Positions 1 through 64,000 of a stretch of DNA of 64,000 bases are shown here, piece by piece. Both the position numbers and the translations under genes were made by a program. Numbering within the stretch: position 1 is the first letter of the stretch; every line of letters starts with the position of its first letter. The notes beneath the pieces are model-generated. The model was not told where the DNA came from, did not search any database, and was given only the letters and a program-made list of their open reading frames with translations. The stretch spans positions 5,270,001 through 5,334,000 of the forward strand of contig CM114271.1 in the NCBI GenBank assembly GCA_050084515.1. Direction: 5' to 3'. Origin of the DNA: Blasia pusilla (lineage: Eukaryota).

Positions 1-72
1 GTCGAGATGTTGGTGAGGTGTTGAACCTTGATGATCCTGACGTATAGATGCGACCATGTGTTCAGAGGGATG
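1..72 (+). mobile_element. Fragment of Gypsy integrase C-terminal region, same family as the element at 37.4-44.8 kb (truncated by window start)
   Basis: gtcgagatgttggtgaggtgttgaaccttgat... aligns with 43932-44004; the first 32 nt are identical, and similarity is lost after ~72. Confidence 0.8.
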
Positions 73-830
73 ATATCTTGTGTCCCGCCAAGAAATCTTC
101 AAACATGCTAAGATTTCTTCATTGAATTGTTGAGGGTCCTCCTCATAGCTATGGGAGGAATAACTTCATTCCAAAACATATCATATGCAAAGTAAATACT
201 TGATATTTTTCAATAAGATGTAGAATATCACAATGAGAGAAAGTGCCAAATTCTATATGCTTCCCTACTTAGCTTTTCTTTAGGAAGGGAATTTTAATGC
301 TAATAATGATGTGTATGTTCACAAAAGAAATATGACCAAGACTTAGTTACTTGCTACTCATATCAAGGTGAATTGTATGCGTAAGTCATACTCCTATAAC
401 TCTTTGTGGAGTTAGTTAGGGTTTGATATGATCATAGTGTTCACATTTAACCTTTTTGGCCTAGGGCTGAGGGGAAAGAGGTCACGTGTAAGTGATGCTC
501 CAATGATCTTATAAATAGGTAATTAAACTTCCCGAACATATGCTAGGTAAGAATTTAGCCTCGAGGTTATACTTATTTATGAGTTCTTGTAAGAAGATTT
601 TGAGTTTGCCATCGAGTGAGTTTGTTTCTATTATCCAAAAAAATTAGTCGAATTTCTATTGTGAATATGTGTCATGGTTTCAGTTTTGTGTTAATACATA
701 TGTTGAAACACCCTCAAAAGAAACACTTAACTCTTCTCTACAACGGATAGCATGGAATCATCACCAAACTTGGATGACATGCCTTTAAGCAATGGATCAC
801 AACCAACTTTGGAGGAGATTGTTATCCCCA

Positions 831-1081
831 TCTATATTATTATGGTAGAAAGCCCCTTCATTTTGTAAATTCCTCTCCTCTCGACACTTTCAGCCAACAA
901 GATTATTCATTTCTTAACCAATAAGATTGTTCAAAATTAACTTAAGATGAAAAAAAAACTAATTATAGAAGTCAACAAATAAAATCATTCAAAATTATTG
1001 TAAAATGACACTTGAAATCTATTTTTTTTTAAAACTACCCAAACAAAATTGCCCTAATCAAATGGGGCTTACGTACACTAG
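831..1081 (+). mobile_element. Non-autonomous mini-Helitron
   Basis: Starts TCTATATTATT after an A and ends with a GCCC..GGGC hairpin plus CTAG before a T (A|T target). The 5' part is similar to 8535-8655. Confidence 0.65.
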
Positions 1082-1247
1082 TACTCTTCAAACATAACCG
1101 ATCTAATTAAAACGTTTAAATATTCAATATTTAAACGTGGCAAATGCCACGTCTTCCTTATGTGAAGGAGGTACTCCCCACCCCATATTATTATCATGGC
1201 GCAAAAGTTTAAATTGTTCACAAAACCTTACTGCGCGCGTAGCGCAA

Positions 1248-1252
1248 TGACG

Positions 1253-1284
<32 letters not shown>

Positions 1285-1327
1285 TGGAGCCTAAATCCAG
1301 CGCCTTAGACCACTCGGCCAAACCGTC
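1248..1327 (-). tRNA. tRNA-Leu (anticodon TAG)
   Basis: Reverse complement GACGGTTTGGCCGAGTGGTCTAAGGCGCTGGATTTAGGCTCCAGTCCGAAAGGGCGTGGGTTCAAATCCCACAGCCGTCA. Shows A/B boxes, anticodon stem CTGGA/TCCAG with loop TTTAGGC, a long variable arm, an upstream CAA and TATA-like motif, and a downstream T-run. Confidence 0.97.
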
Positions 1328-2118
1328 TTGATGCCAACGGAAAGAATCTAGTACTATATATTTTAAAGACAGAATGAGGGTAATGTATGGGGAAGTGGAT
1401 CTGAATTTACTCAGTGAGCAGTAGGCGTTTGAAACGTGTTCGTACTGAGTGATTGAGAGAACAATGCCTGCTGTTCTACGTCCCGTTTTGCCAGGGCTTC
1501 CTTCAACAGTTTCAGTTCATCGTCCATCGCCACCATCCTTTCAGAGCATTCGGGAGCGGAGCAGGTGCTTGTGGGGTTACGGCGCATGCGTAGTATCTAT
1601 CCATCTTCTGTTGCAATATTCTGTTGAGGCGGAGAGGATCTTGCTTCTCTGCATCTGGGCTCAGGCTCTACTGAGCGCATTCATGGAGGCGACGCGAGTT
1701 TTCACTAGACTGCCTGCGACATGTGCTCACTGCTCACGTTTCTTGTGCTTTGCATTTGGTGCCATTGTACCTTGTTTACACTTTGGTAGAGAGAAAGTGC
1801 ATCAGATGAGGTCATCGCGTTCAGTTGATTCCCGGCGAGCCATGATTTCAACACGCAAGCTACATTGAGAAGACTTTTCTTCCGTCGCTTTTACTCCTGT
1901 TGGTTGGGATTACAAGACATCTTCCAGACCGGAAAGTAGATAGACAGATATGGATGCCTTCTTGTAAATATTCCTAAATGCGAAGCAAGTTAAGCATGTT
2001 GGTTATGCGCTGATCAACACTACGACACTTTTCCGGTTTTGGAAGACAAGACGATCTTGTTCGCGAAGGTGTGAGCCACACACGACTGCTTAGGAGATAC
2101 GATTACTACCTTGCTGTT

Positions 2119-3650
2119 ATGTACTTAGGTTCACAGCCATTCGGCGGAGCGTGTGTGTCCAGCGGTGACGCATCTTACGAGAAAACCTTCCCTCGAGATG
2201 ACGTGAATTACTTGAAGAAGTCGTGCCGCTATACCAGCCAAGACGGGGTAACTTCTAGATCGGAGGTCGAGGTCGTGCTTGCACTGGACCGCAGAAAGAT
2301 CAGGACGATTACGAGATCTGGGCGTTCCTTCGTTCAGCAACAGTTTACAGCTGCTGCGCTGGGAGTTAACCCTTCACTTAACTTACCACATGGGCATCAA
2401 CTTTGGTATGGCCATCGTTGAGTTACGTCTCTAGTAACATAACGGTCCCGCTTCTGCCCCTCTAGATGAGAGGGGGACCGGAAATAGTTGCGGAGGGTTT
2501 CGCAACTATTTCCGGTCCCGCTTTGTTTTAGTATGCAGGGAACGAAGGGGATTCCTTCGACAAATTCTTGAGTTTCACAACCTTTGATTCTAAAATCTTC
2601 GCAGGGACATCCAGCTGTAGAACGTTTGGTATGGTACATGTGGCAGGCTCCCCCCGTGCATGTGTCCTGGAGTAACTGAAAGTGGAAGAAGGGTTGAGTA
2701 GCTCTGATTGGGATTGGCAATGACCAACCGAAGCAGCTGTCACTGAATCTTGCTGACATCGAAATAGATCCCAGTGAAAGTTATTTGTCCAATGGAATTA
2801 AAAAATCAGTGATCTGAACCCTAATCTTGCAGCAGTTCCCTTATAATTCTTGAGGATTCGCTGAGGAACTGCGTGTTGGATATATTTGGGAACGTGGCTT
2901 GGAAGGAGGAGAAGGTAACAACAGTGGAGGGGGAAACTTACAACATCCCTCTAGAACTGACAATTGGCCAACCAAGTGCCAAGCTCTATCAAGACTCATG
3001 CCGCGGTGGAGCTTCCACCGCGCAATCAATTATGGTGGGTAAGCGCCAACCCATAGTACTAGGAATACCTTCTTTAAAGGTGAAGTATAATGTGGACCTA
3101 CTGCATAAAAAGGTTGCACAATGCTGGTGAGCTACAAGCTCTGATTAGATGAGGTCAGGTCCATATTGTCTTTAAAGTGAGTCTCACGACCTCAGGAACA
3201 ATCCTCCCAATATTAGGACAGCATCTGATTGAGAAGGGACGTTGAAGGTGTGCAGTATCATGAGTCCCGCCATAATGAAAGGAAGCCCAACCTGCACACA
3301 ACATCGAACTGAACCTGCCATTTCTAACAATCAAGCAAGTCCTGACCTGAGGGTTGTAAAGGTTTAGGATGACAAAGGACACCTGCACCCTGTAAACTCA
3401 AGGTTGTAGAGAAGGCTCTGTAAGGGCAGCAATTCATATTGAAGAGGCACTGCAACAGAAAGAAATTCATGTGCTCTCTGTAATTGGGGTAGGCTGCACA
3501 ATAAATGTGCTCAGCAGGTTGAAAATCTTAGCAGGTGTCCCACTTCACTCTGAATCAGTAGCTCAGTGGATCCCCAACACGACCAATGCAGGCAAACTGC
3601 TGTATCTTGTCAGATTTGACTCTGCCTTCATGTGTCTCCTTCCTCTCTGA
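2119..3650 (+). CDS. Putative spliced gene of unknown function (exons approx. 2119-2247, 2532-2671, 2833-3038, 3535-3650)
   Basis: GT-AG junctions with consistent phases join open segments: MYLGSQPFGG..SQDG|YAGNEGDSFDKF..ACVLD|SSLIILEDSLRNCVLDIFGN..SIMV|GVPLHSESVAQW.. No family recognised; the start and end are uncertain. Confidence 0.4.
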
Positions 3651-4754
3651 AGAAACTGAGACATTCACTTTCATAAGAAACTGGGATTATTAGTTCGAGA
3701 CTGACCAGTTTCACAAAGATCTAGAACTTGAGCCTTTAAGGTGTACAGGTAAGAAACTGACTCTTCAGGTATCAGACAGGTCTCATTGCAAGGACTTTTG
3801 ACTCATCTGTGTCAAAAGGAATAAATGCACAATTGGTGTGTAGATGGGTAAGTCAGTGCATTCCAAAACATACTTCAAGTCAAGAGTGCAAATACGGTCA
3901 GAACTGAGTTTGTACAACATCTTTCTAAGATCTAAAATCTTCCATTTAGGACCATGAAAGAGTTCAGCTGTCTTAATCACGAACTTTGTCTAGCTAGACC
4001 TGTGCAAGACACTCTTCTAGCATCTGACAGGAATGGACTCCCAGGTTGATTGAGAAAGTGATACTCTGTTCGGCGCCAGCAACCATGTATCATGGATCGG
4101 GATCCTGATATCCTAGATTTTACACATCCTGCAAACTCAAATGGTTCAGGAATCATCCATCTAGCCTAAACAACCAACTAAGCAATCACAAGACTCAGAT
4201 GACTTGCTAAAACTGAAATACATGAGGCACAGCTGAAAGAAAGGTTGCCCATAACTGGAGTGCGCATATCTGGGTAAGGTGGAGAAGATAGTCCAAAATC
4301 ATGTGGATCTAATTACGAACAGAAGCGTTCCACACATATGTGAAAGAACAGAAAGGGGGCAATTGATGCATAAGAAGAGATGGTGGATCCAGTTTCCAAG
4401 TCACAGGCATCGTCCACAAAATTGGACATTCCGGAGTCAGCAGTGGTCTCACATGTTTGGACAGAGGTTCTTTGAGTGCCAGCTTCTCCAAGGGTCCTCA
4501 GTCAATTTATTTCATCACAAAGGTAGTGACGAGGAGGGAGGCCAGTGACATAACCCAAAATACTAGATCAAGCAGAGGATGCCTTCTTCTTAGGGACACC
4601 TTCGAGAGCTCAGCTGTAGCCTTGCAGAGAGCTAGGCAACTGAATGTTTTCATACAAGGAATTTTTTATTTCTAATCACCAGACCATGCCAGAGATGACC
4701 AGGTAAGTCCCAAACATCATCCAGTTACATGCTGAAATTTACCTCCAAATGGTA

Positions 4755-5770
4755 ACTGAAGTATACTCAATTCCATCTACTTCTATGTTGAAGCTGATGG
4801 TACAGGATTGCCTGTACGATGCACAATGAAGCCTCCAATAATGGGTATGAGGAGTAAAACCTCCCGGTTTACAATACCCGTCCAAAAAATACACAAGTCC
4901 TGACGTGATTCACTGTAACTTTAGGAGACCAAGAAATTCTCTGAAGGAAGGAGATGGGAGGCACACTCTGGCATCAACTTCATTCACCTGAAAGAGGAGG
5001 TGGGTTGAGATCACTATGCATCTACGTTGAAGCTAGTGGCACGGAACTGCCATTGAGATGCAAAACGAGCCGCTAACAATACACATGAGGAACTGGTTGG
5101 GAAGTGAAATATCTCAGTTTTAAAGCCTATATGAACACAATCTAGTAATAAATGCGATCCACTGTCTTCACATAACCGAAAAAAATCACTAACGAAAGGA
5201 GGCGTGAGGCAGACTGTTGATTCCTTTCATACACTGAAAGAGAACTGGTTGAGAACGCTATGCTTAATGGTTGAAGCTGGTGGCACAGAATAATCATTCA
5301 GGAAGCAAAAAGCATATTCGACTAATGCGCATAAAGAATTGGAAGCGAAGTTACAATATCCCGATGATTAAAAACTTATACAATTGCGACAGTCCTGATG
5401 CTATTCACGTGACTTCGGATGACCAAAATTACTCTGGCGGAATGAGAGGCAAGCAACCTCAGAAGTCATTTCGTGCACTGAAAGAGAAGATAGTTTGCAG
5501 ACATCCCTTATCGGTTGAAGCTGGTAGCATAGAAGTACCTTTGAAATGCGAAATTAAGTCTGTTAATAAACGATGCGAAGGAAAATATCTAGACTTTTGC
5601 CAACTAGTAAGTTGTGCCAGTTTAACGCCATTCACAGTGACTCTACAGGACCAAGAACTGCTCTTGCGAACGGAGCAGCAAGGCAAACTCTGGTTTGGAT
5701 TCTTCTTAACCCGACTCACCTTCTAGTATAAGAAGGTGAGTCGGGTTGAGAAGCATCCACACCCCTTGAA
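4755..5770. repeat. Diverged tandem array, about 4 units of ~243 bp
   Basis: GTTGAAGCT(G/A) core at 4787, 5026, 5270 and 5514, with shared CTGAAAGAG and ATTCAC..GACCAA blocks. Confidence 0.75.
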
Positions 5771-6451
5771 CAATCAAATCCGCAAAACCAGTCCGCTGAG
5801 GGACTTAAATGCGTCAAAATTCAAGGTGTCTATGTGTTTGCAACGCCAAGATTAGGCAGCTCAAGCAAACTAGAAATGACAAAAAAGTGAAGTAGATTTT
5901 CGCAACCGACGGATACCACAGAGTTGCCGGTATCGACACAAGCGGGACAAGAATCAGTAGCCAGCGAGACGTCACCAGCTGGTGTTATCCAAGACGAGCA
6001 GAACTTGGGAAGTACTCCAAGAACTTCTTGAGGATCAGCTCGAAGAGTGTTCAAAGCGATAAGACTCCACAAAAACTCGTAATTCTGGATCTACCTAGCA
6101 AGTCGGATGACTCTGAAGCATGAAACGATTCTGTCTTCAAAATACGAGCGGTTATGTAAAGTAAAATCAGAGCACGTGCATTGAAGTACCAAGAACCAAG
6201 TTACAGCTCAAAATTTTCCCCATTTACTCCAGTGGAGCAAACTCGCCTCACAGTATGATGAATTTTAGTGCCAACATATATGGAGCAGTGATGTTCCGGT
6301 CCTAATAGCCCTACGAACTGAAAGACTTAAGGATCTTCCTGTGATACCACTGACTCCTAAGGTGGAAAAGAATAGCACCCTTAATAGTAGCCAACCATCC
6401 GCTCAGCCCTAGCAAAAATAAAATTCGACGGCGAATACCTTCCCAAGTATA

Positions 6452-6889
6452 TCAACGGTAGGACTTCTGGAAACGCGAACGAGCTCCCCGACCTCCAAAC
6501 TTCTTGGGCTCGCACCGCCTGGGATCGGCGACCAGCAACGTACGATCGTAGCGCAGTAACACGTCCTTAATCTCCTTCTTGGACTGTTCATCCACATATT
6601 TCTGGAAAAACGCCACTAATGCCTTCGCGATGCTTTGACGAATAGCGTAAATCTGAGAAGTGTGTCCTCCACCTCTCACTCGAATGCGCATGTCCACATT
6701 CGCAAATTTCTGGCGGCCCAACAGCAAAATGGGCTCAAAAGCTTTGTACCTCAAGATCTCAGGCTCTACAAGTTCGATTGGACATCCGTTTATTTTGATC
6801 AAACCACGTCCTCGCTTGCAGTAAGTCACGGCCACTGCCGTCTTCTTCCGCCCGAAGCACTGCACAGACTCCATAGCTGCTGTAGTCAT
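6452..6889 (-). CDS. RPS16: 40S ribosomal protein S16 (uS9), intronless
   Basis: 145 aa with [28 protein letters not shown] and a C-terminal [24 protein letters not shown]. Confidence 0.98.
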
Positions 6890-6915
6890 TGCGATCCCCC
6901 GTCGGCCCTGCTGGT

Positions 6916-6993
6916 AAACCCTAACCCTCCAAGCAGATGCAGCAGCTCCGCAACACGCCTGCTCGAAAAAGAACGTCTACCGCTTTGAGCCCA
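6916..6993 (-). promoter_or_regulatory. Telo-box (AAACCCTAA) and site-II-like motif (AGCCCA) upstream of RPS16
   Basis: AAACCCTAA at 6916-6924 and AGCCCA at ~6988; this pairing is typical of plant ribosomal protein promoters. Confidence 0.55.
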
Positions 6994-7795
6994 GGCTTTG
7001 TATGAGCTCCCAACCCTAATCAGATCATTACTGTGATTCCACCCGTATTACCACCCTAAGACCGGCTATAATCCTAATAGGCTCATTTCATCGGGATTAT
7101 ATTCCTTGAAAACACCAATAATCCTACTAACGTCCTAATCGGCTCATTTTCTTCATTTCTTACGGATTAGGGCGTCTCATTTGGGTTACGGAGTATTCGG
7201 AATTGGGTACATATTTTTCGTACCTTTTTAAAAACTTTAAGGTATGATCCTTTGAATATTTTTTTCTCGATATTTCTTATTTATTGTTAAGTAATTATGA
7301 GTTGATTATATGACACTTATTATCACTAGGAAATGGCCTAAACCCTAAACAAATCATCCCAAACAAAAGTAATTTTTATGTTTTTTTGGGCCCGTGATTA
7401 GAAGACATGTAAACTTCGGAGAGGGGATTTAAGACGTAAGTGGGGAGGGACTTTCCTTAGATAGATGGGGGATTAAAATAGGGATGAGTTCTTCCTTTAG
7501 TTTTTTTCCAAAACAAGGAAATAGGAGAGAGACGGGGGAATGATTTTTGCTTTTTAATGGACAAGATTTGCACATTTGTTGCTCACAAAAATAATAAAAT
7601 GAAACAAATTCATTTTCCAACATGAGGAAGGTGAAAGGTGTGGGGGTTTTTTTAAATAAATAAATTGCTTCTTCTTTTTTTAACAATAAGGAGGTGGGAT
7701 TGGAAGAATTTTTTTCAAATGAACAAAATTTGGGGGGATGGGGAAGGAGGCATAGCCGAGGTGGAAAGAAGTGGAATTTAATATTAAAGGAAGGG

Positions 7796-8432
7796 TGTCA
7801 CGACTTTTAGGATAGATCGGCGAGATCTAGTAGAGCGCCTTCAGACATACTTGAGGACAGCCTCATGAGGTCGAGGAAGACTTGTTGAGGCCACGGGTAA
7901 CTTGAGAGAGCAGGTTTTCCTTTCGTTTCGGCTCATTTGGAGTCATATAGAAAAATTGACTATTTCGGGTAAGTTTCTATTTGGAATATAGTTGACTTTC
8001 CACTTTGGAAAATGGCCTTGACCTGCTACAGCAGGTTAAGAGCCAAGGAGGTGATCTGCAAGTATAGGTTACCAAGGAGAGAGTTTGGAAGAGGAAAGAG
8101 GGTATACGTCCAAGAGAGAGAGCTTGAGAGCTCATTCTCTCTTTGTTAAATCTTTTGGCATGAGGCGGCAGAACTATGGTCCTCCTTGCCTTGTGTGTGT
8201 AACCCAAGCCTCTCATTAGGAGAGTGGGATTGGTTTGGCATGAGAAGAGTGCACACCATAGAGAGCTTGGTGTGAGATGTGATGTGAGATCTACTTGATT
8301 TAATGAAGATATTTTGGTATCTCTTGTCTCGTTGTGTATATTCTATGAGTTAACATAAGATCGTGCGTGTTGGTATTATGTATGTTCGGTGACAATAATG
8401 TATATTGTGTAGGGATGTGTATGCGTACGACA
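7796..8432 (+). mobile_element. Solo LTR related to the DNMT/PHD-Gypsy family
   Basis: TGTC...GACA termini with a 4-bp AGGG target duplication (7792-7795 and 8433-8436). Both ends align with the 3' LTR at 44591-44784. Confidence 0.85.
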
Positions 8433-8534
8433 AGGGAAATTTAATATTTTAAATTTCTAGCATATATTATATATGAAAAAAAGCAGATATCTAGTCATCA
8501 GAAGAAAAAAAGAATAAACCTTAGACCTTTATAA

Positions 8535-9236
8535 TCTATATCTATTTTGGAGAGTGCCTCTTCATTTTGAGATCATCTCTCTTTTGGCGCGTGTTCTTTT
8601 CAGCCAATAGAATCTCTCGTTGTCTAAGCCAATAGGATTGCTCAAATTCAATTGCACACTTAGGATGTGTTATTCAAAATTATACACCCTAAACATAGAG
8701 ACATCAGGTAGCAACGTTACATGATAGAAACAAGTTAGGGGTGCAAGATTGAAGTCTTCTTCTTCTTTTACATAATGGAAAAAAAGAAGATAAAACCCTA
8801 GACTAAATTCTAAGACCATTACTAATCCAATTGTGTTACAATAGCTTTTTCCCCTTTGACAATCTAAGATCATTTCTAGTGTTTCATTTCTAACATTTTT
8901 CTTGAAAAAATCATTTTATAAATCAAGGTATCATCCTCATTTTCTTTTCATCCTTATTATCCTCTAAAAATATCTTTTAATGTTACTTAAGTTACTCACT
9001 AAATCAAGTTGTCTATATTATTATGGGAGAGTTCCCTCTCCCATAATAATATAGATTTTTGACCACTGCTTCCTTTGACACAAGGCCCTCTCAACCAAGA
9101 AGATCACTCTAGGTTGATTTAAGAGGCCGGTTGATAGTTTGAGGAGTCAGTTAGGTTATGAGTCACACTTTAACGATACATATGTGAAATTTAAATTGCT
9201 CATTAGGAACCCATGCCTCACACGGGCATCCACTAG
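8535..9236 (+). mobile_element. Non-autonomous Helitron
   Basis: 5' TCTATATCTATT end similar to the 831 element; 3' CCCATGCCTCACACGGGCATCCACTAG hairpin plus CTAG. Confidence 0.55.
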
Positions 9237-11856
9237 CACTTATGATCTCAACACAATCTAGTATCTTAGGAGATTGAGTAATTTTTTCCAGATGAATTTT
9301 TACGTGGCTAGAAAAAACTCATTTTCTTCATAGAGAAAAAGTACCTCGATTGCATTTAGGATGCTTGTTAGAACTCAATAATAATTGCTTACCCTACACC
9401 AAAAAAATGAGGAATAAACATAAGCAAAACTAAATCTCTATTATTTCTTGGATCTTCTTTTGTTGAGATCCCACATTTCGCCATGTGACAAAAGGCTTCA
9501 CATATATTTTGTCAATTATTATTGTAAAGTGAGAGGTGTGGGGAGGGATGAAACAAATGGGAGTTTTGGAGAGAAAGTAGAGAAACGAGGTAAGGATGTA
9601 GGAGGATCGATAATTTGGGCTGGGAGGTAGGAGGGGAGGGTTGTATTAGGCAACAAGTAGGGTGATAGATTAAGGGTTTGATGGTGCAGCCAAATTGTAA
9701 AGTGTTAAGCAATAAGAGCTATTAGAGCAACCTCGAAGAAGTTGAAGGCACTATGGTCATTAGAACATGTGTGGGTTTTTTTTTATATAAGAAAAAGGAA
9801 GATCTAAAGACGCGAAGCGGTTGCTTTGACCAAACTTATTAGAGATGTGACAAGCATGGAAACTCATGTGGGTCCATATGGAATTTAAGCAAGGGCGAGG
9901 AGTTGGAGGATGTGAGGACGAAGGATGGATTAAGGGATCTTCATGCGAGGCATATGCCCTCTCCTCTCTGGAAGAGGAAAGGGCCTCGCACACATCTACA
10001 CCTCAATTTATTGTTATCACATGTTCACAAATGAAATTCATCTTTGAACTTTCTATCCATAGTACTAGATTCATCCGAGTATGGCACGAGGGGGTTTTCA
10101 AGATAAGTGGGGTTGATTGTCAATACTTTGATACCTCTTAAAAATCTACTAAAGTAGGAAACTAGTAGTACTATAACTATCACTATGTGAATGTGCAAGT
10201 CAACTACATCTAAAGAGTTTCACCCATCCTTACACAAATTATCTAGTATTAATTCTTGCTTCGTTATTGACTTGATTCTATGTCCTTTTTAAATTCTACT
10301 TCTTCACAAAGCCATTGCTCATTCCATCTTTCTCTTTCTTGTTTGATCTCCTCTACAATGTCCAAGTTAGCATATTATTGGTATCGATCAAGTGATGAAT
10401 GCCACAATCCCTCCCTTCAATTCTTCCCATCATACCTTCATTGGACACACAAGGCTAGTTGCACCATACCCTTAGTCACTTCCACCGCAATGGCAACCAG
10501 ACTTTGCATTCAGATGCATGTCAACAAACTACCATTAGGAAGCCTGGCCGCTCAATGCATGAAGCCATATTCTTAAATCTGGGAAATGTAGCACAGATCC
10601 GAGGCTAAAGCTTTGCCCAGGTCCTACTTTGGAGCAACACCAACATTTCTGCCAAACATCTTGCGCTTTGACATATCTGATTAAAGGAATGTGAGAAATT
10701 TTTTAAGTACAACTGACTCCTTGTGGATGGTAGAGACAATTTGATAAGTCAAGAATGACAACCTTCAATTGACGTCGCGGCTGCAATCCAAGTTCAGAGC
10801 CAGCACTTCTGGTTTGCATCAGATGTATTCCAAACTAGAGGCAACAAAATCTTATTGGGATCCATGACAAAGCACAAATGGAACTGCCTACACAAGTCTC
10901 ACATTCTATAACTTTCATACCAATGTTTAACATTTCTGTCAAATAATTATATTCTATTATAAAAGGCTTAAAAAAAGAGAAAAATCCTTATCACTTGTAG
11001 AAGGCTTCAACCCTAAAAGAAGTGTACAGGTTGCACCAAATTCATAGGTATTGAGGATAGGAAAAAAGGTGAGACAAATTTGCGCAGGTAAGGACATCAA
11101 TTTTGAAAATTTTCTTGAACAGTCTAGGTTTGAGAAACCCTTACATATATTCACAAGAGAGCCAGAGAGCATGAAAGTAGAGCTACAAGTTGATGCTCGC
11201 ACTCCATTCAGAATGAACCTCCCATCGACAGGTGATTAGAATAGCCTTGTATATACTTGATAGTATGATTGATTTATCATTGAACTCCTCATGAATATTA
11301 TTAATTTCAAAGCTAACTGCAGTGCTGTATAGACATGAACTGTATACCAAATTGCTCGTGAATGCGCAAAACGTGCTGTCAGGCATTCCAATCAGCTCTT
11401 TCTTCTTCAGTTCCGTTCCTAGGAGAGATTCTGAACATGGAGAGTCCAAAACCTGCCTGCTGCCCTTGAGTCAATCTCTGACCCTCACAAACAAATGTTG
11501 CAATTGCGACATGACTTCAGTGTTTTGTTGAGATTTTCAATTCCACACATTTTGAGCCGAACAAAACCAACCAAAATGTTCAGAATGTCCACACCAACAT
11601 CTGCAATTCATTACCCATCATCTTGATGTGCTTCCTGGTGAGACTTTGCAAGTCTACCACTTTACCACCAGAAGGGTTACAAGGATTTGGGGTTTAGTAA
11701 TTATTGCTTGCCAGAAAATGATAACAGGCAAATATTCTGCAGCCCACCAGAAGTTACTGCCTGGATCTGAGTTGTCTAGGGCAAACCAAAAAAGTAAACA
11801 TGGGCCTCCGCAAAAAGAACTTCCACTTAAGGGGTCGGTTGCATGAGCTCTCTAGG

Positions 11857-14504
11857 CTATGAAATCCCTCGTCTTTTTCTATACTCTTCACGGCTCAGTA
11901 AACCTGCTTCAGCTTTTGTCCAGTCCTCTGGTCTGGGCATTATGATGGCAATGAAACCCTCTGTATCTGGCTGCAATCAGTCCAAATGATAATGTCAGCC
12001 AATGTGTCAAATGGCATTGTTTTAAGTCCTGACACTCATTATTTCTCTCGCTTTCATTACATACGTCCTCCTCGACAAATTTCAAACTACCTTCACAATT
12101 CTCAAAATGGCAATGGTTACATTTCACATTTCATATCATCCAACACATTGCCCTGACACGCCAAGGCCTTGCCTAAAGCCAGGCAAGCCGTACCCGTTAA
12201 CCAGGTAGTAAACAATCATTGATTCCTACTATGATGTGACAGGGCATTGTACTCATTCTCTCCATCTACACTCACCTCATTCCTTGCAGTGACCATTGAG
12301 GAATACACTGGTTCAGAAGGGTTCGTTACACAATCCATATAAATAAGTTAACTTAAAAGGAATGCAAGAGTAAATGCACCACGACGTATTACCCCCAATT
12401 CCCTCCAAGCCTTGCCTCATTTTCCCTCCAGACATTTTTCACTCCTGAACACCCATACAAACGGTGATTTGCAACCTATCTGCCCCCCGTTGCTTATAAC
12501 TTGCACCTACCAGTGAAAGAATGAGTTGAGGATCTTTAATCAGCCGCTCGTTGACCTCCAGAAGTGTGCCTCTCACACAGCACCTGATAAAAGTAGACTT
12601 CCAAAACTCCATCAGAGATAAAGAAAATGACTTCAGAGAGAGGGAAAGAAGGGCCATCGGGAAAAAAAAAAACACGATACTTCCCATATCCAGGTGAATC
12701 TCATTTTAATTAAAGCGAGCTCACAAGCAGATAGGCAAGAACAACTCAAACCTGATCAAGAAGAAGGTCTCCCCTGCCAACACTTTACAGAGAACAGAAT
12801 TACTCTCCAACACTCGAGCATTCTGATCTTCAACCAAACATCTGTCAGCATATTGTGATGGAAGTAAACACTAGTCAACCTCAACCCTAAAGTTTTTTCA
12901 TAGCTCACACCTGAGGTCAGTCACTTAACTCACTCAAGTCTATCACTGCCTGATCCCTAAGTCAGCATATTAACAGAAGTATGTATCATTCTCCAAGTAG
13001 GAGCTTCATCATGAAGCAAACATCGTTGACAAAATAGACAAGATTGACATTCCGAAATTCATCACCTTTTTCCGCTTTCCCACAGCCTTTATATCTGCTC
13101 GATTCTGTTTGCCAACATTAAAATCCACACCAGTGACCGCTGAATCGGTCATAAATGCTGCATGAGATGGTGCCAACCCTACAACACAAAGTCTGATGTT
13201 GGTGTCAAGAAACAAAGTGAGTTCAGAAATGACAACGTGCATGTGCAGTCAGAGAGGTGAAAGTGAGACAGAATTGACAGAGTATCATATGCGCATGAAA
13301 GGCTGCAAGTGAATTCATTTTCAGAGAAATCTGAGTTGAGCTCTGAAACTTTGAGGTTCTTCCAACGAGAAATTAGGAGATGGCACAGACTTAAAAGTGT
13401 CGTAAATAGCAGTAGCCAACTCCACGGAATAAAATGACACATGAGAATATTCCATGTTCAATACCTGTAGCATCAAAGTCAGCTCACTAAACTCAACAGA
13501 ACATCGTCAGAAGAGTGCAGATAAGACGTACCCATTTGCATGTCTGAAAATGTATTGATCGTGGTACTCTTTGCCGACATCTGCATACGGCCATCAAAGA
13601 CGCCTACACTCATCAACCCGCAAGAGCATTCCCAACTCCCCAAGGCTGTAGCCTCGTCATCACAGCCTTCTTTCAGCTTCGCTTACAACTTGGGGTGATA
13701 AAGAACAGGGACACCTTCCTGTACATGAAATCTAGGATTCGCATTGGAGGTTTCAATCCATAGGAAAGGGCAATCGTAAGCAACTTCTGGGGCATCTCCT
13801 GTACATGAAGCCTAGGATTTGAATTGAAAGTGCAGTAGTAGGGAATTGAGTGGCACTTCTTGCCGATAATACCATGGGGGTCCAGACTGGAGGCCTCAAT
13901 GCATAGGAACGGGTAGTTGTATGGAAAACATCAGTGGCACTTTCTGTACACGAAACCAAGGGTTTTGGATTGGAGATTTCAATGTGTAGGCACGGGAAAA
14001 CGTAGGAAATTTCAGTGGCACTTACTAACATAAAAGCTAGGGTTCGGAATGGAGGATTCAGTTGCACAAACAGGCAATTTTAGGGCAATTTAGTGCCATT
14101 TCCTGTGCATTAAGCGTTGGATTCGGACGGAGGTCCAGCTGCACAGGAACGGGAGCTGGTAGGCGATTTCAGGGGAAATTTCCGTGCAGGACATCTACGG
14201 TTCGGATCGGAGAAGAATTCCAAGAGAAAGAGAGGGCGTACGCACCGACTGCAAAGTAGTGGGCGTAGTTGCATTCGTTCGCAGGAGGAGGACGAGGCGG
14301 CAATTCGTGGGCCGAAGGAAAGAGATCCAGTGGAAGACACTCCAAGGCTTCACAAATTCCAGAAACCTCAAGGTCTGGATTCATCTCCACCTCCATTCTG
14401 TCCTTCTCCTTCACCTCAGATTCACCAATTTCGTTCGTCTCGACGTCTGCAATCGGTTCCTCCATCTCATCCGTGCTCGATCCGTCTCCTATTTTCAATT
14501 CCAT
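11857..14504 (-). CDS. Abitram/Simiate (FAM206A)-like single-hybrid-motif protein; exons 14246-14504, 13532-13580, 13066-13192, 12752-12822, 12511-12583, 11857-11970
   Basis: All GT-AG phases fit. The spliced product reads ..HYFAV DVGKEYHDQYIFRHANG LCVVGLAPSH..VDFNVGKQNR..GKRKK NARVLESNSVLCKV..RCCVRGTLLEVNERL..PDTEGFIAIIMPRPEDW..*, matching FAM206A family motifs. Confidence 0.9.
13705..14215. repeat. Degenerate ~80-bp tandem repeat (about 7 units) in intron 1 of the Abitram-like gene
   Basis: GTGGCAC/GGCAT..CTGTACA..AGG(A/G)TT..TGGAG blocks at about 13710, 13790, 13850, 13934, 14015, 14093 and 14172. Confidence 0.65.
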
Positions 14505-17500
14505 GTTCGCATCGGCCCTTATCTCACTCCTTTCTCTGCCTCTGAAGCAACCCTCAAAACCTAAAACCCTACAGTTGTGCTAGCAAACGATCAATGTCCA
14601 CAACCCTAAACCTGTGTGGATTCACTACGTGCTGACATCTGTACTCTCATTGAAGGAAGGGGATTATTAGAGGGGTTGCTAAAGACTCCTAAGGGGGAAA
14701 ACATGACATGAAGGACCGGAACCCATAGGATGTAGAAGGAGGTGAAAGGATAGGAGGGTCTCAAGGGCCTTAAGAGGCTCTTAAGGCCAGGACCCATGGG
14801 TTGGAGGTTGCCACTTTTTCTGCGCTCAGAACTTTTGGGCGCAGAAGTTGTAGGGCGTCCTCACGACCCTCAAAAATACATATTTGGCGGTTATTGCGAA
14901 TAACGGTTGTGTTTTCTTGGATTGTCATTCGGAAAACTAATTTGGGTGCAGAAATGAGGTCGCCGCAACCTCTATAGCCATGCATGGGACTCGGCCCTTG
15001 GAGCCTGAGCTTATGGACAGAGGGTAAGGTGATGTATTTTTTGGGCCCAAAATGATTTTCCATTGGACAATGTAGCGAAAAGATCCGATCCTTGGTAATT
15101 ACTCTCGGTCCCCGGTTAGATGAGGTCGTCACGACGCTGGGTCATTTATGTGCCCAAAAGTTCTGGGCATAGAAAAATTGGCGACCTTCTATGGTCGCAG
15201 TGACCCAACACCCATGGGATCAAGCGTTCACGGCCGGATCCCATTGACAATCGCGCAGATCATCGTGACCTACTTTTTCGGCCCAAAAAATTTTCATTCA
15301 AACGAATTCAAACGGTAAGATATTTTCTTTCAAACGGAAAATGAAAGAAAACATCTTACCATCGCACAATAAGAGTAGAGACCGTAGTAACAATCCGATT
15401 TTCCAATTGAAAGGGTCATGATGACCTTAGACATTTCCTACGTTTAAAAGTTTAGGATGTAGGAATTTCAGCGATTGGTAGGAAATTGAATGACATTATG
15501 GCCATAGGATCCAGCCCTTAGAGCCAGATCCCATGGATACTCGAGACCGCGAGGGTCCCAAAAACAGAGTTCGCACACCATACGAGAAATGGATACTAAT
15601 GAAATTCATCCGAAACATGACTTTTTAAGGTTGCAGAGTTGTGACCAAAAAACATCACTACCATGGGGGATTGCGAGGAAGCTATGGTTTCAAGTGCCCA
15701 TTGGAGTCGGCTTTTAAGAGCCTAGTCCCATGAGAGACAAAGATCACGAGGATTCTGAATTCGTTTGAAATTTGCAATCTAATAGAGCATGGGATGTAGC
15801 ATGGAAGTCCCAACTTCTCAATCAAACAATTCTAGATAGCCACAAGAAAAATAGCCTCAAGGAGCAATTCATTTAGGGCATGCAGAATTTCCATCTCAAC
15901 TTATGGGTTTTAGAAACGTGTAAGTTCACAAATATACAGTTAATATAAGACTCCAATTGTGCAAAATGGTAAATATTCACAACGAAATCTGCACCTTAGG
16001 ACTTTTTCTTAAAATGCAAAACGAAATCTTGTTAGGAAGGAACTAGCTAAGAATGGGTAATTTAAATTACCCAATGTCACTGAGTACTAACTTGGAAATT
16101 GACCCATTAACTTAAATGACCTCTAAAATTAACCCCAAGTCATCTAAGGACCAGTTCAATAACATGAAAATTTGCACGGCTCTCTATAGAGTCAGAACTC
16201 AGAGCCTTTATGGCTCCGAGTTTCTAGAACTCCAGAAACCCCGGACCCCCCTGCCCCGCCTACCCACCCGCCATTCCCCCTACCCACCCGCTATTCCCCC
16301 TACCTATCCACTACCCTGAGTCGGTCGAAGAGTTTTCTCCGGCCTTCTTATAAATATCCGCCCTCCGGTTCGGATGTGGGAGCAGTAATGCAGTGACGGA
16401 TATTTATCTCGCCACATCCATATCCATGCTCCATATGACTGCATGGGAGGCATGGGAATTTCCATGCCTATCATCCCCACATACCTGCATTCGATGTGTC
16501 ACGAACAGGAGCCAATGCCTTGTTTTGCTCACTTAGTTAGGCATATAAGCACTTTGGGGCTCTGACACGTCTGCGGATCCACCAATAAGGATGTAGTACG
16601 ATGAGGAAGTTGATCCACCACATCAAATATCTAACCAATTACCTGACTTCAAACGTAGACGGAGGAGATTGCCCCTTTGCAGTTTGTTGTGATCCGACGA
16701 TACACATGAGAGGACACACATGACAGGACAAAATGCCTGCCAACATTGAGTCCTTTGTACACTCCCATTATACGATGTTAATGTCATAATGCCTTCCAAC
16801 GTTGAGTCCTTTGTACACTCCCATTATACGACGTTAATATGTTGTCGTATTGGAACATTGCGATTTCGGGCTTGTGTAGGTTTAGGGTTTAGTTTCACAT
16901 GTTAGCCCGTGTGTTAGTCCGTGTGTTAGCCCATGTGTTAGCCCGTGTGCTAGTCCCTTCCGGTGAGGCGGTCGTGTGTTAATCCCTTGCGGTTCTCTGG
17001 AGCTCTAATCGTGTTGGAATAGCAACCGAGTATCCATCCACATTCGGATGGTGAATGTTTTGAACTGAAATTGCTCCGTGTAGTAAGAATTTTCACAAAC
17101 TTTCATTGCAGAGGGGTAGGAGTTCGATTGGAGTTGTTGAAGACACACTTCTCCGGGTACACGGAGGGATTTGTATTGTGTGGCGTTGGTGCGACCGTGT
17201 TTGGTCCCTTTGCTTCTAGAGGAGGTAATTTATTGTCCGTCCCTACCTTTTCCAAGAAATCCGTCTGTTTCAATTGAGTGAATGGCTACTCGAAAGCGTA
17301 TATTCCTTCAGTTCTTCACTACAATCATCTATTCGCTTTTATCGTAGGTTCTTAGCAAGGGGCAGTGGCTTTCTTATTCGAATGTACTTGTTTATTGTGA
17401 CTCTTTATTGTTTACTATTTGCTTGGTGACTTTTTACTGTTTACTGTTCCTTATGACTTTTTGTTGGGTCATTCCCGTAATGCCTTCTATTATTGCCCCA

Positions 17501-18389
17501 TAATGCCTTCTCTTATCGCTCACAGCAAAGATACTTATAGATCTAAGAGATTTCCCTCATTGATGCAAATCATTCTATGTGAGCCGAAGGATGATGTTCT
17601 TTCTCCGGGATGAAAGATCTTAATTCTCAAATCCAGGTCATGCTCATAAATTATAGCTCAGAACTCTGTGTAGCAATAGAAACGCAAGCCGCTCTACTAC
17701 CAATTGTGTAGATGAAATTCTCAGTCACCCCGATCTTGCTCCGATTAAAGAGGCACGTGAATCCAAGATCAATATTGGCATCTTGTTGATCTTGTAATAA
17801 TTTTGCTTGCTGTGCATTGTTCTGAAGTACCCTTTTCAGTTCAGTTCGTAACATCTACACTTGCTCCTGCCACTTGAATGTGTGTTGTGATGCCATCTGC
17901 AACTGCGACCATACTTGATTAGCCCCAAATTTGAGGTTAGTAGCCAAGCGGGATTGGTAGATTCATAATTTGCTTCTGCTATGCTACTCTGAGGGCCCGC
18001 AAGAAGCTGTTCATTGAGATCTGCAATCTCCTGATCTTTCAGTTGCATCTTCCTTTGTAGCTCTTCGTTGTTATGAGGAGCCTTTGTTGCGCTTTGAGCC
18101 CGCTCTGTCAAGTTACTAAGACCTGACAGATACCAAGCCCAATCTCGCTGCAGCATTTCTTGGAATGCGAGGAAGAATATCTGACTATAACGTTTCACTG
18201 ACGAGTTTTGAATGAAACACGGAGCACCCTGCAGACTTCTAGTAGACGATGTGTAATCATCAAACTTATACGTACATAAAACAAGCTTCAGAATGCAGGC
18301 ACGTGGAAGTGACAAAGTCATCAGAATTGCCGTGTTCCCAATCAGCAAGAAGAAAACTAGATAAAAGTCATTGCAGAAGCATGCAAAGA

Positions 18390-19100
18390 AGACCGTGTCC
18401 ACGCAACATACACACCTTCAACATGCCGAGGACGCGCACCACTGTTTCTTTCATTAGAGTACGTTTCATGTCACAGAAGTATATGAGACAAAGAGTTTCA
18501 GATATAACTCGACGTCCTCACAATCAAAAATTTCCACCAGATGCGGATATGTTCGTTCTTCGCTTTGACCACCTATCCGGCAGTTTAGCGACAAAAAATC
18601 TACTATTGGCAACCATCATGTGCTTGTGCACACATACTTGTCAGTTGCACCCGTCCTTCTTGCTCAACGTCAACTTAAGGTCGCTTGAGGCAACATCATT
18701 AAACTGGTTTCTTGGTGGAACCTCCTAAAATTCCGCTTACTTTCTCTTGGAGCGACGGTTGTGGCCCCGGCAATGCAAGATGATGGAAGTGAGTTGAGGG
18801 GACCTTCTTTGGCGTGCACTAGAAGGGGCTTGGGGAGAACCTCTTGCTCGTGAGCCATCATTTCGAATAGTGTCAGAGATGGGGTCGACTTGGCTCTGTC
18901 TATATGTGGCGAGCTACCGATGTTCGAAGTGCAGCCATTGAGTTTGCTATAGGAGAAATACGAAGGCTGAGGCATGATGGTTGCGCCCTCCGTAGACAAT
19001 TGCTCCACAAGAGGAGATACCTTATCCGGCGACAGGCGAGGATGAAAAGGCGAAGTAGGATGAAGCTCTAATCCCTCAGCTAAGCTCGTGAATTTCTTCG
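18390..19100 (-). pseudogene. Captured or pseudogenised fragment of a plant BTB/POZ protein (At2g13690/At3g05675-like)
   Basis: RLSPDKVSPL..TLFEMMAHEQE..(frameshift) [56 protein letters not shown]; contains stops and frameshifts and is 3'-truncated. Confidence 0.75.
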
Positions 19101-19231
19101 AGATTAGCCCGCTTGACGTTTTCTAAGACCTGACAAATACCAAGCCCAATCTTCCTGCAGCATTTCCTCGCCTCATCTTTCAAGAATGCTTGCTCGAATC
19201 GCTAAACCTTGCTCCCCGCCCCGACTGCCAA

Positions 19232-19567
19232 TCGACTCGATCCTCCACTCGAACCTCTCTCTCTCTCTCTCCGTAGAATTAATTTTGTATTGAGGTCACC
19301 TCCGAATTGGATGCCTGGTCACAAATTTGGCTCGATCCTCCACCCAAACCTCTCTCTCTCTCTCCGTAGAATTAATTCTATATCGAGGTCACCTCCGAAT
19401 TGGATGCCATGTCACGAATTCGGCTCAATCCTCCACCCGAACCTCTCTCTCTCTCCGTAGAATTAATTCTGTATCGAGGTCACCTCCGATTGGATCTTTC
19501 ACGGTCGGCTCGATCCTCCACCCAAACCCCTCTCTCTCTCCTCCACCTCTCTCTCTCTCTCTCTCTC

Positions 19568-19646
<79 letters not shown>

Positions 19647-19900
19647 GAATTAATTTTGTATCGAGGTCACCTCCGAATTAGATGCCATGTCACGAATTCG
19701 GCTCGATCCTCCACCCGAACCTCTCTTTCTCTCTCTCCATAGAATTAGTTCTGTATCGAGATCACCTCTGAATTGGATGTCAGGTCGCGAATTTGGCTCG
19801 ATCCTCCACCCGAACCTCTCTCTCTCTCTCTCTCTCTCCGTAGAATTAATTATGTATCCAGGTCACCTCCAAATTGGATGCTAGGTCGCAAATTCGGCCT
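19232..19900. repeat. Tandem repeat of ~75-90 bp with a variable (CT)n tract in each unit
   Basis: About 6-7 copies of CTCGATCCTCCACCCGAACC(TC)nCGTAGAATTAATTCTGTATCGAGGTCACCTCCGAATTGGATG. Confidence 0.9.
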
Positions 19901-20903
19901 GCAATCAACACTCAGGCGTGATCGATGCGGACTTGTTGCGGAGCTACACAACGACTTGACTCAAAGCACTACGACCACAAATTAGCTAAACGATGCAGCT
20001 CCCGATAGGATTTCTGGATCTGTCTTAGTCGACGACGGAACACGTACGAGTGTTCGGAATTCGACGTCGCACGAAAGATGTGTTTGCCTGCGCGCGTGAA
20101 GCAGGAGGGGAGAGAAGCGAGTCCAAGCGTGCTCCAGGCTCCTGCCCTCAGCCGCTAGAGCTTATGAACCTATTCTCAAAAGGTGGTCCCTGGGAGGGCC
20201 CGCAAGGTGGCTGCGATTAGGAGCTACTGGGAAAAACTAAGGAATTTGCAATGTGCCATAGCGACCACTCACTTTCTAATGTGTCGATAAATTGTTCTAT
20301 TTCGAGATAGATTGTCGGTAGACATCTTGGTCATGGCCACCACGGTTAATCTGAGATGTACAAACAAATGTGCATGCACTCATGACTAGAGAGCGCTAGC
20401 TTTGATGCGGGACAGCCAAGCTCGCGGTGTTCACCCACTTTTGTGGAAGCACATGTCCAAGCGAGGGTCGCTCTGTGGCGTGGAACGACCCCGAAGGTTT
20501 CACCTTTACAAAGCTCTCTGTCTGATTTTTCACGAACTTTCATTGCTAGAGGGGTAGGAGGGGTATAAGATTAGGAAATATTCAAGTAAATTGCAGATCA
20601 AATGGCATTTTGTCTTGTTAAAACCTTGGATGCATTAGCTAAGCATGAGCCTTTGAAGGCATGCCCTCCACTCGGAATGCATTCCATCCACTTGGAAGGC
20701 ATTCCTCCTATTATGAAAACTATCTCTCCCTCTCTCTGCTTACTGATATATCAGATTATAAAGCATTCAAGAAACCCGTAGATCAGAAGGCATGCAGAGC
20801 CAATTTAAACCCCCAAAGAATCTAACCAAGCCTCAGCCTTGGAAGTGTATATAGATAGGAGACCAACCACACTATATGTAGGAGATAGTTACCAAAGCCA
20901 AAG

Positions 20904-20907
<4 letters not shown>

Positions 20908-20999
<92 letters not shown>
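20908..20999. repeat. (CT)n microsatellite
   Basis: About 90 bp of pure CT dinucleotide. Confidence 0.95.
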
Positions 21000-21002
<3 letters not shown>

Positions 21003-21059
21003 AGTAAATAAAATTTTTGTTTTGTTTTGAATTCAATGTGTCTCAAGAGTGATCTCTCC

Positions 21060-23512
21060 ATGGCTACTTCAAATCCATATATGTCTCGAGTTGTGTGTGG
21101 TGTTGCTTTGGGGGAGAACACATATTGGAGATACTTGCATGATGGCACCAAGTGGATTTGCTTGGTTTGTAACCGCATATTCTCTACCAAAAACAAGACA
21201 AAGTGTAACCAACACTTGATTAAAAAGCATCCAAGCCTCGAACAATGCTACTTAGTTCCATTGGAACATGCGGGTAGGCCTCCTATTGACCCTAGAAAGG
21301 GCCGTAAGAGGCAGATTAGTGATTCCCAAAGAGAGAAAGAGAAGTTGAAGAAATCTGGTGATGCAACTAAGCGAGAGGAAAAAATGAGAAGGGAGAAATT
21401 ATATCGATTGCGCTAATTTCATTCAGAAAGATGGTTAGCAATTAAGGACCGTCCTAAGATCCCTCATTTGGGAAAGAAGCCACCCTTGTTAGCTTTGATG
21501 GAGTGTAATCTCCAACATTGCTTTGACATTGATAATTGGGACGAGCTCTTAAATAGCAAGAAGTATGGGCATTGTCTTGTGAAAGTTCGTGAGTGTCAAA
21601 CAAGAAATGGCATGATGGAGATGGTTGTGTTGGGATGCTTGGCTGTCATTGAGAAAGCAAGTGAGCCAATGTCTACAGATTTGATTGGGAGGGGCAAGCA
21701 ATACTTTCTGCACTTTCACTTGGTGAAAAACTATGGGGGGTGGTGGAGAAAAAAGGGGGTGTGCACTTGGATTTGCTTCCTTCTGAATATTCTAATGAGA
21801 GAGATCAGCAAGTGAGGGAGACAATTGCTTGGATAGCGAGGAAGAAGCAAAACTTGATGGGATGGATGGAGAGAGATCAAGAAAAATACTCAGATTTCAT
21901 GGCAAAGCAACAATATCAGGAATGGTTGGAGAGGAGGAATCTAGAGAAAGTGAAGGAGGTTTGTGAGGAAAGGGCATGTAGGTATGTGCCCAAAGAGAAG
22001 ATAGATGTAGACCTTCAATGGTCTAGGAAGAGTGGCAATCAATCGGGAGTTGGAGGTAGCTCCAATAACTCCTCTACCTCGTCCACTTCAACTTCAGATA
22101 ACTCTGAACACATTAGTGACTTTGAAGTTTTGCGCCCACAGAGGTCTTCTAGGGTGGTCCTTGATTGTGTTACACTGAGGAGTCCCATTGTGCTTGAGGA
22201 GGTGGGAGAGGACCATGATGTCCATACTGATGTTGAGGAGCCGAGACGAAGAGTGACGCGGACCAGATCCATGGGAGAAACCATTGCATCCGAGGAGACG
22301 TTACCCCGAGTCTTCAAAAGGCTCAAGAAGAGAGTAAGGCATGAGGTTAGTAGAAACTCCCCCAAAATGCCTACAAAGATCCCTACTTCATTGGAGGTAG
22401 ATGAAGATCATGTAGGAGACCCATCAGTGGCACCTACCGTTTGCGTCATGGAAGGCATTCCATCAACTATAAGCATAGATCCTCACATTGATGTGTGTGG
22501 GGTTACAATAGAGAGTGCTTATACCTCACCACAAAGGGAAAATCCAGATTTGAGTTCTTTCAATAATAGTTCATGTCATGGAGATAGAGATTTTGTTGGC
22601 GGAAGTCCTATCTCATACACACGGGTTATTCAAACTCCTGTCTCAACCATCTCCATACAAGGTGGTTTGGATCCCATTCATGTAGGAAATTTGGATGTTG
22701 GGACCATCCCTATGGCAGTGGAGGTTTCCTCTGAAGGTACACCATCTGAAGAACTCCCATGCATTCCACCCACTAATGAACCTGTTGGAGATGACTGTCA
22801 AAATTTGGAAGGCATTCCAACAAATGGATCCCCAATAGGCAGCTTGAAAGAGGATAGTGCAAAGCTCTTGGATCACTTGGGAGAGACAACTTATGTTGCT
22901 GAACTTGGTGACATAGATGTTGGTACATCTGAGTCTTTACATTTTGTGGATTCATTGTGTGAAATTGTGGATAGTGTAAACCATCACATCACAAAGATTC
23001 CTCTTGAGCATGGTTTTATTACACCAGTGAATACACATTCGGATTCTCTTAAGAATTCAAGTATAATAGGTGAGGATTGTGATCCTTATATTGATGGTGT
23101 GAGAGAGGGACCTTCTTCTCGTTACCTTCTTGCTTTGAAAAAGAACCTGTTGAAAGTTGCATCCCCATATGGAGTGAGGAAGAGAAATGTCTCAGTGCAC
23201 GAAGAAGTGGATGATTCTACAAGAGGGGGGCTTTCAACTCAAGTGGAGGATATAGATCCCATATCTGACACCCAGATATTAAGGGATGTAAATGAGGTTA
23301 ATGATGAATGGGCCATACCTCCATCCGTAACCCAAGTAGCGGATGCAGTAGAATACGAGAAGATGGAGGATGAGCTACCAAGTGCATCCCAACTCCATGT
23401 TACTCAGGTCATGGCCGAGACAAACACAAAACTTCTTGTGGATGAAAGTTTGAAAAGGTCTAAGAGCATCCAACGACATACTGGATTCTCTCCCCACCAT
23501 GGAGGAGTGTAG
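21060..23512 (+). pseudogene. Transposon-associated ORF with an N-terminal C2H2-like zinc finger and a long acidic/Ser-rich region (one stop, one frameshift)
   Basis: WICLVCNRIF..CNQHLIKKH. ORFs 21027-21416 and 21468-21815 are in the same frame; a frameshift at the G-run near 21735 leads into the 590-aa ORF. Confidence 0.55.
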
Positions 23513-24696
23513 AGATCTATGCAAGTCAAGATCTGAAGTTCTTGAAGACATGTTGGCTACCCCCCCCACTCGGCGAGCAAAGAAGAAAAACAAATATGGA
23601 AAATCAAATGCAGGGCAGAAACGGAGAAGACATTGAGGTACCATTTGATTCAGTTTTTTCAACTCTTTCAATCATTTAGCATTTTAAGTTTATTACTATT
23701 TTGGATATTATATATGAAATTGGCAGAGCTAGTTATACAAAATTTTAAAGGTGATGAATGGATGTGGTTTTGTGTTCTCAGGTGAAGGTGGATTGCTGGT
23801 TGAGGAGCCACATTCGAATTGTTTTTCTTGTAGTGTAAAAAGTTATCATAGAAGCTTGCAGATGTAGTCATTAGAGAAATGAATGAGGTTGTTTTCTCAA
23901 GAAGAACCTTGTTGTTTGGACATCCAATATGTTCAAAAGAATAACCAGTTCATGATTTTGGCCACAAGGATAGACTATAAATCTGTTTTCTTTTTCCCTT
24001 TTAGATATGGCAGCTTAGTGTAGTCTTTTTTCCTCTTGACAACTTTAGAGTTTGGGCCTATTTTGAAAAGTTGAAAAAAAAAATCTTCCTGTTGTTTTTT
24101 ATGTGGTCCAAATCGCTATACGTTGTGGAAGACACTCATATTGGTGAATACCATAGAGAAGATATGCTTTAAGAGGTTCCTTTATAGGGAAATGTTCACC
24201 TACATATTCTTTTGGGCAACTTTCTTCTTGCTATACACCTATATGTGTGAACAAGTGTCTATGTTTTCATATGTGGCATATGAATACTTGTTATGAGTAT
24301 TTGACAAAGTTTTCACATCTCCAAAGCAAAGAAATAAGTGCATGATATACTTACTTGGCTCTGGTACACAACATTATAAGTGCAAAGATATTTTACCTTG
24401 AACATTAGTACTCAATGAACATAAAAAGAATAGCATGTTCCCTTGTATTGCTCAACCACGGTTGATGGAAGGTATTCCATACTTTATTTGAGTAGATGTG
24501 ACACCAATAAGTCTTCCTTTCATGAACTCTTCCATTATTTCAGTAAGATATTGAGGAAATCCTTTAATTTCTTCTTGCTGTGTCTTCATTTTTACTAGAC
24601 AATATAACACAATGTGTTCTTAAATAAATGGAGATTTCCCTTTGTATGCATATTGGGAGGCATTCTGGAATTCTATCACCTACAAAGAGGGAAATT

Positions 24697-25300
24697 ATGA
24701 CTTAAGTTCTACCATGTGTTTAGTAAGGATGGTGTGTTGCTTTGATCCTTTCTTCCTCCTCCTGTTGGATTTAGAATTATCTGTGTCATAATATAACTTG
24801 CTATTGGGGAGTACTCACTTTCCGTAATTTTATTCCCTTACCTTGTTAATCACTGTGGCCTTTGTGTCCATTACGGAAGGCATTCTAGCAAACACTAAAC
24901 TTCCAAACATTACACAATGACTTAAGTTCTATCATGTGTTTAGTGTGGATGGTGTGTTGCTTTGATCTTTTCTTCCTCCTTCTGTTGGATTTAGAATTAT
25001 CTCTATCATAATATAACTTGCTATTGGGGAGTACTTTTCGTAATTTTATTCTCTTATCATGTTAATCATTGTGGCCTCTGTGCCCATTACGGAAGGCATT
25101 CTAGCAAACAGTAAACTTCCAAACATTAAACAATGACTTAAGTTCTACCACATGTTTAGTATGTATGATATGTTGCTTTGATCCTTTCTTCCTTCTTCTG
25201 TTGGATTCAGAATTATCTCTATCATGATACAACTTGCTATTGGGAAATGCTCACTTTCCATAATTTTTTCTCTTATGGTGTTAATCATTTTGGCCCATGA
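24697..25300. repeat. Tandem triplication of a ~220-bp unit
   Basis: ATGACTTAAGTTCTA..TGTTTAGT at about 24697, 24917 and 25134. Confidence 0.9.
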
Positions 25301-25309
25301 TCAATTACT

Positions 25310-28300
25310 TTGCAGGATAACATGGACATAAATATATCTCCCAACCCTCTATTGGAACCTCCTGATCGGATGGACCATATACATGTGCATCAAAGTGCTT
25401 TAACCAAAAGAGTCTTGGCCATGCGGAGGATAGAAATTCAAGGGGACTTGCCGCCAGGACCGATATCAGCATTGCGCTTACACTGGGATATTCACAATAT
25501 TGCGTTTATTCCTTGGGAAAGACTGCAAGATTTCATTGAAGGCGAGGGTCATGGAGATGGGATGAATCCCACGAATTCTGGAAAGGAACGTCAAGATGTT
25601 TGAAAGATGCAGGAGAGATCAAACAAGAGGATCCATCATACGATTTCATTAAGACTACCGACATCGAAAACAACTAGCCATAAATATGTAAATATAGTAA
25701 ACTCTCTATATTCTTTTTTTTGTTCTCTTCTCATGTCATGGTTTGATTGTAAGTTATAGTTCGTGTCTTTCTCATTAAACTAATCTTAATTCTTGTATAA
25801 TTTTATTCCATGTCGAATGCCTTCCATATGGGAAAGACATGTGGCATTGATTTTCATTGAAGGCGAGGGTGATGGAGATGGGATGAATCCCATCTCCAGA
25901 TATTTTGTCGGAGCATGGTGTCACATTGAAGATGCGATCTGAGATGGATCCAAATTTCGAAGAAATCATGAAGAGAGATGATTTCTTGCGAATGCATAAT
26001 CTCCTCAATGTGAAGAAAGAGCTAAATATGGAGACCTTTCAATATTGTATGGGTGAAAATGAATCATTTAGACATTTTTTCACCCTTTATCCGGACAAGG
26101 TGTTCTTTTATGAAACATATATAGAGAGTGCGAGGCCCTTCATCTTAGGCTTCCAACGCCAATGGCAATTGCAAACATTGGTCAAGCTTGGACACAATAG
26201 TGTATTAAGTATGGACAGTACATTTGGAACGAATCGAACCAAGTTAAGTTCACTACATGTTATCATGGTGTTTTGAAAAAAAATGTGCATCACTTATTTA
26301 TTAAGCAAAGTCTCAAACATTGTGATAATGGTTTGTTGGGTGTGTGGATTGTATGAGTAGAGTTCCCATTATACACTATTTTGGTATTTGATGAGCATCA
26401 TACCGGGATACCAGTGGCATGGATTTTGACAAGTAGCTCAATAGAGGTACATTTGGTTAGGTGGATGAAGGCAATGGTCGGGAAATGTAAGACAATCTAG
26501 CCGAATTGGGAGCCAAATGCAGTCATTGTGGATGATGCAAATGTAGAGCAAAATGCCTTGAGGTTTTTCCATCCACTTCCTATCCATATTGTATCTTGTT
26601 ATAAATAAGCAACTGAATTCTACTATTTTTACCACATTTACAATTTCGGCATCCACCATGCAGAAATGGAAGGCATTATAGCCATGCAAATTCAATGACG
26701 TTATCTATTTTTCATTCCATGTAGAGAGACATTTGGAGGTGTAAACATCATTTTGTGCCTTTGGCATGTACGACATGATTGGTTGAAGCAATTGAAGCGC
26801 AAGGTCCACTGCCCCATTTTAAGAGCATAAATGTCACAACGCCTTAGAGAAATAATGTATGTCAATCGTTGTGGTACCTATACGAGAGGTGATGTCTTAT
26901 ATGACGCAAGAAATGCCTTGCAACTGTTCTATGCAGACTTCAGCGGAGAAGTTGCTTTTGTGAATTACATCCTGACTTATTGGGAGCCCAAACTAGGCAA
27001 GTTCATTGAACCTCTCATATCTCTTGGATTTTCCCACCACTGGATCTTTAGGTTATGTAATTTACATTAAATATGTGGTGACTCTTGCTGGTTTTTTCTG
27101 CAGAAAAGTGGGTTAGAGCAGCTAGGGACTACCCTCATGCAAACCAAGACACCAATGTTGCTATTGAAGCTTATCACGGAAGCATGAAAGCAATATTAAA
27201 TGATGATAACAAGAGTTTGGCTCGAAGAAGAGGTGACTACCTTGTGTGGAAGCTCCTCGAGTCCATTGAAGCATGGTATTTCCACATACAAATCTTAATA
27301 AAAGAAAGGCTTTGTGCAAAATGCAGCACAGGAGCAATATATCAACAATGCAGTTCTAAAAGGAAAAGCTATCGCGGCCAGTGACGTTGTATTGTCTCAA
27401 ACGAGGGGTAATATACGCATGGCACGAGTAAAGAGCCAGACAGTTCTCAATAAGTGGTATGAAGTCTACAATTATGACACTGAGTGAGGACATTGTGAGT
27501 GTCCATGGTCTCTTAAGGGTAACATTTGTAAGCATATGGTAAGTTTCACTTGATGATTATTCCATGAAGTAATATCCTTTGCTCTTTAATGGTTCAGAAG
27601 AAAATATGAATTATGAAGTAGAAACCGACTGAATGTGGAAGTGGAAAATAGATTCTGCTTTGTTGCAGAAAAGCTTTGATGAGACCGATTTGGTGAGGGT
27701 ATTAGGAACAAGATAGGGTACGACACAAGGAGGAATATGCCATCTACAAATGGTGAGGATCGAATCAGACACTACCTTACGTCCATCATTGGCAAACACC
27801 TTGGATCTCAATGAATTACCAGCAACAGAAGCAGGTATCTTCTCTTGTCAATGAATTCATACTTAGATATTTCCTTGTTGTTGAGGTGTCTTATTTATTT
27901 ATGATATATCCTTTTTAAAGTTATGGCTACTATGTGGTATGTTTTAGAAGGCATTCTAGATGAAGATAGCACCATATTTTCTTCATATATGGAAGATGGA
28001 TATATGGGCACGCTTCTGCACCATCCACCAATTGATGAAAGATCTCCATCGATGTTAATGGGAATACAAGAGAGTTCTTATAGAATTCTTCCAAGTCCAT
28101 CTCCCTCTATGGAGCAGATGGTCATTACTATGGACAAGTTATACAGTGAACTACGCACTAATTATGGAGGAAACCTGCAATTTTTTACATTTGTATGTAA
28201 GATGTTGAGAGAAACCAATGGTAGAATAGAGACAACAAAAGTGACTCACAACAATGGCTTAACACCGCAACCAGGAAATCCGTTTCAGATTTACAGAGAT

Positions 28301-28552
28301 GGATTCATCAATAACAACTCCATCAAACGAATAAAGTCTAGCGTTGAACGATGGTCACAACCTTCTAGAAGAAGTACCCAAATTGCAAGTAGAAGTTCTC
28401 AAATAGATGAGGTCAATAGTTCCTCTTTGCCATGTTTTCCAAAGCCAAAACCCAAGAAGAGAAATTTGGGTCCACAAGAGGAACTAGACAGAGATGCTGC
28501 TATATTCCAGAACAATAATTCACAAAATAGAGGTATGAATGTCCATATATGA
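25310..28552 (+). mobile_element. Decayed Mutator-like (MULE) transposase with SWIM zinc finger, intron-containing
   Basis: FIPWERLQDFIEGE; LSMDSTFGTN (first catalytic D); LVFDEHHTGIPVAWIL; VIVDDA; ILCLWHVR; DTNVAIEAYHGSMK (E); CECPWSLKGNICKH (SWIM). Several stops. Confidence 0.88.
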
Positions 28553-30974
28553 ATGAACTTCATTTTCAGATCTCACCGTATACAGTACGCTTTTGGTGAT
28601 ATCATTGGAGATTTTGAATAAGGATGCAATCCTTCATCCTCCAATACATTTTGATCAATGCAAAATCCTTGATACAGTTTCTGCCATGTGGTATGGTGTT
28701 TATTAGTATTTCATTGATTGTGTTATTGCATCTTCATATAAATTTCTCTCCCTATATTAGTTGGTGATCCTTCCTTGCTCTTTTTTCCCCACCATGTAAT
28801 TGAAATAATGAACAACTCTTCACTTTCTTCGGAAGGAAACGACTGCACTTTGAGCAAAGAATGAAATACATGAGAGATAAACGTGACATAATATATATTT
28901 CAATACTAACGCATATGTCCGGTACTGATAAAGAAATCCAGAATGGTTACCTAAAATGTGATCGGAAGGCATTCTATCAAAAGACCACGCATTCCCGTTA
29001 GACTTGCGTTCATTGAAAAAATGAACAACTCTTTAACTTTGAGTACTAGCTTCCATGTGTGGTAATGAATAAACATACCGGAATGCTTGCCACAAATACA
29101 ATCAGAAGGCATCCTATCACACTACCATGCGATCCCAAGCGTCAACTTGTGTGTGCGCCTACGTGACGCCTAGTGTTTCTTCCCTTCAGACCTGAACTAT
29201 GTTTCCAAACTTTTAGGAGCCTCCGCGGACCCCTCTGCGCCCACACGGATGCGATTGAGGATTGTAGGGTGCACGTAATGAGGCAAGTCATCGTGGTTGG
29301 ATTCTGTGGCGTTTAAGAAGTGTGCGTGAGAATGATAGAGGGACTGCTTACCACTGACTATCAAAATTGTGAAAACAATCTCATTCTTAAATGTTTCCTT
29401 GTGGGCATTGCAATACAGGGATTTGCATATGACAGCAAGAGAGTTTGTTTAGAGGGCACCTACAATATGGAGAAGTGGCTATTGGGTGCCATCACAACTG
29501 TGCATCAAGAGCCATCGAGAGTATTCAGTCTTCTAAGATTTTATGCCCATGGAAAGTTCAGATGCTGTAAGGAAGAGAAGCCGAAAAGAAAGCTTGGAAT
29601 TTCGGAAGAGAACTCCACAAGATGTAAGCCACAAAGAAGGCGATACAATTGTGATATTGGTCGAAGGGAGTGGAAACGCTCACAAAGGTCCAAGGATAGT
29701 AGTTCCAAATGTCCAATGTATACAACAGATGCATCTTTGTTGGACATGAATAAGCACTTTGGCGAGACTTTCATCAAGGTTTTTATGGGCCCTGTAGGGA
29801 AGGGTATAACCAATTCTGAGCAGAAAACGTTGGCTAAGTTTTTGGCTTTATCAAATAGCTTGAAAGAAATCTCAAATGTTTGCAATAGTATGGATTCAAT
29901 CGTGAATGAATTGCAGACCTCATTCAACACGCTGTAGGTTCTTCTCCATTAGCTTCAAAGTATGCCTCTCGAGGAAACTTTTCATGGCTTTCCTGAGGTT
30001 GTACAAATTTTTTTTTGCAAAGGACATTCCATGATGGGACAGATGGACGTTTTAGGATTGATGGTAGCGAAAAATGATGTTTTGCGGTATTTAGATGATA
30101 ACAAGAGTGCATGGGAATTCTTGCACGCTCAAATCACATTGGATCTTTTGCCAAAAAAGCTGAGGGAGCTTATCCATTGGAACTCTTCATTCAAATATAA
30201 AGGAAGACATGATAGTTAAGTATGACCATGACCCATGGAAATTTGTTTTTCTGTTATAAGAAAGTTTCTTTTTCTGTTATAATAAAGTCTTACTTCACTT
30301 ATTTGGATTCATTATTGTTAAGGTTGGTCCATAGCTGTAAGTAGCAGGTATGGAGTAATTGCTCATGGATAGTAACATGGATTTTCTTTGTGTTTTGTTC
30401 TAGTAACATGAAGGAAATAAATTTGTCAGGCATTGTTATATAATATTGTAGAATATTGCTGGAATACGACCCTTGTCATTCTGAAAGACAGATTGCAAGA
30501 GCTTTGTTGGTTGATAATTTTTAGAATGCTTTCCATCTACATATTGTATAATACAACCAATTCAGAAAGCTAGAATGCTTTCAATATTCTCCGTCTTACT
30601 CTTCAATCCCTTCGCACCCTATTTGGTTTGTAACAGTGGATACCCACTTCGGTATAAGTACTCCAAGTAAGACTATGGTTGATAGTAGAATGCTTCTTGT
30701 AAGGCCCTTCTAACGTAGTATATGGGAAAGGGAAGAAACCTTTCTATTTGCCAGCAAATAACAATAATATATGAACGTTAGCTTTTGAAACATAACATAT
30801 TTTATTTGAAAAAAATTCTTCCATAATGATCATATGGGCAAGGTGGAATGCTTTCCATTTTCTTCCAAATAATGTTCAGACACGGTTGTATGAAACAGTT
30901 ATGATAACAATAAAAAATTGGAAGTTACAAAAATAAAAAAGAATATGCCTTTCTTTTTGTATCCCCATAAAGTT

Positions 30975-32713
30975 TTCCCATTTCAACTCATAATAAATGT
31001 TTTCCAAATGAAGAAATTCACGAAGTATGGAAAGGTTTTTTTTTCAAGTCTTCTTTACTAACGAAAGGAATTCTATTTATATGAGTTTTGTACACTTGGC
31101 TCCCCCTACATGCAGATTGCATTCCGCCACTTAACCCTGATAAATGTAAGTTATTATGCACTCGTCTAAAAATGGAAGGTCGTCATACCTTTAACCAATA
31201 TAGATTATATGTGGTAGTCATTGTTTTTAAGATACATGAGAAAATGTTTGAATTATCATAATGTTGTCCGTTAAGCTTATGAAGGAATGAAGAATATTAA
31301 ATTTTGATCTATTCAATGGAAGCAATTCCAAATTGTGGGCTTTTAATTTCCTATATTCTACAATTTATTACGCTAATATTATATAACCAAGTAATAAGGG
31401 GAGAATAAAAGCAATCTAAAAATTTGCAGAAGCAGCAAATAATTTTAGACGAGACAAGGATAGTTTGACTTGATCCTTTTAGTATATGTTATCGTGCGCA
31501 TACACATCGCTACACAAATGGCTCTTCCCCCAAATATAGCCTCCAAATGATAACGTGTGTGTACAAGTTACCTTGTGATGGTTGACTCGGTCAACAAGTG
31601 ACTTGGGGAAAGTAAAATGCACATTATCTACCGGTAGGCTAACTAAGATGTGACAATGTCTATTGTAATGTTTAACAATGTTGGCTCAAAATGCGATTAA
31701 TCATATTGGTTGAGAATGCCATGAGGGGAGTTTGAAAAAGTAAGAGGAACACTCCAATACTAGTGTGTATTTCAAAGTTTAGGTAATTATAATATCGATT
31801 CCATATATGAATTTATATTATGAAACCTTTCTAAACTATAAGACTTGTAAGTTCTCTATAAGATATATAAAGACAATCATGATATTCTTTCTCCCTACCA
31901 AATATGATATGATTAACATATTGTTGACATATTTTGAACGGAAAAAGTGATTTTCTTTTCTTGGTTGAGACTCCTAGGAAAAAGAAACGACGATATCATA
32001 TTTTCCCAATTAATATGCAATTAAAATAATTATTGAAGTATTGATATGTTTTTGGGTTCAAATTTTTAACATAAAAAATATAGTATGTAGTGATAGGAGT
32101 GAAATTTTGGATATTAAATTGGTGTTTCCACAAACTTTGAATTTACTTCTATCAATCCCATTTCAAACAAAGTTTTCAAATAAGATATTCAAATGAAATT
32201 CCACCCACAAAATTTTGAAAATATCCAAGATATATAAAACTAGAATTTTGGGGTTTTTTTAAAGCATGCATCTCATTGGCATAACAACTACTTAAAGTAA
32301 TTAAACAATATACTGCAAACTTGTAAGATGTTACATTTCAAAGTCCTATAGTTCCAAAAGGTTTCATAATTTAAATTCATATATGAAACCGATATTATAA
32401 TTACTCGCATTTTGAACCAACACTAGTAAATATTACAACAGACATTGTCACATCTTCGTTAGCCTATTGATAGATAACATGCATTTTACTTTCCCCAAGT
32501 GATCGGTTGACCGAGTCAACGATCATCAGGCAACCTATATGCACACGTTATCATTTGGAGGCTACTTTTGGGGGAAGAGCCATAATACCTTTCGTTAGTA
32601 AAGGTATTATAATAATAATACCTTTCATTAGTAAAGAAAACTTAAACAAAATGGCTTCCTATACTCCTTGAATTTTGCAATTAGCAAACATTTATTATGA
32701 GTTGAAATAGGAA
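30975..32713. repeat. Long imperfect inverted repeat (foldback)
   Basis: 31518-31850 is the reverse complement of ~32330-32583; 30975-31068 pairs with 32588-32713. Confidence 0.85.
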
Positions 32714-33214
32714 ATCTATTGGTACATATGACACAACATGACAATCATGGCATGAGTATTTACTCTATAGATGAAAAAGAATACACTAAAAAATAAATTT
32801 ATGATAAACACAATTTATGCTTATGAAGAATCAGCCAAAAAAACTGCTTCCACAAACTTTGAATTTACTTCCATCAAGCCCATTTCAAACAAATTTTGAG
32901 CTCAAAGGCTAGGTTTGAAATCAAGTATACAACCAAGAATCATTTTGGTGACCAATCCTTTATATTTTGCCACCTTCTCTCCTCCTTCTCAACTTTCTTC
33001 ATATATGCTGCTAACCGTTCTTCACATTGAAGGTTTTCAACATAAGCCATCCATTCTGCCCTATCTTTCTCCTCTTGTTCAGGGATAACACATTTGATGT
33101 AGAACTTATCCCTTTCCTCTGCACGTTTTTTTAATTTTGCTTCCTCTTGTGAAATTTTTTCCAACTCTAATTCTTCCTCTAATTTAGCTTTCCTAACTTT
33201 CACCCTTCGTCCTG

Positions 33215-36200
33215 ACAGACGTCTCCACCCGCATTCTCCAAGATTGGCATGATTTTCAATGATTCAGTGGCGTCCGGCTAGTTCATAACATTGGGAGGCA
33301 TTCTGGCATCGCTTTGCAAAAGAGAACTTGCGCCAATATGATCTAAAACGGTTGACGTACTCAAGTGGGGACTAGCATGAAGGGCAAGACAATGGCGTTC
33401 GCTCAGTTGGCGGTCAAGGGCGTTCTGGAAATGGAGTTCATTTATTTGATAAGCACGAAAAGCATTCTGGCATCCCTCCGCAAGAGAGAAATTGCAAAAT
33501 CACTCATAGATATTGATTCAGCCTCTACCATTGATCATCCTAAACTCCCACATGTTGAAATTTATATTATGTATATACGGTTGTCATATTTCTTGACAGA
33601 CGTCTCCACCCGGATTCTCCAAGATTGGCATGATGTTCAATGAATCAGTGGCGTCCAGCCAATTCATTATATCGGAAGGCATTCTGGACATCCTCAAAGG
33701 GGGGCCAACATGAACGTCCTCAAAGGGGGACTAGCATGAAGACCAAGACAATGGCGTTCGTTGAGTTGGCGGTCAAGAGCCTTTTGGAAATGGTGTTTGC
33801 TTATTTGATAAGAACGAAAAGCATTCTGGCATCGCTCCGCAACAGAGAAATTGCGAAATCACGCGTAGGTATTGATTCAACCTCTACCATTGATCATCCT
33901 CAACTCCTACATATTGAAATGTATATTCTATACATACGATTGTCATATTTCTTGAAAGACGTCTCCATCCGAATTCTCCAAGATTGGCATGATGTTCAAT
34001 GAATCAGTGGCGTCCGGCCAGTTCATTACATCGGAAGGCATTCTGCCATCGCTCCGCAAACAAGAAATCGCGTCAATACGATCTACAACGGTGGATATCC
34101 TCAAGGGGGGACCAGCATGAAGAGCAAGACAATGGCGTTCGCTCAGTTGGCCGTCAAGCACGTTCTGGCAATGGCATTCGCTTATTTGATAATAACGAAA
34201 AGCATTTTGGCATCACTCCACAAGAGAGAAATGGTGAAATCACGCGTAGGTATTGATTCAGCCTCTACCATTGATCATCCTAAACTCCTACATATTGAAA
34301 TGTATATTCTATACATATGGTTATCATATTTCTTGAAAGACGTCTCCACCCGCATTCTCTAAGATTGGCATGATGTTCAATGAATCAGTGGCGTCCGGCC
34401 AATTCATTATATCAGAAGGCATTCTAGACATTCTCAAAGGGGGACCAGCATGAACGTCCTCAAAGGGAGACCAACACGAAGAGCAAGACAATGGTGTTTG
34501 CTCAGTTGGCGGTCAAGCGCGTTCTGGCAATGGCGTTCGCTTATTTTGATACGAACGAAAAGCATTATGGCATCCCTTCGCAAGAGAGAAATGGTGAAAT
34601 CCCGCGTAGGTATTGATTCAGCCTCTACCATTGATCATCCTAAACTCCTACATATTGAAATGTATATTCTATACATACGATTGTCATATTTCTTGAAAGA
34701 CGTCTCCACCCGCATTCTCCAAGATTGGCATGATGTTCAATGAATTAGTGGCGTCCGGCTAGTTCATTACATCGGAAGGCATTATGTTATCGCTCCGCAA
34801 ACGAGAATCGCGCCAATACGATCTACAACGGTGGACATCCTCAAGGGGGGACCAGCATGAAGAGCAAGACAATGGCGTTCGCTCAAATGGCGGTCAAGCG
34901 CGTTCTGGCAATGGCGTTCGTTTATTTGATAAGAACGAAAAGCATTCTGGCATCGCTCAGTAACAGAGAAATTGCGAAATCACGCATAAGTATTGTTTCA
35001 GCCTCTACCATTGATCATCCTCAACTCCTACATATTGAAATGTATATTCTATACATACGGTTGTCATATTTCTTGAGAGACGTCTTCACCCGGATTCTCC
35101 AAGATTGCCATGATGTTCAATGAATCAATGGCGTCCGGCCAGTTCATTACATCAGAAGGCATTCTGCCATCGCTCCGCAAACGAGAAATCGCGCCAATAC
35201 AATCTACAATGGTGGACATCCTCAAGGGGGGACCAGCATGAAGAGCAAAACAATGGGGTCGCAATAAGACCACAAAGGCAAGCATATACATTTGCCACAA
35301 ATAGTGAAGTCACAAAATGCTTTGGAGGACACATTGATGATATAGATAGCTCTTGATTCAGAATCTATAGTTGAGGCCCCTACCATTGAATCATCGTTCA
35401 TCTTAAACTCCTACATATTGAAATTTATATTCTAGATATATACCTTCCATATTTCTTCACAGATATCTCTACCCGGATTCTCAAAAATTAGCATGCTATT
35501 CAATGAATCAACGGCGTTTGCTCAGTTGATAAGATCGAAAAGTATTTTGGCATCGCTCCACAACAGAGAAATTGGGAAATCATGCATAGGCATTAATTCA
35601 GCCTCTACCATTGATCATACTCAACTCCTACATATTGGAATGTATATTCTATATATACAGTTGTCATATTTCTTGAAAGACGTCTCCACCCGGATTCTCG
35701 AAGATTGGCATGATGTTCAATGAATCAGTGGCGTCCGGCCAGTTAATTACATCGGAAGGCATTTCGCATCGCTCATAACGAAAAATTGCCGCCAATACGA
35801 TCTACAATGGTGGACGTCCTCAAGGGGGAACCAACATGAAGAGCAAGACAATGGGGTCGCAATAAGTCCATAAAAGCAAGCATATACATTTGCCACAAAT
35901 AGTGAAGTCACGAAATGCTTTGGAGGACAGATTGATGATACAGATAGCTCTTGATTCAGGATCTATCGTTGAGGCCTCTACCATTGAATCATCAATCATC
36001 TTAAACTCCTACATATTGAAATATTTATTCTAGATAAATAACTTTCACATTTCTTGACATACATCTCTACCCGGATTCTCAAAGATTACCATGTTGTTCA
36101 ATGAATCAATGGCGTTCGCTCAGTTGATTAGATCGAAAAGCATTTTGGCATCGCTCCGCAAGAGAGAAATTGCGCCTGCACAAATACGTTCCACAATAGT

Positions 36201-36235
36201 GGATGGCCTCAAGGGGTAAGCAGCATGAAGAGCAA
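33215..36235. repeat. Satellite array with ~360/381-bp monomers and higher-order structure
   Basis: GTCTCCACCC(G/C)GATTCTC anchor at 33221, 33602, 33961, 34342, 34702, 35082, 35465, 35682 and 36063. Confidence 0.95.
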
Positions 36236-39200
36236 TTCCGTCCTTAGTAATGATTGTGGACAGACTTGCTGCTACAACGTCAGCCCTGCACTTGGGTAAC
36301 AACCGATCTCACCAAGTCTTGCCTCGTTTGCCCCACATTGATGCGCTAGACATTCTTGCATGTGTCTATATTTGCAACATACATTATAGTCCATCATGCT
36401 TGTGGCTCACCTTGAAAATTTGCACTTCCCAGACACCTGAGCAACAGTGATGCCTACTCAAGTACTGTGTCATGTTTGGCTCTGTTTCTTTTCAGTACTA
36501 GTTGATCGCATCAGGTCTATTTTGCAAAGAGGTGAGTTAAGGCTATGGAATTTTTTCCTGACCACCAGCTTGTATTTCTTGTGATGTTCGATCAAGACCA
36601 ATCACTTTATCGAGCTTTTCCCACATGACCAGTAGTAGTTTGGACGAGGCTATTCTTATGCTGTGACTACTGTTATTTGTGGAAAAACCTATGCTCGTGC
36701 TGTTATTGACGGTGGGTACAGAGTAGGTCTATCCAAGGATTCAGTGCTGTAACAATGCAATCTTTGTCTAGTTGTGCAGAGGCATGCGTCGTAGCTATGG
36801 TGTTGGCGGTTCACCCGTAAGCCCTGTCATGTTTTGATTCGACAACTTGCACTAGAATAGGGTACCGATGCACATCAAAAGCTGTGGTCGCGATTATGTA
36901 CATGGGGATTTGAGCAACTGCCCGCATACAGGTCAGCAGAACTCGGGAGCCCACGAATAGTTTTGATGTTAGTAGAAAGCCATGTAGGTAAGCTGTTGGG
37001 AGTTGCAATGCAGACCGTTCATGTATTAGCAAGAATGGAATAGGTTTCTACATTGGGAGGGATCTTCGGTCAAGCACAAATCCCCTGTTTGATAATTCAT
37101 GGATTTGAATATGGAGCATATTAGTTCAGATCTTCTCCACTCTAGCTTGACTATCCAGTAGAATAGCCGCTTTATGCGTAACTTAACTTTAGCTCATGAT
37201 GTTACAGTTATGGTAAAGACTTGTCTCATCAGCAAACTTTGAGGAGTGTGCACTTCGTGTGTAAGTTATTGGGGGTTGCAATGCAGACCGTTCTTGTATT
37301 AGCAAGGACATAACAAGTTTCTATATTGGGAGGGGTCTTTGCTCAAGCACTGAGGCGCCTGTTTGACAACTTCATGGGTTTGAATCTGTAAAACATTAGT
37401 CAGCTATTGTTTCTAGATAATAGAGTGATGTGAAGCGTAGGTTTTTGGGTGCTGTAGGCACTATAGAGCTACATGACTTAATTGCAGAGTTTAGGAGTTG
37501 GTGTGACTCATAGCGGGCTAGGAACTCGAGAGAGTTCAACCCGTTTACAATATGGAACGGTATGTTCCAGCATTTAGAGGGGGCGCCCATGGACGATTGC
37601 CATGAGTTCTCCCACAAATATGCCCAAGAGATTGAGGCATGGCGACTCTACTATGACCCACACTATGTGTCATGGACGGAGCCGTTCCCAGATGAGGAGG
37701 AGGAGTCGGGAGAGGCTACTTCCTCTTCCACTAGTGATGTTTTAGAAGGGGTCAATCGCACTGGAGCAGTTGCACCATCTAGTCGGGTTCGTCCCACGTT
37801 CAACCCCGTGGTTGAGTTCTTTGCTGAGTTGAGGGCGAGCTACCAAGGGGTACGGACGGAGAAGTTGTAGAGCATCCACAACTTCCAAAGGCGCCAAGGT
37901 GAGAGTTTGCGTGAGGCTTACACTCGCTTGCGCCGATTGATCAACGCCACTCAGGGACTGATGGAGGCTCAGGATATCCAATCATGGTACACGATGCTAA
38001 ACCGGACCCTACGGATACGGGTGAGGGAGGGATGCTTCTTATGAATACCTCCCCTATGTTGAGAGATGTTTTTAGGATGACCGAGAAAAATGAGCGCAAC
38101 ATGACGGAGGAGAGCGTAGCCACCATGGGTTCTGGGCGAGAGCAGTCACGATTGTCTGCACTACCAGTGTAGCAACGTGGACTCCGAGATAGGTCGACTG
38201 TGGCACCACGAGCTCAAGGAGGATATTGAGAGGCACTGCCACAGATACCTACGCCTTCATATGCGGCTCAGTAGCAGCCGCCTATGATTACTTGTTGGTC
38301 ATGTGGTGGAGCTCATCATCAGCGTGATTGCACTCGTGAGGGTCATGGACGCGTGCCTCAGTATGGGGGAGGAGATGGTGCTGCATTAGGAGGTTATCAG
38401 TGTGACTATTATCATAGGTATGGTCACACACGCGCCAAGTGTTTCAGTTTACACCATGAGTTACGTCCGGACTGAGGGCCAGAGAGGGCACCAGAGCGAG
38501 TAGCCGGTCTGGGTGGGCTATAGATCGTGCACCTGGTGGTCCCATTGGAGGAAGAGGAGTTGGAGTTACCCGACAGGATGGTGGAGCTGCCCGTGGAGGA
38601 GGTAGATTCCCACCACCTGGACGCGTAAAGGGAGATGCCAAGCGTGAGGCTGGGATGGGATGGCCGCTTTGATACAATAGCTACAAGAGCAGATTGCCGT
38701 TATGGCATTGAGGCTATCCAATGCCGGATCCGTGGCATCGACATCATATGGATCAGCCAGAGATATGGAGGATCCTGGTTGGATATGTGGGATTGCCCAG
38801 ATGGAGGCCGCCGTAGTTGTGGCACGTGGAGCAGCCGTAGAGTTGGATCCACAGCGAGGGGAAGCCAGGAAATAGACCAGGCTTCCTCAGTCTTTCACGT
38901 TGTCCAAGGTGATGAGGATTCCATCGTTGGGTCATGATTAGAGTTCCTAGAGAGTTGGTGATGTTATTGGTGTGCAAGCATAGAGGGTAATGGGAGAAAC
39001 GAGTGTGACAACTCCTATTGTTGATGCTCAGTAGGAGCATGTATCGAGTACGATGTTGGGGGCGGCCATAATGGTCTACCGTGCTCCGCTATTTTCTACT
39101 TCCGATGTTTTGACATTGGGAGGTACTCCTGCCAAGGTATTCCACCTAGCCATTACGCAATGTGAGTGTGGAGTTGGAGTTCTTGCATCATATTCAAAGG

Positions 39201-40128
39201 TGATTGCAGAGGAGGTGATGGACCTGCCTTTGAGCTGATGCTCGGGCCGTCCACGCTAGATTCATGGCAGGCTCCAATTGCTCAGATGGTGGAGATGCCC
39301 GCGATAGAGCGTGCCATGGCTTCTCCTGATGTTGTGTTGCTGGATAATTGGGGAGAGGTCTTCCAGTTGGTGAGTCCTAGAGGTCAAGATTTTAGTCCGC
39401 AACGCGTCTTGTTGGATTCATGAGCGCAACCCTTGATGTTGGGGAAAGCGTCATTCAGAGGATTGGGCTTCACAAGAGCCGATGTGGAGCGTTTTCCATT
39501 CCGGATACAGACATCCTTGGGTGGAGCAAGTACCACACATTATATCACCCGACAAGAGGTCGTGGTGAGGATTCGCCCGGGACATCCTATAGATGAGTCT
39601 GTGGTGGGAGCCAAGGCGATAGTGACTGATGCAGAGTCCTACGACGTCTTGGTTGGTGGAGCAGTGTTATACATGATGGGTTTTTCCCTAGATTATTGGG
39701 AGGAGTCACCATCCTACAGACCAGGATGGCAGTAAGGTGATGGGCGCCTTAGCTCATTACCCGTTCGATTTACAAGTGTAATGATCGAGCGACGGCCACG
39801 AGAGATGGCGACCTTAGCAGCATTTAGCAATGCCATCACTTGGCCTAGCGATTTGATTGAGGGACATGTCCATGCAAAGAATACTCCCGTTCTTGACATT
39901 TCTATGGAGAGGAGTGTCATGTTAGCCGCATCAATCCGTGGAGGAGAGATATCGTTTTGGGGCTCGACTGAGGAGCTTCGACGCTTAGCCACTGAGCATA
40001 TGCATATTGCGTGGAGCGAGATGTTTGCACCAGAGTGTGACGGGTCAGAAGAACCCCAAGTAGGCAAGAATGCTGCTATGACCCCTTTGGACATCATCCC
40101 GATTATGTGGTGCATCCCAGAGGAGGGT

Positions 40129-41070
40129 ATTTGGGTCTTGGATCTCTTTGGATGGATCAACATTGGGTTAGCTGCTGTTTTGCAGGCTGGAGTACGCGTG
40201 CAACAGTATTTGTATGTGGAGATTGATGATGTTGCTAGGCGCGATTCACTTCACCATATGGCGCAATTAGGCCTCTATTTTCCCGACTTGTTATCTGCAT
40301 TCGTCATTCACGGTTACCAGAGTTTCCTACTGAGGGACATTTCATTGTTGGGGGCGCAGGACTTGGAGCGGGTAGGGACCATAGACTTGGTCATTTCTGG
40401 TTGGGCGTGTCAGGGCCAATCGAGTGTTGGAGGAGGTAGCGGGTTAGCTGACGCTCGGTCCTCGTTGTTTTGGGAGATGATGCGGATCTTGCGACATTTA
40501 CAAGAGCATCAGCTTCGTTCTCTAGCATACATTTTGGAGAATATGCCAATTTTGGACGATTTGAGGTCCCGCATGGTGACGAGAACACATCACGTGCATG
40601 CATGGATTGGCTTGGCAGTGTTGTTAGATGCGGCAAGTGTGGGTTCTAGAGCACACCGACCGCGTCTTTGGTGGACCAACTTGGTACCGCATGAGGTGTT
40701 GCGGAGATCTTATGTGAGAGTGGAGTGTCCCTCCAATTTGTTGGTGGATTCTATATTGGATCAGAGCCGTCGATAACAGGCAATGAGGCACGATGATGGA
40801 CCGTCGTTGACTCTCATCATTAGGATTGGCATGCCACGAGCAACCTTTCCCACATTGGTGAGTTTTCTCGCTTCCTATGCATTCAAGGAGAATGGAATTG
40901 GCTTGGTTTGGGATGACCATATAAAGAGGTTGGTGGAGCCCAACGCCAATGAGCGAGAGAGAGCGATGGAATTCCCCACAAGAGTGATGGCAGTATCATA
41001 ACTATTTGATGCATCACAACATCATGTCTTGGGTCAGGCGATGGACCTGAACTGCTTGGCATGGATTTTC
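40129..41070 (+). pseudogene. DNMT3-like C5 cytosine DNA methyltransferase domain inside the Gypsy polyprotein
   Basis: Motifs in canonical order: I VLDLFGWI, II YVEID, IV IDLVISGWACQG (catalytic Cys), V GLADARSSLFWE, VI YILENM, VIII AHRPRLWWTNL, IX ERERAMEFP, X LGQAMD. Same frame as the protease, with point stops only. Confidence 0.88.
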
Positions 41071-44000
41071 AGCTTAGGAGTATCTGAGCAATATCGTTTG
41101 AGGATGCGACATATCACAAAAGTTGCGTTGGTGAGCCCTTGCCTACCAAGACGGTTGAGGCAATGGCTGGGGGCAAGACCCGAGGAGATCGATACACTAG
41201 GGGTGATCGGAAGAGACACCCTTGGACTTCTTGGGATATTTTGTACGTACGCCAGGAGATGGTAGCCACAACATCGAGCGTGGTTCCGGGTACAGCAAAT
41301 GGGGATCCGATTTTGCATTTGGTTGTAGGAGAGCAGTCGAGTTTTGTTTTCCGAGACGGGGTTGCACCATAGCAACCACCCATACCCATGCCGGAGAGTC
41401 CTATTGTAGTCACGATGGAGACTTGGGAGTCATATATGGGCCCTAAGTTGACAGGAGGAGAGCGGCGCCGGATCACGAGTTCCTTAGAAGTTATAGGAGC
41501 TGTTTTGCATTTAGTATGCAGGATTTGGGTACGTTGAAGGGTCCAGGGATCCGCATTGAGATGTCGAGTGACACGCCGATCTTCCGACGATCCTACAAGT
41601 ACAGTGACATAGAGAGGGCTCTAATTCAGAAGCCAGGACTTGGTTGGCACATGATTAGTGGTATGTCGCATGGAGAGTATGCATCTGCGACTATCATGCC
41701 CACCAAGAAGCATGTGCATGGCAACCGGACGGATATGCATATGTGTGGAGATTACCGACCTTTCAATCGGCAGACAAAGTCCGATAGGTATGCCATGCCC
41801 ACTCCTGAGGAGATCTTTGATTCTATTGGGTATGTAAAGGTCTTCAGTTTGTTAGATCTTTGAGTTGGATACCATCAGCTGTCTATCAGATTGGAGGACA
41901 AGGAGAAGACGGCATTTTGGGGCATCAATTCTCACGGGAAGAATTGCTTGTATCAGTGGCGGTTCTTTCCAATTGGGTTAAAGAACGCCTCGGCTGAGTT
42001 TTAGAGGGTCATGGATAGATCTTGGAAGGTCTAGGTGTTATATTGATGACATTGTAGTCTTTAGTGCCACGGTTGAGGAGCATGACCGACATCTAGAGGA
42101 GATATTTCGATGATTGCAATTACATGGGCTGAAACTATATCGAGGCAAGTGCAAGTTCTTCTACAACCAGATTGAGTACCTAGGTCATACGATATACCCA
42201 AGGGGCCTTGGTGTGCGGTAGACGAAGATAGAGGCTATTTCACGCATTCCACACCCTACAGATGTGAGTCAAGATCGTGTATTCAGGGGATTGGTGAACT
42301 TCTATCGACGGTACGTCAAGGGTTTTAGCTCGATTGCAAAGCCCCTGATCTTGCTGACCAAGGTGGATCAAGAGTGGCACTGGGGGGATGAGTAGAAGGG
42401 GCATTGGGGGGATGAGCACGAGAGAGCATTTAAGATGCTCAAGGACAGAGTGATGTTCGTGCCCATATTGAGGAGAGTGATCAGGGGGCGTCCTTTCCAG
42501 TTGCATACCGATTGGAGCATATTAAGGCTTGGAGCCGTGCTCACCCAACATGATGATGATGGTAGAGAGTTTGTAGTGGCTTATGGTAGTTGCTTGAATA
42601 ATATTGCAGAGGAAAAGTATAGCTCGTATGAGGGTGAGTGATTGGCTGTAGTGTGGGTTTTCACACTTTTCAGATGTTATCTATTCGGCAATCCCTCTAC
42701 CATTATTACTGATCATCAGCCACTTAAGTGGTTGATGGAGTCTGACAAGTTTACAGGGAAGCTTGCGAGATGGGCTCTTTTGTTGCAGGAGTATGACTTC
42801 TAGGTGGAGCATGGACATGGGATGCTAAACCACGATGCATATGGTTTGAGCCGTAACCTATGCCCGAGTCAGCGAGATGCGACTGGAGCTTGTTGGCATG
42901 GTGAGAGTGATGAGGAGTTGGTGCCATGATGGCTTGCGTCAGCCTATTTGGGCTTGTTGGCTATGGAGAGCCAGATTGTTGAGACTTCGATGGCGAGGTG
43001 TGATGGAGAGTCCTTAGATCTAGAGGCTGGTGAGGAGATGATTGGTGGCCGAGATATTCACAACAATGGAGTGGTCTTGGAGTACCTGCGTACTGGCAGC
43101 GTTGCAAGCATAGTGGGTGCTAGAGAGCAGGATCGGATCCTACATCGAGCCAGACGGTCTCGGTGGGAGGGCAAACATGTGTTGCAAGTGTGGGAGGATG
43201 GTAGAGTGCGTGTAGTGCCTCATCCTTGGTAGAGAGCATATTTGGTGCGTCATGCCCATGAGGAGTTGGGTCATTTTGGAGTGAATCGGACGTACAACTT
43301 ACTCCAAATTTAATATTTGTGGCGAGGCATGCAGAGTGATGTTCGGTAGTTTGTTGTCAGATGCATGGTGTGTGATTGAGTGTGAGCATCGTTCAATGCT
43401 CTGACTCCATAGTTGCATCCACTTCCAATCATGGGTTTAGGTTATAGATGGAGTTTGGATTTTGCAAGACCTTTCCCTTTGACGGAGTGCCATAGTCGTT
43501 ATGTGTTGGTGATGGTCGAGCACTTCTCAAAGTGGATAGAGTTGGTTGCATTGTCTAACAAAGTGAGTGAAGGAGTAGCATATGCCTTCCTAGATGGAGT
43601 GTTGAGTCATTAAGATGCACCAGCTGAGGTGTTGACAGACCATGGTATAGAGTTCCGCGGGGAGTTTCAGGCCTTGTGTGATCAGGCACTGATCAACCAT
43701 CGCACTACCTCGCGAGATCATCCTGAGGCGGATGGACTAGCCGAGCGGGTTATGCAGACGTGAAGAGAGGACTACGCAAATATGGCTTGTGGAGAGGTCA
43801 CCCAAGAGATTGGGACATTCAGTTGTTGTGGTTGGCGATGGGATACAGATTTAGGAAGCAGGCATCCTTAGCGTCTTTCTCACCGTATTTGTTGCTTTAT
43901 GGCCGAGAGCCAAATTTACCTACGACCATTTGTCGAGATGTTGGTGAGGTGTTGAACCTTGATAACCCTGATGTATGGATGCGAGCATCCTCTCAGAGGG

Positions 44001-44353
44001 CTGAGTTGTTTCGGAGAGTGATGCTCATGGCGTTTGAGAACTTGGCGATTGCGCAACATCGAGATACGTTGAGGTATGCAACTATTCGGGGAGGTGGTTA
44101 TCGACCTACAATCCGGAGGTTTCATCAAGGAGACTATGTCTACTTATAGCAGATGGCACCCACGACGTTGGATATGACTGCATGGTGCACCATCTTGAGA
44201 GTGCGTGAGGTTTTGCCATCCGGTGTTCTCTTATTGGAGGGATGCGATGGTATGGTTTGGAAGGACCATGTGCGTAACTATGCTCCATGTCATCTTCCGA
44301 ACATTGACAATACAGTTGATTAGAGTTTAGCAATAGTTCTTACAGGCTTACGA

Positions 44354-44494
44354 TGTATGTTGTGTGGTTCCGCCCGTGGTGCAGCCATAATGCTAGTGTG
44401 TGATGGGTGTTCGAGAGGATGGCATATTGCATGTTTGACGCCACCTCTCACTAGGATTTCTTAGGGACGATGGATGTGTCCCAAATGTACGTAG
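44354..44494 (+). pseudogene. PHD finger (C4HC3) at the integrase C-terminus
   Basis: CMLCGSARGAAIMLVCDGCSRGWHIACLTPPLTRIS*GRWMCPKCT*, in frame with integrase ORF 43760-44149. Confidence 0.9.
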
Positions 44495-46863
44495 CGTAGG
44501 TAGTTCTACATTATGACTTGAGGCTAGTACATGGATGATAAGAAGGCGACTAACGATAGGGCCACATGTTCTTAGTGTTTGAGAGATGTATGTCATGGTA
44601 GGTAGGGATAGATGGCTATCTAGAGTTAGAGGGACCTAACCCCCAACTAGGGGGGCGATTGGAGAGATTTTGGTACTTTTGTCTCGTTGTTTGGATGCCA
44701 TGAGTTAGCATGGGATCGTGCATGTTTGTGTGTGTGTCTGGTGACAACAATATATGTTATGTAACGATGTGTATGCGCACGACATATACGCGACTATATG
44801 TAGTTCTTTGCCCACCTATAGGTCGTTGTGCTGAACACAAAGGCATTATCCTTCTCAACAATTCCCGAGGAATGAAAGTCCGTGAAACACCAACATGTTC
44901 ATTTGACTGATTTGTGGTGCAGCTACCCTATTTGGAACTAGGTAGGAACTATCTTGTTGTACTCCCCACTAACTGTTCAGTAAAATACAAATGTCAGCCT
45001 CTCAGTTTCATGGTCGCGGTTTCTTTGGTCACATCTTAACCACTCTAGGCTAACTATCCATCAGAATGGCTGCACATTCATACGCAACTTAACTTTACCT
45101 CATTATTTTACAACTATGATAAGGCCTGTCTAATCAGAAAACTTTGAGAAGCCTACAGTCCGCGTGTTCATATGTACTAAAGCTTCATTATAAATCTCCT
45201 GCCACGAACCAAGCGCATACTATACTTTCCTGCACATTGTTAGACTGCCATTGTGTATTGCATCTGCATGTAGGTTTTTCATACATAGTGACTGGTTCAC
45301 ATAATATCAAATCGGCAGGTTGAGCCTACAACAGAGATTCTATAGTCAGCTATACACTAAACATCTTTGTAAGTATGGGGCTAGACTATATTAACTATTC
45401 TATATCACACTCGGTATTGTTGCTAGGAAATCACTCTACGAGTTTCATGATGCAGACCATACACTTGTATTTACAGTTGGGTGTCATGCCACTGAAGTAA
45501 GGTGCCCACCACCAACATATCTCTCTCCATTGGCATTTTGTATCATTGTGAATCAGCTGTGTCGTGAGCTTCATGGTGTGATGCCCATTCGAGTTACAAT
45601 GCAAAGCAGAGTTTGTTTAGCCGGTATAGAGGGGACTACTATCAATGCGGCAAGCTATGTGCATCGTTGTAGCTTGTCATATTTAGGACACTGAATCAAC
45701 CCACTGTCTGAGGTGGAAATTTGTGCACTACAATCCACTCATATCAGAGGAGAGAAGGTTAATTTAATACCTGATGTTGTAGGTGAGCAACCTTATGTAC
45801 TGTTCACTCAATTGTCTCCATCCGAATATGTATATTGCATAATCTGTGTTTACAGACTCGGCCAACCTATGCTAGATGAACTGAAAGTTTCCCTATGTAC
45901 TTCAGCCTATGGATTTTCTGAGACCAACGGTGTATTACTATGGCTTCTTAAGTTTCTTGCAACACCATCCTTTCAGGTTGCTGTTAAAGACTTCTATTGC
46001 ATATAGCGACGAGCTCCTTCACCTTGTTCACTTATCCTGACCTATTGGATAACAATTCTTGTATTAAGATCCAGACACGGTTGTAGTGTCCGTGGTAGTA
46101 GGCGATTGTCAATTGGTTATGCAAGTTCATTTATTGTGTATGCATCAACTCCTCTAGTTTCTACTGATTATTTGTAGTTGAACACGACATATCCCGATAT
46201 ACTCTCCCAAGTTTAGGTACTTACCTGCCTCCACCAATGTCATGTATTTATGGGATGCGTGCGATTGTATTAATGGCCACTACTTGCCAGTGACTTTAGC
46301 AAACAACTGTAGATCCTTTGCTATTTTAATTGATTATGCTTAGTTCTAGGTAGGTGTTTAACGTGGATTTTTCACAAGCCTTATTGCATTCTAAATTACA
46401 TTTGTAGATTAGCTTCTTCATAGTTATCCATCCAATTCCATGATGAATAGTTGATCCAGGGGCTCGATTACATATATTCAGGTGAACTGTACATCGGCAT
46501 TGTTCACACAACAAACATTGCTCATGTCCATGCATCAACCTCCTAAACTGTTGTGTTTTGCGGCCTACTTCTCTGTCTTGGGTTTTTTTGTATCTAGGGA
46601 AGGAGTATAGACATCATTAGATACAAAATGGCCGCCTTGTTTGCCTTTGTTTAGAATGCTTACCTATGTTACTGCCACCTCATGCATGGACACAGTGCAT
46701 ATATAGTGTTCTTGCTTTCTATACGTGCCAAGAAGTGGCATTTCCATCTATTGTTATGAAGTAAATTTGTGTACATTTTGATTACTTGCTTCCGTTATAC
46801 TGATGTGACTTCCTATTGTGGAACCTTATTGAACCAAGCGCATGAGAGTGCTTCTTGTAATAC

Positions 46864-49800
46864 ATGGTTTCTGCTACCAGACCCCAAAGGGTCCAAAGAC
46901 CCAACTTAGCAAACCAGAATAAGCTTAAGGCATGTAGAGAACATGCAAGGGTGAGGTTGATCCTTCTGAGTAAGATACAGAGAAAGCCTATCAATAGAGT
47001 ATGGCCCAACATCGAAACAATACTCAGACTTTGGCAACAACAATCCTCATCTTTTATAGGCAACATGAAAAGCTGTGGATATTGCGGTGCCGTTAATTAC
47101 GGAACTAGTCAAGTAAGGTTGACTCTTATAGAAACATACACCTATCCGCCTTATGCTCTCTGTAATAGCTACATGTCTAAATATGTGATACCTTCTCATG
47201 GAAAATTTTACGTGTGTTCCCAATGCAAGGGTCGTTCACCTCAGACAAGCCATAACGTTTACATGACTCTACAATACATGCATGACGTGTTGGCAATCAA
47301 ACCTCTGTACCTCTAGCTAATGTCCTTTGTGGATTCTCGCCTAGGCATTGAGACTAAATACAGCGGTTTTCATACAAGATTCTTTCAGGTTGACTCATTA
47401 CTTGATTGCCAACTTTTGGCATGGAATATTGACCAGCCTCTGCTATCCAACTCCAATTTTCTATATAGGCAAGTGAGAAAAGTTCTCCTTGTAAACCTGA
47501 GAGTTAACAATTTGTTTGCACAATACACACCTCTAATTGGGTTGCCCAGTCCTACACTTGGTCTTGTAATCCTGCCATCTTCCAATATGGAAATTATCCT
47601 AAAATCTTCCCAGGAAAAGGGGCAACTAACCCATAGCATGGCAGCAGATCCATCTAGTACAAAGCTTAATGTGGTGCAAGACGTGCAATAATCCCTCCCC
47701 GTGAAGTGTAGAAAATCCTATGATATCTTTCACAATGGTAGTGTTTCTCTTCGTGAGCATGCCCACAGTAGAGTATAACTTCTAAGTGACAAAAACCGGA
47801 TGTCTGCCAATAGCAAACTCACAATTGAGACAAGGATTTTCCCCTTTTTGTTTCCATACTTAAGGGGTACTTTACGGGGCAGTCTTCATTCAGCGACTAC
47901 TTACGCTGCCATACCAAATATCTTTTTAGTGTATGCATATTATACCAACCATATATCCTCATGATGCACCAACTTCGGCAATCTATTGCTTTAGCATCCT
48001 CTAGTCGCTCTTTTAATTTAGCCTAAACAAAGAACTTGACCAACTAAAAGAAAACACCCTGATCTCCCTCATGAAGACCTCTATGCACACTTGTCTAGAT
48101 ATATTGTTGGTGCGCATATACCAGGTAGCCTGTCTTGGAATTTCCGTCACTTAAAGAACCTTAAAGCAATGGTCAAGAAGTGGGGTATGCCATACTTGTT
48201 TGTGACTTTAACTTCTGATGAGGTATCAGATTCTAGGTGATCTGAGATTGATGATATAGAGGCAATCCTTTGCAAGGTCAATTCCTCCCTCACATGGAGG
48301 AACGCTCCTCCTGAGTGTGCAGCACTATTTCATACAAGGCTCAAAACATTCTTTCAAAATTATATCCTGGGACATGTACACAACTACCTGGTCTGTTATG
48401 AGTTCTAAGGTCGGGGGAGCTTGCACTACCACATGATACTATGGGTAAGCGACCAGGATATTAATTGTGTCACTTGAGAGATATGTTGTTATATTCCTTC
48501 CGTTGATAGTCCTGCTACAGAGTTGGCCACCTAGCTTACTCCGCTCCATAGGTTGCATCGGTTTGTTACGACCAAGCAGATACATACATGTTAACAGGAA
48601 GTGTGCACCATTAGGGGGACAAAAGATCATCCACCATACTGTCGTATGGAATTTCATGCAACCCCAAACTTTTGTATAGAGCCTATTTTTTATCAACATA
48701 CTTTGAAGTGGACGTATTATTGGCTTGGCTTGGAACACCGTAACGTCATCTCGTATCACTCTGCAATCCTGGTACTTTGGGGAGCACACATGAACCTACA
48801 ACGGGTGACTAATGTTCAGTGGTCATTTTATTTTTTGAAATACGCATTGAAATCTGAGCCACAAGGATCTTTGAATATAAATACAGTATGCGTAAGGTGC
48901 CTAGGTCTTGAGGACCTTGACAAGATTAGGCTACGTCTTATATCTGGACTTGTATTGAACCGGTAGTTGTTGTGATATTATGGAGGAGTGTATTGTAGAA
49001 AAAATCTTTGGATTTGCATTTGCAAATCCAAAGGATGATCTACCTAACATGCACTGTGCAAGTGACCAGTATGGTCGCCTCATAGATGCTAAGGTTATAG
49101 TTATCGACAATTTTTTCATGCTCACACCTCGGTTGCTCGGAATAATTGGTATGAGGTTGCACTAAGTCTGTCCCTCATCAAATTTGGATCCTTTTTCTAC
49201 AAAGCTTCTTATTCTTTTAGGTGACCTTTGTCAACTACAACCAGTTTGTCGCCATAATGTTGTTTCAATGTGTATGGCATGCCATATATCTTCATATATC
49301 GCCATTTTTCAGCTCACTACACAAGTACGAATTATCTACTGCTATGAGATATACCGTGGACAGCCAACTCCTTACTTTCTTGTCCAAATTCACACTCAAG
49401 CAACCTACATAACGTCATATTACTTCTTGTCTTGGTGACTGATTTGTTGAGGAAGATGTTGGTATAGATTTCATACAAGAAGACACTCAGATAATTTGCT
49501 CCCACCGAGCTGATGTCCAGCTATTTAATATTGTTTCTCTTCAGAGGCTTTATGGCTCTAGGTCAATTCTGCCTATTCATATCCCTACCAATGCACCGCC
49601 CGATTCGCAGTTTCATGATTGGATCTCTAATCCCTCTTTCTACCAACTACAATTTTTGCAATTGGTTGTAAAGTTCTATTGACATCTAACATTGATGTAA
49701 AAAATCAGGCAGCAAATGGTGCCTCAGCGACAATCCTAGATTGCACCTATAAATCGGATGAGCCGAGTTCTATTACATTGATATTGCACTCAAATAGTAT

Positions 49801-50081
49801 GGTCATGAGAGTGAGCACGACAAAATTTACTTCACTGCGACACGGCCCTAATTAACCAAAAGTATCATAAGAAGACATTTCCCCTTGTACTTGGCTGTGC
49901 AATAACTAGCCATAAAAGCATGGGGCTTACTGTAAGTGGCAGGTGTTTGTTGGTAATTAAAGTAGCCTTTGCACCCAACCTTGTGTACGTAATGTTATCG
50001 CGAGTAAAGAGTAGACAACATCGGAGAATTATTGGAACTTTGGGCCTTGCAGACTTTCATGTTTATGGGCAGAGTGTGTAG
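46864..50081 (+). mobile_element. Decayed Helitron Rep/PIF1-helicase gene (internally deleted)
   Basis: CGYC..CSQC finger; FPFLFP; GMPYLFVTLT; HUH motif EF*GRGSLHYHMILW (~48400); YFLKY (~48830); helicase VIVIDN, LLGDLCQLQPV, HKSMGLT, VYVMLSRV. Confidence 0.88.
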
Positions 50082-53000
50082 CGTCATCCACTACTATACT
50101 ATGTGCAACTAACTTGTAGTGATTGTAGCCAGCATGGTGGCCAGCGACACATCAACAAGAGGTAGGACAAGGAAGCATATCGGCACAAAGTGCATAACCA
50201 ACAAACTTCAGTCCAGCTATGGCTCCATCTCTAGCCGCGCATGCAGCTACAATATTGTTGAGCGACAAAAGCTCAAATGATTATCTCCAACCCCCACCAC
50301 CATAGCAACTTTTGACTTCCACTACTGACAACCAAGTTCAGTATGATGCCCAGGTTTGCTCTTATGTGAATAAGTCCTATTCAGCTTGCTTGATCAAAAA
50401 TTGCCAGACCATACCAAACAAGTGATGCAACCCATTTTTATCCCCGAATTTCCAGCTATCCACCTATACGTTCTTTGTCTCTCCTGGTTATGTTTTTCCA
50501 GGTGCCAAGGTTGTACGTGGATTTCGCCTAGATGATTCTTGACACTAGCTTCAAGTTGAAGCTAGTGTTGAGGTTGTTCCGCCAACAGATGCGCAGCTAA
50601 AGTACGCCAATAGCTTAGGATTGGACCAATCCCACTTGGGTGGCGATATCTCAAGCCGCAAGATGAGTCATATAATTGACCAGAGAAAGCTGTGGGCAAC
50701 GTCATTTCATGAGCTGAAAAATCAGTCACCTGCAACATGTGGGTGTTGTTGGTTGTATTGTATTAAAATGCTTATATAATAGTCTTTTTACTTTCTTTGC
50801 TAAGTTGTTCTTACCCCTTTTATGTCTGGGCCTATACCAAGAATTCAAAAAGAAGTGATGGTGTATAAGGGAATTGAATTCAATGAAGCCGATTTGAATA
50901 GGCAGCAGGTTGTCGTTCACTATGTTCGCTTGAGTGGTGGTATAAATCCCGACCAGTTTCAAGATTTTTGTGTAATAATGAAATTTCCGCTAGATATGTT
51001 GATTCCACTAAATTCTGCAAAGGCAACCCATTTGCTCCCACGGTTGAGAACTATTTGCAACAATGGCGCACCATCGACTTCACCTCAGTTGCACAATGGG
51101 ATACGTAGTGTTTCTCAGCAGCTACCTTCTTCGACATCCTATCCAACCCGGTCTCCATCTGCAAGCCACAACGCCACATTTTAGTTCAACATCGATGGTA
51201 CACCATATGTTGGTCCCATTCTACCAGAGTCTCCAAACAAGCAAAAATGTGCATGAGCTTATTGTGAAAGATCAGGTCTGACACTATACTCTCATGTTTG
51301 TATAATGAACTTGCTATTGCTTGGGTTTGTTGTGCTTTATTGCTTGATGTCCATCTTTGACTTTCTTGTACCCGTCTTGTGCAGTGTTCTGAAGTCGTAC
51401 ACAACTATGTGAACTCACTTGCTGGTTGTACTCCATGACAACAACTATTAACTTGCCATTTTCCTTCACTTTTTGGCATGCGCCCAACATGCACTTATAT
51501 ACATGCAAAATTTGTGGCTATGTTGGTCAAGTTGCTATATATTCGACGGTAATTCCGGTTTTCCTTGCTATATCGTTGCTGAAATAGTATGAAGGGCAGT
51601 CTTGCTATTTCATTACAACAAGTGATTGTGCTCAGAAGACAACTCTAACTCTTGGCTACACTTGCAACTTTAAAGTTGGTTTTGAATTCCGGCACATCAT
51701 ACTCTGCATAAGCTTTGTAAACGCGTAGAATGTTACTTGCTTCTGTACCATATGTTTGTTGGCCATGTCTACTTTTTTCCGTAGGAGTTTTGCTCCTCAT
51801 TGAGTGCTTGTTATCACTGAATTCATGTCTTACGTCAGATTGTGTAAACGTTAAATTTATGCTTGTACGTACCCTAGTCGGCTATATTGCAGATGAGGTT
51901 TTTTCTCAGTTTGTATTTATGTGGGATCTTCACTCTATCTTTGTGTTGCTAAAAATTTCCCGGTAGCCCAGTAGTTGCCACTTCCCTTGTCGAGAACGAC
52001 ATCTCTCAGTCATACATCCACTCATTTACCAATTGTGATGTGGCCTAAGAATTTACCACAAGGACTGTGTGTGTTGTAGATTGTATGGCATTGTAGCTTA
52101 CATCAATGTACTTGTACTTGTACTTGACAAGTCTTTTATTCCGCTTTAGTTGAGCATCATCTTAGAGTTCATACAATCTTTTCACATATGCACTTTGTAG
52201 TTTATCTTTTTTCTTATCTGGTTCTGCTCTAGGCTGTAGTGAGCCCCTCTTTCCATTTGTAGTGGTATTCTATAGCTTAGCCTTTGTGCACTGAATTTGA
52301 TATGTTGTAAGTTATTTCCATGTCCCCAGTTCACTTTAGTGAGTTTCTAATTGCAATTTTTTGGTTCAAATCGCTTACAGGAGACTATTTCCAATGGCCA
52401 CACACCTACCACCGCATAGTGCACACCGCTTACAAGTACCCCAATTTGTTGCAAAGTGCAGAAAAAAAGGGGTCGAATTTTTTTTGCAGCACTGAACAAT
52501 GAAGTTGCCACCCCATCCTACTCCATTGATACTGTCTTGATTGCATACTCCATTAATACTGTCCCGATTGCATTATTTGATGCAACCCTTAAGAATATTG
52601 TTGTCCTTCATGACCAACTCAACAAATCTGAATTCACAACGAGATACTTAGGAAATTCATGGAATATGCTGGGAAGGACGATGGATATCGTATAGACAAA
52701 ATCATAGATGTGCATGAACCGCTTAGATCAATCATTGTTGAGTTGACGACTCTCAGTGATCATTGTAAAAAACACTATCCTTGTGATGAGGAACTAGATT
52801 TGTGCATTCGCCAGCTACAACACTTATCTGCTGTAATGTAACTACTCAGCATGCTACTATGTGTTCTCTTGCCCACATAATGTACCATGTGGTGTGGACT
52901 GCAACTACTTCAAGCTCTATTTCGTCTTCCATACCTGCAAGCGCTGATCTGTACTTGTTCCACAAACTCAGCTATATTCTATAGGTGCACTTTCTGTCAA

Positions 53001-54299
53001 GCAATTTTGCACTATGCAGTAAAAATTAATCCTACATTTTCATAAATTGCAGCTTTTTCTCAATTGCCACTTTCATATAGTTTGTTAAGATATTTGATAA
53101 GGGCAACTCAGCTATTTCTGGTTTTCTACTGGTATAATATTGTGTTTGGTATATCTTAGTCGTGGCACACTGTTCTGTTGAGATACTTCCTTGCTGTTTA
53201 AAGTGTCACCTCAATTTCTGGGAGCCTTTTTTTTGCAATGTCTAGTCTTGTTATATTGTAGCATTCTCGGTCATGGCCATTGTTGCGTCGTCTCAAGCCT
53301 TACAACAACAGATTAACAGGCAGATTTAGTGTTGTACTTATTTATTATCAGTGTGCTTATTCATATAAAGTATATGTAACCAAGTTCTGTCCAATCCCAC
53401 ACAGCTCTGAAACCTAAGGCTGCTGGAAATTTTACATCAGCATACACTCACACTTTGAGGCTGCCATCCGATTTGAACTTGCTCGTAATCATAAGACAAC
53501 CATTTCAAAAACTCATATTTTATTGGCTATTCTACCAACTATTCACCACTATTAATTAACTTTCACTGCACCCGCAATCGAAAATCGATAACATTCACAA
53601 AGCTGGTAGGCTAAAAAATATGTCGAATATTTTCTCTCACCATCTACTTATTCTAACATAGTATTCACAAGTTCACTCTCATTGACTTAAATAGAACACC
53701 CATAGAATTAAACGTATTACCTTAGGCGTCGCGGACAATCAATCCTTGTGTATACGGCTGTCCTTTTCACACTCTTATATCTCTGTTCACAATGAGGACG
53801 ACACATTGCCGCAACTAAGGGGCCGCATTCTTGTTACCTGAAAAGCCGAAAATGCCGATACATAAGGAGTTTGCAAATTGAAAGGCCACCCTCTAATAAT
53901 AATACAAACAGATCCTTGAGAAATTTTCAGCAAGAAGGTGCAATTGGGAGGTGAGACTTGTGCCATATGACGATGAATGAATGTATAATACAAAGAGAGC
54001 TACAGCTGAAATTAGGGTTTCGGAATCAGCAAAATAATGGCATTTCCTCCCACGAAAGAGGCACATTTAGGGTTTACCATTCCGCTCCTTCGTAACGTCG
54101 CTGTCCCTCAATCGGACACCGCACGTTTCAGCCACTGAAGGAGCTCCGGCCCTTGTCCAATCCAACAAAAAGAGAAAGAGAGAGAGAGGAGAGAGAGAGA
54201 GAGAGTGAGGGTTACGTTTCGAGTTCTTGCGCAGCCCTTCTCTCCCACCTGCGCCGGAGCCCTTCCCATTCATCTCTCGAATCGCAATGTGAATAATTT

Positions 54300-54770
54300 C
54301 TTCCGTCGGATGGAGAGAGAGAGAGAAAATGATGTTCTGAAGGACTGGGAAGCCAACATCTCCTTCTATCTAAGAAAGAGAGTCGGGTTTGGAAAGCAGA
54401 CATCTCCTAGCAGCCGAACTGGGAGATAGTTGGGATTTGAGAGAGAGAGAGAGAGAGAGAAAGAAAGTGATCTTCTGAATGACTGGAAAGTCAAGGTGAA
54501 GTCAAGGTATTCTTCAATCTTAGAAAGAGAGCCGGGTTTGGAAACCAAACACCTCCTTCCATCGAACAAAGAGGGAGTTGAGATTTTCTCCAGAGAGAGA
54601 GAGAAAGTGATCTTCTGAATGATTGGAAAGGTAAGATCTTCAATAAAAGAAAGAGGGTTGGGTCTTGAAAGTCAAGATGTCCTTCCGTCGGAGAAAGAAA
54701 TCTCCCTTATGAGAGAGAGATAGAGAATTGAATAGTCAGGAAAGTTGAGATCCTCCAAATCAAGAGAGAG
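54300..54770. repeat. GA-rich degenerate repeat, about 4 units of ~120-150 bp
   Basis: (GA)n-AA(A/G)TGAT(C/G)TTCTGAA(T/G)GA(C/T)TGG recurs at about 54320, 54455 and 54597. Confidence 0.65.
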
Positions 54771-55714
54771 GGAGGGACGGCCGTATTCGTAGGCGTTGTC
54801 TTCATCGATGAGCCACGAAAGTGGAGCGTTCCTCCCGTTTATGAATACCATTCATCAATTACTGACTGCCTTAGTCCCATTGAAGAGAGAGAGAGAGTCT
54901 CAGACTTCATTGTACAGGCCATGACTGGGGGTTTCCTCTCATTGAAGGAAGAGACGTGAGAGATTCGCGAATCGATAGGAAAGTGAAAACGTTGTCGTTT
55001 GCTCCCATCGAACGCACCCCGCGAGCATGAATTACAATGTGGATGACAACGAATGCATGGATGTTGCAACGAATGACTCATTGGATACAATCACAAAAGT
55101 GGGGGCTTGCTCGCATCAATCGCCGCAGCGTGGCCAAAATTTCACTAACTCATGATTTACTTCAAGAGAGAATAATCGAATTGAGCTATTGTCCACAGGG
55201 ACCCAAAACGGATGGTACTTTAGAGAGAGAGAGAGAGAGGCGATCCGTCTGCTGGAGGATTTGGTGACAGCCACTCCCACGCAGATTCTTCTCAATCTGG
55301 AAAAGGAGAGAACCTGTACAACAGAGAAGTGGAGCTTTATGCAATCTTGCTTCTGCTTGACCGATCGTTGTAAAATCTGTTTCCCACATATTGCCATGTG
55401 CACAATTCTTGAACAAATCGTCGAGTCGGATGAAGATGGCCTATTGCCCTTTCAGGCCGTGCGTGAAGCTTGAAACTATGACCCGTAGAATTCCCGTGCG
55501 GCTTGGGATCCGTGACATAATCTTCGAGGCACTTAAGAAAGTGGCATGCACATGAATTATTTTCTTCCCAAAGCTTGGCAATCGTTCCGTTTCCAGAGAG
55601 GTTCGTTTGGGAAACCTCGTCCTCCTGAGAAGGATTCGGCGAGCTTCATTCGATCGAAGGGTTGTGCTCTTCTTTTCGTGGGGATCTGTGGACTTGTTCC
55701 GTGCTTTTCGATCA

Positions 55715-56900
55715 TTTGAAGGATGCTGCCCTACATTTGGTGATGATCTTTGGAGTCGGCCGAAGACTTCTGCACTACAATTGCCGAAGATCTTCAAAGT
55801 TGGGTGAGGGATACTGTTCCACATTTCGTGAGGATGTATCCAATTAGGTGAGGGATGCTGTCCTACATTTGCTGAGGATGTGTAGGAGTGGGCTAAGCAC
55901 ACTGTCCTATATTTCATGAGGATCTGTGAAATTGGGTGAGGGATACTCTCCTACATTCATGAGGATCTGTGGAATTCGGTGAAGGATACCGTCGTGCATT
56001 TGCTAAAGATGTGTTGAATTAGGTGAGGGATATTTTCCTACATTAATGAGGATCTGTGGAAGAAGGTAAGGGATACCGCCCTACATTCGCTGACGAGGTG
56101 TGGAATTGGGCGAGGGTTACTGCTGTATGTTTGCTGAAGATGCGCGGGATTGGGTGAGGGATGCTGTTCTAGATTTCGTGACAATCTGTGAAAGTGGACG
56201 AGGGATGTTGCCACATTGCGGGATCATCTTTGAAATTGGGTGAAGCGTGCTGTACTGCATTTGCTGATGATGCTTGGAGTTTGGTGAAGAATGCCGCAAT
56301 ACATTTGCTGATGATCTTCAGATTTGGGTGAGGTGCAGAATGCTGCCCAAGTTGTTCTGAGCATCTCTGGGCTTCCGCGAGGAATACTGTTGTACATTTG
56401 CTGAATATGTGTGGAATTAGGTGAGGGGTAATGTCCTACATTTTGTGGGGATCTGTAGAACTAGTTGAGGGATAATGCCCTAGATTTCGTGAGATTCTGT
56501 AGAATTGGTTGAGGGATAGTCCCATACCTTTGCATGAGGATGTGAGTAATTGGGCAGGCTCCCTTCAAAGGATGCAGGTTTAGGGTTTACTTTTTTTGTG
56601 ATGATGTTTGGAATGGGGAGAGGCCTGCAGTCCTGTAATTAGTGAGGATCTTTGGAATTGGGTGAAGAATGCTGTCCTATATTTTATGAGGATCTGTGAA
56701 ATTGGATGAAGCATGCTGCCCTGCATTTGCTGATGATGTTTGGAATTGGATGAAGAATGCTGCCCTCCGCTGCTTGAGGATATGTGAAGCTGTGAGAACA
56801 CCAGCAAAGGTATGGTGCCGTCCTTTTGGAGAAGATCTTTGGAACTTTGTGAAGGATCCAAACCCACATTTGCTGAGGATCTGTGTCCAGAATTTGGTGA
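55715..56900. repeat. Degenerate 44-bp minisatellite (about 25 units) upstream of the F-box/kelch CDS
   Basis: Consensus approx. GGGATGCTGTCCTACATTTGCTGAGGATCTGTGGAATTGGGTGA; anchors at 55722, 55810 and 55854 give a 44-bp period. Confidence 0.9.
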
Positions 56901-57169
56901 GCTTCATTCGATGTAAAGGTGAAGCTGTGGGACAAAAAAGAACGAAAAAAGAAGCCGATGATTTTATATGGTCAGAAAGAAAAGAAGCCTTTTGAAAACG
57001 ATCAGGTCAGTAGAAGGAGGAAGGGGGGGAGGGGGATCAAATTAAGTGGCTTTCATTTGGAGTTGGATGGGCTTCATTCAAAGGGAGGGTGACATTTGAA
57101 CAGGTGAGGATCTAGGACGCAAGGAAAGCTGATGAATTGATATCAGCAGTTCAGTGGAAGGAGGACCAA

Positions 57170-58522
57170 ATGAAGTGGCACTCGTTTGGAGATGGTATGA
57201 GATCGAAGCTCATGAAAATGATCTCCGACATGATAAGTGAGGTGGCGAGCACGAGCAGCAGCAGCAACAGTGCAAGCAGCAGACGAACGCATTTTGAACA
57301 GGGGAGAGGAGGGGAAGATCAGAGCCTCATTCCAGGAATCTCTAACGAGTTAACCATCGATAGAATCCTCACGAAGGTGCCCTGGAAGACTCTCTATGTG
57401 CTCCAGTCCGTCAGCATTGCATGGCGGTCAGCGATTTACCATGGGAAGGTCTACGATGCTCGAGTTCGAACCAACTCCTCTCAAACTCTCGTGGCTCTGA
57501 TCCATAGAGCCCCAGTTCCCAAATCTGCAGAACCGTCTCTCGACAATCTCTACATCAGAACTATGGATCATGACACCAGAACTGCTGCTGTTCCCTGGTG
57601 GTCCCAGTTTGCCATTTCTCTCTTCGACCCCCTGGACAATTCTTGGCAGCAGCTGCCAGCACTACCTCATGTTCGAAGTGGAATTCCCATCAGATGTGGG
57701 TGTGTTTTTCTTCAGGGGAAGTTGTACATATTGGGAGGTGATGAGGACAACAACAACAACAGCAGCAGCAGCAACAACAGGACGAGAAATGAGGTGTTCA
57801 TGTTCGACTTGGTGGCTGGTCCAGGAGAGTGGCAAGCTTGTGCAAGCATGCTGAGCAGGAGGTCAGACTTTCCATGCGGAGTGGTTGATGGTAAAATCCA
57901 TGTTTCAGGTGGATCTGGAGGTCTGGAAGCAGAAGTGTACAATCCAGAGGAAGATTTGTGGCGACCCATTGCAGATCTGTTGCACCAACGGACAAATCAC
58001 ACAATGGTGAGCTTGGATGGGCAGCTGTATGTAGTTGGGGGAGCTGTGAGGTTCGAAACTCAAGACGATGACGGCAGTGTGGACATCTATGTGGATGCAG
58101 AGTGTGCAGAGTTGTATGATCCCTTGAAGAATCAGTGGACGGAAGTGGCAAAGGTGTTGGATGGGGTGGGAGATCACACCATGGTCGTTGTGAATGGAAA
58201 GCTTTACGACTTTCGTCACGAAGCTGTCGATGTCACAGCTTATGATGTTGCTTCGAACTCTTGGTCAATCTCGCAGCACATCTCGTGGGAAGCTCTGGAA
58301 TCCATGGGAGCTTCAAATGGAGCATGCTGTGCCATCACCGCCACCGCCGTTGATGGGGAGCTCTATGCTCTTGTGAGATGGCAATCTAATTTCTACGAGA
58401 AGCTGTCCATTCTAAGGAGTAAGTGTTTTGGTGACCATAGAGTTCCTCTATCTTGGGAAGGGCTTTTGTGCCCCTTCAAGATTGATTTGAACTGGCCCTT
58501 TCTTTGTGCTATTGCACTTTGA
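57170..58522 (+). CDS. F-box/kelch-repeat protein, intronless CDS (start ATG uncertain)
   Basis: F-box LIPGISNELTIDRILTKVPW..VSIAWR; kelch repeats GKLYILGG, GKIHVSGG..EVYNPEEDLW, GQLYVVGG..ELYDPLKNQW. Confidence 0.92.
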   Translation: MKWHSFGDGMRSKLMKMISDMISEVASTSSSSNSASSRRTHFEQGRGGEDQSLIPGISNELTIDRILTKVPWKTLYVLQSVSIAWRSAIYHGKVYDARVRTNSSQTLVALIHRAPVPKSAEPSLDNLYIRTMDHDTRTAAVPWWSQFAISLFDPLDNSWQQLPALPHVRSGIPIRCGCVFLQGKLYILGGDEDNNNNSSSSNNRTRNEVFMFDLVAGPGEWQACASMLSRRSDFPCGVVDGKIHVSGGSGGLEAEVYNPEEDLWRPIADLLHQRTNHTMVSLDGQLYVVGGAVRFETQDDDGSVDIYVDAECAELYDPLKNQWTEVAKVLDGVGDHTMVVVNGKLYDFRHEAVDVTAYDVASNSWSISQHISWEALESMGASNGACCAITATAVDGELYALVRWQSNFYEKLSILRSKCFGDHRVPLSWEGLLCPFKIDLNWPFLCAIAL

Positions 58523-61500
58523 TCGAACCAACTTCGATTGAATTGGCACCTTTTGTAAAGTGCTTGTGTGATGTTTGGTGGGTGCCCTTGAACGTGCATT
58601 TAATTGGTTTTTTGTCTGCAGAATCCATAAGTCAAGTTAGTCTTTGAGCAGATGTGGTGCTCAAAACCCTTGGAGTTTTTTTCCTCTTTTTATTGCATTC
58701 ATGTTTATCCTTCTTACACCCGTTCCTGTTCTTAAAAGAGAGAGTGAAATTAATCATAATCTTGAAATGATAGATAGAAATGATTGATGGAAGCCCATAG
58801 GGATGAAAAAAACAAAAAAATTTAACATTCTAAAATACAGGGCACAAAATTGAACATGATCAAACTTAATTTAACCTTCACATGTTTAACAATATTTTTT
58901 TCCTGACTTCACTTTCTTTCCAAGTGCAGAGAATCAGATATCTTTGAAACATGAGAAAGACTAGCTTTCAAAAATTGAAAACCTATCCCCTAATCATAAC
59001 ATACATAATGTTCACGCACTAGCTTATTTTCTCCAATATAATAGTTTCTAATATTTTGTCTGGATCTTTGTGAGAACTTTCTCCTCCATGCCCCACAATT
59101 GAATTCTCATATCAAAGGAGATCCAGTTAAGATGTGTGCCCAACACATCTCATAAACATTATACAAGGAGTTCAGATGCACTCAATTCGCGAATAGCCAC
59201 AGGCAAAGGGTGACATCAAGGCAAGCACATTCTTCTGGTCAGAGCAAGAATGTGATAAGAATCTGATGAGAATCAGAAAACCAAATACCATCAACCAGGG
59301 ACTCCCATTTTATGACTTTCCATGTGACCTTTGGTACATCAAGACTTTTCTCCATTTGCTTCTAGTGACTTCACATCAATTACTTTGAAAGTTGGTGCAT
59401 CCTCACTTCACTTGATACCTCTGAGTTCCTGGAAGCATGTGCTCGCAATCGATTAAGGTAGGCTTCCATGAGGCGTTCGCTGACACTCCATCACCTTGGT
59501 AAGGTGAAGTATTGACCACATTATATGCATGCTTGAGATTCACCTCTCATGTTGGAATTTTCCTTTGTCTCTCTGGAGTGTCATAAAACCTGTTCAAATT
59601 AGCAGCACGTACACTGTCAATGAAATGCCTAATGATATATGTTTTTGAATGGGTAATGTCCAGAAACTCATTAGCAGATGCATGTGTCCTCAATAGTCGA
59701 GGTTCACTATCAAGGAGAAGAAATATGATTAAGTCCCTTTTTCTGCTCATCACTTCTCACCTCATTCCTCCTTCCTTGCGTGGGCCTTAACCATGCCAGG
59801 CAGTGATGGAGGGTCTTTCTCTAAGCTTCTGAGTCCATGTCTCTAGACCAACTTTGGTCGTGCCTACATCGATACTGTATCCTCTGGGCATCCTTGCATG
59901 AGGTTCATGAGTGCAAAATTGTTGTCTAGCCGTAGCTCTTGAGCCATGTGAGCACAGCTAAAGTTGGTCTCTAGATGGCAGTGGTTCTTGGAACACGAGT
60001 TATGAGAGCACAGCCACAGTTCATCACTAGAAAAAAGCATAGAGAAAAGATAAGGGCCAGAATGCGAAAAGCCCATCAATCGAAAGAACAAGACGGACTC
60101 GAGGAATCAAGCACCCATCAACATCGGAACTGACCACCAACAGTCTACTTGAAGGACAAGCATGGTTTTCGAGCAAACAACAGCAAAAGGAGGGAATTCA
60201 GGTAGAAAAGCAGCAGGGATTGGCAAGAGTAACCCAACCTCAATGTGACGGTACAAAAAATCTCAAGACGTAACCGGAGGACTCACACGGTTTTTAATAG
60301 CAGAAGACAGCTCAGCAGAAAGGAGGATTCTATGAAGAAAGGATGAATGCCTTCTCCCATAACTTGTGACCAACATGATGCACAATTCCACAGATGTACA
60401 CTGCTGCACATTGACAAACGTTTTTCCCTGGAAGAACATTTTCAGACCAGCTACAGTCCCAAGCTTCCGTGCAAATATTAAGGGGCAATGTATGCCTGAA
60501 ATTGTTTGACGTCTCACAAAAGGGGCACATGCCAGCCGTCATGCATGGAATAAGCTGGAATAATCGTGAAAGCATTTGGTGAATTCTAAACATTTCATTC
60601 CCGAAACTCACACGTCCAGAACACATGAAAGACAGCAAGAAGCTATCAGATGACAGATGTTTGAAGACAATATCGGAGCTGAAACCTAAGGTTCCTCCAT
60701 TAGCTGTGGAAACTACCCAGGTATCTGCCCACGGAGAATGGAATCATTTCAAAAAGTTGCAAGTGAGCAACAGGTCTCAGCCCAAATGTTTGGAAAGTGA
60801 ACAAACTCAAAGACCTAGCAACTCTAACTATCTACAGTTAGAGAAGCACAGATTCAAATCAAAACTACAATTTTTTGATGCAGACAGTGTACTGGAGACA
60901 TTCTCATAGGGTCCATTGCAAAGGGTGCTGCATAATTGATAAATGTTCCATGTATTGCAAACCCACAACCTCAATGGCTCAGACACAACCATTGAAACTG
61001 CTTTACAATGTCAGAATGAATGAACTACGAAATTGAACAAAAAGTAGAGCAAAAATCACAAACTTTTCATTTTTTAAAACGAGTTTATTACGAAGAGATC
61101 AGAATTCAAAAATCTTACAAGATGTGGCAGCTGTCTGGCTTCTCTGGAACCCAAAATCATGAGAGCTGTGGTTTGCAAAGAGGCCTACGCCGGATGGCAA
61201 GAATGTACTGAAATCCCTGGCATTTCAAAGTCTCAGACAGCCGATTCAGATCATGAGACATACGCAGAGAAGTATATGGAACAGCTTCTAAAATTGTTGA
61301 GATAAGTATCAGGAGTTTGAATAATCCAGATAATCAGAGGCCGACATTCTGAAATAGTCCTTACATCAGTCAGTATCATTTAAAACGCCATTTGAGTGTT
61401 GAGTCAGATCACTATCCCTCAGAGGCGATCAGTAATCATCAGAGACTTAGCAATCATAATCAGTTGATTCCAGTCCAGCTATAAGAGACCCTTAAGGGTA

Positions 61501-63058
61501 TTAGAAAGTGTGGCAGACTGGTCAGGAGGATTGTTTGGAATTACTTTATCACATAGTAAATTACCTGGAGTTAGAAAAACATGGATTTGGGACAAAATCA
61601 AAACTCACACCAAAGACACACGTACTGCAGACAAATGACATGAGTCCACAAGAAAAATGATTGAGCCAGAGAGAGGCCACAGTTTGGCAGCACCCACAGG
61701 ATTGCCTCTGCAAGAATAAAATCCTGCCCCAAGCACTTCAGGAAAACCTTCTTTTGATCCTCCTCTTCTCAGGATGACCTTCACTACTGCAGATTTGTTC
61801 AGAGCAATGCTTTCCCACAAGGAATGATGATGTCTACAACATGAGACACAGCAACCAATCCCGGCTGATCCTGAAACAGACTCGGTATTCAAAACGATGG
61901 CATCTGCAATCTCCAGTGTTCAAGAAACACTGAACTACTACCCTGAGCGATTACGTCTGCAGTGACCTACTGTCCAGAGAAAGCCTAACGGTTAGGGTCT
62001 GCAATGAAGTCCTTAATCTTTGAGAAACAACAGATGCTCAGAACAACCAGGTTTGCAGTAACTCCTTCAGGTTCTAGAAACAGAGTCCCATGAACCCCCA
62101 GGAGCCATAGTTGACACGAAGAACTAATCTGAAATGAGAGGATACTTCACAAAGAGCTGAATGACAAACAACACCTCTCCTGATACCTCAGATAAAATCC
62201 AAACCAACTCTCAAAGCGACTGACAACTTTGATCACAAATGGGTCAACAGCTTGATGTGTGAGAGATACCTCTTTTGGAGAATCTTCCCAATTTGAATAG
62301 TTTTATCACTTACCTTGGCCCAGGCCCAAAACGCATAACAAAACTTCTGCTTCAACCTCTGACAGATCAAAAGCAGCCTCGTTAGTACAACACTAAGGAT
62401 GGGAGAAGAGCTACAACAATGAAGCCCTGACAACAGCTCATTGCAGAAATTCCAACTTCATCCCATTTCATCTCTGAGGATCAGCTTTGCATAAAGGAAA
62501 TCCTCAATCAGACAAACAGCAGCTTCATTCCAAACATAATTACAAAGGAGGTGATCAATGGAAGTCTCAGTTGCTCATTCATGTAAACAACTCACGATAC
62601 TACAATACACTGTGCCAGCACAACTGCATGAATCACCAGAGCTTACTGGCATATTGACACTGAATGGATGCAAAATTCACAAAGACTACTTGCTGAAATG
62701 GATAAGACTGTTGCAGTCCTTTACTAACCACTCATCATTGATTTCTTTACAGCAGGAATCCACTCTGCAGATTGATTGATTCCGTAATGTGCAGTTCACG
62801 CATTTGTAGCTGTGAAAGTCTCTTGTAGTGTGGCCTCAAGTCTAGTGCTAAAGTATTCTACACTTGCTATATGTACTCCACCAATTTCTGAGACGGCATT
62901 TGAGCACAAAACAAAATCCGTAGAGCGACACCAGCTCTCTAAAGACTATTTGATGTATAATCTAATTTGTGTCAACTCCATTCAACTGACTCAACCCTGT
63001 ATCCATGTCAAAACTGTGTGCCTAAACTCCATTGTTTGGAATGTTACTAACATTTAGC

Positions 63059-64000
63059 TCAGCCAGCCTTCATCTTTGGACTCCTCATCCTTGGACTCCC
63101 TCCTTGAGAAGAAGAGGAAGAGGAGGATAATGAAGGTGGAAGTTTTTTAGAACCTTTTTGTTGGTCCATATCAGCAACATCCTTGTTAAAAGCCTCAGCT
63201 AGAATTTCCTTCAATTCCTCTAAGCGCTGCTTCTTCAATGACTGCTCCTCTGGCTGTCCTCTATCATAACTGATAATATCACCCATGTCGTCATCCATAT
63301 ACTTATTCACTAGCATTGAACACCGAGGGAAAAACCGGTGTCCTAATTCCACTGCAACCATCCCAATCATCCACAATGTCAGGAATGTGATACACGAGTT
63401 TCCTAACTCGCAAACTACTTTCTCTGACTGAGGGGACCTTAAGCAGGGATCTCAAAGGGCCATGGGACTTAGTTTTGCAAGTTGTACATCAGTTGGACAA
63501 GAAAAAACCTCACCAGCAAGGGCCTAAAAGGACCTTTGTGCGAGAGAAACAATGGGAAGGAACACCTTGAACATAAAAAAAAGGTGGCTCTCCCCCACTG
63601 CATCAGGGTTGCATGAGGGAAGGAATAAACCTACGACCCAGAATGAAACACTTTGAATCCCTCCCTCTTGTTATAAAAATGACAAATCATTATTTGAAGA
63701 AGTCAAAACTTAGCATGTGACCGGTTTCAACTAGAATGACAAAAGAGATGAGAGCAACAGAACCTGCTCTTACAAGCGCACTAACTCTTTGAAGGAGTCC
63801 AGCATCCAAACCAGGCTCAGGGCTGTCAGAACTTGTATCATTGTTTGAAACAGCCCGCCTTGGTGGTAACTCTTTTCTAGCTGTTTCACACAAAAACAGA
63901 CAGCTTTAGATACTATAAAGATGAATTTCATGACCAGTAAGGCTAGAAAGAAACCACCAGACCTCTGCTGATAATAGCTGTGGAGACTTACGCAAATAAA
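63059..64000 (-). CDS. NPR: NPR1-family (salicylic acid receptor-like) gene, 3' part; exons 63059-63351 and 63764-63880, with another exon starting at ~63992 and running off the window
   Basis: ..LQRVSALVRA|VELGHRFFPRCS..MDDD..EEQSLKKQRLEELKEILAEAFNKD..SSSSSS matches the NPR1-like C-terminal domain; the splice phases fit. Confidence 0.88.

Follow-up and report, generated by a model that had tools for sequence, protein, structure and literature searches.

The locus raises the question of whether a DNA methyltransferase (DNMT) and a PHD finger that lie among retroviral-type genes belong to one retroelement and, if so, what such an element might do with both. The window that we analysed is a stretch of 64,000 nucleotides (positions 5,270,001 to 5,334,000 of Blasia pusilla contig CM114271.1), and the first-pass annotation had proposed that it holds an element which uses an integrase-fused PHD finger to choose integration chromatin and a DNMT to set its own methylation. 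Our analysis identifies positions 37425–44784 (+ strand) as one Ty3/Gypsy-type copy with the order gag(CCHC)-protease-DNMT-RT-RNase H-integrase-PHD, and the boundaries proposed earlier proved correct. In whole-genome reads from the same species the DNA depth is 70–1100 from the bin starting at 37420 to the bin ending at 45099, compared to ~0.1–2 in the flanks (roughly 500 times higher over the element), reads past 44784 turn into mixed, heterogeneous sequence, and a second fragment within the window, at 8304–8432, has terminal bases identical to those of the 3' end of the copy. The coding region is followed by a 3' untranslated tail of ~290 nt (44495–44784, +), whose last ~105–125 nt, the part that recurs at 8304–8432, are covered about twice as deeply (2157 vs. 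~1160 around 44680). Comparison of one end of the high-copy unit 37425–44784 with the other revealed no direct repeats, and hence no LTRs. No 5' terminal region was detected for the copy, which begins at the gag frame and looks 5'-truncated.

Three-frame Pfam searches, profiles and motif inspection revealed the Ty3/Gypsy domain set on a single strand, i.e. a CCHC gag followed by protease, RT, RNase H and integrase. The gag-like region (37436–38463, +), interrupted by stops and one frame shift, was delineated by tblastn against the Marchantia protein P0040 (36–50% identity to residues 12–354, with five in-frame stops) and includes the CCHC knuckle CWSCGGAHHQRDC at 38293–38331. The aspartic protease region (38660–39735, +) is collinear with residues 398–~740 of P0040; its active-site motif LLDS*AQ (39409–39429) is split by a stop codon, at a position where the intact relative P0006 has LLDSGAQPLMLGK. 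Collinearity with P0040, a gag-PR-DNMT protein, extends over 37436–41136, and positions 41471–44491 are collinear with P0058, an RT-RH-IN-PHD protein. The reverse transcriptase (41471–42191, +; YIDD at 42039–42050) is distributed over two frames, both recognized by PF00078, and was confirmed by a local profile and by comparison with P0058 (59% identity). It is followed by RNase H (42405–42794, +; PF17917 E-value 3.6e-29, PF17919 E-value 3e-22, local profile) and by the zinc-binding (H2C2) domain and DDE core of the integrase (43218–43724, +; PF17921 E-value 2.8e-12, PF00665 E-value 1.4e-9, local profile). The Pfam families RT_RNaseH, RT_RNaseH_2 and Integrase_H2C2 represent the Gypsy-type models.

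The region between protease and RT (39868–41166, +) encodes a C5 cytosine methyltransferase domain, which was identified with PF00145, a family-specific profile and motif comparison. PF00145 matches the open 346-aa frame 39736–40776 with an E-value of 4.4e-7 (30.1 bits, cut-off 22), and the family-specific profile yields 614 bits across 39868–41166. The motifs follow the canonical, non-rearranged order (I 40138–40167, IV 40399–40416, VI 40537–40548, VIII 40651–40680, IX 40951–40974, X 41029–41046); motifs I and IV are altered in the window copy, and two in-frame stops lie downstream of 40776. The closest solved structures are DNMT3A/3B/3C (E-value 4e-17), followed by plant DRM (3e-9), and by this similarity we classify the retroelement DNMT as DNMT3-like; its score against DNMT3A is 65 bits, as compared to 180–290 bits among the retroelement DNMTs.

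At the other end of the polyprotein, the integrase C-terminal region (43727–44353, +) runs in frame into a C4HC3 PHD finger (44354–44494, +, including the terminal stop of the frame; PF00628 E-value 6.8e-11, 42.5 bits, cut-off 24; local profile 61 bits). The integrase C-terminal region and the finger together are 74% identical to Marchantia Mp_7g09570 (P0055), and positions 43760–44491 are collinear with and 66% identical to P0058. The claim that a full PHD finger with the conserved Trp ends the integrase frame holds as far as the motif CMLCG...GRWMCPKC at 44354–44488 is concerned, which retains all eight zinc ligands and the Trp and is followed by the polyprotein stop one codon past the last Cys; the word "full" has to be dropped, as the finger is interrupted by an in-frame stop at 44462–44464, and the stretch from the integrase core to the finger contains two further ones. 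The finger indeed sits where chromoviruses carry a chromodomain, and no chromodomain family matched either the element, scanned with Pfam in three frames, or its intact relatives.

With 33 in-frame stops (one within the PHD finger), at least five frame shifts and two altered DNMT motifs, the window copy is dead. Since every one of its domains is broken, this copy can neither choose integration chromatin via its PHD finger nor methylate itself via its DNMT. Its CpG observed/expected ratio is 0.68 vs. 0.47–0.58 in the flanks, i.e. the depletion is not stronger in the copy. Judged from the window alone, a degenerate copy with at least five frame changes could be a chimera, in which DNMT and PHD come from two elements, one nested in the other, or from a piece of a host gene that this copy alone has captured. 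The relatives leave this alternative with practically no probability: the same domain order occurs in uninterrupted ORFs of 1425–2811 aa, among them P0175 (2811 aa) and P0177 (2391 aa), which comprise DNMT, RT, RNase H, integrase and PHD in order, and P0069 and P0116, which likewise hold the DNMT-to-PHD domains in one ORF. The finger is present in 47 of the 49 DNMT-bearing representative proteins in which the integrase is complete and followed by at least 265 aa, as well as in 22/29 independent related metagenome DNA loci with enough room for it, where it follows the DNMT at a distance of 3.7–6.0 kb on the same strand. Moreover, the read depth is continuous over the whole unit, which has sharp common ends, and the main split is the same in the DNMT tree as in the integrase-PHD tree. 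The single-ORF relatives and the co-occurrence counts thus refute a nested-element origin and bear out the assignment of DNMT and PHD to one retroelement. The co-occurrence check that had been suggested also gave an answer opposite to the expectation that the pairing is unusual: it is the rule across this Gypsy family.

The relatives fall into two architectures. In the streptophyte type (type A, which includes the window) the DNMT is placed between protease and RT, whereas in a chlorophyte sister group it lies between RNase H and integrase. In the DNMT tree, a branch with SH-aLRT support of 94 sets the streptophyte-type sequences to one side, and the window falls inside a bryophyte clade (support 100); the integrase-PHD tree contains a matching clade (100) with all type A sequences and the window. 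The lineage is present in liverworts, a moss and Closterium, and the second architecture in chlorophytes, with which the volvocine relatives from Pleodorina (P0083) and Tetrabaena (P0117) group. Judging from these trees, the DNMT and the PHD have been passed on by descent along with the backbone of the element throughout green plants and algae. A subclade without the DNMT (P0110, P0132), in which the PHD finger is kept, is nested among DNMT bearers, which indicates that the DNMT is dispensable.

KnitGypsy-Dnmt3 from Klebsormidium, a DNMT3-bearing Gypsy element, has been in print since 2018 (de Mendoza et al. 2018, PMC5890265), and like the window element it has, inside a Pol polyprotein with Gypsy-type RT and integrase, a DNMT3-like domain that is intronless and non-rearranged. 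The K. nitens integrase P0164, the one K. nitens sequence from which this kinship is judged, groups with the window's clade and is 43–52% identical to type A members over the integrase; its nearest relatives, P0072 (77%) and P0082 (71%), both possess a PHD finger. The relatives L036 and L019 have split direct repeats in an X1-internal-Y1-X2-Y2 layout, which resembles the DIRS-like layout of KnitGypsy-Dnmt3 (Fig. 4c legend in PMC5890265) and is absent from the window copy. The host of the window element is bryophyte-like, and while the acquisition was described as restricted to the K. nitens lineage (PMC5890265), we find the element lineage in liverworts, a moss, Closterium and, with the second architecture, chlorophytes. 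The PHD finger has no occurrence in the main text of PMC5890265; a figure or the supplements of that paper may show one. From the sequence comparisons, the window element is almost certainly a dead, 5'-truncated Ty3/Gypsy-type member of the streptophyte lineage termed "Gypsy-DNMT3" in a preprint (10.64898/2026.05.21.726589). Part of the family was already described in 2018, which makes the window copy an ordinary one.

What the two domains do in active members has to be predicted from the family. Among sequences taken from clusters below 50% or 90% identity, the catalytic Cys and the motif VI Glu are each retained in 129 of 130 DNMT domains, and each of the eight zinc-ligand positions in 177 or 178 of 178 fingers. 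This retention argues against the view that both domains are neutral passengers with no function in the life cycle, as does the purifying selection reported for the DNMT within the Pol ORF of KnitGypsy-Dnmt3 (Ka/Ks below 0.2 for K. nitens DNMT domains, PMC5890265). The loss of the DNMT in one subclade could be cited in favour of passengers, and so could the depth over the DNMT core of the window copy, which is 4–10 times lower than over the adjoining parts in both DNA and RNA; we nevertheless regard this view as very improbable.

The family is high-copy and sense-transcribed in the host species, with sense-strand RNA reads over the element in three RNA runs. Continued transcription at high copy number argues against efficient self-silencing, and the conserved catalytic residues would equally suit a DNMT that does not silence: it might camouflage or protect the cDNA (a host-like look, deamination resistance, gene-body CG mimicry) or act on RNA, options raised in the Discussion of PMC5890265, with the PHD finger as an unrelated targeting module. 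We consider this rather improbable, given that KnitGypsy-Dnmt3 copies are methylated in CHG/CHH contexts as silent transposons typically are (PMC5890265). What counts against a methylating role in the proposed mechanism is the one published test, in which a KnitGypsy-Dnmt3 DNMT expressed in yeast produced no methylation, a result deemed inconclusive by its authors (PMC5890265); de novo CG methylation was demonstrated for SymbioDIRS-Dnmt3 from dinoflagellates, which also has a DNMT3-type domain in a retroelement Pol, yet is a DIRS element with a tyrosine recombinase and without PHD, attributed by the authors to an independent capture (PMC5890265).

For the PHD finger, the best 60 solved PHDs by profile similarity include CHD4, KMT2C/D, WSTF, KDM5A/B PHD1, ATXR5, DPF2/3, KAT6A/B, PHF21A, BAZ2A/B, UHRF1 and AIRE. 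Most of these PHDs bind the H3 tail with unmethylated K4. The finger of the retroelement thus resembles readers of the unmodified H3 tail and for this reason probably tethers the integrase to H3K4-unmethylated chromatin, a predicted preference that combines profile similarity with the specificities of solved relatives. A point against it is that the fingers of the bryophyte subclade have lost or never had most of the acidic loop residues found in chlorophyte fingers. We tentatively propose for active members that the C-terminal PHD finger would tether the integrase to nucleosomes via the N-terminal tail of H3, with K4 most likely unmethylated, so that insertions would fall away from active promoters, as with the chromovirus chromodomain; the DNMT3-like domain, made in the particle beside RT, would methylate the new cDNA or the insertion site. 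Taken as a whole, Gypsy-DNMT3 identity together with this mechanism is the best explanation of the data, to which we assign a probability of about 60%. The chromovirus chromodomain has been described as tethering integration to marked chromatin; in the window element, too, the integrase C-terminus is fused to a chromatin reader, but this is a PHD finger instead of a chromodomain, and its role as a reader is predicted.

In animal DNMT3 the ADD domain is an H3K4me0 reader that works with the de novo methyltransferase. The methyltransferase domain of the element is akin to that of DNMT3A/3B/3L, its best solved relatives being DNMT3A/B/C, but here the methyltransferase and the reader occupy opposite ends of a retroviral-type polyprotein, and a plain PHD takes the place of the ADD. 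The PHD finger could accordingly be thought to serve the DNMT, reading H3K4me0 and directing or licensing it on nucleosomes as ADD does, with site choice a side effect or absent. The DNMT3-like character of the one domain, the similarity of the other to unmodified-H3-tail readers and their joint presence in 47/49 proteins agree with this, and the chlorophyte DNMT, directly upstream of the integrase-PHD segment, makes a DNMT-integrase-PHD product conceivable. In the streptophyte architecture, window included, RT and RNase H separate the two domains, so that physical coupling is not evident, and the DNMT-less subclade that keeps its finger suggests a DNMT-independent role for the PHD. We therefore hold this alternative to be unlikely.

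Other retroelements combine parts of this repertoire. PHD-bearing Gypsy elements are known on their own, as the first-pass annotation stated: Gypsy-7a_cRei from Chlamydomonas is an active element whose Gag-Pol has a PHD finger and whose intergenic insertions are 2.6 times over expectation (10.1101/2022.06.16.496473). Unlike for the window element, no DNMT is reported for Gypsy-7a_cRei there; however, Pfam makes no DNMT call in 4/4 chlorophyte-type proteins scored as DNMT by the family profile, and a DNMT may thus have been overlooked there. The EpiLTRs described in a 2026 preprint have, besides a DNMT4-related DNMT and a chromodomain, a Dam-like adenine methyltransferase (10.64898/2026.05.21.726589), and like the window element they join DNA methylation and a chromatin reader in a single LTR retroelement. 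The window element differs from them in having a DNMT3-like DNMT and a PHD finger, and the Pfam scan of the element and its intact relatives found no Dam-type match. Like the 2018 report, this preprint speaks against the pairing being unusual; across the partly described Gypsy-DNMT3 family it is general, within a single polyprotein.

A broader and more speculative reading, which we find rather doubtful, treats the DNMT3-like writer and the PHD reader of the H3 tail as an ancient module, inherited jointly within a Gypsy clade that spans the Viridiplantae. With this analogue of animal ADD-DNMT3 the element would find H3K4-unmethylated chromatin and methylate itself there, and many green-algal PHD-Gypsy elements would carry the module. 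If so, the module would be a self-contained safe-harbour and latency system, and many of the PHD-Gypsy elements described from green algae would also hold a DNMT, largely invisible to Pfam.

The segment at 37425–44784 (+) is a Ty3/Gypsy-type element, for which a three-frame Pfam scan yields the order DNA_methylase (PF00145), RVT_1, RT_RNaseH/RT_RNaseH_2, Integrase_H2C2, rve and PHD (PF00628). The DNA methyltransferase (DNMT; E 4.4e-7, 30.1 bits, cut-off 22) and the PHD finger (E 6.8e-11, 42.5 bits, cut-off 24) are each recovered in a single frame. Family-specific profiles built for this analysis place the DNMT at 39868–41166 (614 bits), the reverse transcriptase (RT) at 41732–42191, RNase H at 42405–42794, the integrase at 43218–43724 and the PHD at 44354–44488, while motifs upstream of the DNMT mark a CCHC knuckle in the gag-like region (38293–38331) and the protease (39409–39429), all on the plus strand. 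The first-pass annotation had described a PHD finger ending the integrase frame, and this description is accurate: the finger (CMLCG...CDGC...WHIAC...GRWMCPKC) retains its eight zinc ligands together with the conserved Trp, and a stop closes the frame one codon further on. The same profiles found no second copy of the element in the 64 kb. The only further fragments of the family in the window are two small ones, an integrase C-terminal piece at its very start (1–73, 86% identical to 43932–44004) and a 3'-terminal piece at 8304–8432 (78% to 44660–44784), which has the same final bases as the main copy.

The possibility that the DNMT and the PHD belong to two elements, one nested in the other, is ruled out by uninterrupted proteins that hold both. 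Four predicted proteins from metagenome contigs (P0175, 2811 aa; P0177, 2391 aa; P0069, 1516 aa; P0116, 1425 aa) show the order DNMT, RT, RNase H, integrase and PHD, as in the window. A DNMT-alignment scan of metagenome contigs gave 80 loci, 29 of which extend at least 4450 nt beyond the start of the DNMT; 22 of the 29 have a PHD 3.7–6.0 kb downstream of the DNMT on the same strand, and the seven without it (L004, L005, L037, L045, L051, L056 and L061) look truncated, interrupted or degenerate in their domain maps. A profile run against 1.84 billion representative proteins returned 5869 matches at E <=0.001 (394 at E <=1e-30), and the best 150 are all retroelement DNMTs. Among these best 150, 49 proteins combine the DNMT with a full integrase that is followed by 265 or more residues, and 47 of the 49 carry a PHD (exceptions: P0232 and P0325). 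The first-pass interpretation is borne out in part: the reading of a single real element with both domains stands, but the pairing, which had been regarded as unusual, is the rule within a lineage that has been published for its DNMT.

The copy itself is dead, a fossil. Its part 37436–41136 is collinear with residues 12–1216 of P0040, a gag-protease-DNMT protein of Marchantia, and 41471–44491 with residues 32–1028 of P0058 (RT-RNase H-integrase-PHD), the two matches together falling into seven pieces with six frame changes. In-frame stops number 33 across the aligned parts, and 12 of them fall at Gln or Arg positions of the relatives; one lies within the PHD (44462–44464), and one breaks the protease active-site motif. 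Motif I of the DNMT is FGW, where the last position is Gly in 128 of 130 relatives, and motif IV is ACQ versus P/E-C-Q in relatives. CpG depletion in the copy is no different from that in its flanks. A nearly intact relative, locus L001 (6810 nt), contains a single frame with open stretches of 957, 438 and 766 aa divided by two stops, and its CpG observed/expected ratio of 0.28 is far below the 0.68 of the window copy.

We also mapped reads that carry the same species label, from a single whole-genome run and three RNA runs, at 90% likeness. With both orientations added together, DNA depth is 70–1100 across the bins whose outer limits are 37420 and 45099 and ~0.1–2 in the flanks, a mean ratio of roughly 500. 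Past 44784 the reads continue into mixed sequence (agreement 0.56); since they turn mixed there and the fragment at 8304–8432 has the same final bases, we place the 3' end at 44784, and the boundaries 37425–44784 originally proposed are borne out by read depth and by this shared 3' end. At the other end, the copy opens directly with the gag frame and lacks a 5' terminal region. Direct repeats linking both ends were looked for and not seen, and sensitive searches between the true ends gave only chance matches of 8–11 nt. Two repeat pairs around the copy, 36988–37125/37261–37400 (81% alike) and 37126–37262/45029–45167 (76%), were considered as remnants of terminal repeats and rejected, because read depth there is ~0–0.5 as against hundreds within the element. 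A low-copy ~273-nt tandem repeat that was the target of the insertion accounts for them better: a Y-X-Y arrangement at 36988–37400 upstream and one X unit (76% alike) at 45029–45167 downstream, with depth near zero.

Most DNA reads (28036 of 29803) are 90–95% alike to the copy, and several of its frame breaks are not shared by reads from other copies. Expression was judged from raw RNA reads, which reach a depth of 45–90 on the integrase-PHD part and have their first mates on the minus strand, an orientation that in most stranded libraries corresponds to sense transcripts. Since only 1 of 4395 RNA reads is at least 99% alike to the window copy, the transcribed copies are others. In the DNMT core (40108–40875) the depth is 4–10 times below that of neighbouring parts in DNA and RNA alike. 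No deletion joint that would explain this is strongly supported; either this copy has drifted further from the family in its core, or that part varies among many copies.

Several other features of the window were recorded. A satellite array at 33355–36189, directly upstream of the element, consists of at least 6 copies of units of ~359–381 nt with 72–90% identity, and whole-genome depth at 35500–36267 is ~21–31 versus ~1 in unique flanks. A tandem array of 44-nt units (~17 copies, 66% matches, higher-order periods of 87 and 131 nt) occupies 55789–56551. The open frame at 57116–58522 (+; 468 aa) encodes Kelch repeats (PF01344, E 1.5e-19) and is probably a host gene or gene exon, and the longest open frame, at 21665–23512 (+; 615 aa), matches no Pfam family at E <=0.001.

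The lineage occurs in two architectures. In type A, which includes the window copy and its closest relatives, the DNMT lies between the protease and RT; named hosts are Marchantia polymorpha, M. paleacea, Calypogeia fissa, Sphagnum troendelagicum and Closterium. In type B, with 128 proteins versus 10 of type A, it lies between RNase H and the integrase, and named hosts are the chlorophytes Hariotina, Scenedesmus, Haematococcus and Pleodorina. The type A DNMT profile scores 247–289 bits on type B DNMTs as against 65 bits on solved DNMT3A, so the two are close kin. We calculated two unrooted trees with a quick method. The DNMT tree (61 rows: all 12 of type A, 9 bryophyte gag-protease-DNMT proteins, 39 of 109 of type B, and the window) has the streptophyte rows on one side of a branch with SH-aLRT 94, which is below the star threshold, and the window inside a bryophyte clade (support 100). 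The integrase-to-PHD tree (60 rows) shares the main split, and one of its clades (100) unites the window with every type A row and with 17 short RT-to-PHD proteins. P0110 and P0132, which have room for a DNMT but do not carry one, are nested among the type B rows, and this suggests secondary loss. The two types also end in their own ways: bryophyte-type proteins terminate 1–13 residues past the finger, and type B polyproteins (P0191, P0091, P0120 and others) continue for 200–350 residues, where P0191 gives a weak Tudor-like match (PF21743, E 3.6e-4) under the cut-off.

The type B methyltransferases are often missed by Pfam. On four type B proteins from chlorophytes (P0083, P0088, P0122 and P0106) PF00145 gives 14.5 bits, 12.7 bits or no match (cut-off 22), and the family profile identifies a full DNMT between RNase H and the integrase in all four. 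PF00145 appears in precomputed Pfam lists for only 10 of 120 listed proteins. Among 46 proteins from the integrase-PHD query that span RNase H and the integrase, the DNMT lies between these domains in 22 and before RT in 2, is absent from 2, and 20 are too short upstream to show it.

Both domains retain their key residues. Of 130 full-length DNMT domains, 129 keep the catalytic Cys, 129 the motif VI Glu and 127 the Asn, and nearly all preserve motif IX; among 178 full-length fingers each of the eight zinc-ligand positions is conserved in 177 or 178. Because the sequences represent clusters at 50% or 90% identity, this conservation indicates that the DNMT and the PHD are both under constraint. 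The best solved relatives of the DNMT profile are DNMT3A, 3B and 3C (E 4e-17 to 1e-12), followed by plant DRM (3e-9 to 2e-6), with DNMT2 and bacterial enzymes far behind; the motif order is canonical, and the DNMT part of one relative matched only generic C5-methylase clusters in the ESM Atlas. The nearest 60 solved PHDs listed include CHD4, KMT2C/D, WSTF, KDM5A/B/D, Lid, ATXR5, DPF2/3, KAT6A/B, PHF21A, BAZ2A/B, PHF12, UHRF1/2, CHD5, AIRE and a few others, most of which recognize the H3 N-terminus when K4 or R2 is unmethylated. The aromatic-cage H3K4me3 readers ING, BPTF and TAF3 are absent among these 60. An acidic stretch ahead of the MLLCD motif is present in chlorophyte fingers and mostly missing from bryophyte ones.

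The lineage is already known in the literature for its DNMT. De Mendoza et al. (2018; PMC5890265) described KnitGypsy-Dnmt3 from Klebsormidium nitens, a Gypsy element whose Pol ORF contains an intronless DNMT3-type domain, with Ka/Ks <0.2 and DIRS-like repeats; a methylation test in yeast showed no methylation and was termed inconclusive by its authors. PHD is not mentioned in the main text of that paper, figure and supplements aside. A 2026 preprint names "streptophytes (Gypsy-DNMT3)" and describes EpiLTRs, in which Dam, DNMT and a chromodomain occur together (10.64898/2026.05.21.726589). An active PHD-finger Gypsy element of Chlamydomonas shows a 2.6-fold excess of intergenic insertions, according to the v6 genome paper (10.1101/2022.06.16.496473), and many fusions of PHD and chromodomain with transposon domains are reported by Grau-Bove et al. 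In the REXdb survey of plant LTR elements the terms PHD and methyltransferase are both absent. In the text of the literature, figures and supplements aside, we found no description of a DNMT and a PHD paired in a Gypsy element. The K. nitens integrase model P0164 terminates at the finger's first Cys pair, and its closest relatives are two PHD-carrying proteins (77% and 71% identity), with type A members next; judging from this kinship and end point, the published K. nitens family very probably has the PHD too.

The element may target chromatin and methylate itself, as the first-pass annotation had proposed; both ideas are inferred. As the most likely mechanism in active members, the PHD would tether the integrase to nucleosomes unmethylated at H3K4, and the DNMT would add methylation to new cDNA or insertions; we give this joint mechanism a probability of about one in three. 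The two architectures, the near-universal pairing and the Pfam-invisible DNMTs of chlorophyte PHD-Gypsy elements make the family worth pursuing, and Marchantia, where copies are numerous and chromatin maps are public, is a host in which the targeting idea can be tested directly. Since the family profile detects DNMTs missed by Pfam, inventories of transposon-borne DNMTs and PHD-bearing Gypsy elements are probably incomplete, and those based on Pfam count too few transposon-borne DNMTs. In this family a DNA methyltransferase and a histone reader have been held together in a retrotransposon for a very long time, through two domain orders. Should these domains cooperate, the element would be equipped to choose and mark chromatin by its own means, which, if true, would be relevant to the co-evolution of transposons and host silencing in plants and algae.

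Follow-up and report, generated by a model that had tools for sequence, protein, structure and literature searches.

A decayed Ty3/gypsy element of a liverwort with a DNMT3-like domain between protease and reverse transcriptase

The window, the 64,000-nucleotide stretch of DNA analyzed here, was found to contain one decayed Ty3/gypsy element on the plus strand at 37.4-44.8 kb, in which gag, protease, a DNA methyltransferase (DNMT) domain, reverse transcriptase (RT), RNase H, integrase, and a PHD finger follow one another. It is very probably a dead copy of a liverwort Ty3/gypsy family in which a DNMT3-type domain separates protease from RT within Pol and the integrase ends in a PHD finger. To date, elements of this kind have been described from algae only, and, judged from the sequences, this family appears to bring the kind into land plants. 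A cytosine methyltransferase borne by a retrotransposon inverts the usual picture, as a transposon would then write the very mark by which transposons are silenced. Since 2018 the gypsy type had rested, in its published description, on a single alga with few copies and on an activity test of inconclusive outcome; the window shows the kind in land plants, and in one liverwort it is both transcribed and present in very many copies. That the host is a land plant, which the initial annotation had concluded from an NPR-like gene, was backed by the NPR1_like_C exon in the window and by a Kelch/F-box open reading frame (ORF), whose 77% identity to Marchantia polymorpha Mp_1g17330 over 94% of its length identifies the host as a liverwort.

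Layout and decay of the window copy

The element is of the Ty3/gypsy type, as annotated: pieces of RVT_1, RT_RNaseH_2, and rve lie in the order protease (PR)-RT-RNase H (RH)-integrase (INT), with RVT_1 and rve below the Pfam cut-off, and, with gag upstream, the window was colinear with the full polyproteins P0218 and P0010 in tblastn. Pfam searches of individual ORF pieces did not pick up gag, protease, or the greater part of RT and integrase; these assignments come from tblastn with relatives. The gag region (37436..38463, +, frame 2 then frame 1, five in-frame stops) matched residues 12-354 of Marchantia P0158 at 50% and 36% identity as well as Sphagnum P0226 (both by tblastn), and it includes a zinc-knuckle-like CWSCGGAHHQRDC at ~38293-38331 (+); zf-CCHC was not called by Pfam in the gag of the window copy. 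It is followed by a poorly conserved gag-protease linker (38660..39217, +, frame 2, six in-frame stops; 35% identity to P0158 residues 398-573 in tblastn) and by the aspartic protease (39247..39735, +, frame 1), which was assigned from its colinear alignment with relatives, two of which, P0010 and P0011, have Asp_protease Pfam matches.

The frame from 39424 (frame 1, +), interrupted by TAA at 39733, 40774, and 40999, covers protease, linker, and C5-methyltransferase domain. Pfam found no known domain in this protease-DNMT linker (39736..40095, +), which alignment showed to be conserved with the Marchantia copies, and the DNMT3-like C5 cytosine methyltransferase domain itself (40096..41103, +), which holds the latter two stops, remains in the protease frame. 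The initial annotation had placed this domain in one frame with the protease and directly upstream of RT; the shared frame stood and RT is indeed the next domain, but two frame changes intervene. A DNMT-RT linker (41139..41486, +, frame 3), recognized by tblastn with P0158 and P0226, leads into the RT (41477..42110, +, frame 2 then frame 3), which includes YIDDIVVFS and was matched by P0218, P0163, and P0010 in tblastn, while RVT_1 gave a weak match on 41982-42110 (E 9e-4, below the Pfam cut-off). The RNase H domain (42222..42800, +) was assigned by tblastn and by PF17919 (RT_RNaseH_2; 62.6 bits on 42396-42641). The integrase (42930..44146, +, frame 3 then frame 2), with a zinc-binding part and an rve core at 43413-43760, showed 46-49% identity to P0218 residues 1539-2344 and 75% identity to Sphagnum P0226 over 114 aa (tblastn), with rve matches of 23.2 bits and E 0.025, both under the Pfam cut-off. 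At its C-terminus lies the PHD finger (44324..44461, +; PF00628, 33.1 bits, E 5.8e-8), which matched the PHD fingers of KAT6A, DPF2/3, KDM5B, AIRE, and UHRF1 among PDB sequences and which the relatives P0218, P0014, and P0168 also carry.

The last stretch shared by the family, 44660..44784 (+), may mark the beginning of a 3' LTR; it has a 78%-identical copy at 8304-8432 (blastn self-comparison), and genomic read depth stayed high up to bin 44621-45021, with 1,940 reads running off at 44784. Just outside the high-copy part, a 137-nt direct repeat (37126..37262, +) is 76% identical to 45029-45167; its depth of ~0-1 was flank-like, and it may be either an LTR remnant of the window copy or an unrelated flanking repeat. 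No clear LTR pair emerged in the window from exact-seed repeats, from self-comparison with blastn, or from local alignment; inspection of the element ends by eye did not reveal a primer-binding site that convinced, and a target-site duplication could not be defined for the window copy.

The window copy is dead and unable to act, in agreement with the initial annotation. We counted 34 stops in 2,281 codons and seven frame changes, and found changes at near-invariant motif residues of the DNMT domain. The D-S-G of the protease active site reads D-S-stop (TGA at 39421), with relatives reading RVLLDSGAQPLMLGK where the window has RVLLDS*AQPLMLGK. Other copies differ at such places: at three stop positions among the differences listed (40 of 1,633, reaching 38822 and thus short of the stops at 39733, 40774, and 40999), 80-84% of genomic reads carried another letter, and at four of the seven frame changes 44-64% of genomic reads differed in length. 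Across the 975 places at which at least 25% of reads differed, the window had A/T against G/C in the family at 515 and the reverse at 162, a directional excess with the pattern of C-to-T decay. The observed/expected CpG ratio was 0.68 in the element compared to 0.49-0.50 in the flanks; this ratio alone is no proof of methylation-driven decay, for which the excess of window A/T is the better indicator.

A DNMT3-like domain shared by a high-copy family

The HMM check that the initial annotation had proposed for the DNMT region gave a PF00145 match of 30.1 bits (E 4.4e-7) on the piece 39736-40773, above the curated cut-off of 22 and spanning profile positions 48-119 of 324 only. In a phmmer search of PDB sequences, DNMT3A ranked first (E 1.7e-5), and a second weak stretch spanned motifs IX-X. 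All the motifs that had been named before were recovered in canonical order, namely I (VLDLFGWINIG), IV (SGWACQG), VI (ILENMP), VIII (GSRAHRPRLWWTNL), IX (EPNANERERAMEFP), and X (LGQAMD), but two of them are damaged: in motif I the window has W at the near-invariant second Gly (G in 128 of 134 relatives), and in motif IX it has E at a near-invariant Gly (133 of 134). Among the same 134 relatives, the catalytic Cys was kept in 130, the ENV Glu in all, each Arg of motif VIII in 132, and the Asn of WTN in 133. This conservation of catalytic residues suggests selection on catalysis, in support of a family with a DNMT3-type domain in its Pol. Immediately ahead of the catalytic Cys, 64 of the 134 relatives have Pro and 59 have Glu. 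Glu at this position is unusual for C5 methyltransferases and weighs, for half of the family, against the mechanism proposed below.

The DNMT3-like character that had been read from motifs VIII-X was borne out both by a family profile and by the predicted fold. Searched against PDB sequences, the profile matched DNMT3A (3.9e-25) and DNMT3B (2e-21) ahead of tobacco DRM (2e-15), DRM2 (3e-12), M.HhaI (1e-8), and DNMT2 (1e-4), with no DNMT1-named chain among the 57 chains listed, and it aligned with DNMT3A chain 2qrv_A in three colinear segments over residues 8-289. The PDB sequence matches of the domain itself were DNMT3A/3B/3C. An AlphaFold model of the domain (pLDDT 88.7, pTM 0.90) found DNMT3A/3B/3C as its best Foldseek matches (E 2e-19, TM 0.80-0.84, identity ~19-21%), as were all matches listed (ranks 1-48); the ranking by profile and by Foldseek is one of solved structures only and not a phylogeny. 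Among cellular enzymes, DNMT3A/3B and plant DNMT3/DRM thus provide the best sequence and fold match, and the motif order from I to X is that of DNMT3, unlike the permuted DRM. The window domain differs from cellular DNMT3A/3B in its low identity and in its position between a retroviral-type protease and RT, and from cellular DNMT3 in the Glu before Cys in half of its family and in its companions, as Pfam called neither PWWP nor ADD nor any companion domain of plant DNMT3.

Protease, linker, and DNMT were colinear with nine M. polymorpha proteins at 45-52% identity, which matched read-through residues 105-613 with E-values of 1e-135 to 7e-103, and 142 proteins from a library of 1.84 billion matched at E <= 1e-30, which together exclude a chance resemblance. 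Annotated relatives in M. polymorpha number sixteen, of which twelve measure ~960-1,330 aa and the other four are shorter fragments; further relatives occur in Calypogeia (fragments), Sphagnum, and Closterium. The window is matched in colinear order by Marchantia P0158 and P0163, by P0226 from Sphagnum, and by P0218, a full-length polyprotein from ENA; Pfam reads P0010 as CCHC-PR-DNMT-RT-RH-INT and Marchantia P0163 as DNMT-RT-RH, and the order protease-DNMT-RT is common to polyproteins from Marchantia, Sphagnum, Closterium, and environmental samples. By their sequences, Marchantia, Sphagnum, and Closterium thus have the same architecture. Two architectures exist; of 76 long matches, 39 place the DNMT ahead of INT and PHD (RT-RH-DNMT-INT-PHD in 26, DNMT-INT-PHD in eight, RH-DNMT-INT-PHD in five). 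In an unrooted tree of retroelement-type DNMT domains only, the domains of the two architectures fell on opposite sides of one split (40 versus 95 rows, SH-like support 99), and the PR-DNMT-RT side joined liverworts, a moss, and two Closterium strains with no member of the other architecture. The closest relative of the window was P0156, an ENA sequence. No Klebsormidium nitens protein appeared among the named matches of our word-index searches, which reach only relatives that share 5-residue words and therefore do not speak for its absence.

Genomic reads point to a family of high copy number. Reading ~1% of run X14, which carries the label of the host species, with reads at least 80% alike, we obtained summed depths of 1,742-1,773 on three DNMT bins and of 1,614-2,068 on five bins from gag to the start of protease (37403-39407), compared to a mean of 1.5 on eleven flank bins, so that the DNMT bins lie ~1,140 times above the flanks. 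Since the DNMT is covered about as deeply as gag, we estimate that the DNMT domain is present in roughly a thousand copies; the family is high-copy, on the order of 1,000 copies, a figure that expresses the ratio of depths in 1% of a single run and not a count of loci. The depth and the protease-DNMT-RT order shared with relatives confirmed the earlier view that the DNMT is no random insertion: it belongs to Pol as an integral domain throughout the family, which thereby shows what characterizes the Gypsy-DNMT3 kind, a DNMT3-related domain within the gypsy Pol ORF that is present across family copies.

The family is also transcribed in its host. Three RNA-seq runs gave a depth of 30-51 on two bins that lie wholly within the DNMT and of 0 on nearly all flank bins, and the first mate was on the minus strand in ~90% or more of RNA reads, which in the usual stranded libraries apparently means sense RNA. 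None of the 5,858, 6,003, and 6,091 RNA reads in the three runs was at least 99% like the window copy, and the transcripts come from its relatives. The sequencing-run index lists no RNA run that holds the element. Logan contigs held small shares of the element only, including in two air-metagenome runs.

Role and origin of the methyltransferase

We propose, tentatively and with the chain as a whole falling somewhat short of an even chance, a mechanism that joins a protease-released writer with a PHD reader. In intact copies, the protease would free an active de novo methyltransferase, whose target would be the double-stranded cDNA of the element itself or its fresh insertion, while the PHD finger of the integrase would read the unmodified H3 tail and thereby choose the chromatin. 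The element might thus enter the genome pre-marked and either merge into the methylation of the host or curb the damage that it does. It is possible, if doubtful, that bryophytes including M. polymorpha harbor a transcribed and perhaps mobile gypsy element with a DNMT3 writer and a PHD reader that predates the split of Zygnematophyceae and land plants. If so, such an element would mark its new DNA by methylation and pick its chromatin, and about a thousand copies could add measurably to de novo methylation of the host.

A single event that brought a host DNMT3 gene or pseudogene into one gypsy copy, by insertion or transduction, could account for a window that holds only one copy, and a broken one. 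We consider this scenario practically negligible: protease, linker, and DNMT are colinear with the nine Marchantia proteins, relatives occur in Sphagnum, Calypogeia, and Closterium, DNMT depth is near gag depth, and the domain is far from near-identical to a host gene at ~19-21% identity to solved DNMT3 chains. The colinear Marchantia proteins and the genomic read depth refute it. A role other than methylation of the element's own DNA, such as a tether together with the PHD finger, methylation of host DNA near or away from the insertion, or action on RNA, seems unlikely to us, although it gains from the Glu that replaces Pro before the catalytic Cys in half of the relatives and from the main text of de Mendoza et al. 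2018 (PMC5890265), in which yeast with the K. nitens DNMT domain showed no methylation, an outcome described there as inconclusive, and no enzymatic activity is reported for any Gypsy-borne DNMT3. In both architectures the DNMT comes together with a PHD finger, which suggests a role in reading chromatin. Yet a pure tether would have no need to keep residues used only for catalysis or cofactor binding, which are near-invariant here (Cys, ENV Glu, and the second Gly of motif I), and SymbioDIRS-Dnmt3, an element of a different class, methylates CG de novo in yeast as described in PMC5890265.

The origin of the family bears on its age. The bryophyte elements may form a lineage separate from KnitGypsy-Dnmt3, with a DNMT that was acquired independently or horizontally and did not persist from a streptophyte ancestor. 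We regard such a separate origin as rather improbable but of some weight, as the supported split between the two architectures means that domain shuffling or repeated capture has happened, our searches returned no named K. nitens protein, and the closest relative, P0156, is an ENA sequence. On the other hand, the grouping of liverworts, a moss, and two Closterium strains on the PR-DNMT-RT side of the tree fits a single origin within streptophytes.

The kind itself has been known since 2018 from KnitGypsy-Dnmt3 of Klebsormidium nitens (PMC5890265), which, as published, resembles the window element in being an LTR Gypsy retrotransposon of a streptophyte with an intronless DNMT3-related domain, without DRM-type rearrangement, inside the Pol ORF, and resembles the window family in having kept key functional residues; this likeness is drawn from the published description. 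In K. nitens, dN/dS on the DNMT codons lies below 0.2. It differs in its host, a charophyte alga instead of a liverwort, in its few copies compared to our depth ratio of ~1,000, and in its reported DIRS-like repeat arrangement, where the window has no defined terminal repeats; the words PHD and chromodomain are absent from the main text of that study, whereas a PHD finger follows the integrase here. SymbioDIRS-Dnmt3 of Symbiodinium, as described in the same study, is likewise a retrotransposon whose Pol polyprotein includes a DNMT3-type domain, and it has two coexisting domain orders, as the gypsy-type family here, but it is a DIRS element with a tyrosine recombinase in place of integrase and a dinoflagellate host; its own DNMT has the activity in yeast noted above, while the enzyme of the window family is a putative one. 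Chromoviruses, according to the description in a preprint (10.64898/2026.05.21.726589), also carry a histone-tail reader on the integrase C-terminus, there a chromodomain and here a PHD finger with a putative ligand, and by this analogy the reader fused to the integrase C-terminus is plausibly a targeting module. The EpiLTRs of Euglena and Collodictyon, which that preprint treats as distinct from streptophyte Gypsy-DNMT3, similarly are LTR elements with a DNA methyltransferase and a chromatin reader; unlike here, their DNMT is described as sister to DNMT4 and is joined by an adenine methyltransferase and a chromodomain. We found no literature on such elements in land plants, also when searching by Marchantia gene identifiers, and the supplementary DNMT trees of PMC5890265 and PMC12344493 may hold bryophyte sequences.

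For annotators, it follows that bryophyte matches to 'DNA (cytosine-5)-methyltransferase' can be transposon genes. Transformation and editing work in M. polymorpha, and a map of its methylome is available. As this tractable plant has annotated relatives of the element, the role of the enzyme for the element is testable in planta. The Marchantia relatives are already present in the public annotation as hypothetical proteins.

A DNMT3-type domain in the Pol frame of a decayed gypsy element

Upon mapping full-length relatives onto the window and combining this with Pfam, we obtained a single colinear Ty3/gypsy element on the + strand. Its parts are, in order, gag (37436-38463), a gag-protease linker (38660-39217), the protease, linker and DNA methyltransferase (DNMT) domain (39247-41136), a linker between DNMT and RT (41139-41486), RT (41477-42110), RNase H (42222-42800), integrase (42930-44146) and a PHD finger (44324-44461; PF00628, 33.1 bits). 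The same mapping found no second copy of the element within the window. The frame opening at 39424 (+) leads from a retroviral-type aspartic protease through a linker into a C5 cytosine methyltransferase domain and is broken by TAA at 39733, 40774 and 40999. PF00145, the profile by which the initial annotation had proposed to check this domain, matched on 39736-40773 above the Pfam cut-off (30.1 bits versus 22; E 4.4e-7), at profile positions 48-119 only. All six motifs listed in that annotation were recovered in canonical order, but two of them have lost a glycine in this copy: the second Gly of motif I is W (G in 128/134 relatives) and the Gly of motif IX is E (G in 133/134).

Searches against PDB sequences placed the domain with the DNMT3 enzymes. 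Using the read-through protein, translated across stops from protease through DNMT with X at the stops, we found DNMT3A, 3C and 3B on top (E 1.7e-5 to 1e-4), with DRM2 and bacterial enzymes ranking far below. A profile of 24 family domains, scored against all PDB sequences, gave DNMT3A (3.9e-25), DNMT3C (1.6e-22) and DNMT3B (2e-21), then tobacco DRM (2e-15), DRM2 (3e-12), M.HhaI (1e-8) and DNMT2 (1e-4), and no DNMT1-named chain was among the 57 matches listed. Against DNMT3A the alignment runs colinearly through three segments, and the domain thus lacks the permutation of DRM. An AlphaFold2 model of the window domain built with the 24-domain alignment reached a mean pLDDT of 88.7 and a pTM of 0.90, and every one of the best 48 Foldseek rows listed was DNMT3A, 3B or 3C (top E 2e-19), the catalytic-domain chains matching at a target-normalised TM of 0.80-0.84 and 19-21% identity. 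Profile ranking and predicted fold hence bear out the DNMT3-like reading. Among the relatives, the catalytic Cys is found in 130/134 (the other 4 are gaps), the ENV Glu in 134/134, both Arg of motif VIII in 132/134 and the WTN Asn in 133/134. The residue preceding the catalytic Cys is Ala in the window copy; of the 134 relatives, 64 have Pro there and 59 have Glu. The usual C5 methyltransferase motif is PCQ or PCN, and ECQ is odd for the enzyme class.

The window copy itself is a dead relic, as had been claimed from its stops: 34 of its 2,281 codons are in-frame stops, the frame changes 7 times, and the protease active site reads D-S-stop versus D-S-G in relatives. No LTR pair was definable for this copy. 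A 137-nt direct repeat of 76% identity (37126-37262 and 45029-45167) lies outside the part common to other copies, and a candidate LTR start at 44660-44784 recurs at 8304-8432. Among the 40 of 1,633 rows listed from a table of differences to genomic reads, the stops at 37511, 37868 and 38272 carry another letter in 80-84% of reads; at 4 of the 7 frame changes, the length differs in 44-64% of reads. At 975 places at least 25% of reads differ, comprising 515 with A/T in the window versus G/C in the family, 162 with the reverse and 298 transversions, an A/T excess in the direction expected if decay proceeded by C-to-T change.

Relatives, two architectures and the host

A full scan of the 614-residue read-through against 1.84 billion representative proteins yielded 1,687 matches at E <= 0.001, of which 142 reached E <= 1e-30; polyproteins of 1,000-3,400 residues were common among the matches. 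Six matches were examined with Pfam, among them P0010, a CCHC-protease-DNMT-RT-RNase H-integrase protein, and P0014, which reads RT-RNase H-DNMT-integrase-PHD. Local domain mapping of 76 matches of roughly at least 950 residues assigned 16 to the order seen in the window (DNMT preceded by protease and/or followed by RT and RNase H; 10 of these reach protease-DNMT only) and 54 to the second order (DNMT preceded by RT/RNase H and/or immediately followed by integrase), 26 of which are complete from RT to PHD; the remainder showed DNMT alone (3) or were ambiguous or incomplete (3). In a FastTree tree of 135 DNMT domains, which is unrooted, made by a quick method and built without cellular DNMTs, one split with an SH-like support of 99 parts the architectures, with 40 rows free of the second type on one side and 95 rows free of the first on the other. 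The protease-first order occurs in liverworts, Sphagnum and Closterium, and the second order in Scenedesmus and many metagenome sequences.

In the tree, the window DNMT groups with eight Marchantia rows, one Sphagnum row and one unnamed ENA sequence in a clade of 11 rows (support 100). Nine Marchantia polymorpha proteins turned up in a word-index search, sharing 45-51% identity with the query across 87-92% of its length; a profile search brought in three further Marchantia proteins as well as single ones from Sphagnum fallax and Tetraselmis. In BLASTP, the window protease-linker-DNMT (residues 1-571) aligns unbroken with the nine Marchantia proteins at 45-52% identity, and in the Marchantia protein P0163 the DNMT runs on into RT and RNase H. 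Exact look-ups further gave Calypogeia fissa (3 in all), four more Marchantia proteins, Closterium sp. NIES-68 and NIES-54, and Scenedesmus sp. PABB004, the protein of the last having the second architecture.

A single-exon Kelch/F-box ORF (57116-58519) shares 77% identity over 94% of its length with M. polymorpha Mp_1g17330, the runner-up being a Marchantia paralogue at 31%, and an NPR1_like_C exon lies at 63062-63451 (-). Therefore, as initially proposed, the host is a land plant, judging by one host gene and the transposon relatives; on the same sequence basis a liverwort allied to Marchantia is most likely, though not M. polymorpha itself. This upholds the placing of the element in an embryophyte.

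Copy number and transcription of the family

We mapped one genomic and three RNA-seq runs carrying the host species label on 36200-48200, accepting reads at least 80% alike. Genomic depth, summed over both directions, averaged 1.5 in eleven flank bins and rose to 1,614-2,068 from gag to the protease start (37403-39407), 1,742-1,773 over three DNMT bins and 2,572-3,355 over integrase. DNMT depth is close to that of gag and far over the flanks, which puts the DNMT stretch at roughly a thousand copy-equivalents; this figure is a ratio of depths in about 1% of one run and does not count loci. Truncated copies or related families may contribute to the integrase surplus. While 114,408 of the 144,048 genomic reads were less than 90% alike, 155 were at least 99% alike, which fits a window locus that is single in the sequenced genome. 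This abundance and the colinear relatives in several genera confirm an integral Pol domain, and dispose of the concern that the domain might occur in this copy only.

RNA depth was 30-51 on two bins fully within the DNMT domain (40210-41011) and reached about 200 at most on integrase; the flank bins had no depth apart from two, at 0.27 and 0.28. The first mate lay on the minus strand in about nine-tenths of RNA reads, which means + strand (sense) RNA if the libraries are of the usual stranded kind. None of the reads in the three RNA-seq runs was at least 99% like the window copy, so relatives of the element are transcribed and the window copy is not detectably so. Overall, this gypsy family is successful and transcribed, and it carries the DNMT throughout as a conserved Pol domain whose catalytic residues are kept. 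RNA joins, absent from DNA reads, span 1,078 nt in RT/RNase H (41536-42615; 11-24 reads per run) and 155 nt with GT..AG ends (42632-42788; 2-7 reads per run); both could reflect family members whose transcripts are spliced or carry deletions.

The PHD finger, known systems and surroundings

A PHD finger follows integrase in the window element and in the majority of relatives with the second order; P0014, P0168 and the ENA polyprotein P0218 are among the relatives that have it. DNMT, integrase and PHD follow in this order in 39/76 long matches. The best PDB matches of the window finger were KAT6A, DPF2/3, KDM5B, KDM5A, AIRE, UHRF1 and PHF21A; several such fingers read the unmodified H3 tail, like the ADD domain of DNMT3. 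We suggest that the protease would free the DNMT, alone or still attached to RT, that the DNMT may methylate either double-stranded cDNA or the newly inserted copy, and that the integrase PHD finger could help select chromatin.

The idea of self-methylation comes from de Mendoza et al. 2018 (PMC5890265), and a gypsy element with a DNMT3-type domain is an already known kind: that paper describes KnitGypsy-Dnmt3, a K. nitens gypsy element whose Pol ORF contains Dnmt3-related domains without introns, with Ka/Ks < 0.2, few copies and a DIRS-like repeat arrangement. There, SymbioDIRS-Dnmt3 domains produced de novo CG methylation in yeast, and no methylation was obtained with the K. nitens gypsy domain, a result its authors term inconclusive. 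A 2026 preprint (10.64898/2026.05.21.726589) cites "streptophytes (Gypsy-DNMT3)" as previously described. The relevant passages of these two sources name no land plant, and the main text of PMC5890265 mentions no retroelement that pairs a histone reader with a DNA methyltransferase. Our literature search of freely available main texts, including Marchantia gene identifiers, found no account of such elements in land plants, and a prior mention elsewhere is possible. New here is a land-plant branch with a very large copy number and transcripts; a model liverwort has annotated relatives, and a PHD finger is found alongside the DNMT.

Elsewhere in the window, we found at 6455-6976 (-) a ribosomal protein S16 (uS9) gene without introns (Ribosomal_S9, 131 bits), with a CpG observed/expected ratio of 1.09 versus 0.58 for the whole window, and a tRNA-Leu gene at 1248-1327 (-) (anticodon TAG as printed). 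The stretch 21012-23509 (+) contains a BED zinc-finger ORF (PF02892, 20.7 bits, barely above cut-off) and, after it, a 615-aa open frame without Pfam match; this could be what is left of a hAT-like transposon, or else a host gene. Tandem repeats comprise 93-95-nt units with (CT)n tracts (19232-19931), a satellite-like array directly upstream of the element (33210-36089; period ~360-380 nt, at least about 5 copies, 84-90% match) and a 44-nt array just upstream of the Kelch/F-box gene (55692-56815; ~17 copies, 66% match).
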